Shown in pieces: positions 1 to 64,000 of a stretch of 64,000 nucleotides of DNA (its first letter is position 1; every line of letters begins with the position of its first letter). The position numbers were made by a program, and so were the translations under genes. This DNA is from Azolla caroliniana (Eukaryota > Plantae > Polypodiophyta). The notes below the pieces were generated by a model that was not told where the DNA came from, made no database searches, and worked only from the letters and a program-made list of their open reading frames with translations. The DNA is taken from contig JBHGNT010000012.1 of NCBI GenBank assembly GCA_043228905.1, positions 17,360,001 to 17,424,000 of the forward strand, read 5' to 3'.

Positions 1-367
1 ACACAGACATGTCTTTTTGCCGAATGTTGTTCAACTCTTGTCGGAGTTGAAGCTTTCGGGCGGTTGTGTTGGCGGCGAACATTTTCTTTAAGTTCTCCCA
101 CGCCTCTTTGGGCGTCTTGGCGTCTCGAATGTGGCTAAGTATGTGGTCGTGGACACATGTTGCCAAGCAATACATGACTCGACTCGCTGCTTGCTCCCAT
201 GTTGCATCGTTGACATTTTTCGAGTCGAGTCAATTTTCTTGAGTGCCGTTGATGTAGCTCCAATACCCTTGTCCGACGAGGTATTGGGTCATCTTGTACT
301 CCCAAGATGAATAATTGCTTTGGTCTAGCTTTTCACTAGGGAGTGAGCTACCCATTTGTGTGTTCAT
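1..367 (-). pseudogene. Ty1/Copia gag N-terminus (continues beyond window start), one in-frame stop
   Basis: Manual translation from ATG at 367: MNTQMGSSLPSEKLDQSNYSSWEYKMTQYLVGQGYWSYING...CVHDHILSHIRDAKTPKEAWENLKKMF, typical Copia gag (KL..NY..W...M...L; AKEAW). TGA at 230-232. Confidence 0.85.
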
Positions 368-499
368 GTTGATTGTGTCTTCTCTTCTTTTGCTTTTCTT
401 CTTTCGATCACGTACACGTGCTACGTAGCGGCACTACGGTAGCCGATAACCGGATTTTGTCGTCGGCGTCTCGAACACATAATCACGGAGTCGGGTGGG

Positions 500-965
500 T
501 GTCAGGAACTCTATTAAGGCAGAGAAGGAATTAGTACTAAAAGAAGGATTAGTACTATTGTTGGGGAATAGTACTAAGACAGAGAAGGATTAGTACTATG
601 AGAGGTGTCGAACTTTGAGAGAAGGAATGAGTGAGTGAGAGAGAGAGAGAGAGAGAGAGAATGATGATGCGAAAGATATATGTATTATATGACGGAAGAT
701 ATACAACAGTAGTTAGAAGGCTTAAGACTGGCGTTGAACCGATTTGGTTCGAACTAATGCCTTGCGCCTCCTTTTATAGTGTCTTCAGGAATACTCCTGA
801 AGTTTCTAGAATGTTCCAGAGAAATCTGGAATATACATCAATTTCCTAATAAAACCTAAATGAAAATAATATCCTTCAAATTACAACTCATAACCTAATG
901 GTAAAGTCTCGACCCGTGTAACAAAAGGTTATGGGTTCGAGTCTAGTTATGACATAGTTATGACA
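500..965 (-). repeat. 3' LTR of chromovirus
   Basis: TGTCAGG...ATGACA, direct repeat of 5803-6293. Confidence 0.97.
884..956 (+). promoter_or_regulatory. tRNA-like Pol III internal promoter (A box and B box) inside the LTR; copies at 6219-6272 and 45051-45105
   Basis: TAACCTAATGG (891-901) and GGTTCGAGTCT (934-944), starts 43 nt apart as in tRNAs; each is one mismatch from consensus TRGCNNARYGG / GGTTCGANTCC. Confidence 0.6.
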
Positions 966-3900
966 CTATCCCCCCTTTAAAACGACGAGTTTCACGAGTC
1001 GTTTTGGATTGAGGACCCGGTTTCTCGGGATATCGTCGATGGAAGTCTTCTAGAAGAGCACGAGCATTGGTCACATTCTCGATCGGTTCCCAAGTACGCT
1101 CGCTGGGACTATATCCTAGCCAATCGACTAGATAGTAGAGCTTGTTGCGAACAATCTTGGAATCGAGGATGGCAGCGACCTCATACTCAGGTCCATCTTC
1201 GAGCTCGATAGGAGGTGGAGGTTGTATAGTACGTCCTGGGATAGTGCTCTCGTGATAGGGTTCGAGGAGAGAACTATGAAACACCGGGTGTATCCGAAGT
1301 TGCGGAGGTAGCTCGAGACGAAAAGCGACATCATTAATCTTCCCGATAATACGGAAAGGACCTAATCGTCGATAATCCAACTTCTCACATGGGCGAGTAG
1401 TCTTGATGTGTCGTCGTAGCAGCCACACCCGATCTCCAATGTTAAAACTGGATGGAAGTCGATGACGATCTGCGTAGTCCTTGTGTGATTGTTGAGCTTG
1501 CTGGAGTTGAGTAGATAAATCCGCTTGTATCTTGCGTAACCGCTCCAAACGATCCTCCGCGCAAGGATTTGTGGACACTTCTGGGGTTTCAAGGACACAC
1601 CACCGGGGATGATATCCCGTATAAGCGTAGAATGGCGTGACTTTAGTCGATGCGTGGATAGCGTTATTATAGGCAAATTCGGCGAACGGAAGAATATCTG
1701 TCCAGTCATTCTGATGATAGTTGAGAAAGCACCGCAGATACTGCTCCAGTGTTTGATTTGTTCGTTCGGCTTGACCGTCGGTTTGTGGGTGGTAGCCGGA
1801 GGAGAGGTTACAAGTGACCTTCAGCATTTTAAAAAGGTGCTTCCAGAATTTTGACACAAACTGGGGTCCACGATCGCTGATGATATTATCAGGGAGTCCA
1901 TGATGCCGACATACTTCCCGCATGACAATTTCGGCGGTGTCTTCACTAGATATTTCTTTAGTACATGGTAAGAAATGAGCCATCTTCGTATATCGATCCA
2001 CCACTGTGAGAATCGCACTGAATCCCTTAGAGACTGGAAGATCTGTAATGAAGTCAAGAGCAATGGATTGCCATGGCTTGCTTGGAATTGGTAATGGTTC
2101 TAATAAACCATATGGATGATGTCTTGGCATTTTCGCTCTGCAGCATGTATCGCAAGTCCGAACAAAATCTTCGACAAATTGTCGCATACGGGGCCACCAG
2201 AATGATCGTTGTACTAAATCTAATGTTTTAGTACTACCAAAATGTCCTGCTGTATATGTGTCATGGCAGTTTTGTACTACTCGAAGGCGGCAAGAACCAT
2301 TAGGAACATACAAAAGTTCTTTAAAGAAGAGTAATCCATCACAGTATTTGAATTGCCGATAATCCGTACCTGGTGATTGTGATTGTGAACATGACGCTCG
2401 AGAGGGGTCAATTTGTGCTAGTATAGCTTGGGCGAAAGCGTCAGTCTTCAAGTCCTCACGTATAGTATTGGTAATGTCGGAATCCACGGGCATGTCAAAG
2501 ATCTGTGCTGCTTGCAGTCGTGCTGGACCCAAGATTACTTGCTTCTGGTTATCGAAAGCTGGCTCACCGGGACGTGGTGTTAGATACGAACGCCGTGATA
2601 ATGCATCTGCCTTCCCTTGGTGCTTCCCCGGACGATATGTAATTTTGAAGTCGAAGCGTGTGAGGAAATTGGCCCACCGAGCTTGACGTCGATTCAGTAC
2701 ACGAGCATCTTGAAAGTAGGCAAGGTTCTTGTGGTCACTGAATACAGTGACCTGATGAGGAGATCCCTCCAGGAAATGCCTCCATAGCATAAAAGAATCA
2801 GCTATTGCTAATAGCTCTTTATCATGAATTTCGTAGTTGATTTCGGCGGCGTCAAACTTACGGGAGTGGAAAGCCACAGGATGTAGCTTCTCGTCGTTAC
2901 CCTGTTGTGACAGAATGCTCCCCAATGCGAAATCCGATGCATCAGCTTCGATAATGAATGGTTTTTCCGGATCCACATGACCTAAAATTGGAGCTGATGT
3001 AAACGCCTTCTTAAGACTCTCGAAAGCCATGTCCGTCTCTTTAGACCAAATGAATGATTGTCCCTTCCTGGTGAGCTGTGTGAGAGGCAGCACAATTTTT
3101 GAGTAATTTTGTATGAACTTCCGGTAGAAATTTGCAAAGCCTAGGAAGCATTGCACATCCCGCACCGAACGCGGAGTGTGCCATTCTATCACCGTTTTGA
3201 CCTTGGCTGGGTCCATAGATATGCCTTCTGAGGAGATGACATAGCCGAGAAACTCTACTTGGTTGCACCCGAAACTACATTTCTCTAACTTTGCATACAG
3301 ACCATGTTCTCGAAGTCGTTTTAGTACTAATAGTACATGAGAATCATGTTCTTCTTGGGTCTTTGAATAAACCAGTAGATCATCCAAATAGATGATCAAA
3401 AAATCATCCAAGAGGTCTCGAAATATATCATTCGCCATGTGCTGGAAGACTGCCGGCGCATTAGTGAGTCCGAACGGCATGACCGTATACTCGAAGTGCC
3501 CATATCTGGTGCGAAACGCGGTCTTCCATTCATCTCCTGGTCGGATCCGTACGAGGTTATAGGCTCCTCGTAAGTCGATCTTCGTGAAGAACCTGGCACC
3601 GTTGATCCGTTCTAAAAGACTTGAGATAAGGGGAAGAGCATACCTATTTCTTACTGTGACCTTATTCAAGCCACGGTAATCTACAACGAGTCGAAGCGAG
3701 CCATCTTTTTTCTTGACGAAGAAAATGGGTGCGCCGGCTGGAGATTTCGAATGCCGAATGAAACCGTTCTCCAAATTCTCCTCTATATAGGCTCGAAGGA
3801 CTTCTAGCTCGGTTGGTGACAAATTGTAGATCGGCCCCCATGGCGGCTCTTTTCCCGGTTGTAAGTCGATGGCGCAGTCGTACGGCCGATGATGAGGAAG

Positions 3901-4554
3901 TGTGTTGGCTTGTACTTTATCGAACACATCAACATACTGACGATACTTCTCGGGAAGTTGAACGGTGGACTCCTCTTTGGTGGTGCTGGAGGGTTGTACT
4001 GATATTGCAAAGAGAAACATTTCCTCCTTGCGCCCTTCCTCACGCAACTGACGTAGCGAAATGGTTGCAACCTTCTGGGTAGATCCTTGGGTTTGTCGCA
4101 ACCGGATTTCCCTTGTCCTCCAATCTATGTCTGGGTCATGTAACTCGAACCATGGTAATCCTAAAACTATGGGATGTTCTGGAATACTAATAATATTAAA
4201 TGATACTACACATGTTAAGTTATCTAGGACAATATTAACGGGTTCCGACTCTTCTATGATATTACCAGAAGCAATGGGACGACCATCAATGACTACTACT
4301 GAGGCTGGACATGGGAGCTTTCTTAGAGATATCTGATGAGCTCGGGCAAAATTCCTATCCATGAAGCAAGAATTAGCTCCGGAATCTAGAAGGGCTAAGG
4401 TATGTACTGGAGGGGTACTTTTAGTACTAACTGCTACTTGGACTACGAACACATCACTAACTTGCTTAGAGGGAATGGAACCACTAATGGGCTGCACAGA
4501 TCTAGGGCTGTCCAACCAAACGGCTCCTATTTTGGCTGGACTTAGTCGTTTAAC
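958..4554 (-). CDS. pol: Ty3 pol (protease, RT, RNase H, integrase, group I chromodomain), intact, probably entered by -1 frameshift
   Basis: LLDSGA protease, YLDD RT, DAS RNase H, H-H-C-C and DDE integrase, GPF motif, EYEVAAIL...YLVDWLGY...TWEP chromodomain. Frame is open from the slippery site at 4554; stop lies inside the 3' LTR. Confidence 0.95.
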   Translation of the reverse strand, partial: VKRLSPAKIGAVWLDSPRSVQPISGSIPSKQVSDVFVVQVAVSTKSTPPVHTLALLDSGANSCFMDRNFARAHQISLRKLPCPASVVVIDGRPIASGNIIEESEPVNIVLDNLTCVVSFNIISIPEHPIVLGLPWFELHDPDIDWRTREIRLRQTQGSTQKVATISLRQLREEGRKEEMFLFAISVQPSSTTKEESTVQLPEKYRQYVDVFDKVQANTLPHHRPYDCAIDLQPGKEPPWGPIYNLSPTELEVLRAYIEENLENGFIRHSKSPAGAPIFFVKKKDGSLRLVVDYRGLNKVTVRNRYALPLISSLLERINGARFFTKIDLRGAYNLVRIRPGDEWKTAFRTRYGHFEYTVMPFGLTNAPAVFQHMANDIFRDLLDDFLIIYLDDLLVYSKTQEEHDSHVLLVLKRLREHGLYAKLEKCSFGCNQVEFLGYVISSEGISMDPAKVKTVIEWHTPRSVRDVQCFLGFANFYRKFIQNYSKIVLPLTQLTRKGQSFIWSKETDMAFESLKKAFTSAPILGHVDPEKPFIIEADASDFALGSILSQQGNDEKLHPVAFHSRKFDAAEINYEIHDKELLAIADSFMLWRHFLEGSPHQVTVFSDHKNLAYFQDARVLNRRQARWANFLTRFDFKITYRPGKHQGKADALSRRSYLTPRPGEPAFDNQKQVILGPARLQAAQIFDMPVDSDITNTIREDLKTDAFAQAILAQIDPSRASCSQSQSPGTDYRQFKYCDGLLFFKELLYVPNGSCRLRVVQNCHDTYTAGHFGSTKTLDLVQRSFWWPRMRQFVEDFVRTCDTCCRAKMPRHHPYGLLEPLPIPSKPWQSIALDFITDLPVSKGFSAILTVVDRYTKMAHFLPCTKEISSEDTAEIVMREVCRHHGLPDNIISDRGPQFVSKFWKHLFKMLKVTCNLSSGYHPQTDGQAERTNQTLEQYLRCFLNYHQNDWTDILPFAEFAYNNAIHASTKVTPFYAYTGYHPRWCVLETPEVSTNPCAEDRLERLRKIQADLSTQLQQAQQSHKDYADRHRLPSSFNIGDRVWLLRRHIKTTRPCEKLDYRRLGPFRIIGKINDVAFRLELPPQLRIHPVFHSSLLEPYHESTIPGRTIQPPPPIELEDGPEYEVAAILDSKIVRNKLYYLVDWLGYSPSERTWEPIENVTNARALLEDFHRRYPEKPGPQSKTTRETRRFKGGIVS
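4503..4554 (-). promoter_or_regulatory. Candidate -1 programmed ribosomal frameshift signal (G UUA AAC plus 11-bp stem, possible pseudoknot)
   Basis: Slippery heptamer 4554-4548, 6-nt spacer, stem GUCCAGCCAAA/UUUGGUUGGAC (4541-4531/4520-4510); pol is in the -1 frame and open across the site. Confidence 0.8.
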
Positions 4555-5711
4555 TCTTCTTCTAATTGGCTAAGGACATCAAATTTGTTTGCGAGATTCG
4601 GACTATTAGTACTATTAGGACTATTATGACTATGAGGATTATCAGAGATTCCTACTGACATAGACTCGGGTTTAGTATAGTCAGAACTAACAATGACTTG
4701 GTTTACCTGCCTTCTTGGTCTATGGGGACAGTTTATCGCGATATGCCCTGGTCCACCGCAATAAAGGCATAATCGGTTTGTTCGGCGTCGTTGCTTTTCC
4801 TCCTCCGATAGCGGCCCACGACGACGTGTAGTGTCAATTTCCATTGGAGTTGGAGTACTTACTGGAGGCGCATTATGTGACTCCCTTTGAAAAGGTTTCG
4901 CTACCATTGAGGCATAGGTAGGCTCGGATCTTGCCCTCGGCATCTGAAATTGTCGTTCCGAACGTCGCTCGAAGAGGCGGTTGTCACATCTGACCGCTCG
5001 ACTGATTGCTTCTGTTAATGATTTTGGCTCTTCAGGGAAAGTCAAGAGTAAATCCTTGACATCGTTGCGTAGACCATAGCGGAACTGCTCCATCAATGCT
5101 TGATCATCCCAGGGGATATCGGCGGCGAGTAGGCGGAAATCTGCAGCATATGCGGAGGCTGGACGGTCACCTTGGCGTAATCGCCGGATTTTGTTGATTG
5201 CAGTCCTTATGCTGTCAGTATCTCCAAAACATGCTTTAAACTCACTTATGAATTCTTCAAAATTATTTAGTACTGGAGATTCCTTTTCTAGTAGCGGTGC
5301 GAACCATGCTAATGCTGAGCCAGTTAACAACGTGCCTACTAAACCCACTCGTGATGCATCGGTGGGATATCGGGACGGATGCATTTGAATAACTAACCGT
5401 ACCTGGTTAAGAAACCCTCTAAACTGCGATCACGTTCCATCGAACTTCGTGGGAAGGCCAATCTTGGGTTCTTTATGAATCCCTTGTGCTCCGTGCCCTT
5501 GTTGTTGCATTGCTACGATGGTTGCTTCGAGTTGTTGCACGCGTAACGCAAGTTCCCCATGCTGTTGTTGCGTTTGCTGCTTTTCTAAGGAAATTTGCTG
5601 AAGATCCCCCAACAAGCGTTGATTTTCTTGTTCCAAAGCATGAAACTTCTCTTTCAAGCATTGAAATTCCGAGAAAACGGATTGATACTCTTCAGCGCTA
5701 ACGGTGGCCAT
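4542..5711 (-). pseudogene. gag: Ty3 gag (sushi/PEG10-like capsid plus CCHC knuckle) with a single premature TGA at 5430-5432
   Basis: ORFs 5430-5711 and 4542-5384 are in the same frame (KFDGT*SQFRGFLNQVRL); CLYCGGPGHIAINC knuckle. Confidence 0.92.
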
Positions 5712-5788
5712 GGGATGAAGGAAAAGGGAAATAAGAGACTAGTAGGAAAGGAGAGAGACAGAAGGAAGAGGGAGACTAGTAGGAGGGA

Positions 5789-5800
5789 AAATCGGTTCAA
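5789..5800 (-). promoter_or_regulatory. Self-priming primer-binding site (non-tRNA)
   Basis: UUGAACCGAUUU lies 2 nt after the 5' LTR and is the exact complement of AAAUCGGUUCAA (6073-6062), ~33 nt downstream of the LTR TATA box. Confidence 0.85.
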
Positions 5801-5802
5801 AC

Positions 5803-5935
5803 TGTCAGGAACTCTATTAAGGCAGAGAAGGAATTAGTACTAAAAGAAGGATTAGTACTATTGTTGGGGAATAGTACTAAGACAGAGAAGGATTAGTACT
5901 ATGAGAGGTGTCGAACTTTGAGAGAAGGAATGAGT

Positions 5936-5995
<60 letters not shown>

Positions 5996-6293
5996 TGCGA
6001 AAGATATATGTATTATATGACGGAAGATATACAACAGTAGTTAGAAGGCTTAAGACTGGCGTTGAACCGATTTGGTTCGAACTAATGCCTTGCGCCTCCT
6101 TTTATAGTGTCTTCAGGAATACTCCTGAAGTTTCTAGAATGTTCCAGAGAAATCTGGAATATACATCAATTTCCTAATAAAACCTAAATGAAAATAATAT
6201 CCTTCAAATTACAACTCATAACCTAATGGTAAAGTCTCGACCCGTGTAACAAAAGGTTATGGGTTCGAGTCTAGTTATGACATAGTTATGACA
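5803..6293 (-). repeat. 5' LTR of chromovirus (TATAAAA at 6106-6100)
   Basis: Direct repeat of 500-965; TATA box on the - strand. Confidence 0.97.
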
Positions 6294-6323
6294 GTGGGCT
6301 TAGTGGATTTTTTAAACCACACA

Positions 6324-6334
6324 CTTTGATACCA
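6324..6334 (-). promoter_or_regulatory. Copia primer-binding site (tRNA-iMet)
   Basis: TGGTATCAAAG vs canonical TGGTATCAGAG, directly next to the LTR terminus. Confidence 0.8.
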
Positions 6335-6517
6335 TGTTAAGAATTAGGTAAGTAATTAAGAGTTAATTAGTACCTAATTATGTGATAAAGTTAAGTGCGG
6401 AAGATTATGTGATATGTGTGTGTGTGAGAGAGGAAGAGAGATAGATAGATAGATAGATAGATTATATTATCGTCTTCGGAGATCAAATATGACCTATGAG
6501 ACCAAAAATATTACATT

Positions 6518-9500
6518 TCACGTGATACGTGTGAAAGTGAGTAGTGACTCTCGATGTTCAAGAATTTTACCAATGAATGTTGCAATCGAGAGTGCACATT
6601 GTGGTTGTGAGAGGAATTCATGCAAAGATTGGGCTCGATCGAAGAGATGTGGAAAGCATGGTCGAATATGATCAAAGGCAGAGCATTGTATCAAAGTGTG
6701 ATACTCAGACTCGCGAACTTGTTTAGGGCAAAGTGTGCATAGCCGACCACTCTCATCACTTGTACCCCAACGCCCTGTTTCACATCGCAATGCATGTGAG
6801 CTAAGTCGCATGGAAGCAATGGTTCGAATGGCAGATAACGGTATGGGCTCTAACATGTATGGATGTGTACGATTTCCCCGTTCCGCAAAGAATATGGTTT
6901 TGTAGTTAGGTGCAACATGTGTAGTATAATGTGTGAAGCGTGAGCCTCCACATTTGTCCCATGTCATGATACATTGGCGTTGCAAAAATGCCTCATTTAC
7001 AGAGGAATCTAATGATGCATCATGAAGCAAGTGTCTCGCATCCCATCTACCAAACCATTTTTCTATATCTTGCATCCAACCGGAACACAAAATTTTGCTT
7101 TTATGCGTCTTTTGGATCTTTTTGCTTGCTTCCCACGCAATTCTAGGAAGTCGATGTGAGGGACTTTTTTGAACCTTAAGCATGTATTCAACAACCCTTT
7201 CCATGGCCATGATCTCAATGGGAAGCGATCCCGTCTCAAGGAGGAGGAGGGTGTAGGGCGTTTGTTTCTTAACTTGTAGAAACTTGGTAAGAAAATGCTT
7301 TTGGACATTTTCAAACTCTTTCCACATAGACTTAGGGATGCTACCGCCCCATACTTCCACCCCATAGAGAAGAACTGGTGTCACCAAAGTGTCAAAAAGA
7401 TATTTCTTGAGGACCCAACACTTAATATCTCCAAGATTGCATGTGTTCTCAAATGCATAGTATGCTCGTTTGCCCGCCTCTAAGCGGCGTGTAGCACATT
7501 CATTCCATCTATGATTTGAAGGAACTTCAAGGCCAAGATATTTGAAGCTTTCCACACATTCAAGTGGCTCATTGTTGTACATAATGCATGGTTTATCTCT
7601 TTTTTGGCTCTTCACAAGCATAATCTTTGTTTTAGAACTATTGACACTTAATTTAGTATGCATGCAAAATTTTTCCAATGCCTTCATAAGCTTTTGTGCA
7701 TCTCCTAAAGTATTTGCAAAAAGCACTACGTCATCTGCATATAGCAAAAGCATAATCACAACATTCCCAATGGCAACTTCTTCAACACATTCTTCCTTTG
7801 CAAACTTGGTAACCATTTCTTCCAATTCATCAATGCATAGACCAAATAGTGTTGGTGAGAGTGGGCATCCTTGCTTAACACCAATAGTGCTTTTGAAAAA
7901 ATCTGAAAGTTTATCTTTCATGCGCACACAACATATAACCTTCTCATAAATTCGGGAAATTGCAAGCATATATTCACTTGGCACCTCAAGTTCTTCCATT
8001 CGCCTCCAAAGATGCTCACGAGGTACCATATCAAAAGCTTTCTTGAAGTCTGCAAAGCAACAATATAAACCTTTACCTCTAAGGCGACTTTCCTCCATTA
8101 ATACTCGAAGGGTGATAAGGTGATCAATGGTGCTATGGTGTTTCCGAAAGCCAGCTTGTCCATAAGCTCTCTTACCACTTTTTTCAGCCCATACACTTAT
8201 CTTTGATTCCATTATACATCCAAATAGTTTTGCCATTAATGAGCCAACCATGATGGTTCGATAATTGTTTACATTATTTATATCTCCACTTTTATGTAAA
8301 GGTTTGATCCAATTTGTAGTCCAATCGTACGGCATACCATGTTGCAATGCATCATTAAACATATCGCTTATCCATATATGTGCTTCCTTTCCCGTCCATT
8401 TGAGCATTTCAGCCTTTATACATTGAAGATCGCTTGCCTTTCGAGAGGCCAATTTCTTAAGTCCTATGCATATATCTTCAATTGTAAAGAAGGAAGGCAT
8501 ATGTGAAAGAGAACCATAACACATCATCTTTCCGGCAAGAGATAACTCATATAAATTCTTACAATGCATAGACAAGTCGTGAAGAGTTAAGTCACCATAA
8601 CTCTCAACACGTTTTCCCTTTAGATTTCCCCAAAATTTAGCACATGCATGTGCTTTCTCTTGCGTTTGGATAAATTGTTGAGTAACTTCCCATATTCTTC
8701 TCTTTCTTTGAATAAGCCTTTTATACTCATGCAAATGCTTTTGGTAATTCTCTTTATCCTTAACTACATCCAAAACCATAAGGCACTTTCGAGCTTCACG
8801 ACATTCTTTATCAAACCATTTTTTCCTAAGTTTCTTGGTGCATTTCCAAGATGTGCGGTTGGTCGAAAAACATTTGTTTGTACATGAGAGAATGACTTTC
8901 TTGAAAGCTTCCCATTTGCATTCTAGTGTGGCACCATGTTGTATCTTTGTCATTTGTAACATATCCTCAACCATCTTGGAATACATGGGTGCTCGCTTAA
9001 GGTTCATGCTCAAGTGCGGTTGTTTATTATCTTCAATAGCCTTCTCACAATCAAACCTATGCATACATTTGAGATCAATACATAAAGGCCTATGATCTGA
9101 TTCCGGTGTCCATTCACCAAGTGAGAATTTATGTATACGATCCAAAATACCTTCGGAAAGTAGCACATAATCAATCACACTATTTCCGTTGTATTTTCTA
9201 CATGTAAAACCATTAGTGTTGGGCCATAAGGAAATACCATTTGCAATAAGCAATCCGGTACTATTGCACATTTGTAGGAGTAACTTCCCAAATTGGTCCG
9301 GATCTTTTTCATCGCTAGAAGAGCGGTTATACATTTGCATATCCTCTTGCATCCTTGAGATATGTGGCATGAAAGATTCTTGTGAATCAAGTTGGAAACT
9401 TCTTGTACGAGCATTCATGTCACCAAAGACAATAACTTCCCCTTTGGATTTGAAATAAGCAATATCATCTTCTAGATTGGCAAACGGTTGATCTTTATCC

Positions 9501-9898
9501 AAACAAGCATAAAAGTTAGAATCTTGATGAGGAATGTAACATCCAACAACAAAAGTGGGCAAATCATTAGGTGTTTCTATTTTGAGCCATATGTAGCATT
9601 TATGTTCATCATTTTTTATGATTGACACATATTTCTCTATTTCCGTCTTAATCAAACATGCCACCCCTCCTTGTCCTCTTCTTTGTCTTGGATTTTTCTT
9701 CCATATCAAAGAGTGTACATTATAGTTTCCTAAACCTTGAATCCTTTGAGTATCATGCTCCCATGTTTCAACAAGAAGTGTGATATCCGAGTCATTGGTG
9801 AACTCCTCTATGCCAAATCCCGCATTCCATGGGTATCCATTGCAATTCCAAAAGCATAGTCGTAAAAGGCGTGGGTTAGTCTCATAGATCGCGTGTCC
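6518..9898 (-). CDS. LINE ORF2 (AP endonuclease, reverse transcriptase, C-terminal CCHC), uninterrupted but lacking an upstream AUG
   Basis: LCFWNCNG, LVETW, GDMNA, IDY, SDH endonuclease motifs; QGCPLSP, YADD, YLG RT motifs; CTLC...HTLIQC. Open from 9898. Confidence 0.93.
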   Translation of the reverse strand, partial: GHAIYETNPRLLRLCFWNCNGYPWNAGFGIEEFTNDSDITLLVETWEHDTQRIQGLGNYNVHSLIWKKNPRQRRGQGGVACLIKTEIEKYVSIIKNDEHKCYIWLKIETPNDLPTFVVGCYIPHQDSNFYACLDKDQPFANLEDDIAYFKSKGEVIVFGDMNARTRSFQLDSQESFMPHISRMQEDMQMYNRSSSDEKDPDQFGKLLLQMCNSTGLLIANGISLWPNTNGFTCRKYNGNSVIDYVLLSEGILDRIHKFSLGEWTPESDHRPLCIDLKCMHRFDCEKAIEDNKQPHLSMNLKRAPMYSKMVEDMLQMTKIQHGATLECKWEAFKKVILSCTNKCFSTNRTSWKCTKKLRKKWFDKECREARKCLMVLDVVKDKENYQKHLHEYKRLIQRKRRIWEVTQQFIQTQEKAHACAKFWGNLKGKRVESYGDLTLHDLSMHCKNLYELSLAGKMMCYGSLSHMPSFFTIEDICIGLKKLASRKASDLQCIKAEMLKWTGKEAHIWISDMFNDALQHGMPYDWTTNWIKPLHKSGDINNVNNYRTIMVGSLMAKLFGCIMESKISVWAEKSGKRAYGQAGFRKHHSTIDHLITLRVLMEESRLRGKGLYCCFADFKKAFDMVPREHLWRRMEELEVPSEYMLAISRIYEKVICCVRMKDKLSDFFKSTIGVKQGCPLSPTLFGLCIDELEEMVTKFAKEECVEEVAIGNVVIMLLLYADDVVLFANTLGDAQKLMKALEKFCMHTKLSVNSSKTKIMLVKSQKRDKPCIMYNNEPLECVESFKYLGLEVPSNHRWNECATRRLEAGKRAYYAFENTCNLGDIKCWVLKKYLFDTLVTPVLLYGVEVWGGSIPKSMWKEFENVQKHFLTKFLQVKKQTPYTLLLLETGSLPIEIMAMERVVEYMLKVQKSPSHRLPRIAWEASKKIQKTHKSKILCSGWMQDIEKWFGRWDARHLLHDASLDSSVNEAFLQRQCIMTWDKCGGSRFTHYTTHVAPNYKTIFFAERGNRTHPYMLEPIPLSAIRTIASMRLSSHALRCETGRWGTSDESGRLCTLCPKQVRESEYHTLIQCSAFDHIRPCFPHLFDRAQSLHEFLSQPQCALSIATFIGKILEHRESLLTFTRIT

Positions 9899-10609
9899 CT
9901 ATTTGCCTACATTTCCATCTTTAGGCACATCCTTAACCTTGTTTTTCAATCTTTCTTCATATGCTTTACGACGAGCATTTTGTTGTGAGATAGTACGATC
10001 TTCACTCACAAAGCATTGTGTACCTTTGAGGTATACCCAACTATTTTCGAGTATGATCCGCCGCTTTGTATCATCTGTCATTGTGCATACAATAGGCCTT
10101 TCTCCAGAGCGAGTAACACCATGTTTCCCAACTCGGTGTGCCCCATATACATTCACATCTGGCATCCCATAATGCATGCTAAAAAATTCACCAATGGCCT
10201 TTCCAAGGGATGCGGGTGTTTCCATACTCTCTTCTTTAATCCCACGGACGACAATGTTCTTTGATCGTCGTTCGCGTTCTTTCAATTCTCGGACATCTAT
10301 GCTTTCTATATTCTTCTCTTGATGCATCACATGCATATTAGATGAGTTTGATAACACATCCCCACCACATACATCGGCCCATGACTTCGTTGTACATACA
10401 TTTTTCATCTCACTTACATCCCGCCTCATCGTATCCAATTTTTCTTCTTTTAATGCTTCCTTTAACTCAATCTTGTTAAGGCGCTCATTTGTTTCAAATG
10501 AAGCTCTTTTACATTCTTGAATCTCTTCTTGAAGTTTTGCAACCACTTGTTTAAGACTTTCATTCTCAATGACAACACTTTGGAGCTTAGTATTCTCTTT
10601 CATTAACAT
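9899..10609 (-). CDS. LINE ORF1 (coiled coil plus RRM-like region)
   Basis: N-terminal heptads followed by ERERRSKNIVVRGIKE...AHRVG...RPIVCTM...VSEDRT, typical LINE ORF1 layout; may be 5'-truncated. Confidence 0.75.
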   Translation of the reverse strand: MLMKENTKLQSVVIENESLKQVVAKLQEEIQECKRASFETNERLNKIELKEALKEEKLDTMRRDVSEMKNVCTTKSWADVCGGDVLSNSSNMHVMHQEKNIESIDVRELKERERRSKNIVVRGIKEESMETPASLGKAIGEFFSMHYGMPDVNVYGAHRVGKHGVTRSGERPIVCTMTDDTKRRIILENSWVYLKGTQCFVSEDRTISQQNARRKAYEERLKNKVKDVPKDGNVGK

Positions 10610-10623
10610 CCTAATCTCTTCAC

Positions 10624-10665
<42 letters not shown>

Positions 10666-10983
10666 CACTTATGAATAACACAAGATGGGGGATGAGTAAG
10701 TATATTAACTTAGCATTATCATCATCAAATACAAAAATACCCACAATGAGGTATATATACATCTCATGTGCAAAGATGCACATGTGTGAGTAGAATATAG
10801 GTACTAATGTGTAAGTCCTATATTAAATGTACTTAGGAGTGGAGGATCTAGAATATCCCACTTAAGTACAAGGTCCTATTTAAGGCGTTATAATCAACAC
10901 TTCGAACTAGATTCTATTTAGGTAACTACGAAGTTACATGGTTGACTAACTAACTAAACTAAGTTGAGCTTGATCTCTCAACA

Positions 10984-12327
10984 ACTCCTAACTCGGGACG
11001 ATGTATGAAAGATAAGGACTTTAGTTTTCGCTAGATTCACTACCAGTCCTCATTGTGTACAAAAGCCATCTAGGGCATTAAGATGCTTTTGTAGGTCGTG
11101 TTCCGACTCCGAGAGCAAGACAATGTTGTCTGCGTAGAGTAAGAGACTAACTTGTGTATCCCCAATAGCTACTCCCTTGCCTCCCTTACGAGCAATAAAA
11201 TAAGCCATCTCATCAATGTAGATCCCAAAAAGAGTCGGTGATAGGGAGAAACCCTGTTTTACACCAATGGTGCTAGTGAAACAATCGGATAGGTCACTTG
11301 GGCATCTTACGCACCCAGAGACTTGCTCATATGGGGTATAAATGGCCCAGATCATGTCATTTGGTATCTCGAAGCTCTTAAGTCTATCAAACAACCTCTC
11401 CCTAGGAACTGTGTCAAAGGCTTTGCGTAAGTCCACAAAGCAACACTATAGTTTCTTCTTACGAGCCTTCGTCTGGTCAATTAAACACCTAAGTGTGAAG
11501 ATATGGTCAATAGTGGAGAAGACTCAGCTAAAGCCAACCTGCTCATGTGCTTGAAGACTTAATGTTTCCATATAATCGTTAAGCTTCACTTCTATTACTG
11601 CATCATATAGTTTAGCGAGCGTATGACCTATCATAATGGTCCTATATGTATTTGGGTCCATTGGGTCCCCTCCTTTATGTATAGGGGCCACTGTGTTCAT
11701 GGTCCATTATGGTGGAAAACCCTCAGCGAGGGCATGGTTGAATATTAGATTGAGAAAGGGGGCTAGGCACTCTCTAGCACATATGATGTGCTCGGCTCGC
11801 AATCCTGTGTGGTCCATGGATTTCCTATGTTGTAAATTTTTTTATGACCTTCGTGACCCTAGAGGTCGTGAAAAGTGTCCCCATGGTAGGTCGAGGTGTG
11901 GAAGGCATTGGAATGGGTCATTGGTTTAGGACATGGTAGAGTCTCTCGATATATGTATGCCAAATATTAGGATCCTCAATGGGTGTTTGTGGTCGTGGTT
12001 CTCGTAGTCTCTTCCATGCAAGGGCACAATCCCTACTCATGAGACTATAGTAGAGTTCCCGATATTGAGATGCTTCCCAAGCTCATCTTTTACGACGTGT
12101 CATCTTGTGCATCTCTTTGCGAGCCCGTACTGAGGAAATAGTACCACTAAGTCACGACACTTTAAGTTGTCTATACAACTATCTACGATCCTCATCATAC
12201 CATTTGTTTTGTGGCATAGACCCTATTCTACTATGATTGGAGTGTTTCGTGTATGGGAAGCTATTAATTGCTGCTGAGTGAAGGATGTGTGCAAGTTCTG
12301 TAGTGAGGTTCTCTAAAGGCAAGGAAG
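10984..12327 (-). mobile_element. Degenerate LINE RT fragment (host of the Copia element and Ty3 element 2)
   Basis: DLRKAFD, GVKQG.SLSP, LYADN motifs with stops; resumes at 22233. Confidence 0.85.
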
Positions 12328-12820
12328 AATCATGTTACCGGCCGGCAAAGGAGTTCAGAGTGGGAAACAGAGAGTTATTTAAGTAGTAGGAATGTGGTTG
12401 TAATTAAGCTATGAGTGTGGACGGACGGACCGGAAACGGTATGCCGTTCCGGATCCGGACCGATCCCGAACAGGTGCGGATGGCACCGTTTTGTAATACA
12501 GACCGGAAACCTATTTAAAGGCCCGGATACAATGTAATCAATAGCGGTTAATTAATGAAAGCTTAAGCGTTGTTATCTCTCTGTGTTAATTGCCGTTTTG
12601 TCTTAATTGTTATATCTTACGCGTGTGTTATGAAAGACGATCATAATAAGTAACTTAATTAAGTAGGACTAAGCGTTGAGGCAGATCCGGTTGCCGTAAC
12701 ACCCTTTGGGGAAGTGTCTTCCGTAGACACCCTGTGTTAGGCCATTGTCCGGCCCTAAGAGTTAACACAGTTTTTGGCGACCACGATTCCTGTTTTTGCA
12801 GCGAACGACGGCACGAATGG

Positions 12821-15800
12821 ATGTCTAGATCAACGCACGACCTGGTTACAGATCGAACTCGACGCCTTGCCGAAAGGCAAAGGAGACGCGAGGCTTTCCA
12901 GCAAGCGGCGCAGGAAATTAGAGCGGATCGCTCGTTTTCCAACGTAATCCGGAGAGTAGCGGAGGACTCCCTTTGGTTATAGCAAACATCGCACCCGGAC
13001 GACGGGAGCAGCCTAAGCAGCCTCTGGGAAACCGAATCCCTTCTCCACGCGTTGGTAAACGGAGAAGGCGAAGCAGAAGCCTTTTCAGCATATGAATCAG
13101 ACTCCGAAGGGGAATGCAGCGTGCACACGAACTACCGTAGCAGCAACGAAACCCCGGGCGGACAGGAGGACGAAGGATCAGATACCTTACCGACACCGGA
13201 TCCGGAAGTGCTAACGCTGGAACCCCCAGAACTAGCAGAAGAAGAGCGACCTCCGACACCGGAAGTCGAAGAGGAGAGACCTCCGTCACCAAAAGAAGAG
13301 GAAAAACCACCGACGCCGGAAACAAATTGGGAAGGACCACCGACACCGGAGAAAATTCCGGAACAAGCACCAACACTGCCAGCCTGCGCACCGATACCGG
13401 ACGACGACATGCCGTTCCAGTACTCGAAGTATAGAGATGATCCGGACGCGGAAGCTCATGTGCACGCCTTTGAACAGACATGGGAAGCCAACCATGTGTC
13501 CTAGCGATTGACCCCGGAGGAAGAAGAACGCTCTAAGATAGCGGAATTTGGCGTCACATTGGAGGGACCGACAACAAGATGGCGCCGGACGCAGGACCCG
13601 TCTACCATCAACACCTTTGCAGATTTAAAAGCTAAATTCTTGCATTTTTTTCAAAAGGAGGTGGACCAGAACGTAATGGTAGGCTTATTTTATACCATCC
13701 GACAAGAGGTAGGGGAGAGCATTCCCCAATTTGTCATCCGGTTTCAACGGATGCATAGTCAGCTTGCCCACGCACCCCCGGAGGAGGAATTACGGACTAT
13801 ATTCCTAAACGCGCTCCGAGAACCTCTACGCACGGTTTGCATGGTAATTGACTTCCGCACAAGTACCATCGACCAGGTCATTGACCGGGTGAGAGAGATG
13901 GAAAAGACAAGCTCCTGGCTCACATTGGGAGCACTTCAACGGGCGTTACCGTCCGATGAAGACCTTCGGTTTCGGCAAGCAATACAGTGCACAACCTGCT
14001 TGAATTCCGGACACTCGGCTCTAGAATGCACTATGAGGACGCAATGTGTAATCTATCAATCCAAGAGACATACGACGGATAGGTGTGAGTATAATCTGTT
14101 GAACTGGCAAGCACAGCCCGTCCGACAAATTGAGCCACGCAGCAGCCGGGATGAAGAAGACGAATGTTGGCGGCGAATGGACCGCGACCGACCGGCACAG
14201 GATGTCCGGCATGGCGATCGACGGGAAAATGATGTCCGGTATGGTGATCGGCGGGATAACTATGACCGGCATGATCGGTACCAGGGTTACAATAGATGAT
14301 ACGAACATTACGACCGGGAGCACTCCCCCGGGTATCGTCAGCAACGGGAGGAATACGGCAGATATAACGGGAAACCCCGTCAAGAGTACCATAATAAGAA
14401 GAGCTATAACAAAAAATGGCATTTTAAAAAAGGCGGCTACCCCCGGGATCCGGAACAAGGAGCTCCAAGCAGCCAACCGGTACAAAACCCCGCGCGTACC
14501 GCAGGACCTGTCCCGGGTACAACAGACAATGCCGAATCTAGCAATACCCGGAAAGCCTACTGCTACTACTGCTGACAGGAAGACCATTATAGTAACCAAT
14601 GCCCGGTGATGAGCTATGAAAAACGACCGGCGGTAAATATGGTAGTCCCTGAGGTGGCAGATCTGCAGCAGGTGACCACAAGGTCAAAGGGCATGGCCAA
14701 GGAATGGGAGACGCAGGAGACCATCCGGAAACAAGCAACGGAATGGGTAAAGAAAGCAAACGAACAGAATGTCACAGACTTACAGCGGCAAAAGAAGAAC
14801 ACCGCAAGGCTTGCCGGCGGTAGTCACTCTGAGAATGAGACATGGCAGGCGTTGCAAGAGTGCCAGATTACGTTGCCACTAGGAAGACTCCTACAACTCG
14901 TGCCAAGATTCACGGAAGGACTGAAGACGGCCATGACGGCAGGAGAACCATCACCGGCACCGGTACTCTTCTCGAATCCGGAGGAGGGACCAACGGTGGT
15001 GGACACCAGCAGTCCAGTAATCACTGCCATTGTAAAAGGGAAAGAACTCCCCGGCACAGTTATAGACGGAGGCTCTGGGGTGAATGTAATAAGCCTCAGG
15101 ACGTGTGATGCCCTAGGAATCCACGAGTGGGAGCCGTGTCCGTTCTGGTTGCGGATGGCCGATACAAGCTCAGTACGGCTGACAGGATTAATACGGAAAT
15201 TAGAAGTCACCGTCGGCGGTCATACATTTTACATCTCAACCGTAGTGCTACAATTACAGGCACAAGGCGCATACCCGCTATTGCTGGGGCGGCCATGGTT
15301 GAAAACAACACATATCAAACAGAATTGGCGGAAAAAATAATTACCTTCCGGCGAGGAAAAGCCAAGGTATGGGTACCAACACAGCCAAGGACGAGCACTG
15401 GCAAGGAATGTACACCGTTGTATGCGGAATGCGTCAACATGCTAGAAGGGTTAGCGGACGAAGAAGAAGCTCAGTACCTGCAGGAAAACCCGAAGATCAT
15501 ACCCCTCTTCGAAATTGACATTGCCGAAGCAGTAGCACCATACTTACCGCAACCGGAAGAGGCTGAAGCAGAACCGGATAAAGACGCAATTCGGGAGTTA
15601 TGGCAAGCGCAAGAAGCGTTGGAACGGGAAATGGCCGTTTCACAGTGCGTAAAATCGTCGCAACTGGAAGAGGTGAACCTAGGCACCACGGACGAAGCAA
15701 AACCGGTGCACATCGCCAAGGAGATGAAGTCTGAAGACAAAACGGCGATGATCACACTTCTCACGGAATTCCACGATGTGTTCGCCTGGTCATACGAAGA

Positions 15801-18596
15801 TATGCGAGGACTCGACGCTCAGTTATACCAGCATCAGGTGCACTTGAGCAAGGACGCAAAACTAGTGGCACAAAGACGGTACCGGATGAATCCCAATTAT
15901 GCCGCCAAAGTCAAGGAGGAAATCGACAAACTGCTAAGAGTTGGCGTTATCCGTTCGGTAAAGAAAGCGACATGGTTGAGCCCGATCGTAATCGTACCGA
16001 AGAAGAACGGAAAAATTCGAGTTTGCGTGGACTACCGGAAACTCAATGCGGCTACGGTAACAGATGCGTTTCCACTTCCGTTCACAGATGGAGTGTTGGA
16101 TGCCGTCGCCGACCATGAGGTCTATAGCTTCCTAGACGGATTCATCGAGTATAAATGCACCCCGACGACCAAGAGAAAACGGCATTCGTCACCGAATGGA
16201 GGGTGTTTGTGGCCGTGGTGATGATGTTCGGACTCAAAACGGCACCGACAACATTTCAACGAATCATCATGGAAATCTTTAGTGAATATATACCGGCTTT
16301 TATGCAGGTTTTCCTTGACGATTTCGCCGTCTATAGCCGGGAGGAGGACCATTCTCAGCACCTCCGTCTTTGTCTAGAAAAGTGTAGAGCGTACCAGCTA
16401 AGCTTGAATCCAGCAAAGTGTGTATTTGGCGTGTCTAGTGGAACTTTATTAGGACATATTGTGAGCCAGGAAGGTATTGCAGTCGACTCGGACAAAGTGA
16501 AAGCCATATTAGAAGCACCGGCGTTGGCAACGGCAAAGGCATTAAGCCGGTTCTTAGGCCAGATCCGGTGGCACAGCCGGATGCTCCGATACTTAGCCGA
16601 CCTGGCTACACCGTTGCATGCCGCCGTACATCGGACACCATTCCAGTGGACCGACACCGAGGATAGAGCGTATAGGGCCCTCAAGGTACTATTGTCGCAG
16701 GCACCGGTAGTACAACCTCCGGATTGGAGTAAAGAATTTCACGTGTTCGTAGACGCCTCCGACATCGCAATCGGAAGCGTACTTATGCAGCTTATGGAGC
16801 CAAAATGGTACTGGCCAGTGTACTATGCCAACCGAAAGCTATCCCAAGCAGAACGAAACTACTCTACCACGGAACGGGAAGCCCTAGGGATGATCTACAG
16901 TGTGACAAAGTTTCGGCATTATTTATTGGGAAAGAAGTTTTCCTTCCATGTAGATCATTCGGCACTCCTTTACCTAGTGTCCAAAGCGTCACTCATTGGC
17001 AAATTGGCCCGATGGACCTTACTGTTACAGGAGTTCGAGTTTGAAATATTCCACCGACCCGATATACAGCATGCCGTGGCGGATTACTTAAGCCGATTAG
17101 AGTCTGGAGAGACGGGTGACGGAGTAGCGGATGAGTTTCCGGATGCAGAGCTATTTCGAGTCACTACGGAGACGGCAGTAGATGACACGGTGGCACAGGA
17201 AGACAAATGGCTCACAAATATGCACCAATTTTTGAGCATAGGACTGCCTCCGGAAAAGATGAACCGGGACGAACGGAAACGCCTGGCGGTGCAAAGCCGA
17301 CATTTCTGCTTACTACAAGACACACTGTACCACAAGGGCGCGGACGGCATATGGAGACGGGCGGTGCGCAACGATGAAAAGGAACTGATACTGAGGGAAG
17401 CCCACTGCGGAGTTGCCGGAGGTCACTATGCCGGAGATGCGACGGCCAGGAAAATATGGCAAAGTGGCCTATGGTGGCCAACGACACTTAGAGATGTGGT
17501 ACGATATGCAAAAGAATGTGACCTATGCAAGAGAATGGGTCAGCCAACGGAGCAGGCTCGTATGCCACACCAGCCGGTACTACCACTCGAGCCATTCCAG
17601 AAGTGGGGGCTGGACTTTGTAGGACCCTTCAAGCCACCGGCAATGAGAACGGGTAATCGGTACGTCATCGTTGCTACGGATTATTGCACGAAATGGGTGG
17701 AGGCCAAAGCATTAAGGGATAACACCGCTGCGTCAACGGCGAAGTTTCTATATGAGTACATATGGTGCCGTTACGGATGCCCAATTGAATTAATAAGCGA
17801 CCAAGGGGGGCACTTTCTCGGCCAAGTAGTGGAAAGCCTGACGACATTCTATGCCGTTGTACACAAACGGAGCACACCTTACTATCCACAGGCGAATGGT
17901 TTAGCAGAATCAACGAACAAGACGCTCCAGAATATCCTCCGGAAGATCGTCAACGAAAACCGGACGGATTGGGACACAAAGCTACATAGCGCGCTTTGGG
18001 CATACCGGACGACATACAAAACGAGCATCCGAACAACACCGTTCCGGTTAGCGTTCGGACTAGAGGCGGTCATGCCGGTAGAATTCCAAGTACCCAGCTT
18101 ACGGATCCAGCTACGGGAACGGCTGAACGAGAAGGAGTCGGAGGCAATACGGTTGACAGCGTTGTGTGAGCTCGAGGAACAACGACTGGCTAGCATCCTG
18201 CATTTAGAATTGGAGCAACGACGACGGAAAGCATTTGTCGACCGGCACAGGAAAGGAAACGAAAAAATGTTCGCCATCGGCAAACCGGTGTTAGTATTTC
18301 AGACCCGGATGGGCAAGATGCCGGGTAAACTACAGTTTAGATGGACCGGACCATATTGGTTAACACGGGAGTATAATGGGTCCTACCAGTTAGGGACACT
18401 TGCCGGCGAAGTGCTAGGCAAATGGGTCAACGGATTCCGGTTGAAGCCATATAGAGGACCGATGCCTAAGAACCCATTTGAGCAAAGGACCGACAGCAGT
18501 GAGGGAAACGGCAACCACCAAGACGGCAGACAAGGCGAGCTGATAACTGGGGAGAATGAGGCCGGTAAGGGTCCGAGAGGACCAACGGACAAGTGA
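12821..18596 (+). pseudogene. gag-pol of element 2 (three CCHC-type knuckles, PR, RT, RH, IN) with stops and frameshifts
   Basis: CTTCLNSGHSALEC, VIDGGSG, CVDYRKLN, FLDD, DAS, H-H-C-C, GLDF/ISDQG/ESTN, WTGPY; in-frame stops at 12980, 13502, 14297; frameshifts near 15335 and 16140. Confidence 0.93.
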
Positions 18597-18972
18597 CGTC
18601 AAACTAAATTAATTATTGTTTAAAAAAAAAAAAAAAAAAAACAATCATGCAAAAGCGAGGAATGAATGGATGAAAGAGCGAGGAGCGAAAAGGTATGTAG
18701 TGGGCATTTAAAGCGCCACCATAGGACATAATGCTATTTGAGTACATGACATGCACACACTCGAAAAAGGCGCCAGAATGCACAGACAAAAACCATTGCG
18801 CGTAGAGACCCTTTACTTTCGCGAACCCAGGAGCACAGAAGCACCAAGACGCTGCAAGATCATCAGACGAGAACATGTGCACAGAGAACCCCCGCCTTCT
18901 GAACTCTCTCTCTCTCAACCTCACTCTCATCACCATCCAACCTCGCCACCGCAATCCGACCTCGACACAGAA

Positions 18973-21738
18973 ATGGACCCGCAAACGCTGTCGGAAGCCA
19001 CCAAGACATGGCTAAAGCAACACGGGCTCGAGGGCTTCTTGATGATGATGGAAGTACCGCCACACAAAGAAGCCGACAAAGTGATCAAAGAAATCGACAC
19101 AGAGGTCATAACGGCAGAGGCGATTCGAGCGTTAACAGGCCTTCTGGAGGGAGGCATACTCACGATCGACAATCCAACCCCGGAGCAACTCATCAGGTAT
19201 TTTGGTGAGTATTCTCTAGCCAGCAAGGGCTACCGGACACAAGACGGCGGAGACATGCTGTTCCGCAAGATTGCCCGTGTGCTCCACGAGTACGGCCACG
19301 TGTACCCTAGACCCCCTGTCATGCCGCAGAACAGGGCAGGGATGATCATTGCCACCTATGAAGGGATCAAGGTGGATTGGCCGGTATTGATCGCAAACGG
19401 GTTGTGTGCGGCCATCGAGATCGTCAGAGGCAAAGACGGCAAAGAAGGCCGAGACGGACGGAGGATATGGCACGCCGTAACGCAGTGGCTCACCTTGCTT
19501 GTGCCACCCGTCCAGCCCGTCCAGCCCAAGAAGCGAGGAAGAGTGGCGGATGGCACCCCAAAGACGGCTTCCAAACGACAACAGTTGTTGGCCTCTAAGG
19601 CCTCTAAGGGAAAGGCGAGGGATGCAGAACAGGCGGCAGCAGGAAGCGGCAGCCGAAAGCGCCCAACGGAGGCGCAGGAGGAACCACCAGCATGGCCCGT
19701 AAAGGTCACACTCTGCCGATCGGTGAATAGAGAAGCGGACCCCTTGGCGGCAAAACTCAATGCCGGAGCTTAGGAGGAGGAAATAGAGGAGGAGCCTACG
19801 GAGCACCTCCAACGACGGTCGTTGGCAAGGACCGTTGAGACAGCCGGGAAACGTTCGGACCCTCAGACGGAGGGAACACCGGCTCCCCTTAGTGAGACTC
19901 CCACGCCAAGGAAGGAACCGGAATCGGTGTGCATGGCACCGGAAACAGAAGCCCCGGCACCACCGGCAACACCAGAAAGGTCAATGCAGCCTCCCTCGGT
20001 CAGCCAAGAAGAAGCGCAAGGGGAACCAGGACAATAGGGTGGTCCACGGGCAGAAACGGAACTGCAACTCGGCGCAACCAGGCGGGACCACCCCTCTACA
20101 AGTGAGCCCATCTGTCAAACCTCCGTGCAAGCACAACAAGGCACCGGTAGCCTGTGCCTCCGATGGATAGGCGAGCAGATAGCTGGAGCAGTGGGGTATA
20201 TTGAGGCGGAAGAAAGAGCGCAAAGCGAACGGTTGCTCGTCACAACCGAACAACTAGAGACGGCCCGGTCCAGAATCTGGTGCCTTGAAAAAGACTTGGA
20301 TCAAGTCACGACAGAGATGGCCAAAATGGCCTGAACGGCAACACATATCCAATCACCGGTGACTCCGGTAAGTTTACAGAATAAGGAAACGGAACGACCT
20401 GTACATAGCAATAAGACCCCGGCCACGGAAACCATTCCGACGAGAGATGCGGCGCAAGCCCTGGAGCTTGCAGAATTGAGAGATGAACTTGCCGCACAAG
20501 AAGCGCTAAGGAGCCGTGAACAAGAATTGAAGATAGCGGCCGAAGCCGAATTAAAGAAGACTGCTGAGAACCTCCGCCGGGCAGAGGAGAGCCTCCGGAA
20601 AGGCCATCAAGCGTACGACCGGCTAAAGGAGGAGAAAGACAAAGTGCTGCAGGAAAAGGACAAGTTGCGAAAAACGGCGGAAACAGAGATTGAACGGCTA
20701 AAGGAAGAGCTCTGCCAACAGAAGGACCGCGAGGACCGGGCCCGTCGTTAGATCAACGCACGGCTCAAGCAAAAAACGGATGATTTTGAGCACCTGCACC
20801 GGGACTACAAACGGCTGGAAACGGAACATAAAGAACGGATGGCCGAGCTCCAACAGGCAGTTGATCGGGCCGCGATGGCGATCGCCGACGAACGGGCGGA
20901 AAATACAAGACGCTTGGACAAGGCGGAGAAGGTCCGGATGGAGCTCCAGAGGCAGCAACAGGAAGACAAAGAGAGAGCGTCAACAGTATTGCAGAAATTA
21001 CAAAGCACATATCAAAGGCAATTGACGGATTACAAGGCGCAGGCGGAGGACAACGTCAAAATCATCAAACAACTGAAGGAGGAACGGCAAGCAGCGGAAA
21101 CCAAATCGCAATTGGGAACGAGCCGGATTCAGTCCATCCTCCGGGCATGGCTGAATCAGACAAAACACTTGATTGATGAAAGCTCCGTAAAATGGTGGAC
21201 AAAGTGGGCACAAAACGCGGCGGAACTCCAGTTGCTTCGGGCGGATGTGGCAAATCGGCGGAAGGAAGGAGGTGATTGTTATACGTTGACTTCCGAGGAC
21301 TTCACAACCATACGGGACGAGCTGGCCGACGACTTCCAAGTCCTGGCAGATGAACAGCTGGCGCAGGTCAGGCAGCTCGTAGCTCAGCTAGACAATGATA
21401 GGCTGGACGCTCAAATCCAGTTTGAAAGCTACAAGCGGTCCTAGGTGCGGGAAGAAAAAGCATGGGAAGCGGCAACGGTTAACCTTAGTGATGAGGAACC
21501 GTCGCCGGCTGAGGGCCTGCCGGGAACCAGTCAACCGGAGACCACTACGACGCAGGGAGCAATGACGGAGACGCCGGTGTCAGAGCAACAAACGGAGGAG
21601 CAGCCGCAACAGCCACCAACGAACCCGCCGCAGCAGACATCAACAGAGCAACAACAACAACAACAACAACAATCACTTCCAGATGAACCATTGGAGCCTC
21701 TCGAACAAAGCATTCTGGACATTTTGGACGAAGAATAG
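18973..21738 (+). pseudogene. Extra ORF (~920 codons) of element 2: globular N-terminus, low-complexity linker, long coiled coil
   Basis: Six listed ORF segments (starting 18751, 19822, 20125, 20359, 20839, 21445) share one frame and are separated only by single TAG/TGA codons. Confidence 0.8.
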
Positions 21739-22232
21739 CAAGGGTCGGTTGTGGATTCGACGTACAAGGTACTGTCCCACGGGCGTGCCATGTGTTACCG
21801 GCCGGCAAAGGAATCCAGAGTGGGAAACGGAGAGTTATTTAAGTAGTAGGAATGTGGTTGTAATTAAGCTATGAGTGTGGACGGACGGACCGGAAACGGT
21901 ATGCCGTTCCGGATCCGGACCAATCCCGAACAGGTGCGGATGGCACCGTTTTGTAATACAGACCGGAAACCTATTTAAAGGCCCGGATACAATGTAATCA
22001 ATAGCTGTTAATTAATGAAAGCTTAAGCGTTGTTATCTCTCTGTGTTAATTGTCGTTCTGTCTTAATTGTTATATCTTACGCGTGTGTTATGAAAGACGA
22101 TCATAATAAGTAACTTAATTAAGTAGGACTAAGCGTTGAGGCAGATCCAGTTGCCGTAACACACTTTGGGGAAGTGTCTTCCGTAGACACCCTGTGTTAG
22201 GCCATGGTCCGGCCCTAAGAGTTAACAAATCA

Positions 22233-22975
22233 AAAGAGGAGAGATGGGCTTGAACATGTCAGGAATAGATGTCAACGAGCTCATGCGTGAAATGTATTAT
22301 GGTGTGATGGTTTGGTTGACTAGAGTTGGTGGCGTGGGAGGTGTCGCATTTTAGCTTAAAGTATAGGAAGCTATGGTCTCCACCAATGGGGCATGGGGCC
22401 ACCCAGAAGGAGTTAACCATGTGGGTAGCTTCAGGGCGTCCTATTAGGTAATCAATTGTGCTTTCCCCTCCTACATGTGGGAAACATGTGAGCTCTTCCG
22501 AGCCTGACCACTTGGCTAAGCCATTATATATGACCATCTGGTGTCGGCTTCCAAGTTCAAGCAGATGATGGCCAAAGCTTGTGGCGTCCGCACCTTGATC
22601 CTTTGATGTACGTGTTATGTCTAAGTCTAAGGGGTCGACATTCACCATTTCTAGGTTTCTATCCATCAGAAATATTGTGCATTGTCGGGATTGGGTTCTC
22701 GCATTGAAATCTACTACAAGGAAGACTTCCCCTTGAGAAGAATATCGAATTATGTCATCTGATAAAGGTTCGTATGGAGAAGGCCCATGTGGCATTCCTT
22801 CATCAACTATACTCTCCGCTCTAGCCATATTATATTGGGATCCTTTCAGGGGGAAGTAACAAATGACGATAAATATCGCCTGATCCTTGCTAGTGAGGAC
22901 TTTCACCCACATAAAGCGGGCTTTTGGGTTTGTCTTTAGTATTTCTATCCTATTATGTATCTCTCTCCGAATTAC
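22233..22975 (-). mobile_element. LINE endonuclease fragment (5' part of the LINE split by element 2)
   Basis: DFNART, TIDY, GDH motifs; homologous to the ORF2 N-terminus of the LINE at 6440-10625. Confidence 0.85.
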
Positions 22976-23049
22976 ATAATTTTCTTTATTGACACTCATT
23001 ATAAGTAGTTTTTTAACACACATTTATTAATATTATCATGTTTTTTTTT

Positions 23050-23168
23050 AGAGAGAGACAGAGAGAGGATATGTATGGAGTAATAGAGATGAAAAAATTG
23101 GTTCTCAAACCCAAGAGGCTTACCCAAGAGTTAAGCCTCATAGTCTAACAACTTACCACTTGGGTAAT
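23050..23168 (-). repeat. Degenerate tRNA-derived SINE-like repeat (homolog at 56177-56280, +)
   Basis: Shared TTACCCAA(G/T)TGGTAAGTTGTTA...CTTGGGTTTGA(G/A)A(A/C)CCAA plus similar CATACATATC tail; A/B-box-like layout. Confidence 0.45.
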
Positions 23169-23629
23169 GTAATTACAAGAAAACGAAAGAGAGATGTGCA
23201 AAGATAAAATTCATTTTCTTATGTGTTAATGAGTGTCAAAACCCATTGATTGCATTCATAGATAGGAAACCTTGCCTAATCTGATAGGTGGTTAACTCTT
23301 TTGTCTCTCTTTGGTGCATGAGTTCATCCATAGGTGGTTCAGCTTTTCGAACCTTCGTAGCCATGTTCCACAATGTATATGCAATACAAAAACTCTTCAT
23401 CCAAGATAGATATAGAGGAAAAGGTAAAAACTACTGAGTCAACAAAGCTTTTTCGCCATAAGATTGTCACTTAGTTGGTAATTGCCAACATAGACCAAAA
23501 TGTCATGTGTTCAAATGGTACATTTTGTGGTGGCATCTAGTAAAGTAGTGCAATGAGATTTGTGGGGACATGGGTCATTAAAAACTTGGATTACTACTAG
23601 GGTAAGCCCATCATGATTAATAAAATTAA

Positions 23630-24172
23630 CTATGGCTCCGGTTCTGTTTATGTTCTTTACCTTGAAACCAAACCAAACCATTTATAGGAAACAAAAACCA
23701 AACCAAACAGTTTATGTGCTTTCAAGTGACTTAAACCAAAACATTTAGGAAAAGGTAAACAAAACCATTTAAACAAAACCGTTTAGGGAAAGCTTGAAAC
23801 CAAACAGAACCATTCAATAAAAAAACTTAAGCCTAACCATTTAAGTCAAACTAATAAAAAGATTAAATAAATAAAAAACATTAAATTAAATAAGCATTTA
23901 AGTTAAATTGATTAAATTAGTAAACAAAAAACATTAATTAAACCATTAAGAAAACAAGGAAAAAGCTATACAAAAACCAATAAACCATTGAACCGAACCA
24001 CTTAAACCTATAAACTTATAAACCCGAGTTTTAGAATTAAACCGAACTAAAACCAAGCCATTCAATAATAATTGAACCAAACCAAACCATTTAATTATAT
24101 TGGAACCGATAAGCCGTTAAACCATGGTTTAACTGTTTGGTTTGGTTTGAGCTGAAACCAAACGCATAGCGA
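23630..24172. mobile_element. Possible MITE or non-autonomous DNA transposon
   Basis: AT-rich, many AAACC(A/G) subterminal motifs that invert to GGTTT at the right end, CTATG...CATAG ends, flanking direct repeat AATAAAATTAA at 23619-23629 and 24173-24183. Confidence 0.45.
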
Positions 24173-24913
24173 AATAAAATTAAGCTTGTATGACCAATTT
24201 AATCCTTAACGTTCTCAACTTAGTTATCTCCAAGATCATTTGAACATGTTGCTTCTCTAACTATGAGTTTAGGCATCTCTTGTTAAGATTTGCTTGAATT
24301 GTATTCTCGCTTCTCGATATTTACTCTCTCCACCAAGGATTACATTTACATTATCAACGTTTCATTAACTACCAACAAACTTATGTCATGGACTAGTCTT
24401 TCGGACCCTTGTAAGCCACAGATCGAGGGTTGAACTTTTACCGGCTCTCAATCCATTGTTGCAAATGACAATCAGCCACCTATTAAGTAAAAAACACCTG
24501 CCAATTCTACCTCGGATTGGGCCATCTTCTTTCAGTTTCTTAGTCACATATCATGGTAGTATAAATTTCATGATCTGACTTTGTATCATGCCAACCTTGT
24601 TTTCCTCTATCACAGCTTTTGGTGGCGCAGCAACATCAACTTTGATAACTGAGGTTAGCAATATGCCAATCTTGTTGAATCATGACCCTCAGATATATTC
24701 ACTTGAATGTGTCAAATTGATCAAAGAAGCACATGGGCATTTCATATTGTAGCCTGAGTTGATAGCTCCATAAATTGATCGCTTCATCAATGTCAATCAC
24801 AACGTTTCATGTTAGAATCAATGTTCTTACATAGGAGAATGAGCTTTGACAACATAAAAAACCATCTGGGTCAATGACAGAGATACATGTAAACATGCTC
24901 CCATTTCCATCAA

Positions 24914-27562
24914 TCAGCCATGCTCTAACACCATTGAAGATTGTAATGCCGTCTCAATGATATGCAATTGTTCCCACATGTGAGCATCAGTATAAATATT
25001 GGCCATCACAATGAATAGGGAAGCATTGCTTTTAGTGAGCTTTGAAGCACATTCAAAGGCATGCCTTCCGAGCTCCACATTTCCCCACTTACAACATGCA
25101 CCTAATATACTGCACCAGCTGGCAAGATTCGGTTGGTGTGGCATCTTTTGTATCATTAACACTGCCTCATTGAACTGGCCAGCTCGGGCAAATGCGTCGA
25201 GCATGCAATTAAAGTGAGAGATTAGTGGTGGGAATCCGTGAGAGATTTCCATAGCCATGAAGTAACATTGAATAACATCGACCAGTCCAGCATGACTGCA
25301 TGCAGAAAGAGCTCCAAGGAAGGTTATATGGTTTGGTCGTATACCTTTCTCAATGATCTCCTCAAAGAGATAGAATACACTTTCACTTTGTCCTTGACGA
25401 GCATATCCCGCAATTATTGCATTCCATGAGACAATGTCCACAAAACATACCATAGTGACTAGATTATATGCATCTGTTAGGCTTCCACACTTACCATACA
25501 TGTCAATAAGAGCATTTTCCAATGCCATATGGGAGGCTTCCAGTCTAGCTATTGGAAGATCAAACATTTTAGTACGGTTGAATACCTTATCTTCAAAACC
25601 ACAAAGAAAATTATCGTTGATGCCAACTTTAACAATCTCGGAATGCATCACTCGGCCCATATCTATAGCTCCAATCATGCTACAGGCCTTCAAAATGCAG
25701 ATATATGTAACCATGTTCTTTGATACTCTCTCTGCTTGCATTTGGTCCACACATTTCAATGCCTCCTCAGCATGTCCATGATCAACATATGCTGCAAGTA
25801 GAGTAGACCACACTACCACATTATGTACTTGTGTGCATCTAAATAGTTCTTGTGCCTCTCGAAAATGGCCACATTTTGCATACATATCTACCAAACAATT
25901 ACCAACAAAAGTCTCCCTCTCTAAACCTTTTTTAACAATCTCAATGTGTAGTTTTTGACCTTTCTGAACAGATTCTAAACTTCCACATATTTTAAGAAAA
26001 GAAATAGACGTAGTTGTATCTAAGTGAATATCCTTAGATTGCATTTCTTCCAGACAATTTAAAGCCTCAACATGATGCTCATGTTCAATATAACTTGATA
26101 TGATTGTATTCCAAGACACTAAATTTTGCATTGGAAGCTTGTTGAAGACCTTTCTTGCTTCTAGAAGAGAACCACATTTGGCATACATATCAACTAGCAC
26201 ATTGCCAAGTACTTGATCTACCTCTAGACCCTCTTTCAATACCTTAATGTGTATTCTTCTTCCCTCATTGATCATACCTGAATTTCCGCAAGCCTTCAGA
26301 CTGCAATTAAATGTGGTAAAATCTGGGAACACACCAAAATGTGACATTCTATAAAAAAATTCTAAAGCATCTTTATCATGCCCATGTTCGGCATTTCCAT
26401 TGATAAGAACATTCCACGTAACAACAGTTCGTATTTGCATAGCTTCGAAAACACACCTCGCATCTACAAGGAGGCCACACTTTGTATATAGATCCAATAA
26501 GGTGTTGCAAAGAACAATACTTTTCTCCATGCCTATAGCTACAATTTTAGCATGCATACATTGGCCTTCTTCTATAGATCCTAAGTTACTACAAGCCTTC
26601 AAAATGCATACAAATGCAGCCTCATCAGGGGAGACTCCACATTCATGGATCTTTTCCATGTATTTCAATGCCTCCTCACTAAGCCCACTCTCTACATATC
26701 CTGAGATCAGGACTGTCCACACTATTAAGTTTCGATGCAAAGCATGTTCAAATAACGTTTTTGCTTCTAGAAATGAACCACATTTTACATACATCTCTAC
26801 TAGATTGACCTCTAGAGATTGAGTACTACTTTCAACTCCTTTGCAAACAACTTGTGCATGTATTTGTTGACCAGTGTCTAAATCTCCTAATAAGGTACAT
26901 GCTTTTAGGCCACAAGAAAGTGTGATAGCATCTGGAGACATACCTTCTATTTCCATCTGTTTGATGCTGTTCAAAGCATCAAGCACACATCCATATTCGA
27001 TAAAACCAGTCACAAGAACATTCCATGAGATCACATTTCGAGAAGAAAGCTTATGGAACACGTGGTGTGCTTCTTGGATCATACTACATTTCACATACAT
27101 GTCAATCATCGTATTACCCACGAAAGGGTCCATTTCAATGCCTCCTAGAATGATTTCCATATGCAGTGTTTGACCTTCTGTGATGCATTTAAGCTTAGAA
27201 CAAGCTTTTAGCAAAGCCACAAACGTGTATTTAGAGGGTCTTATACACCAATTTTCTTGCATATTCTTATGGAAAAGCATCAACGAATGTGTTGGATTAC
27301 CACATTCTATACATTCTTGCATGAGACTCGTCCATGATCTTTCGTTCCGACAACCCTGGAATCGTTCGAAAATGTAACATGCATCAAGCATGCTTTTACA
27401 TTCAACAAAACTAGAGATAAGATAGTTTGCAACATTAGTGTGAGATTCCAAGCCTTTCTTGCATATCTGGACGTATGCATTTCTAACACACTCCACATCT
27501 TTGCGTTGTCTGCATTTCTGAAGGCTACAAACGAATTCATTGACCACCACATTTTCAAGCAT
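24914..27562 (-). CDS. PLS-class pentatricopeptide repeat protein with C-terminal E domain (candidate organellar RNA-editing factor)
   Basis: Repeated P-L-S triplets (N.LVDMYAKCG...A..VF; VSWN..I.GY; PD..TF...LKAC) and E motif MPHQPNLASWCSILGACCKWGNVELG; no DYW; 882-aa uninterrupted ORF. The true start may lie in an upstream exon. Confidence 0.93.
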   Translation of the reverse strand: MLENVVVNEFVCSLQKCRQRKDVECVRNAYVQICKKGLESHTNVANYLISSFVECKSMLDACYIFERFQGCRNERSWTSLMQECIECGNPTHSLMLFHKNMQENWCIRPSKYTFVALLKACSKLKCITEGQTLHMEIILGGIEMDPFVGNTMIDMYVKCSMIQEAHHVFHKLSSRNVISWNVLVTGFIEYGCVLDALNSIKQMEIEGMSPDAITLSCGLKACTLLGDLDTGQQIHAQVVCKGVESSTQSLEVNLVEMYVKCGSFLEAKTLFEHALHRNLIVWTVLISGYVESGLSEEALKYMEKIHECGVSPDEAAFVCILKACSNLGSIEEGQCMHAKIVAIGMEKSIVLCNTLLDLYTKCGLLVDARCVFEAMQIRTVVTWNVLINGNAEHGHDKDALEFFYRMSHFGVFPDFTTFNCSLKACGNSGMINEGRRIHIKVLKEGLEVDQVLGNVLVDMYAKCGSLLEARKVFNKLPMQNLVSWNTIISSYIEHEHHVEALNCLEEMQSKDIHLDTTTSISFLKICGSLESVQKGQKLHIEIVKKGLERETFVGNCLVDMYAKCGHFREAQELFRCTQVHNVVVWSTLLAAYVDHGHAEEALKCVDQMQAERVSKNMVTYICILKACSMIGAIDMGRVMHSEIVKVGINDNFLCGFEDKVFNRTKMFDLPIARLEASHMALENALIDMYGKCGSLTDAYNLVTMVCFVDIVSWNAIIAGYARQGQSESVFYLFEEIIEKGIRPNHITFLGALSACSHAGLVDVIQCYFMAMEISHGFPPLISHFNCMLDAFARAGQFNEAVLMIQKMPHQPNLASWCSILGACCKWGNVELGRHAFECASKLTKSNASLFIVMANIYTDAHMWEQLHIIETALQSSMVLEHG

Positions 27563-30500
27563 TACAGTGACATGTCCAGAAGGCTAATATACAGGCAGTA
27601 TTTGATTGTGCATCAACAGATAGGCATTTCTTTTGGTCTAGCAAATGCCCACAAAGCAAAGCAGTGATATATTTGTCCTGTTATACACAAGAATAATACA
27701 GAGGTGAATAAACAGAGCATATGGGTAACAGAGAAACCAAATTGGGTTTAAGCCGTTCAAAATTACAGTTTCACGGTTCGGTTCGGTTCGGTTCAAACCG
27801 AACTGTTGCCGATTGCTAGGCTATAATGGTATCACTAACTTTGGGTGGTGTCACAGCTACATGGGGTTAGTGAGAGTTTGGACATGACACCTAATCAGGT
27901 TTGTGTAGGTAAAGGACCTCAGCTTCCATTTTATGTTCTCTTAGTTGCGTCCAAATTGACCCAAATATAATTATATTCAATTGAGCTCTTATATTTATCA
28001 AACTATTTCCGTAACCAACAGATGGGCGTAACTGTAAGTAGATATTAGGTCATATATATACACATCATGGGGTATTTTTACAATTAGCCGTAACATTTTT
28101 GTTATTGTGGATGGTATTGATACTAGGACATATGTCTAACTGAGGGCTATGTTTTTTGATATTACCCTTTCAATTTTATACCGGTGTCGTGAAGTTATGT
28201 GTGTGCGTGTGAAATTTGAGGCGGGCCACCAAGGACTTGAACGGGAGAGGATGGATTGAAATTGTTACGTGAGTCGAAAGGCTCCGATGATTTGAAAGCT
28301 TCATAGAGTCAAAGTCTCATCGGGCACGAAGGCTCCTTGGACTCGAAGGTTCCCATGAGTCGGAGGCTTGTAGGAGTCGGAGAGAGAGGCGAGTCGAACG
28401 ACAGACTATGGAAGGTCGTTACTACACACTCGGAGGTCGGAATTTAAAATCCAAAAAATCCGTCGTGATCCTCATGGTGGAGGCTTCATTCCAGATACTC
28501 AAATAAGTGGATTTACATAAACAAGAGATATATACATTGTATTAAAATTTTGTAAGCATTAGTAAGTTTATGAGGGTGTATGTACAATGAGAATATCTCT
28601 TGGCTCCATTACATGGAGTGAACAAGCGATAGAAGAAGGATAAGAAGAAGATAGGAATACACAGAGAAGATAAGTTCATGAGTAGAGCTTCAGGTGAATA
28701 TCCTCGAGTTTCATTATGACATCTCAACAAATGACGACCACATCAATTTGTCGTTGTTGAGCTCATGCGCCCTCTTGATTCACAACACTCCCTCTCTTCG
28801 AAATTTGGCAGCACTTTCACATCTCTAACTTTCCTAGTTTAACTTAACTCCTCCTATACATTTCCCACATCATGACACCCATGATTGTAGAATAAGGGAA
28901 ACACATAAAAGTCATGTTTGCAACTTTACAAGTGGCACATAATAATTGGGTCCTATAAATGCGCATTGATTAATGGCACGTAGAAAACATTCCTAGCCAA
29001 AAACTCTTTTGGCAATCCTTTGCATTGGAAATTTTAACTTGGAAAGCCGAATCAAGATGTGTGCATGTGTGTGTGCGCGCAATCTTGACACATATACAAA
29101 CATGCATATAAGGGATGAAATAGATGATTATATGTATCAAGGAAGCTCAACGTGGATTAGGATAATGCACATGTAATTAATTCACTAACCAATGGGAGGG
29201 ATAGATTTGATACCTTTCCAAATATTATCATTAAGGGTTGGAAAGTGTATGCGGCTTATCTTGAGGAAATATGTCCCTAGTTTAAACATTTATCATGAAT
29301 GTATGTGGGTAATGGGCACCTATAGATACCCAACTTTATGAGAATGGGTTGTAATAATGGAAATAAAGTTCTACAAATATACATTGTCCATTAAAGCATG
29401 AAATACACCACACATGCCCTTTAATATTATTGTAGCATCAACATGACTGCTTTTCTTTATTGGGTCAATTGCTTTTACAATACTTGTTTAACACAAATTC
29501 ATCAGTGATCACGAGAGTGGTTCAGAGTAGTGGAGCAATGATTTGTATGACCTTACATGGTGGTGTACATGTGCTTGTTTGTGTCATTGAGAGACACATC
29601 ATCATTCTTTGTGTTTCTTAGATCTTTCTCAAGAACTAAGCTAGTTAGAATAAAAAATATATTGAAAAGAAAGAAAGGAAGGTACTTCCTAATACGTTGT
29701 TGATCAAGCCACACTACAATATTAGGTCGTGACATTTTTTGCAACAATCTATGAGAGGTTACAAAAGTTTTAAGCTTGTCACCGAAGCTTTGTGTGCAAG
29801 ACAACATGTGATCATGCACCTAACAATTGTTTTTCTCAGTGTGTCCACATGTGGTTTGCGTCATATTCATGAATGTATGTGTTAAGTATACATTGTCTTA
29901 TGCAAAGGCCTATTAGTAAATGTGAATTTTTATGTGCTTATAATATAAATGAGTATGTGAGAGTGTATGTTTATAAATATGTGTAATGGTGTGGGTATGT
30001 CCAAAAATGTGTGAGTGTAATTGTACGTGTTTGTGTATGTGCAAAGCAGAGTGAGGTTAGTGTGGTCGTGAGGTTCACGTAGCTCTAGGGTTGGAAAACA
30101 AGGTCTACTCACCTCTAGTGTTACTCCTCTTGTGTGTAGCAAGGCTAAGGTTAGGGTTGACGGGCTTGACACTTCTTTGTCCAGCAAATAACACTCCTTT
30201 AACCACAATGCTTGAGGTTCGACACTTGTCTCAAGTAGTCACACTAGTTGAAGATAAGACTTGTTCGTTCAAACACTAGATCGTATCCTTGATTTGACAT
30301 CGAGAGTCTATGATCAACTAAGCATGATTTTCTACCACATCAAGGTTCTTTTTGTTGATGAAGTCTAGGTGTCAAATTCTCAAAATCTTGACATCAAATG
30401 TTGGACATAAAATCCTCCACCCATTGAACCCAAGAATGAGCTCTCCCTCTCATTTTATAGCCCTTGCATGAGTTCTCTTGTTCATTAAAATTGTATTCTC

Positions 30501-30912
30501 CCTTTTATGTATATGCACCTAGTCTTTCCTTGTTGCATGGGTGCTTGGTCTGACCAAAACAGCACCACACACTTCCATGTCATCTTTTGCCCATTTGTTT
30601 CCTTATTGTTTTGCTTTTGGCATCTCTTAATGGATGTTAAATCTTTGACCCTTCCATTAGCAATGATTAACTTTTGTCATTTGGGCTATGCCTTTCATTG
30701 TTGTCTTTATTTATTTGTTTTCCTTTTCCATTTGTTGACCCTGTTGTTCAATTTTTCAGACATCATGAAACTTGACTTTATTTATTGCAATTTTCTCCTT
30801 ATGCATGTGCTATATCATAACACTGTTAATATCATTTACAAATTATTCAACAAGGTTAAACAACGTTGTCGCCAAAATAACTTGCGCATGAATAAAATAT
30901 GAGTGGAACCGT

Positions 30913-32680
30913 TGTCGCGAAGTTTCGCGCGCGTGTGTTACTTGGGCGGGACCACGGGGGTCTCGGACTAGGGAGTACTCAAGGGATAGAGAAGACCCAA
31001 GGTTTGGTTTATGACAATACTACTTCCCCACCCCTTCCCGAGCAAGGTCTCGTTCCCCTTTAGTTTTGTGAGGCCGGTGGCTCTCGTTGATCACGACTCG
31101 TCGACCTTCCGAGATCACCGTACGAGCCAAGTGACCAAACGAGTACAAGCAAGATGAGCACGCAACATGAACGCACAAGGGGACGATAACACAAACACGA
31201 ATGTCCGTACGGCTTTATGAGGAGGAGAGGTGCATGGGCGCGCCTGAACGCTCCCTCGTGACAAGATGTCGAACGTACGAGGAAGACACAAAACACAAGC
31301 ACAAAATGCTCGTATGCCTTTATGAGGAGGAGAGGTGCATGGGCAAGCCCGAACGGTCCCCTCGTCACAAGACGGTCGAACGTAGAAGGAAGACACAAAC
31401 ACACACACAAATGCTCGTACGTCTTTATGAGGAGGAGAGGTGCATGGGCAAGCCCGAACGGTCCCCTCGTCACAAGACGACCGAACGTACAAGGAAGACA
31501 CAAACACACGCACAAATGCTCGTACGCCTTTATGAGGAGGAGAGGTGCATGGGCAAGCCCAAACGGTCCCCTCGTCACAAGACGGTCGAATGTACAAGGA
31601 GGACACAAACACGCACACAAAATGCTCATACGCCTTTATGAGGAGGAGAGGTGCATGGGCAAGCCCGAACGGTCCCCTTGTCACAAGACGGCCGAACGTA
31701 CAAGGAAGACACAAACACACATACAAATGCTCGTACGCCTTTATGAGGAGGAGAGGTGCATGGGCAAGCCCGAACGGTCCCCTCGTCACAAGATGGCCGA
31801 ACGTACAAGAAAGACACGAATAAAGAAAGAAGGAGAGAAAGAAACACGAACAATATTGACCAAAGAGTTAAATACGTGTTTGATTCTAATGTAAGAGGAC
31901 CCTTTATAAAATAGGGTTTTTTTTTTACAATGGCAACTTATAGTTAACCACAAACTCAATCAAAACATAAATATTAAATGCCCTTAGAGACAAGGCAAAA
32001 CCGAACACGGCGAAGACGAACACACGAGCACCACCAAAATGCCAATCCCAACGAACCATGACCACCCGAACGGCAAGCACACGGGCTCGCAACGACGAAC
32101 GGGGCGGAGCAACGTCGAGCCAACGAAGCTTGGGCTCACGAGCACGTGGCGATGGGGGGATGAAGGGGTATGAGATGAAGAAAAGTGGTGAATAAGGAGA
32201 TGAAGAGCTTCGAAGGAAAATTGGCAATAGTCTCCTCCTCCCAAAACGTCCTCCCCAATGAGCCCCCCTCGACATCCTTTTATAGGAAAAAAAGAAGGGG
32301 GGGGTCGCCAAATTTGTCTTCAATGAAAAAGGAATAAAATTCCTTAAATCACACTACACTGTAAGACTAGATTCAAGACTAGATTCAAACCGTGCACCTC
32401 TAGCTAGTACTCAATGTGACTATTCACTAACCCACTAACTCTTTCTTATATAATATATAATTCTATGTCTATAAATTTATAGCCTGTCTTCCCCTCTACC
32501 CTTTATCTCACCTCTCTCTTACTTTTTGCACGAGCTTCTATACCTCCCTTTTACCCTTTGTTTTCCTTTTTATTTTGCATATGCACAATTAATCGCTTTT
32601 GTGTGCACACATTGCACATGCACATTTTTTACCCCCTTTTCGTCGGTTTTTCCCACCCTCGAGCACGCCACATCACGACA
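30913..32680. mobile_element. 1768-bp insertion, probably a solo LTR, with 4-bp TSD CCGT
   Basis: TGTCGCGA...TCACGACA inverted termini; CCGT at 30909-30912 and 32681-32684; empty site GGAACCGTCGACC present in copy B at ~52038. Confidence 0.85.
31200..31815. repeat. Tandem repeat, ~105 bp x 6, inside the solo LTR
   Basis: Unit ATGCTCGTACGCCTTTATGAGGAGGAGAGGTGCATGGGCAAGCCCGAACGGTCCCCTCGTCACAAGACG...ACACAAAC repeated six times. Confidence 0.95.
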
Positions 32681-34170
32681 CCGTCGACCCGCCACCCAAT
32701 GGCGTCATGAAGCTTGACTTTAACAAATTATTCTCCTTTTGCACATGCCACATCATAACACCGTTAATATTATCTACCGATTGTTTAACAAGGTTAAACA
32801 ATGATGTTGCGAAAAAAATGTGTGGCTATGAAATATGAGTGGGACCGCTGGGGATTTGATAGGCCTTCCACGAAATTTTGGTAGGCCTTCATCATTCATT
32901 ACAAGGTTTGGACCCTTACATGACCTTATACTTCCAAGAGGTAGCTCTTGCCAATTGAGCTATATCTTTTTGTTATTTTGTGACTCATTCCATCGTATCC
33001 TTCTAGTATGTCTTTGAGCCAAATTTTAACCTTACATAAACTTGGAATCTTATGTTTTTTCTCCCACTATAGATGTCATATCATGACAATGCAAAACCAT
33101 CAAGTTAGCTAAGATCATAACTTTAAAGCATTCCCTCCTGTTTTGGAATCTTCTCAATATTAACTAAAAATGATATTAAAAATAATAAAGAAGGTTGGTA
33201 TTATGCCTTAAGTCACCAATAAAGCGAAACCTTATAATCTTAAGATTCACTGTCCCACTAGTAAATTTCCCTAGATTTCAAAGAGTGGTGATTATGCTAT
33301 TTTCCTAGGAGTGAAGAAGAACTGACAAAAGAACATATATTGTTTTTTTGGTCGTTGACACTATGATATTATAGGAAGAATACTATAGTTTTACATTATT
33401 AGTGTTGTCTCTCCTTCTTAATAGAGATACCACCATAATACTATTGTTGGGATATCACAATACCACCTATTACATCATCACCATTGGAGCATAGTTACAT
33501 ATGGTTTATGTTGCCATGGGACTAAATGTCATTGCCATGACCATGGGGAAGGTGGCTACATGTGGCTCTAACCCCTCCAATAGAGGTACCTTTGCATAAT
33601 TGTGGCCAATGTATCAACCGATAAACGCCATCTCTTTGAACCCACGATAATAAATGATGAGATGAAAGGGCTAAGAAGAGGCGATTAAAGAATGTTATAT
33701 TTAGAGCCTTGGCTCTTATAAAACTATATATAGTACATTATACATCCTAACTATAAAATAAAAGCATTAACTATACATTTTGAAGTATCTAACATCCTAA
33801 CTATAAAATATTATAACCAAAATAGGGGGGCCAAAATAGCCAAAAAGTTTTTTTTTTTTTGTTTAGGGGGGACAAATAGCCAAAATGGGGGGGCAAATAG
33901 CGCATTCCTAATTATATTTCATTTAGCTTTAGATTTATTTATAAACTCGTTGTAATATCCCTCATCTTACCGTGGACATTAATGATACTTCTTAAAAAAT
34001 ATAAAAAGAATTCAATTATAATAGGTCATACATGTTGATGTAGTAAATGGGGGGAATAGTTTAAAAAATGGTCTCTATTGTTTATTATCCACTAACTACC
34101 CCATTATTATTATTGGTTTTTATTTGATGTCCCTATTGACTTTTACATTTTCTTGGAACCAAATATGTAC

Positions 34171-34330
34171 ATAAATGAGCATTGAGGGGTATATGGTTTT
34201 AAGTTTGGTTCCTGATGTATGAGATTTCGTTTGTTTTCTATTTGATGTCCATAAATGAGCATTGAGGGGTATATGGTTTTAAGTTTGGTTCCTGATGTAT
34301 GAGATTTCGTTTGTTTTCTATTTGATGTCC
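34171..34330. repeat. 80-bp tandem duplication specific to copy A
   Basis: ATAAATGAGCATTGAGG...TTTGATGTCC occurs twice; single copy at ~53824-53903. Confidence 0.95.
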
Positions 34331-36093
34331 ATAAGAAAACAAACACTGGCCACAATATATAATTATACGAGGGAGGGGTGGAAGGAGCGAAGAAGTTTGT
34401 ATTGATCTATTAACAAACTTCAATGGCAAAGGTGAGTAGCAATTCGCGGTGGGGTTGTGACCAATTCCGGGACAAGAGGTGTAATTTGGACAACTTGTAA
34501 TGCTAGTATGTTTCTTGACTCACTATGGTCTATCTACTCAAATCAATGCCCAAGTAAAACCAAGGTGCACATACTTATTTCCCAAATTTAGAGTTTGTGT
34601 CTATAATCACTCTCTCGAGCAACTCTCAAATATAGCGTGTCTAAATGATATTCTAGATCTCTAGTTGGAGTGAACCACTTATGTGAATTCATCATCTTGC
34701 GAGCAATATACTATTTCGTTTTTTAGTTGCTAACAATCCCAACAACGTGAGGTGACTAATTGTATGTATTAGCATACAAGTCTTTTGGACCGAATCATAG
34801 AGACTTCTATGTGTCTTCGCCAATTACGCAAGAATAGGATAATATTGTGGGTTCATTTTAAGTACTATATAACCAAAGACAACCGAACTATAAAATATTA
34901 TAAGTTCATTTGGTGACTAAATCCGATGAATATCTAGGCCCACATCTATTTGATTTGTGAGATAACATGCCTAACCACACACTCTTTTTGAGGGTATATG
35001 TGTGTGTTCCGTTCACAAGTAACTTATGTATAGGAGATGCCTTTTCATTGAATAGGGTGGATATCTTGTATATCTGACTCCGTCTTCATTCATTATTAAA
35101 TAGCTCCAAACTTCTATGTGTATTTATATACAACTTCAATATAAATAAAGTCTTCTCTCTTTTATAATGTGTTGGTCATCTCCTTCATTAACATTTGAAA
35201 ATATAAGTTGATTACATGCTAATTATGTTTCATTTACCTTTAGTTTTTTTATAGACTCATTGTAATATTCCTCACCTAACCGACGGTACTATTGATAATT
35301 CTTTTAAAAATACGGAAAGGGCATTGAATTATAATATGCCATATACATAAGTGAGGGGGAATATTTTGAAAACATCCATTAACTACCCCATTATTATGAT
35401 TGTTCGGATTGATGTTCAACTCTTTCTCAGAACCAAGCATGTGCCTAATGTTATTGGAAGCTCTTTTGTGTTCTATTCTTTGGGCCAGAGACTTATCTTT
35501 CCTTTTTTGAAACACACATTGGCTACAATATGCAATAAGCAAGAAGAGGAAAGAAGTTTGGATCGATCAATCAACGAAGTTTGGACCGCGACCATTTCTG
35601 GGACAAGAGGTGTGATTTCTGACAATTTGTAATATGTTTCTTCACTTACTATGCTCTATCCACTCAAACCAATGCCCAGGTAAAACTAAGGTGTGGTTAC
35701 TTGTTTCCCAAAAGCTAGGACTTCTAAATGACATATTAGATCTTTAGGTCAAGTGAGAACAATTTCATCAAATCACTAATAATTAGACCCGGTATATCCC
35801 ATATGCATACCATCTAAAACTATTGGGTTTTCAGTTGCAAACAACCCCAACATCCCCTAATTATATGTATTAGCATAGATGTCCCCTTAACCGAAAACAT
35901 AGTCAATTAATTATATTAAGCTTCTTCGCCCAAATTGTGTGCTCTATACGGTCTACCAAACAAAGTGTGAATATGATTAATTGTGGAATATGTTATCTAT
36001 ATGTTATCTATAGTGTGAACTTATGTGTGCATGAGTTTTGTTGATCATACGATCGTGCGAATGGTGTATCATCGATGCACAGCTTAGAGAGCA

Positions 36094-36125
<32 letters not shown>

Positions 36126-39055
36126 AACCTTGATAACTTTAATTACTATAGGGATTTAAACTTAAATATAACTAAAACATCTAAAAATATAATGAGAATG
36201 GGAGAGAGGGCTAGTCATTAAGTATTAATTAAAAAGACTAAAACAAATGTTAATAACATGTTAAGAGAGAGAGAGAGAGTGTGTGTGTGTGTGATTAAGA
36301 GCAAAGCTATTACTAATTATCATTAAGATTGAAAAAGAAATTACTTGGGGATATGGTCATGATCAAACTAGTTTTGCCCACTACAAGGCTCATCAGTGCT
36401 AAAATGACCATTAGGGGTGGATAGGTTTATATAAGGAGTTTAGGAGAGGGTTTAGAGAAATGATAATAGGGAGTGGGGGTGTGTGCTTACGGATATGATT
36501 TGAAAAAGGGGAAGATTTGGAGAAGAAGGAAAAGGATATTATGAGCTTTAATGTGACAAGGGGGAGGTTTTGGTAGAAGGAAAAAGAGGTTATAATGTTA
36601 AGGAGGGATAAGAAGAAAAGAGAGAGTTAGGATATGAAATGTAAAAAGAGGGGAAATATTAAAAGGGGAGTTAAGATTGAGGGAGAAATAAAGAAAATAC
36701 GTTGTCGTGCCTTTCGGCGCCAGATCGTTGGTGAGTCGGGTGGGAACCACTGAGGTTTTGGACTAGGAGAAAGAAGAATATGAGATGAGGCTAGTAATGA
36801 ATAGATTATTAGAAAGAGAGATAGAAATTTCGTGAATCCCACGAGTGTATTGTATTCGATTAATCAATATTTAGATAAGAATATGTATTTAGATTGAAAG
36901 AAAGATATAAGAAACTTGTGAATCCCACAAGTATAGATTATATTATTTTTGTGAATCTCACGATTATATTAATCGGTTGGTGTTTTCAGAAATATATCCA
37001 ATTTCCAAATATTTCACACACTTATTACATTGTGCTCCCCATCCTTATGTAGTGATAAGGGAGTCCATGCTTTTTTTTTTCTAACTATAGACTGCATGCT
37101 TTTCCTATAGATAGACTATATGCTTTATCTAAAGTGATCATGCTTTTTCTAACTTGCGCGTTTTTTATCAACTATAGCGTTCATGTACGCTAGATGTGCA
37201 TGCATAGCTTTTTCTTTTAGCATGCGTTTTCTTTTAACTAAAGTTTATCCTAGGTGAACTAAGCTTTCTATGTGGAACATCTATTTTTGAACATTACATT
37301 ACATTATTAACATGGAGGTGCAAGGTTCGAATCTTGCCCTATGCATGTTATATATATTTTAATATTTTTTACTATTTATTCATATTTATTAAATCGGTAC
37401 TTTATAAGTTTTTCACGTAGTGTACGAAATACACTACGACAACGTAAGATGATGAGAAGGGAAGGAAAGAAGAGAGAGAGAGAAAGAGAGAGAGAGATAT
37501 TAACGTCTTCTAAGGCCAAATTTGGCCCATAAGACAAATGGTTTACAAAAAATGGGATATTTACCCATTCATCGAAAGTAAAAAAATCAAAATAAGATAA
37601 AAAATAGTTCTAAAAAAAACATGCTCTACAATGAAAAGAAGTTATACTAGGCCTAATTTCATTTCCATCCAAGTCTCTCGAAGAGAAGAGGGAGGTCAAA
37701 GGGTTGCGATGTGGATGTGGCCTGTGGTCCCAATGTAAAAGGTACCCCAACCATAGCTTCTAGTCGACGTAGCTCACGTTCCCTTATCTTCTTAATCTTT
37801 TCTACTCCATGTCGACTTGTTTTGAAGCTCAACATCCAAGGGCGTTTGGTTGTTCTTTGTATTTCTGCTTCCTCAAGGGAGAGGCCGAGCGGCGTAAATG
37901 TATCCACATTCATCGTCTCCCCTTGTTCCTGAAAAATTACACTAGTTACATGTTGATAAATAGTAAAAGGGTTATAATTACCACTTCATAATTTATTCTC
38001 CCTATGTTGTTTTAGCTCTAAGATATACCTACCTAGTCTTTTTACACTCGGGGTATCTAATAGTTTGGAGAGGGTGGGAGAGGGTCCTAATATGTCTTGG
38101 TATTCCGCCCGTATCTCGGCATAAGTTGGGCACTTGCATGTGAAGTGATACTCATCCTCTATCTCTATGTGGCATAACCTACATAGCCTTTCCTCTCTAG
38201 GGACTCTATTAGCGCGACCATTCTCAATCTCAACTTGGTGAGATGATATCTTAAGTTGTCCAATGGCCACCCTTAGTGCATTTGATAAGAATGTATTTAG
38301 ATATCTTGGTCGTGTAATAAAACCTAACCTAGAGAAGTGCAAGATATTACGGGCATGACCATATAATATCCCGTAGTCAAAATTTACCGTAGTATTCTAT
38401 ACATGTGGATAAGTGTGAGGGTTAAACGAGAGTGTAAAGAAGGGGAGGATTACTTTTAATCCTCAGGATTGAGACAACCCATTAGGCCAAGTGTGAACTT
38501 GCCTGGGGGCCTTGGGTATCGCTATAAATAAGAGGCCTAGCTACCCTCATTTGATCATCTTGTTGACTACGTCAAGACTCTGTCTTGTGGTGGGTCAACT
38601 CTTGTAGCGAGCATGCCAGCACGAGGTACGACTCGATGCCATGACGGTGGTATGGGATGCCGATCAAGGCTCGAGTTTGTCTCAATCCTTTCGCTCGGGG
38701 GTGGTCGGGTGGATCGACACCCTTCTTTCTCCCTCTCCTTTCTATCTATTTATCTATATTCAATCGTTATCTAATGCTTACATTAGTTCATGTCTCTAAC
38801 AGCTGGTATCCCAGCTAATGTGCTAATGTTTCTTTTGTTGGTTTTGTCTTCTTGATGGATGGCGATCGATCAACGTGTGGTCGACCTTGTTCCAAACAGC
38901 AATCAACAAGGAACTTCGGTAATCTTTCTTGTTTTTTCTATTCTTTCTTCTCCCAATTTAATCATGTGTATGGTTAATATGTAATTTTTTTTTATAGATT
39001 CAATGATGTTGTAGTGGTAATTAATTGGTTATATAAAACGTTTACATATGTGCAA

Positions 39056-39300
39056 GAGGTCAATACCTCATTTGACATATAAATAATATGTGATTAGTGT
39101 CGTATGTGTACGAGGTTAATACCTCAATTGCGTATTACGATCACGTACATATGTTACGTATGCGTATGAGGTCAATACCTCGATTTCGTTGTAAATGATA
39201 TGCATTTGGTGTCATATGCGTATGAGATCAATACCTCAATTCCGTATTATGATTAACCCTTATTTTTGGATGTTTCGTGTGTGTAGAGGCTACATGCCTC
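39056..39300 (+). repeat. Array of five GAGGT-N4/5-ACCTC hairpins, ~56-bp period, in the leader of element 3
   Basis: Hairpins start at 39056, 39112, 39168, 39224 and 39286. Confidence 0.85.
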
Positions 39301-40385
39301 AATTACGTGTCTTGATTTCATCATATGTTGGCTATTTGATGTTATGATTTTTTTAATATACGCTTTGGTCACGTGTATACGTATTTGATCGTATATATGT
39401 GATAAATAAACATATATGTATATTTGATATTACATGATCTTTATATCGAATGTTTTCCTTTTCGGGGAAAGGATCTGGGTGGCCGTCCTCAAATTTTTGT
39501 GAGAATGGCGTTGTCACCATCCCTTTTTTCAAATTTTTTTTATTGTTGACATTCTTGTTGGTGACTTCGATTTTATTACGTAAAGAAATGCCTATAGCCA
39601 CAATGATGTTGAGAACGTAGGGCTTGACCCACTTCATGTGAGGTCGCTCCTATGACACACATATCCAACATCCCTCCCTCGTTACATGGATACGATGCCA
39701 CCATGAGATCATTCTTACGAAAGGCATTCGTAATGACGTAACCATGTGATGGGCCACATGGGCCTACTACAAAAAGAGGGTTCATTTGGCTTGACCATTA
39801 GGTTGCACTTTGGCGTATGCCATCGTAATTACGAGACTTGAGGTTAGGTAACGTACCAACATATTTTGTAGTAAACGAGGTGGAAATAAGGACTCTTGAC
39901 ATATATGTTTCTTTTTAAAAAACATATATGGGCAAATGCCTCGCATATCTCTTATATGCATGAAGCATTAAACAATCAAGAAGAGCAACCTACTTGGTTG
40001 GCTCAAGTGTTTAATGCATTTGTTCTCAAGGTCTCGAGTTTAAATATGACCAAGACCATACAACATCGTTGATACATATCACTATAACACATGTTTAGAC
40101 TTGAGGTCTAAGTGCATTTCGGGGTCCTCGTAATAGGACTTAAAGAGCCGAAACCACATATGTGGGCACTGAAACATAGTTTATTGTTAACATTTTTTTT
40201 GTGTATAAACTACTCATGACGCGAACATACATGGTTGAGCCTCGGGGAGCCGCCATGAAAAAATCGATATAGAGATAAGGGAAATACATTTATTTGTCAC
40301 CCCCATGGTTTTTAAAACACCTTTGTGTTACCATAGTAACCTGATCTTGAACCTCATCTCATACGTCTAGAGGGGTATTGAAGTG

Positions 40386-40774
40386 TGTAAAGAATCAAGA
40401 GATGGATTCTATGCAACGGAATAGATATGAGCTGTGTGTGTGTATGAGAGAGAGAGAGAGTGAGAGAGACAAGGAGTAAGACACAGAGAATACACAAGGT
40501 AAAGTATATTAACAAAGGAGAAAGACTCAACATTATACAAGCTGGGAGGAGGGTGCTATATATAGTCACCCTCTCTCTTCATTAACTACAAGACTCATGG
40601 AGCATGGGGAATGTGAAAGCTCATAAGTTATGTGTCATAGAATATGATTCTATGACTCATATTAAATGCTAGAATACAAAGCGGTGACATAATGGTGACT
40701 CTTGACAGTTGGAGTGTCTATTCACTCTCAAGGTGAGTTCACACACTAGACCAAGTTGAGCTTGATTCTCAACA
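40386..40774 (-). mobile_element. Probable Copia-family solo LTR nested in element 3
   Basis: TG...CA; end AAGTTGAGCTTGATTCTCAACA matches the Copia LTR end at 10961-10983; imperfect TSD AAGTG/ACGTG. Confidence 0.6.
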
Positions 40775-43700
40775 ACGTGAGATCATGATATCGATTAATG
40801 TTTGCCCATGATATGTTTATATCACGACATGATGTTATGACTATTTGTTTAACCTTATCCTATTTCTTTGCCAGAAATAACCATTCAATGGCTCAAAATA
40901 ACGACCCGATGGCATCTGTTCAAGCGGAAGGAACTCAAGGAAATCCTCCTGGACAAATGTCCATTGAGATGTATTTTTCGCAAATAACCCAATACCTTAG
41001 TTTCACCGCTCAACAGATGACCAAACTTCGGCAATCTCAAAGTGCTCTCGAGGCATGTATCATTAGTTTACAACGTGAGACTAATAGACCTGATGAGTGA
41101 CAGGGTGAACCATCGTTTGTCGTTAAGCCATTTATGGGAGAAAAAAAGGAAAGAACCGAAGAAGCAATCTGCACGTGGTTGGGCCGATGGGAGTCTCATT
41201 TTGAGCTCTATCCCACGCCATATAGTATGAAGATTGCAATGTCAACCGAGAACTAGAGGGTAAGGCCGCTGCCTGGTGGCGTGGGCTCCGTACTTTGGGG
41301 AAATTACCCGATACCTGGACAGATTTTGTCACAGTTTTCAAGGGCCAATTTCTGCAACCTCCCTCTCGAACCAAGGCAGCTCAAGCTTTAATGAACCTCT
41401 CTAATAGGAAGTTTTCCTCGCTAGAAGACTATGTACACCATGCTAGAACCCAAATCCAAAAATTGGGTCTAGAAGGGGACAATTGGTTAATATCTTGTTT
41501 TGTCAATGGCATCCCCAATTCGGACTATCACTGGATAGTGCACGATAAGGATCCAAAATCCTTCGAAGAGGCCGTTGAAATAGTTCTTCGCTATCAACGC
41601 ACTTCGAAGAAGCACCACAACAAACCCAACGAATCGCCCAGGACTAAGCAATCGCAATTCACTGGGAAACGCAAGACACCCAACGAATTCATGGATCGCG
41701 ATTGTAAGCGACAACATCCTTTTTGCGTATTCCGCAAGAAGAAGGGTCATAAAAAAGAGCAATGTCAAAAGCTCCAATGGAAAGAGCATGATAGCAAAGC
41801 TAAACCTGTAGACCATAAAGGTCAGATTCCTAATGTTCGTCAGGTCTATACACATCATTTAAGTAATTGTCAATGTTCTTTCCCACACTATGTATTGGGT
41901 CCCAATGATTTACTACGTGCAAACGGGTATATCAATGGATCTCCCGTACAATTTTTGTTTGATTCGGTAAGCTCACACAACTTTGTTAATGATCGTTTGG
42001 TTCAGATATGGGGAATCCAACCCATCGTAAGTGATCACACATATACGGTGCACTTGGCTGATGGAAGAGTACAATACATCAACGTGGCGATTCATTAATT
42101 AGGAATTTCTATTGATACTTATATAGAGGAAGTAGACTTCCATGTAATGAATCTTTGTACCACTGATGTAATACTGGGTTATCCCTGGTTCTATAATAAA
42201 AGCTCTTCTTTATCTATTGATTGGGCTCATCATTCAATAACTTTTGTACTGAACGATTGTACTCATTTTATTCAATGTGTAAAAAAACAATCCCTCTCGA
42301 TTGTTTCCTCCCCATCAATAGGCGAGTTGTCTTGTTCTACTCTATTTTATTGTGTACTTGATCCGAACATTCACGTTTACAATATCGATAATGTCTCGGT
42401 TCAATTACCATATTTTGAACAACAACAACTTGATGAAATCTTAAATGATTTTCGTGATGTTTTTCCGAGTGAACTACCAGATGGGTTACCTCCTAAACGT
42501 AATATAGACCATCGTATAGATATTGTACCTGGCGTTTTTGTGAAAATCCCTTCGTAATTACTCCCAATTGATGACGCCGTTTACTGATCTTCTAAAAGGT
42601 CAAACGCGTAAGTCTACAAAACCTATTGTCTGGAATGGTACACTAGGCCTCGCCTTTAAGAAACTCAAGGACCTGGTGTGCAAGGCTCCTTCACTTCTTT
42701 TACCCGATCCTTCAAAACCTTTTGAGGTTGAAACCGATGCAAGCGATTATGTTATAGGTGTTGTCTTATATCAAGATGGTAAACCAATAGCATTCGAGAG
42801 TAAGAAACTTGATTCTGCTCAATGTTGGTATACCGTTCAAGAAAATGAATTATTTGCAGTTATATATGCGCTCAAAACATGACACCATTATCTTTATGGA
42901 AATCGCTTTGTGGTAACTACGGATCAGGAGTCCTTGAAATTATTTTTGGATATCGTGAGTGATCGAGATCCAAAGTTTACTAGTGACTTCTGGACGCAAG
43001 TCTTCAAGAAGTTAGAAACTACGTTGAGCATGAGCTCTATGGATCATCCTCAATCCGATGGACAAACAGAACGAGTAAATTAAATTATTGAGGACATGTT
43101 TCGAGCATACGTTGGTGCAAAACCAACAAAATGGGAACGTTATCTCCCAATTTTGGAGTTTGCTTATAACAGCTCCAAGCATACATCGACGGGATATAGT
43201 CCTTTTATTTTGATGTATGGTTTTCGGCCACGAGCCCCGATTGATGTTAATATACATCATGATGAATTGCGAAGTACGCAAAACTTTCTTCGGGATATGC
43301 AAGATATGTTGCATATTGCAGGAGATAATATAAAAACAGCTCAAGATAGAGCATGTTTTTATGCCGATCATCATAGGCAACCTCGTGTATTCAACCCTGG
43401 ACAGAAGGTATTTTTACGTGTACCTCACAATTCTAAGACATTATCTACGAGTAAGTGCGCTAAGTTAGCCCCACGTTTTTGTCGACCATTTACAGTCCTC
43501 AAACGCATTGTCATCAACCTATCGTCTCGATCTTCCCGATGGTGTTGAAATTCATCCAGTCTTTCATGTGAGTCGTCTAAAAGAACTTCTAGGTTCTGGC
43601 GACAATATAGTTACAACTGAAACTATGGTTACTTCTGAAGAATTATCTTCTAAACCACATGTACTAGAAAGAATTCTCGATGTTAAAACAAAAAAATTAC

Positions 43701-44690
43701 GTACTAAAGAAATTCGAGAATTTAAAATAAAATGGATGGATAAATCAATAAAAGATGCCACATGGGAACGCGAAAATACTCTTAGAACTCACTTCCCTAA
43801 CTTTCCATTGCAAGAGTGCAATGTTTTAAAGAGGGGGAGTATGTTACGGGCATGACCATATAATATCCCGTGGTCAGAATTTACCGTAGTATTCTATACA
43901 CGTGGATAAGTGTGAGGGTTAAACGAGAGTGTAAAGAAGGGGAGGATTACTTTTAATCCTCGGGATTGAGACAACCCATTAGGCCAAGTGTGAACTTGCC
44001 CGGGGGCCTTGGGTATCGCTATAAATAAGAGGCCTAGCTACCCTCATTTGATCATCTTGTTGACTACGTCGAGACTCTATCTTGTGGTGGGTCAACTCTT
44101 GTAGCGAGCGCGCCAGCACGAGGTACGACTCGATGCCACGACGGTGGTATGGGACGCCGATCGAGGCTCGAGTTTGTCTCGATCCCTTTGCTCGGGGGTG
44201 GTCGGGTGGATCGACACCCTTCTTTCTCTCTCTCTCCTTTCTATCTATTTATCTATATTCTATCATTATCTAATGCTTACATTAGTTCATGTCTCTAACA
44301 CAAGAAATGTTCCTTATAGTACAACATTTTAGATGGGAGTGGCTCTCGTGGGGTGATCCATTTATATCGAGTGTAAATTTTCCATATTTCTTGGCGTATC
44401 ACTTTATTACGGTCTTCATGAGAGATTAGAGTTTGATCAGTCCCATGGTTGTACTTAAGGGGAGGTAGGTTATTAATGTATATGTCGTTTGCAAGTAACC
44501 AACTCACCACAATGCTATACCAAGAGCTAGTGTCTTCAGATGCATGTAGGGATCAGGATGCCTCAAAGGCTCGATGGGATATCCTATCTTGTGGTTGGCT
44601 ATGTATCCGATGAATAAAAACTACCATTTGAAAGAGTGCTTCTACTAACATCGGGGGTAGACTAAATTATGCTCTAATAATGTCATACGG

Positions 44691-45120
44691 TGTCAAGAAC
44701 AGTACTAAGACAGAGAAGGACTTAGTACTAAAAGAAGTATTAGTACTAAGAGAGGTGAAGAACTCTCGAGAGAAGGAAAGAGTGAGTGAGAGGGAGGGAG
44801 AGAGAGATTGAGAGAGAGAGAGAGTGATGATAAGAAAAGATATATATTATGTGAAGAAAATGTACAGTAACTAGGAGGCTTAAGACTGGCGTTGAACTGA
44901 TTTGGTTCAAAATAATGCCTTGTGCCTCCTTTTATAGTGTTCTAAGGAATACTCCTGAAGTTTCTAGAATGTTCCAGAGAAATCTGGAATATACATCAAT
45001 TTTCTATAATAAAACATAAATGAAAATAATATTCTACGTATTATAATGTATAATCTAATGGTCAAGAGCTTGACCTATGTAGCATAAGGTCATGGGTTCG
45101 AGTCTTGCCATATCATGACA
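44691..45120 (-). mobile_element. Solo LTR related to the chromovirus at 500-6293
   Basis: Colinear but diverged copy of the 500-965 LTR; perfect TSD TACGG at 44686-44690 and 45121-45125. Confidence 0.95.
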
Positions 45121-45441
45121 TACGGTATTGTCGATTTGCTTCGGAGTTGACGTGATAACATCGTCACCAGAGGTCTCTCTAATTGCGTCCACATGAAGGA
45201 TGGTAGACCTAGAGCCCATATTACTAATGCATACATGAGGGAAGGGGTCACTAATGAGTCGAAGAGCCATCCCTTAGTCTGTGGCTCTTGAAAGTATGTC
45301 AGGTGGCATTATCTCTCTAAGAGTGAGAGGGATGTATACACTCTCGTTAGTCTATCTTTGGTTTCCTAGGTCATCGAGAATTTACCTGAGCGAGCACTAA
45401 AAGTGACTCCCAAGTATACATATGATCCCACTACCTCAACT

Positions 45442-45479
<38 letters not shown>

Positions 45480-45761
45480 GAGTAGACATAAGGTGACTAA
45501 GTAGATCTACGAGGATCAAGGGTGGGAAAATGAGAGAAAAGTAAGAGAGAGAGAGAGGAGAGAGATGCATGTGTAAACTAGACAAAGTAAGAGAGAGAAA
45601 GGAAATAGGAGAGAGGTAAGGGAGAGAGACAAGTGTGGGGAAAGAGGAAAAGAAAAGGGGGGAAGGATATAGATTTAGGAAGAGGATGGGAGGGGTAGGG
45701 TAAAAAAAAGTAAAACATGGGTGAGAGTAGAAAAACAAAAATAGAAAGGTGGATAAAATAG

Positions 45762-48700
45762 TGTGAAATGCTCAAGATGTGAAATGCTCTCAAGAATAGC
45801 CTCCTTTTCATTATGTCTCAAGTTACATTTTATAGACTCTCTCTTAGCGTGGAGGGTGTTCTCCCGCTCCAATTAGCTCTACTAATTATGGGGCTTGGTG
45901 GGGGCCTAGTTTGGGTGTGGTGCATGAGGCTTGGTAGGGGCCTAATTTGGGTGTGGTCTATGTGTGGTGCATGGGGCTTGGTAGGGGCCTAATCTAGGTG
46001 TGGTCCATGTGACCACCACAATTCCCCCTTGTAAAAAAAAAAGTTATTGTGCAGTCGAAGCGCGACGAGGCGTGGACGACGGTTCCAGACGGGGGGATGA
46101 CACGGGCGTGGGCGTAGGCATGAGTGTGGGCGGGGACGGTGGTAGTTGATGGAAGGGCTTCATGCGAGACTGGTGAGCAAAGGTAGAGCGGTTGTTGGAG
46201 GCGCGGCGGAGCAGGTATGTAGTGTCGCGTATCTGCTTTTGAACTTCGAAGGGACTGATCCATCGGTGCATGAGCGATTCGCTGAGACCGCGACGACGGA
46301 TGGGGAAGTAGACGAGGACTTTGTCACCGACGTGGTATTGATGGTCGACACGGCCTATATCGTGTTGTCGTTTTTGGCGTAGTTGTGCCTGGTGCAGGTT
46401 GCTCGTGATGGCTTTGCGGAGGAGGGGCTGGAGTTGTTGTAGGTGGGACCACCAAGACACTGCGTCAGCGTGGAGTCGTGTGGTTGGTTGCGGGACTGCC
46501 ACTTTTGGGGGTAAGCGCGGGTCCCTTCCGTAAAGGGCCCGAAATGGGCTAATGCGGGTAGAGGCTTGCACAGTTGTGTTGTAGGCATGCGTATCGAAGG
46601 GCAAGATTCGGTCCCAGGTTGAGTGCAGCGGATCGATGTAGGCTTAGATTTGTTGTTTTAAGGTTCGATTGAGGCGCTCCGTCAACCCATTCGTTTGCGG
46701 ATGGTAGGGTGACATGAATAACTGTTGGATTCCTAGTTGTGTTGAAATGAGGCGTAGGAGCTCACCGTTGAACTGGGGTCCTCGATCGGACAAGATTTGG
46801 AGTGCGCAACCGTGGGGGAAGATGATTTTCTCCAATAGTTTGGAGGCGATGGTCATAGCCTTTGCATCTGGGATAGCGGCCGTCTTAGCCCAACACGTCA
46901 AGTACTCGGTGATGACGAGGATGAATTTGTTCCCTCCTTGTGACTCGGGAAAGGGGCCCATAATGTCCCATCCGACGATTTCAAATGGAGCTTGAACTTG
47001 TATCGGATGTAAGAGGCCTTGAGCCACTTGAGGTGATTTGATGGCCTGACATAAGTTGCATGCTTTGATGTAGGAGGCGACCTCGTGGCGTAGCCCAGGC
47101 CAATAGAATTTGCGACGAATTTTGCCGAGCACCTTATGAAAACCCAAGTGGCCGGACAACAGGTGATCGTGGAAGAAACGAAGGTAAGACTGGTGTAGTT
47201 GCTCTGGCACGTAGACTCGGGGTTCTTTGCCTACTTGACAAAAAAGTAGGACATTATCCTGGATCATGAATTGCTTGGTGAGGGATGATGTCGGTTCAGC
47301 TCGTAGGCGGTGGCAGATATCTTGGATTTGTTTGTCGTGTTGTTGCATGTTGGCCATTTGGGATGAGGATATGGGGAAATCGATTGTGTTGGAGGTGATC
47401 TGGTTCGCCTGAAAGGATATGCGGGATAATCCATCGGCGACGATGTTTTGTGGACCATGGCGATAGCGCAGAGTGAATGTGTAATCCTGTAGCGCCAAAA
47501 CCCAACGAAGTAAGCGGCCGGGTGGATGAGCCTTCTTTATGAGGGAGAGCAATGGCTGATGGTCGGTTTTGACTGATGTATTTGATCCGTGAAGGTATGG
47601 GTGGAAACGATGGAATGCCCAGACGATGGCGAGGAACTCTTTTTCAGTTGTCGAGTAATTTTGTTCGGCTTTGGTAAGTGACCGACTGATGTAGGCAATC
47701 GGGCGGAGTTGGTCGTTGTCGTCGGATTGGAGCAGGACCGCACCAAGGCCGACATTGGAGGCATCCGTCTGCAGATGGAAAGGCTTCGTGAAATCAGGGT
47801 GGGCCAGGAGGTCAGAGGCTTGGAGTGTTCTCTTGAGCTGCAGGAAGCTGGATTCGCAGGCTTCGGTCCACAGGAAGGGTGCGTCTTTTTGTAGGAGCGC
47901 GCGTAGTGGGGCTGACAGGTCGGCTAGCCGTGGGATGAAACGAAGAGAGAACGTGAGGAGGCCGAGGAAGCGTTGAAGCTGCTTGACTGTGGTGGGGCGT
48001 GGGAATTTTTGGACTGCTTCTGTCTTCTCCGGGTCCATTTGTATTCCGTCGGAGGAGATGACGTACCCAAGGAAGCGGAGGCACGTACTACCCCATCGGC
48101 ACTTCTTCCATTGCAGCTGCAATCGATAGCGTTGAACACAAGTAAGGACCTCCCGAAGGACTTGAAGGTGTTCTGCCCAAGTGCTTGTATGTACCAGAAT
48201 ATCGTCTAGATAGACGATGACGACACGGCGGGTGATGAGATCATCGAAGATGGCATTAGCCATTCGCTGGAATGTGCTCCCCGCATCAGATAGGCCAAAG
48301 GGCATCCGTGTGAACTGAAAAATGCCTTTCCTAGTGCGGAATGCAGTTTTGTGGGCATCGTGAGGATTCATCGGGATCTGCCAATATCCCGAGGCTAGAT
48401 CGAGGGAGGTGAAGTATTTTGATTTGCCAAGCTGGTCGAGGAGGTCATCGATACGAGGGAGAGGGTATCGGTCATGGGTGGTGACATGGTTCAGTTGTCG
48501 GAAGTCGACACAAAAGCGGTAAGAACCATCCCCTTTCTTTACCATGTGTGGCTCCGAGATCCACTCGCTCTTGGAAGGTGTGATAATCCCTTGTTGGAGC
48601 ATAGTTTTGACGGCGTTGTCGATGCGCTCGTGGTCGAGAGGCGAGCGACGTCGGGGAGCTGCGTTGATGGGGCGGGCGTTGCCTGTAGGAATCGTGTGGT

Positions 48701-50584
48701 GAATCGGAAAACGGACCGAGGGAGGTTTTACAGGTGGTGTAGACAACGAGGGAAAGGTGGCGAGGAGCCGTCTGATGTCGTTGATGCGCTCCGCCGGTGA
48801 TATCAGGTACTGTGTGTTGCTGATGTGGGTGGTATCCCGCGGAGTAGTGAAGAGCGCGATCGGAATGTGATTTGGGAGGATGAGCTGTTGTGCGGAGAAA
48901 TCGAGACAGGCTCGACTATGGAGGAACCAATCACATGTAGAAACGATGGTGGATCTGGGCGGAACTAATGGTGAGCATGCACCTGACTTGCGTATGTGAG
49001 TGGTACACCCGTTGTTGGTCGCCGAAGAGGATTTTAATGGGCGGTGCGTGGCTCGTGGGAAGTTGTAATTGGGTGACTAAATCTGCGCTGATGGAAGAGA
49101 TGTTGCTGCCGGAGTCGAGGAGAACTTCTTGGGTCGTGTGCTGGAGGCGGGCGATTGTGGTACAAACGGGCGAAGTTGATGAAGTGGATGCGTGGACGTG
49201 CGGGGGTGGCTCGATCGTGGGAGAAACGGGAGAAGTTGAGGACGTGGAGACGTGGACGTGCGGGGGCGGCTCTCCCTGCGGCACCCCGCGCATTAGTTTT
49301 CCGGGAGCTCAGAGAGGGAGGCAGCGTCAGCCAATTGGACGTTCTGCTTCTGTTGGTGATTCTGCCACTTTCGGCAGTGACGCCGAATGTGGCCATAGTT
49401 GTTGCAGTAGAAACATTTGGGGCGTCCCTGGCTGTCTCGTTCGGGCAATGCACGCTTGGCACGTAATTGCGCGTTTTGGATGTCGATGTCCATGGGAGTG
49501 ACGGCTGGTATAGTGTTTGTATGATCATGACTGAGATTACCTGGTGTGTGCATGTCGTGCGCGTCTGTAGCTTCGATGCGTTGGGCAGTGAGGATGGCTT
49601 CGTGTAGTGTCGTCGGGCCTTGATCGCGTACACGGCGGCGGAGGTCATGTCGTATACGCGGCCAGAAAAAAACAACTTCATGTCCTCCGACATGTTGGCG
49701 TCAGCCCGGCGTAGGATCTGCACAAAACGAACCGCGAACTGGGTGATGGGTTCGCGTGGTTGTTGGGTAATTGACTCAAGTTGTTGTAGGGCCGTCTGGC
49801 GGGAGTCTTGATGAGCAAAATTCCGAATCATGGCTGCCCGTAACAGATCCCAGTCGTTGCGTGTCTCTTCGGGTTGTTGTACAAGCCATGTTGCCGCGAT
49901 ATTCTCGAGGAGTGTCTTCATCTCCATTGCCTTCCAAGGGTGTGGCCACTGGTGGTAACTGGCCACCATTTCGAAATGATCCAGCCAAGAGAGGACGTCT
50001 TCCGATAGTAGGCCGGAGAACGGTTTTGGGCGAACTCGAGAGTCCGGGAGATTTTGTTGTGGCTCGGATCGTGCTGAAAGAAAGGACAACATGGCTTGGT
50101 TAGTATGGTTAACTTGTAAAATGATGTTGGACAGAGCTTGAACCAGTTGGTCGATTGGCGATGTGGGCTGGTGTCCTTGATTGTGTTGTAGGAATTCCGG
50201 ATTCCTCGAGTTTGCGTTGCCGTCGTTGTTGTCGTGTTGCATCGTGGCGGGCGTTGTCGGGGTCGTGAGTTGGGGTGGCTTGGCCCGTCTTCTCCACCAA
50301 GATGTCCCCGTCTTCTCCACCAAGATGTGAAATGCTCAAGATGTGAAATGCTCTCAAGAATAGCCTCCTTTTCATTATGTCTCAAGTTACATTTTATAGA
50401 CTCTCTCTTAGCGTGGAGGGTGTTCTCCCGCTCCAATTAGCTCTACTAATTATGGGGCTTGGTGGGGGCCTAGTTTGGGTGTGGTGCATGAGGCTTGGTA
50501 GGGGCCTAATTTGGGTGTGGTCTATGTGTGGTGCATGGGGCTTGGTAGGGGCCTAATCTAGGTGTGGTCCATGTGACCACCACA
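45762..50584 (-). mobile_element. Compact GC-rich Ty3/Gypsy element, 259-bp LTRs, 4-bp TSD, tRNA-Ala-like PBS, no chromodomain
   Basis: LTRs 45762-46020 and 50326-50584 look identical; ATAG at 45758-45761 and 50585-50588; PBS TGGTGGAGAAGACGGGG; PPT AAGGGGGAA; gag CFYCNNYGHIRRHC, LLDSG, YLDD, TDAS, integrase. Confidence 0.95.
46044..49293 (-). pseudogene. pol: pol of element 4 (frameshift after protease, in-frame stop at 46644-46646 in integrase)
   Basis: ORFs 48931-49293, 46644-48746 and 46044-46604; the last two share a frame across one TAA. Confidence 0.9.
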
Positions 50585-50588
50585 ATAG

Positions 50589-51597
50589 GATAGGAAAAGA
50601 TTTTGAGAGAGGGAAGGAAAAACTAAGAGAAGGAGAAGTTGATAGCTTAAGTGTGAGAGAGGAAAAAAAGGTAATGATTTAGAGAGAGGAGTGGTGGGGG
50701 TAGGGTGTTTAATTTTTAAGAAATGAGGGGGGGGTTTAAGGGAGGGGTAGGGTGGTAATAGGAAAAAGTGGGAGGAGGGGTAGAAAGGTAATTTTGAAAA
50801 AGTGAGGGGGAAGGGTAGGAGGGTAATTAAGGGTAATTTAGGAAAAGTAATTTAGGAAGGTAAGGGAGGGGGTAGGGTTGTAAATTGATCAAGTGGGGGT
50901 GAAGTGAAAAGTTCACCAAGAACAATTTGAGCGCACCCAAACTGTTTGATACACTTGGTGTGAGCTAGGGAGGGTTAAGGTTAGGGGTAGGGTGGTAATT
51001 AAAAAATGAAGGGAGGGGAGAGAGAGAGAGAGAGAGTGAGTGACAAAAGAGGATATGAAAGTAAGAAAGAGAGAGAGAGAGGTAGGAGAGAGAGGAGAAT
51101 TATAAGGGGCAACCAAGAATTCAAAGAGAGGGGAATAAAAAAGGAGAAGAGTGTTATGGAGAGAAAAGGAGGGGTAGGAAAAATAAAAAATAAAAAATGG
51201 TAAAATATGGGAGAGGGTAAAAACTACAAATAAAAGGAAAGCGAGGTTGTATTAAAAAGGTACTAAAAGAAAGAAAAGTTAAGGGGAGGGGTAAAGTTAA
51301 AATATATGGAAATCGATGAGAGTGGTAGTGGGTAAATATAATCTAAAGATTAGGTTTTTAATAAAAGTGTAGGAGAGAGGTATGAGTAAAAATATGAAAA
51401 AGTAGGCGAAGAGGTAGGGCTAAAATTACGAGAAAGTAGGAGGGGTAGGACCGGAAATAGGAGAAAGAAGGGAAGGGGTAGGGTTGAAAATAGAAGAAAG
51501 TAGGGGAATGGTAGGGCTCAAAATAGGTGAAAGTATGGGAGGGGTATGGCTAAAACTATGAAAATTCTAACAAGGAGTGAGTGCATATGTAGGGATG
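50589..51597. repeat. Purine-rich low-complexity tract (GA / GGGGTAGGG units), continuous with 45449-45757 before insertion of element 4
   Basis: Very few C on the + strand for ~1.3 kb once element 4 is removed. Confidence 0.8.
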
Positions 51598-54500
51598 TGC
51601 ATGAGTTCTCTTGTTGATTAAAATTGTATTCTCCCTTTTATGTATATGCACCTATTCTTTCCTTGTTGCATGGGTGCTTGGTCTGACCATAACAACACCA
51701 CACACTTCCATGTCATCTTTTGCCCATTTGTTTCCTTATTGTTTCGCCTTTGGCATCTCTTAATGGATGTTAAATCTTCGACCCTTCCATTAGCAATGAT
51801 TAACTTTTGTCATTTGGGCTATGCCTTTCATTGTTGTCTTTATTTATTTGTTTTCCTTTTCCATTTGTTGACCCTGTTGTTCAATTTTTCAGACATCATG
51901 AAACTTGACTTTATTTATTGCAATTTTCTCCTTATGCATGTGCTATATCATAACACTATTAATATCATTTACAAATTATTCAACAAGGTTAAACAACGTT
52001 GTCGCCACAATAACTTGCGCATGAATAAAATATGAGTGGAACCGTCGACCCGCCACCCAATGGCATCATGAAGCTTGACTTTAACACATTATTCTCCTTT
52101 TGCACATGCCACATCATAACACCGTTAATATTATCTACCGATTGTTTAACAAGGTTAAACAATGATGTTGCAAAAAAAATGTGTGGCTATGAAATATGAG
52201 TGGGACCGCTGGGGATTTGAACTGGGGAAGATAGGATTGACTCGATTCATAGACTTCAGGAAGCTCACAATTGTCGATTGAAGTCATTCTAATCTTTCTT
52301 TGAATGTCTTGGTTTTTTATGTGAAGATACTATGGTGTATGTCTGTGATATTTGCCTTAGGTATGGTTTTATCGTTTTGCACATGCCACATCAGAACATT
52401 GTTAATATTATCTGTAAGACTGTACCAATTATTCAACAAGGTTAAACAATGATGTCATGAAAATAACATGCGTAGGATGAATATATAAATACGAGAAATA
52501 TGTGATATAATTAGGGATCAACCTTAACACCGTTACATGGGGTGGCTAGAGTAGGATAATAGTGAATGATATGGAAAGATAATTAAGGAAATTAGGGTGT
52601 CAATTTGGTGCCACTCTCAACCTTGAATACCCTCTTAATTTGCTATCTTGGGTTGCACAAAAATTTGATAGGCCTTCCACGAAATTTGGGTAGGCCTTCA
52701 TCATTCATTACAAGGTTTGGACCCTTACATGACCTTATACTTCCAAGAGGTAGCTCTTGCCAATTGAGCTATATCTTTTTGTTATTTTGTGACTCATTCC
52801 ATCGTATCCTTCTAGTATGTCTTTGACCCAAATTTTAACCTGACATAAACTTGGAATCTTATGTTTTTTCTCCCACTATAGATGTCATATCATGACAATA
52901 CAAAACCATCAAGTAAGCTAAGATCTTAACTTTAAAGCATTCCCTCCTGTTTTGGAATCTTCTCAATATTAACTAAAAATGATATTAAAAATAATAAAGA
53001 AGGTTGGTATTATGCATTAAGTCGCCAATAAAGCCAAACCTTATAATCTTAAGATTCAATGTCCCACTAGTAAATTTCCCTAGATTTCAAAGAGTGGTGA
53101 TCATGCTATTTTCCTACGAGTGAAGAAGACCTGACAAAAGAACATATATTGTTTTTTTGGTCATTGACACTATGATATTATAGTAAGAATACTATAGTTT
53201 TACATTATTAGTGTCGTCTCTCCTTCTTAATAGAGATACCACCATAATCCTATTGTTGGGATATCACAATACCACCTATTACATCATCACCATTGGAGCA
53301 TAGTTACATATGGTTTATGTTGCCATGGGGCTAAATGTCATTGCCACAACCATGTCGTTGAAAACTCAGTAAGAGGAAGTCGTCTCCTACTTTTCGTTGA
53401 ATAGAGTGGATATCTTATATATCTCACTCACTCTTCCATCATTGTTAGATTGCTACATTCTTCTATGTGTATTTATAGAGAAGCTCTATATAAATAAGGT
53501 CTTCTCTCTTTTATAAAGAGTTGGTCATCTCATTTATTAACATTTGAAAATATAAGTTGATTACATGCTAATTATATTTCATTTACCTTTAGATTTATTT
53601 ATAAACTCGTTGTAATATCCCTCATCTACCGAGGGCATTAATGATACTTCTTAAAAAGTACAAAAAGAATTCAATTATAATAGGTCATACATGTAGTAAA
53701 TGGGGGGAATAGTTTCAAAAATGGTCTCTATTGTTTATTATCCACTAACTACCCCATTATTATTATTGGTTTTTATTTGATGTCCCTATTGACTTTTACA
53801 TTTTCTTGGAACCAAATATGTACATAAATGAGCATTGAGGGGTATATGGTTTTAAGTTTGGTTCCTGATGTATGAGATTTTGTTTGTTTTCCATTTGATG
53901 TCAATAAGAAAACAAACACTGGCCACAATATATAATTATAAGAGGGAGGGGTGGAAGGAGCGAAGAAGTTTGTATTGATCTATTAACGAAGTTCAATGGC
54001 AAAGGTGAGTAGCAATTCGCGGTGGGGTTGTGACCAATTCCGGGACAAGAGGTGTAATTTGGAGAACTTGTAATGCTAGTATGTTTCTTGACTTACTATG
54101 GTCTATCTACTCAAATCAAGGCCCAAGTAAAACCAAGGTGCACATACTTATTTCCCAAATTTAGAGTTTGTGACTATAATCACTCTCTCGAGCAACTCTC
54201 AAATATAGTGTGTCTAAATGATATTCTAGATCTCTAGTTGGAGTGAATCACTTGTGTGAATTCATCATCTTGCGAGCAATATACTATTTCGTTTTTTAGT
54301 TGCTAACAATCCCAACAACGTGAGGTGACTAATTGTATGTATTAGCATACAAGTCTTTTGGACCGAATCATAGAGACTTCTATGTGTCTTCGCCAATTAC
54401 GCAAGAATAGGATAATATTGTGGGTTCATTTTAAGTACTATATAACCAAAGACAACCGAACTATAAAATATTATAAGTTCATTTGGTGACTAAATCCGAT

Positions 54501-55615
54501 GAATATCTAGGCCCACATCTACTTGATTCGTGAGATAACGTGCTTAAACCACACACTCTTTTTGAGGGTATATGTGTGTGTTCCGTTCACAAGTAACTTA
54601 TGTATAGGAGATGCCTTTTCATTGAATATGGTGGATATCTTGTATATCTGACTCCGTCTTCATTCATTATTAGATAGCTCCAAACTTCTATGTGTATTTA
54701 TATACAACTTCAATATAAATAAAGTCTTCTCTCTTTTATAATGTGTTGGTCATCTCCTTCATTAACATTTGAAAATATAAGTTGATTACATGCTAATTAT
54801 GTTTCATTTACCTTTAGTTTTTTTATAGACTCATTGTAATATTCCTCACCTAACCGAGGGTACTATTGATAAATCTTTTAAAAATACGGAAAGGGCATTG
54901 AATTATAATATGCCATATACATAAGTGAGGGGGAATATTTTGAAAACAGGGGATGGGGCTTGCATCCATTAACTACCCCATTATTGTTATTGTTCGGATT
55001 GATGTTCAACTCTTTCTCGGAACCAAGCATGTGCCTAATGTTATTGGAAGCTCTTTTGTGTTCTATTCTTTGGGCCAGAGACTTATCTTTCCTTTTTTGA
55101 AACACACATTGGCTACAATATGCAAGAAGCAAGAAGAGTAAAGAAGTTTCGATCGATCAATCAACGAAGTTTGGATCGCGGCCATTTCGGGGACAAGAGG
55201 TGTGATTTCCGACAATTTGTAATATGTTTCTTCACCTACTTAACTCTATCCACTCAAACCAATGCCCAGGTAAAACTAAGGTGTGGTTACTTGTTTCCCA
55301 AAAACTAGGACTTCTAAATGACATATTAGATCTTTAGGTCAAGTGAGAACAATTTCATCAAATCACTAATAATTAGACCCGGTATATCCCATATGCATAC
55401 CATCTAAAACTATTGGGTTTTCAGTTGCAAACAACCCCAATATCCCCTAATTGTATGTATTAGCATAGATGTTCGCTTAACCGAAAACATAGTGAATTAT
55501 ATTAAGCTTCTTCGCTCGAATTGTGTGATCTATATGGTCTACAAAACAAAGTGTGAATATGATTAATTGTGGAATATGTGATCTATACGGTATACCAAAA
55601 CATGGTGTGAATGTG
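51598..55615 (+). repeat. Segmental duplication copy B, directly upstream of the CVNH exon; contains an older ~1.2-kb internal tandem duplication
   Basis: Colinear with 30465-36030; 53397-54370 resembles 54621-55490. Confidence 0.93.
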
Positions 55616-55642
55616 ATTAATTCTGGAATACATAATAAGCAG

Positions 55643-55966
55643 TGCACGGGATCGTTCTCGGGATCGTGCTCCAATATTCAGCTTCTCAACACCACCATAC
55701 TCCAAGCATCATGTTCCGTGGACTATGGTAGTGAATTGGACTCGCAACTAAATCTCGACGACCACGTTAGCAACCAGGATGGGATGCTCAATTGTGTGTC
55801 CGGAGAGGGCTCCTTCTCGCTTACGTGCACCGATGTGTCACTCCTTGGTATGAGCCAATTGTCGGCACAATGCCGAGACATGGCGTCGTCCGTCCAATCC
55901 GCATCCTTAGACTTGAACTTATGTGTGCAGAATACCAATGGGCAACTCTCTTGGGCCTGCATTTGA
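55643..55966 (+). CDS. Cyanovirin-N homolog (CVNH) lectin domain, probably the last exon
   Basis: Two CVNH repeats: FSGSC...LQASC...SQLNLDDHVSNQDGML and FSLTC...LSAQC...ASLDLNLCVQNTNGQL; GC content rises at a phase-0 CAG acceptor (55640-55642). Confidence 0.9.
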   Translation, partial: CTGSFSGSCSNIQLLNTTILQASCSVDYGSELDSQLNLDDHVSNQDGMLNCVSGEGSFSLTCTDVSLLGMSQLSAQCRDMASSVQSASLDLNLCVQNTNGQLSWACI

Positions 55967-58275
55967 TCACAGGCCCAGAAATCTACATATCTTTAGGTGT
56001 GGTGCCATATCATGAAACTATGACCGTCAATAAATGTATGGTGACCTATATAACTACATATATGTATGTAATCATGCAATTTAGATATTGTTTGATAAGT
56101 GTATATAAATTGATTGTCTTCGCCAAATTCGTCCTAGAAGACATTAATCCTTCTCTTTTGTTTTTATTATCGTAATTAGCTTACCCAATTGGTAAGTTGT
56201 TATATTACAAGCCACTATATCTTGGGTTTGAAACCCAATTTTACTCACCTCTCTATTATATATTTCATACATATCTCTTTTAATTCACTAGATGCCATTG
56301 TGGAATGTAGGGGTTAAACCCATGACTTCTTGGTCTCCATTGGGCAACCTTGCTAGCTGGGAACTCTCTCTCTCTTTTCGAATTGTCGAATTGTTTGGAG
56401 GTGCATAAGTTTCGACAAATTTGTCGACATGATCACCCGAATTTAATAGTTTTCCCTCGACATGTATAGCCTCTAGAGAAGAGAAGATAATAGGAATTGC
56501 CAAATTACCAACTCCCATTTCACACCACTTTTCCTTGTCTCGCTCCACCTCCATTTCCCTCCTTACTTTCACAAAGCTACCACTAGATTACCAACACAAT
56601 GCCTCGAGTTTAAGGCTTGCCCAACTTCCACCACACATCTTTATTACACCATCTATAACATTGAGAGTTGCTACTCAATTCCACACACACTAACTTAAAA
56701 AAGGTTCACTTTTTGGTGCCAAAGCTTGTAATTGAACTTTGTGGACAATAATAAAATCTATCTATGGCTTGCCAATGTAGAATGTAGAGGTTGACCACAT
56801 GATCATCTAGTCTCGAAAACCTTACCCAACTAAGCTACAAATGTATGTGCACTCCTCTCTCTCTCTCTCTCTCTCTCTCCTCATTTTCTACTTTCAATAT
56901 TTATTTAGGGTTTGTTAATTTCTTATTTCTTGAACATGCTAGGTAAGATGTATATTGTTTTGGCCTTGCCATAGGGCCATGAAAGACATTGATACTCTTC
57001 TCTTACTTGCCGAATTCCAAGTACACACTCCTCCATCTCTTACTTTACCAATCTCTCAAATACCATTTCTCTTACAATTTTTCAGGGTATCCGCGTATAA
57101 AAACATATGTACACAAAGGGAAATGTAGTGCGCAAATATTTTGGGATTGGAAAGATAGAAAAAATTCTATACAAAGTTTCCTCCCCTCTCTGCGTTCCTT
57201 TTTATGATTCTTAAAAGTTTGTCCTTATCAACTCTCACCAACCTGTCACATCTCTTTTAGGTGTTTCTTTTTTCTTATGATTCTTTTCAACCCTTCCATC
57301 TATCCTCTCTCTCCATTGAAAAGGTCTTTGTTGACTTTGGGTTACCTTTAGTGCACTTATCAACTAGGCTTTTATCTTTGAAAGGATAAGATTAGCTTAC
57401 GGTGGAAAACATTTTATTCTCACCCTTTTCCATGTATCTCTTTTGGTTCTCCTTTTTAGGTGTGTCACCATAAGTAACCTGATAGAGCTCTGATTCTACT
57501 TGTGAGGCACATCTTGCCCATGCTTATCCACCCATGTGTTAATAATTTATGCTTCTCTCTCTATGTATGTAGGCCAACAAGAAAATATGCATACTAAACA
57601 TCTTTTGCATCTCATAGATGTGTTTGGATATATACACGTCCGCATCTACGCTGAATTGTTACTATCATGGTTTTATTTGCTACACATCAATGCTTAGAAC
57701 AAAATAAATAAATCAACATGAGATCATGGTTTGAGAGCAATGGACTGATTAAATTACATTTAGCCTAATCTCTTGGGAGCTCTATCTTGATTCTAGTTAC
57801 ACACTAGCAATGGAGAGTAATTGTATACAACTTTTTTCATATATATTTCTTTTCCCCGTATTGATTGGCACGAGCTATAACAAAGCATGGGCATCACAAA
57901 TTGAATTCAACCACTTTCTCTATGATTGTCACAAGTTTCTAATGAATAATACATAATTGAAAGTGACTTCACCAAATATTTGTTTTATGGATGAGATGAT
58001 CGACACATACATACAAGTAGGAACTTCATTAAAATGAAAGGGATTAAAACAAATAATAGACAAAATTGAAGACGAAGTTTTTTGAAGTTTCAGAGCACAA
58101 GCAACAAAGGCCCCACCGCTTCTTCCTTTTGGGATGGGGCCGAGGTTTGAAATGGAACACAACTCTAGTGAATCCATGTTAGGATTGATGGTACCGACAA
58201 AAGAAATCATGCCGCTTGTTTTCACAACCCTTGCCTCTGAATAAAGAAGGTCACAGCATTTACCATATCTAATTC

Positions 58276-61265
58276 TCACTTTGAGTTCAATTTATCGACC
58301 AGGATCTTGTTCATTAAAGTCGGATTAATTTTCCCTCCTGATGCCTTCATGAGCTGCAAAAAGAAAAAAAAAAAGCAGCAGACATGAGAGTACAGAATTT
58401 GTCTGCCCATATCCATAAAGAGAATGCCACATTAATTATTTTGAACAAATGGAAAACCATACCTGACCACCAAAAAAGCCTTGAAGCTTTGTTTTGCCTC
58501 CCCTGTACTGTTCAACCTGCTTTGGATTCTCAGCCAAAATCTTGTCCACCATAGCCTCAATTGTCGCTGGATCAGAGATCTAGCCAAAATATATTATGAT
58601 TTAATTAACTCTTCCATGCATAGTAATCCAAAACAATATCATCATAACCTCTCTAATCTAACATTCTAATATCCTAACCATGAATATCTTGTTAACCTAT
58701 TTACTCTATCTTAACTCTCCCCTCGATTAATCTCTTCTTTATTCATTTATCCTACCTTAACCCCTTCATTAATCTCTTCTTATTCTAACTATCCTATCCC
58801 AGCCCCTTCATTAATCTCTTCTTAATACAATTAATTAATTATTAATTGTCTTCTACATATTATTTGCAAAGTTCAATATCAATATTACCATACTCTTTGA
58901 AAAAGCAATATTGAAAGCGTACTCTGAAAATTTTCGTGTATACTAACTTGGAATTATGAACTATCCTATCCCAGCCCCTTCATTAATCTCTTCTTAATAC
59001 AATTAATTAATTATTAATTGTCTTCTACATATTATTTGCAAAGTTCAATATCAATATTACCATACTCTTTGAAAAAGCAATATTGAAAGCGTACTCTGAA
59101 AATTTTCGTGTATACTAACTTGGAATTATGTGCTCTTGCACATATGTAAGAGTTCATGATGACATTAGAATCCTCACATAGTAACTCATGGTTTCACGTG
59201 GACTATGGATCCCAGTACTGGGTTTTTATGGCAACCATGAGTTTTCACTCTTGTGGGGGAATAAATGGCAGATAGTATTGCCATATGCTTAATTATTGTA
59301 AGGGTTTTGTTCTCAGATTACCATCATGAAAGAAGAAGAAGAAGCATATCTTAACGTCTTTTAAATGATCAAAATGTTCCATGAACCCAAATAACATATC
59401 TTAAAATATTGTCACATCTTTAAGAACAAACCAAAATAGATATAACTAAATTAGTAAACCTACTAATGTACCAGATATTCTCATTAGCTAAAGCATTTAA
59501 CATCCTGAGTCTAGAGAGAGACAGATTTGTATTGTGCTTTTTATGTCTAATTGATACAACACCCATTAGGACAAAAGAGGGGGGAGGGGATCCACAAACC
59601 TGAAGAAGTCCTTTTGCTTCAATTATTGCTTTTGCATTTCCCCCATTCTCAAGCAAATCAATCAGTACCTAGAAGCAAGAGTGCCAGAAAGTTATTTATT
59701 TCCACAATGCATAAACGAAATGAAAGGAACAGAATCAGCGTGTCTCCGAGGGCTGTTTTATACCTCTTTGCCTATTTTCCCACTGATTGTTCCATCTTTA
59801 ATCAGTGAAATCAATTCAGCTAAGGATTTAGGTTGCAGTTTCACATCATTTATGGATAATTTTGAGCTCTTTAGATGGGCTGCAATATCACCCATTATCC
59901 AGTTTGCTGTCAACTTTACATCAGCTCCAGTACTCAATACCTCATCAAAAAATCTTGATATCTGAAAGAGATAAAATGAAATTTGTGATTGATGTGATCT
60001 CTCTGACAGATAACCCAAATGATAGAACTAGCAATTTGCAGCAACAAGTTCAGTGAGGTACATCATAGTCATTAGCCAAAACAAGCACATCCTGCATGCT
60101 CAAACCCATTGCTTCATATCGACGTCTCTTTTTATCTGGAAGTTCTGGTAGCTCAGCACGAACTCGATTTATAAATTCAGTGTCAAGGACTACCTCAGGT
60201 AAATCTGGTTCAGGAAAATAGCGATAATCAGCCAGTCCTTCCTTGAGCCTCATTGTACTGGTGCGCTGGCACATCGAAAAGTATCACTCATTCAAATATG
60301 TCCAGGTAAACTCAATGAAAAGAGTGGAATTTCCTGACTTCCTACTTGAGATCCTTCCTCCCAAAGACGTGTCTCTTGGACAATCTTCCCGGCTTGCCCC
60401 TCTAAATGTAATGAGACTTGCCGTGAAATCTCATATTCTATAGCACGTTGCATTGCAGAAAAAGAGTTCATATTTTTTATTTCCACCTGCCGAAAGACAT
60501 TTGCAAACACCACAATTAGCAGGAAAAACTGACTGAAGATGTGGAAAAACTATGAAATACCTCAGCATTTTTCTTTATTTTCCCAAATGACCTTAGTCAG
60601 CCCTTTCTTGATTAATTATATGTGCACCCTATTTGAACAATTATATGGTCAATCAATCCCCTTTCTTTTAAAAAACAATACTTAAGATGTAATCTCGTTT
60701 GGTCTTATGAGCCATTTTGGCCTCTTAAAAGATGTTAATATATCTTTCTTTCTTAATTACATGTGCTATTTAAGCGATTATAAGGTGTCAACTCATTCCC
60801 TTTCTATTCAATTCTATGTGGTAATTCAGCACTTACATGCATAATCATCCCCTTTTTCTTTTCAGGGATTGACCAGTGCCATTTCAGGAAATTATGAAAA
60901 ACCATGGGTATTTGGGGAAATATAGAAAACCTCTAGTATTGACGGGTTTTCCCTTTAAAAGGCTGTTCCATAGCAATTACCTTCAGAATTCATACCATTT
61001 GATTACTGTCACTAATCAAGAAACATGCATTACAAATTAGTTTACAGAAACTGACCTTGGTGCCAAACTTTTGTTCTCCCCTCTTTCTGACAGAGATATT
61101 TACATCACAGCGCATGGAACCTTCCTGCATATTGCCATTACTAATACCAAGATAACGAACAATTCTTTGAAGCTCTGCAGCATACTCAGCTGCTTCTAAG
61201 CCAGTACGCATGTCTGGTTCAGAGACCACCTCAAGCAGTGGAACTCCTGCTCTGTTCAAATCTAC
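58276..61265 (-). CDS. gatB: Organellar Glu-tRNA(Gln) amidotransferase subunit B, last 7 exons: 61265-61056, 60486-60346, 60265-60062, 59961-59764, 59668-59600, 58579-58463, 58353-58276
   Basis: [78 protein letters not shown]; all introns GT-AG and phase 0; 5' exons lie beyond the window. Confidence 0.97.
58787..59130. repeat. 172-bp tandem duplication in a gatB intron
   Basis: 58787-58958 repeated at 58959-59130 with no differences seen. Confidence 0.95.
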
Positions 61266-61308
61266 CTAGAAAATATCAATTAAAACTTTAACTTATAACT
61301 TATACCAT

Positions 61309-61348
<40 letters not shown>

Positions 61349-61352
<4 letters not shown>

Positions 61353-61657
61353 GATAACATGGATCAGCCCCAAATTTTCACTCGGTACAAAGATGGCCCA
61401 CTACAAGACACTTCTTACACATATCAGAGGATGGATTCATCATCAGGCCATCTTATATGGACATACATCTATCCTATGCACTGCGCAGTGTGATAGGGCA
61501 GCTGCGAACCTCATCACATCAACTAGAGATTGAGGTAGGCAAATATACACGAATACCTCTAGAAGAAAGAATTTGCAAATTGTGTCATCAAGGAGTGGAA
61601 TCCAAAGAACACTATGTTTGTCACTGTAGTGTCTTTTATGAAATCAGGGGGAGATAC
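61349..61657 (+). mobile_element. LINE 3' fragment in gatB intron, starting at (CT)n
   Basis: LRTSSHQLEIEVGKY...ERICKLC...EHYVCHC, homologous to 37986-38339; preceded by (CT)n at 61311-61348. Confidence 0.85.
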
Positions 61658-63314
61658 CCAATCGCTGGTGGAAGGGATGATAATACCTTTGGCGAGCATG
61701 TCGGTGACGGCGGCATCAATGTGAGCATGGTTGAGGGGGGGAACGTCGGCAAGTAGCCATGCAGATTGGAGTGGCGTCAACGGAATGAATGGCATGTTGT
61801 ATCGAGAATGATACAATGGGTGCATGCATGGGTTACAGGGCTAACAGTTGGCAGATGGAGGTCAAATGCTCTCGGGGACTTAGGGCCACCTGTACCTAGT
61901 TGAGATGGGGAACTGTGGGGCTACCGTGTAGGCAGGGGATCGAGGGAGCTTGTGGGAGTAATTGTTGGGCGTCAAAATCAAGCGTAGTGCAACGCTGGAT
62001 GAACCAATCGCATCCTAATGTGAGGGGGAAGAGCTGGTGTGGCAAGACATGAAAGTGGTGTGAGGTCATACTGCCTAAGGTGATGGTGCAATGGGCCTGA
62101 GTGCAAAAGTGGTAGAGTTGTTGGTGATCGCCAAAGAGCACCTAGATGGAGGGAGTGGTGGATGTTGGGAGACCTAATTGGTGAACGAAGGTGGCGCTTA
62201 TGTAAGAGATATTGTTGCTAGAGTCTAACAAGATGGTGTGGGTGGATTGATTGATGGTGGTGAGAGCAGTGCATACCTGCGAAGTGCAGTTGGTCAGTTT
62301 CCCGAGAGCTCGGCCAACGATACGGTGTCGGCCACTGTGACCTGGGCGTTTTGCTTTTGAGACTGATTTTGTAATTTCCTGCAATGATGTCATACTTGTC
62401 TATAATTGTTGCAGAAGAAGTACTTTAGGCACCCCTATGCATTGTGATTGGGAAGGTTGTGATCAGCCTACAATTGCACGTTTTGAACATCAATTTCCAC
62501 GGGGGATGCTCCTTGGGGTTAGGATCGCCAATCACTCGTTGGTGGAGGGGGCTAGCGTGGTAGGAAATTGAAGAGCGTGCAAGCTTCAATGCATTGGGTA
62601 ATTAGGATGGCCTCATTGAACATCTTCGGACCTTGGTCTCGAGCGTAGCGGGTGATTCATGCCGTACACGGGGCCACAAGAAGAAAAGCTTGACGTGCTC
62701 AGGCATAGTAGGATCAGTACGAACTAAGATTTGTTTTAATCAGACAGCAAATTGACCCACTCGTTCTTGCACTTGCTGCTACAACGTCTCAAGTTATTGC
62801 AACACTGTCTACATTGAATTCTGATGGGCGAAGTTTTGCACAAGGAGATCCCTGAGGATCCCCAGCTCTCTTGACCAAATCAGGTGGCGACAATGTTCTC
62901 CAAGTGGGTGCGAACTTCCTTGGCTTCGTGTGCATCTAACCATTGGTAGTAACTGGAGATCATTTCGGAGTGGTCCAACCAAGCTAATACATTTCGAAGT
63001 GGCTTCATGTGCGTCTAACCATTGCTAGTAACTGGAGACCATTCTAAGTTGGCGGAGAGGAAGGAGAGCATAGCTTGATTTGTGTAGCTGATTTGAATCA
63101 TGGCATTGGAGAGGACTTGCAGGAGCTACTCCATTTGGAAGTGTGGTGGGCACTTGTGAGGTTGTGGGAACTTGGGTTGCATAAGGGTATCGCCTTCCAA
63201 GGCCATGTGAGGGAGTTGAAAAGCCATGAATGAGGCTGCGAGCTAGTGTAACCCGCTTCGCCACCAATATGTGAAATGCACATAGAGGATCCAAACTCGA
63301 ATGTCTTGCCACTT
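61652..63314 (-). mobile_element. Degenerate 5' half of an element-4-family Ty3 element in gatB intron
   Basis: LTR end CATTTCACA plus TGGTGGCGAAGCGGG PBS at 63278-63252; gag and protease (ILLDSS) remnants; RT start IIIPSTSDWVS. Confidence 0.8.
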
Positions 63315-63436
63315 CTTTCCAGGTTAATTTATAGTGTATAACCCATTTGGGTGGGTTTGGCTACCAACTAATGCATGGAAGGCCTTTGCTTGCTAAATAG
63401 GTGGCACAAAGGTACACCATAGCATGAAGGCCTGCA

Positions 63437-64000
63437 CTTGCTAAAAAGGTGGCACAAAGGTATACCACAAAGTGGCAAGACAAACTAGCTTTGATCCTCT
63501 CTATGTGTCCATTTCACATACTGGTGGAGAAGTGGGGCACAATCTCAATTGCTAGCCCTGGCTCGTTCATGGCCTCCCAACTCCCTCACATTGCGTCGGA
63601 TGGCAATACCCTTATGCAGCCCAAGCTCCCGCAACCTCACAAGTGGCCACCACCCTTCCAAATGAAGCAACTCCTTCAAGTCTCCCTGCACTTGCTAAAA
63701 AGGTGGCACAAAGGTATACCACAAAGTGGCAAGACAAACTAGTTTTGATCCTCTCTATGTCCATTTCACATACTGGTGGAGAAACGGGGTACAATCTCAA
63801 TTGCTAGCCCTGCCTCATTCATGGCCTCCCAACTCCCTCACATAACGTCGGATGGCAATACCCCTATGCAGCCCGAGCTCCCGCAACCTCACAAGTGCCC
63901 ACCACCCTTCCAAATGAAGCAACTCCTCCAAGTCTCCCCCAACGCCATGATTCAAATCAGCCACATGAATCAAGCTATGCTCTCCTTCCTCTCCACCAAC
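63437..64000 (+). mobile_element. Opposite-orientation copy of the same Ty3 family (LTR end, PBS, gag start), with a 252-bp tandem duplication
   Basis: CATTTCACA-TAC-TGGTGGAGAA at 63510-63531 and 63762-63783; NQAMLSFLS gag motif shared with element 4. Confidence 0.8.

Follow-up and report, generated by a model that had tools for sequence, protein, structure and literature searches.

A putative antisense tRNA-type Pol III promoter at the U3 edge of the LTRs of a Tcn1-like chromovirus from Azolla caroliniana

LTR-borne Pol III promoters and the Azolla chromovirus

In the literature searched, Pol III promoters in retrotransposon LTRs have been described in tiny, non-coding TRIMs, in which they are thought to make the element RNA. 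Helenus TRIMs/TRIMp3 resemble the module reported here in carrying tRNA-derived A and B boxes within the LTR, in the conservation of the box region, and in having no working tRNA (PMC10886601), and the LTR of a Selaginella Helenus element (Helenus-1_SMo) also has a variable-loop pentamer before the B box (PMC10886601, in part). Helenus elements are non-coding and under ~1.3 kb, compared with 5.8 kb and gag-pol here, and their boxes lie in sense in the LTR records examined and are proposed to drive the element RNA, whereas those of the chromovirus are antisense (PMC10886601). Unlike Helenus, the chromovirus also has its boxes at the U3 edge, with a TATA box and a self-primer facing the other way. 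It is not a Helenus member, since it lacks two defining features, a short non-coding body and boxes oriented to make the template RNA. The published Helenus screen kept only TRIMs of <1000 bp, although “not a few LTRs” were tRNA-like, and autonomous partners of Helenus have been argued to need Pol II (PMC10886601). Cassandra, which an earlier note on this DNA had offered as a precedent, is likewise a plant element whose LTR holds a Pol III promoter, but that promoter is of the 5S rRNA type-1 kind and the element is non-autonomous and makes a replicative RNA (PMC10886601); Helenus, with its tRNA-derived boxes, is the closer parallel.

Simian foamy virus is autonomous, as the chromovirus lineage is, and has A/B-box Pol III units in its LTR beside the Pol II promoter, but these have defined hairpins, terminators, and a small RNA function, whereas neither fold nor terminator is conserved in the chromovirus (PMC3993851, in part). 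The likeliest functional analogue is the tDNA barrier at S. pombe cen1, which has a full A and B box promoter with TFIIIC/Pol III occupancy, needs both TFIIIC and Pol III, and works in either orientation (PMC2040200, in part). Barrier activity of tRNA promoters has been demonstrated in yeasts, and the cen1 barrier is an experimentally shown case formed by a host tRNA gene at a fixed locus, whereas the module is carried by a mobile element (PMC2040200, in part).

Tf1-type self-priming and an aromatic cage mark the Tcn1 clade of chromoviruses (PMC6317226, in part), with which the element shares a self-priming primer binding site (PBS), TG...CA ends, a 5-bp target duplication, and a non-seed-plant host (PMC6317226 and PMC2864245, both in part), as well as a group I chromodomain with an aromatic cage (PMC3350952, in part). 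From its self-primer and cage, set beside the described Tcn1 traits only, we provisionally class the element as a Tcn1-like chromovirus. The portions of these descriptions cited here (PMC6317226, PMC2864245, PMC3350952) carry no mention of a Pol III module. A PCR survey recovered no Tcn1-like clones in ferns (PMC2864245, in part), and if the element is Tcn1 proper, its fern host would extend the range of the clade. Among the papers that the literature searches listed, which did not extend to subscription journals or Repbase, none describes a protein-coding plant chromovirus with a tRNA promoter in antisense.

The window, meaning the whole 64,000-nt stretch of A. caroliniana DNA that was analysed, contains a minus-strand Ty3/gypsy element of 5.8 kb that codes for gag and pol and has a chromodomain with an intact Y-W-Y aromatic cage (Y1129, W1150, Y1153). 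Its features, and those of a solo LTR, are as follows.

495-499 and 6294-6298: 5-bp target site duplication of the chromovirus
500..965, minus: 3′ LTR of the chromovirus, ends TGTCA...TGACA
733..745 (6061-6073 in the 5′ LTR), minus: predicted self-primer at the transcript 5′ end, complementary to the PBS
771..778, minus: TATA box of a predicted Pol II promoter, which faces away from the module; the A box lies at a distance of 113 nt
799..816, no strand assigned: heat-shock-element-like array, mid U3
846..881, plus: AT-rich sequence preceding the A box, where TFIIIB is predicted to bind
891..901, plus: A box, antisense to the element
926..930, plus: pentamer resembling the tRNA variable loop
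934..944, plus: B box, antisense to the element
944..965, plus: 11-nt tandem duplication at the LTR end, absent from the solo LTR and from close relatives, e.g., L001
958..4569, minus: pol (protease, RT, RNase H, integrase, chromodomain)
966..978, minus: polypurine tract (PPT) and spacer to the 3′ LTR
1002..1005, plus: first T4 run past the boxes in the 3′ LTR context
4542..5711, minus: gag, with a single in-frame stop at 5430-5432
5788..5802, minus: PBS, self-priming type
5803..6293, minus: 5′ LTR of the same element
6219..6272, plus: A box to B box of the 5′ LTR (starts 6219/6262), pointing outward into host DNA
44691..45120, minus: solo LTR with its own 5-bp target site duplication
45051-45061 and 45095-45105: A and B boxes of the solo LTR, 44 nt apart

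The A and B boxes of the 3′ LTR start 43 nt apart, and the box positions and the 43- and 44-nt spacings originally claimed hold in both LTRs and in the solo LTR. A strict A+B pattern, whose consensus was picked after the finding was known, and which misses the solo A box (two mismatches), matched two pairs in the window, where 100 block shuffles lead one to expect 0.02; of 20000 dinucleotide-shuffled versions of the LTR, one had an A+B pair. With A and B boxes at tRNA spacing and an AT-rich tract upstream, the module appears to have the features of a type-2 Pol III promoter, and if Pol III transcribes it, an RNA of about 120 nt would end at the T4 run at 1002..1005. No good A+B pair was found in the window’s other LTR pairs or at a lone perfect B-box match (37324), which lies inside a short inverted repeat (37316-37343).

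Over 490 columns the 5′ and 3′ LTRs differ by a 25-nt gap and two mismatches, and their U3-side 300 nt are identical; judging from these near-identical LTRs, the insertion is very young. The description of the element as autonomous suits the lineage, but not the window copy, whose gag is interrupted. The last pol codons cross the PPT and the stop codon falls in the first 8 nt of the LTR (958-965), as it does in many relatives.

Between the window and solo LTRs, 10/11 positions of the A box and 11/11 of the B box are identical, against 17/25 between the boxes and 13/21 after them, but mid U3 is kept at 59/62. The sequence between and after the boxes had been said to have changed more than the boxes in the solo LTR, and this holds. 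Because mid U3 is as conserved as the boxes, this two-copy comparison is weak, and the strong evidence is that from the diverged families. In contigs of sequencing runs X1, X14, and X16 (the last probably DNA) aligned to the solo LTR, G at 45053, the third A-box position, accounts for 80%, 60%, and 99% of depth, respectively; most copies thus carry a better-matching A box than the window copy. Positions 45056-45067 have no change of ≥4% in these runs among the rows displayed (all but 8). As deduced from kind-of-change totals, the B-box CpG has neither C>T nor G>A at ≥4% in X1 and X14, while a comparison CpG at 45037-38 varies by 26%/10% and 16%/45% in these two runs; contigs drop rare variants, and the solo-LTR variation is subfamily-level change. 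Six contigs were aligned for a further run, X15. The chromovirus family is very abundant in sequencing runs under at least five organism labels, and the shares for RNA runs, figures with no bearing on expression, are 0.07-0.14 in six runs and 0.00 in two with the same species label.

Distribution and descent of the module

An alignment of the integrase-chromodomain tail was used as the query against metagenome contigs, and the best 80 of 601 related stretches were retained; the U3 edge adjoins the query match because pol ends at the LTR. A fixed motif scan was applied to the 72/80 loci with ≥120 nt downstream, 8/80 being too short. In antisense, the motif was present at 15/18 loci of one assembly set and at 2/54 others, as against 1/18 on the sense strand in the same set and a background of 111/2910 windows. 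An antisense tRNA-type Pol III module at the U3 edge of a chromovirus, as proposed in the earlier note, is supported by these counts. The two outside matches (L029 and L065) were treated as chance and were not recovered by a subsequent type of scan with a matrix. The module-bearing loci are spread over 11 assemblies whose names adjoin one another and which probably belong to one project.

The matrix, which was trained on these same modules, gave 22 matches in 514,558 bases: 19 in the assembly set and three in the window LTRs, with none in the other 58 loci and one in reversed sequence. When one family at a time was left out, the B part scored 16.7-30.5 bits in 20/20 rows and the A part was positive in 18/20. 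The A-to-B spacing is 43-44 nt in 20/22 matrix matches, and the distance from the B box to the LTR end varies from 16 to 49 nt. Together these results indicate that the module is a mark of about 10 families and not an accident of one. Free-standing SINE-like copies outside LTRs were absent from the 514,558 bases scanned, and scans found no relatives in viral contigs. One contig (L072:1-435) is rearranged, so that a chromodomain fragment lies downstream of the LTR end and of the module's B half.

A quick tree of 955 columns and 23 rows places the module-bearing families in one supported group (8 rows, one of them untestable; SH-aLRT 99). It supersedes a 158-column quick tree, from which four loci had been dropped for frameshifts and which was too weak. 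In L037 the B half is homologous and the A box weak, yet its pol groups with module-free elements, and forcing it into the module-bearing group, which was named after the tree had been seen, is rejected (AU p = 2e-9). Its pol is 60% identical to that of the window, as against 71–85% for the other families compared. Exchange of U3, old losses, or a second capture could explain this locus. At L037:4495-4567 the B box is doubled beside the weak A box. Among the aligned modules, ATGTA at the anticodon-loop position is common to 7/14 rows, which points to a single ancestor for the module. Self-priming pairs, each in its own matching version, are present in the window element and in L004, L007, L011, L012, L041, and L017.

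Conservation of the putative promoter and of its possible RNA

Between seven well-covered families, mean identity is 0.61 for the A box, 0.90 for the pentamer, and 0.81 for the B box, compared with 0.30 between the boxes, 0.32 after them, and 0.39-0.42 before them; composition alone would give 0.27-0.38. Across these families the boxes are therefore better conserved than the U3 around them, and the best conserved segment is the variable-loop pentamer. The sequence upstream of the A box is AT-rich (0.80-0.89, versus 0.49-0.74 further inward) in 6/7 rows, the exception being L037, and such a tract is the expected location of plant TFIIIB (PMC13578239, in part). The upstream CAA motif, prominent in angiosperms (PMC13578239, in part), is not conserved at -10 to -3 in the column profile. 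The B core is intact in 8/8 contigs with coverage of at least 20 and in 4/10 low-coverage contigs, a threshold set after the fact on rows that are not independent, and this retention suggests selection on transposing lineages. What stays conserved is what TFIIIC and TFIIIB would read.

No working tRNA was recovered. ARAGORN finds none in the window or in 18/18 loci tested, and Rfam gives no tRNA match up to E=10, so the covariance-model similarity that had been proposed as a check is missing. Acceptor and anticodon stems pair at control level (43% and 39%, respectively), for which reason the cloverleaf was set aside as a conserved feature, and overall cloverleaf pairing is 52% against 50% in shuffled sequence (23/500). 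Residual pairing persists in the T stem (69%, most of it G-U) and in the D stem (64%), where the 11-24 pair survives in 17/18 rows, five double changes included. One stretch of pol gives weak matches to Rfam TUG1_3 in both L001 (2824-3063) and L002 (386-603), at E 0.3-0.4 and far under the gathering score.

It is unlikely, although it is the strongest alternative, that the module is an active Pol III gene whose functional product, a short antisense RNA complementary to U3 and the PPT, tunes silencing or reverse transcription. Such a gene would account for the retention of the boxes, the spacing, and the AT-rich tract, and LTR miRNA genes of simian foamy virus depend on A and B boxes (PMC3993851, in part). 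A T4 run lies inside the LTR just after the B box in 4/10 families, but with the first T4 anywhere between +50 and more than +600, neither a poly(T) terminator nor RNA length is conserved, and in 6/10 families the 5′ LTR transcript would enter arbitrary host DNA. A long hairpin of 19 bp is strong in L001, which belongs to the window’s family (z -6.0), and in L007 (z -3.6), and is 72% paired over 18 rows; as a conserved fold, however, this hairpin was rejected, with no coevolution over 10 families and native arms that fold no better than swapped ones (7080/20000 permutations). RNAalifold likewise finds no consensus structure across families. The earlier suggestion of an antisense-RNA role is weakened by the variable terminator and the lack of a shared fold. 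With neither the cloverleaf nor the fold nor the place of the terminator conserved, the target of selection looks to be a DNA promoter rather than an RNA product.

Possible functions of the module

A backward-facing module cannot make genomic RNA and must therefore be kept for another reason. Our preferred reading, to which we give a probability of roughly 0.45, is that occupancy by TFIIIC and TFIIIB holds the Pol II promoter of the element open or shields it from heterochromatin nearby. A single tRNA or SINE head would have been captured into U3; TFIIIC would bind the boxes and load TFIIIB on the AT-rich tract, which lies inward of the boxes. Such a complex in the 5′ LTR would separate the Pol II promoter from host DNA, at a distance of 113-207 nt from the TATA box, and Pol III, if it runs at all, would run outward without colliding with Pol II. 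Group I chromodomains such as that of MAGGY bind H3K9me2/3 and have been proposed to target H3K9-methylated chromatin (PMC3350952, in part), and expression would be favoured for those copies that the chromodomain had put into such chromatin; any Pol III RNA would likely be a by-product. What the sequences show is the presence, position, orientation, and spacing of the module, its conservation across ~10 families, the loss of the cloverleaf, and a separate TATA box and self-primer on the opposite strand; an insulator, as suggested in the earlier note, would fit the geometry of the module. A broader version of this reading is rather doubtful, namely that the module is a portable tDNA barrier of heterochromatin-seeking fern elements, a captured tRNA promoter that was selected across many families, passed to at least one other lineage, and left copies expressible in silent chromatin.

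Several observations weigh against the preferred reading. The aromatic cage is also present in 49/58 module-free relatives, so elements of this kind persist without the module. A complex on the 3′ LTR would lie where the genomic transcript made by Pol II has to pass, and this is a cost. The pentamer matches the B box in conservation, yet lies outside the textbook B box. Residual D- and T-stem pairing and the LTR-internal T4 runs also count against this reading, and the demonstrations of tRNA-promoter barriers covered here come from yeasts. If the module is a chromatin barrier, it would be a direct answer to how heterochromatin-targeting elements stay active, would scatter very many TFIIIC sites through a large genome, and would offer a high-copy natural system for tests of TFIIIC insulators in plants.

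Repurposing of the tRNA-derived motifs, either as a Pol II activator site or as a signal after the PPT on the genomic RNA or cDNA, is improbable. It would suit a pentamer that is both non-canonical and the best conserved segment, and the B box, when complemented to the sense strand, is similar to the core of the PBS; in L004, however, primer and PBS have changed together with the B box unchanged, the distance to the PPT varies by >30 nt, and the A box and the 43-44 nt spacing are retained. Still less probable is that the module serves retroelements that target Pol III, or its own family, as a landing pad or decoy: targeting of Pol III start sites in the manner of Ty3 is known, but neither insertion site in the window has Pol III boxes nearby, no insertion lies upstream of the A box in the three window LTRs or in the relatives’ LTRs examined, and an element would not clearly profit from carrying a landing pad alone. 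A neutral passenger, the remnant of an inserted tRNA or SINE, would be in keeping with B-box decay in single low-coverage copies and with a window A box weaker than many family copies. It is largely refuted by the comparison between families, in which the identity of flanks and spacer, unlike that of the boxes, has dropped almost to the level given by composition.

The predicted self-primer at 6061-6073 lies ~26 nt downstream of the TATA box. The heat-shock-element-like arrays of mid U3 account for 6/8 such 13-mers in the window and occur also at 6127-6144 and 44957-44974 and in L001, L004, and L015; a contig depth peak at 808-825 overlaps the array at 799-816. RY or G-box-like motifs replace these arrays in L007, L010, L012, L014, and L022; the predicted Pol II promoter may be induced by stress or at particular stages and may differ between families. 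The predicted start site falls within an inverted repeat in the window (733-754) and in L001, L004, L007, L011, and L012, and in several families both arms of the repeat are B-box-like. In genomic RNA, the second self-primer copy could be masked at the 3′ end by the U3 half of the repeat.

Elsewhere in the window, a LINE with endonuclease and RT adjoins the chromovirus (6518-10822, minus strand), and three more gypsy-type elements (about 12300-22100, 38300-44100, and 45760-50590) have neither a chromodomain match nor the module. A single-exon PPR gene with an E motif is encoded at 24914-27583 (minus strand), and its best named matches are mostly fern proteins (Ceratopteris, Adiantum; 30–41% identity), with some from lycophytes.
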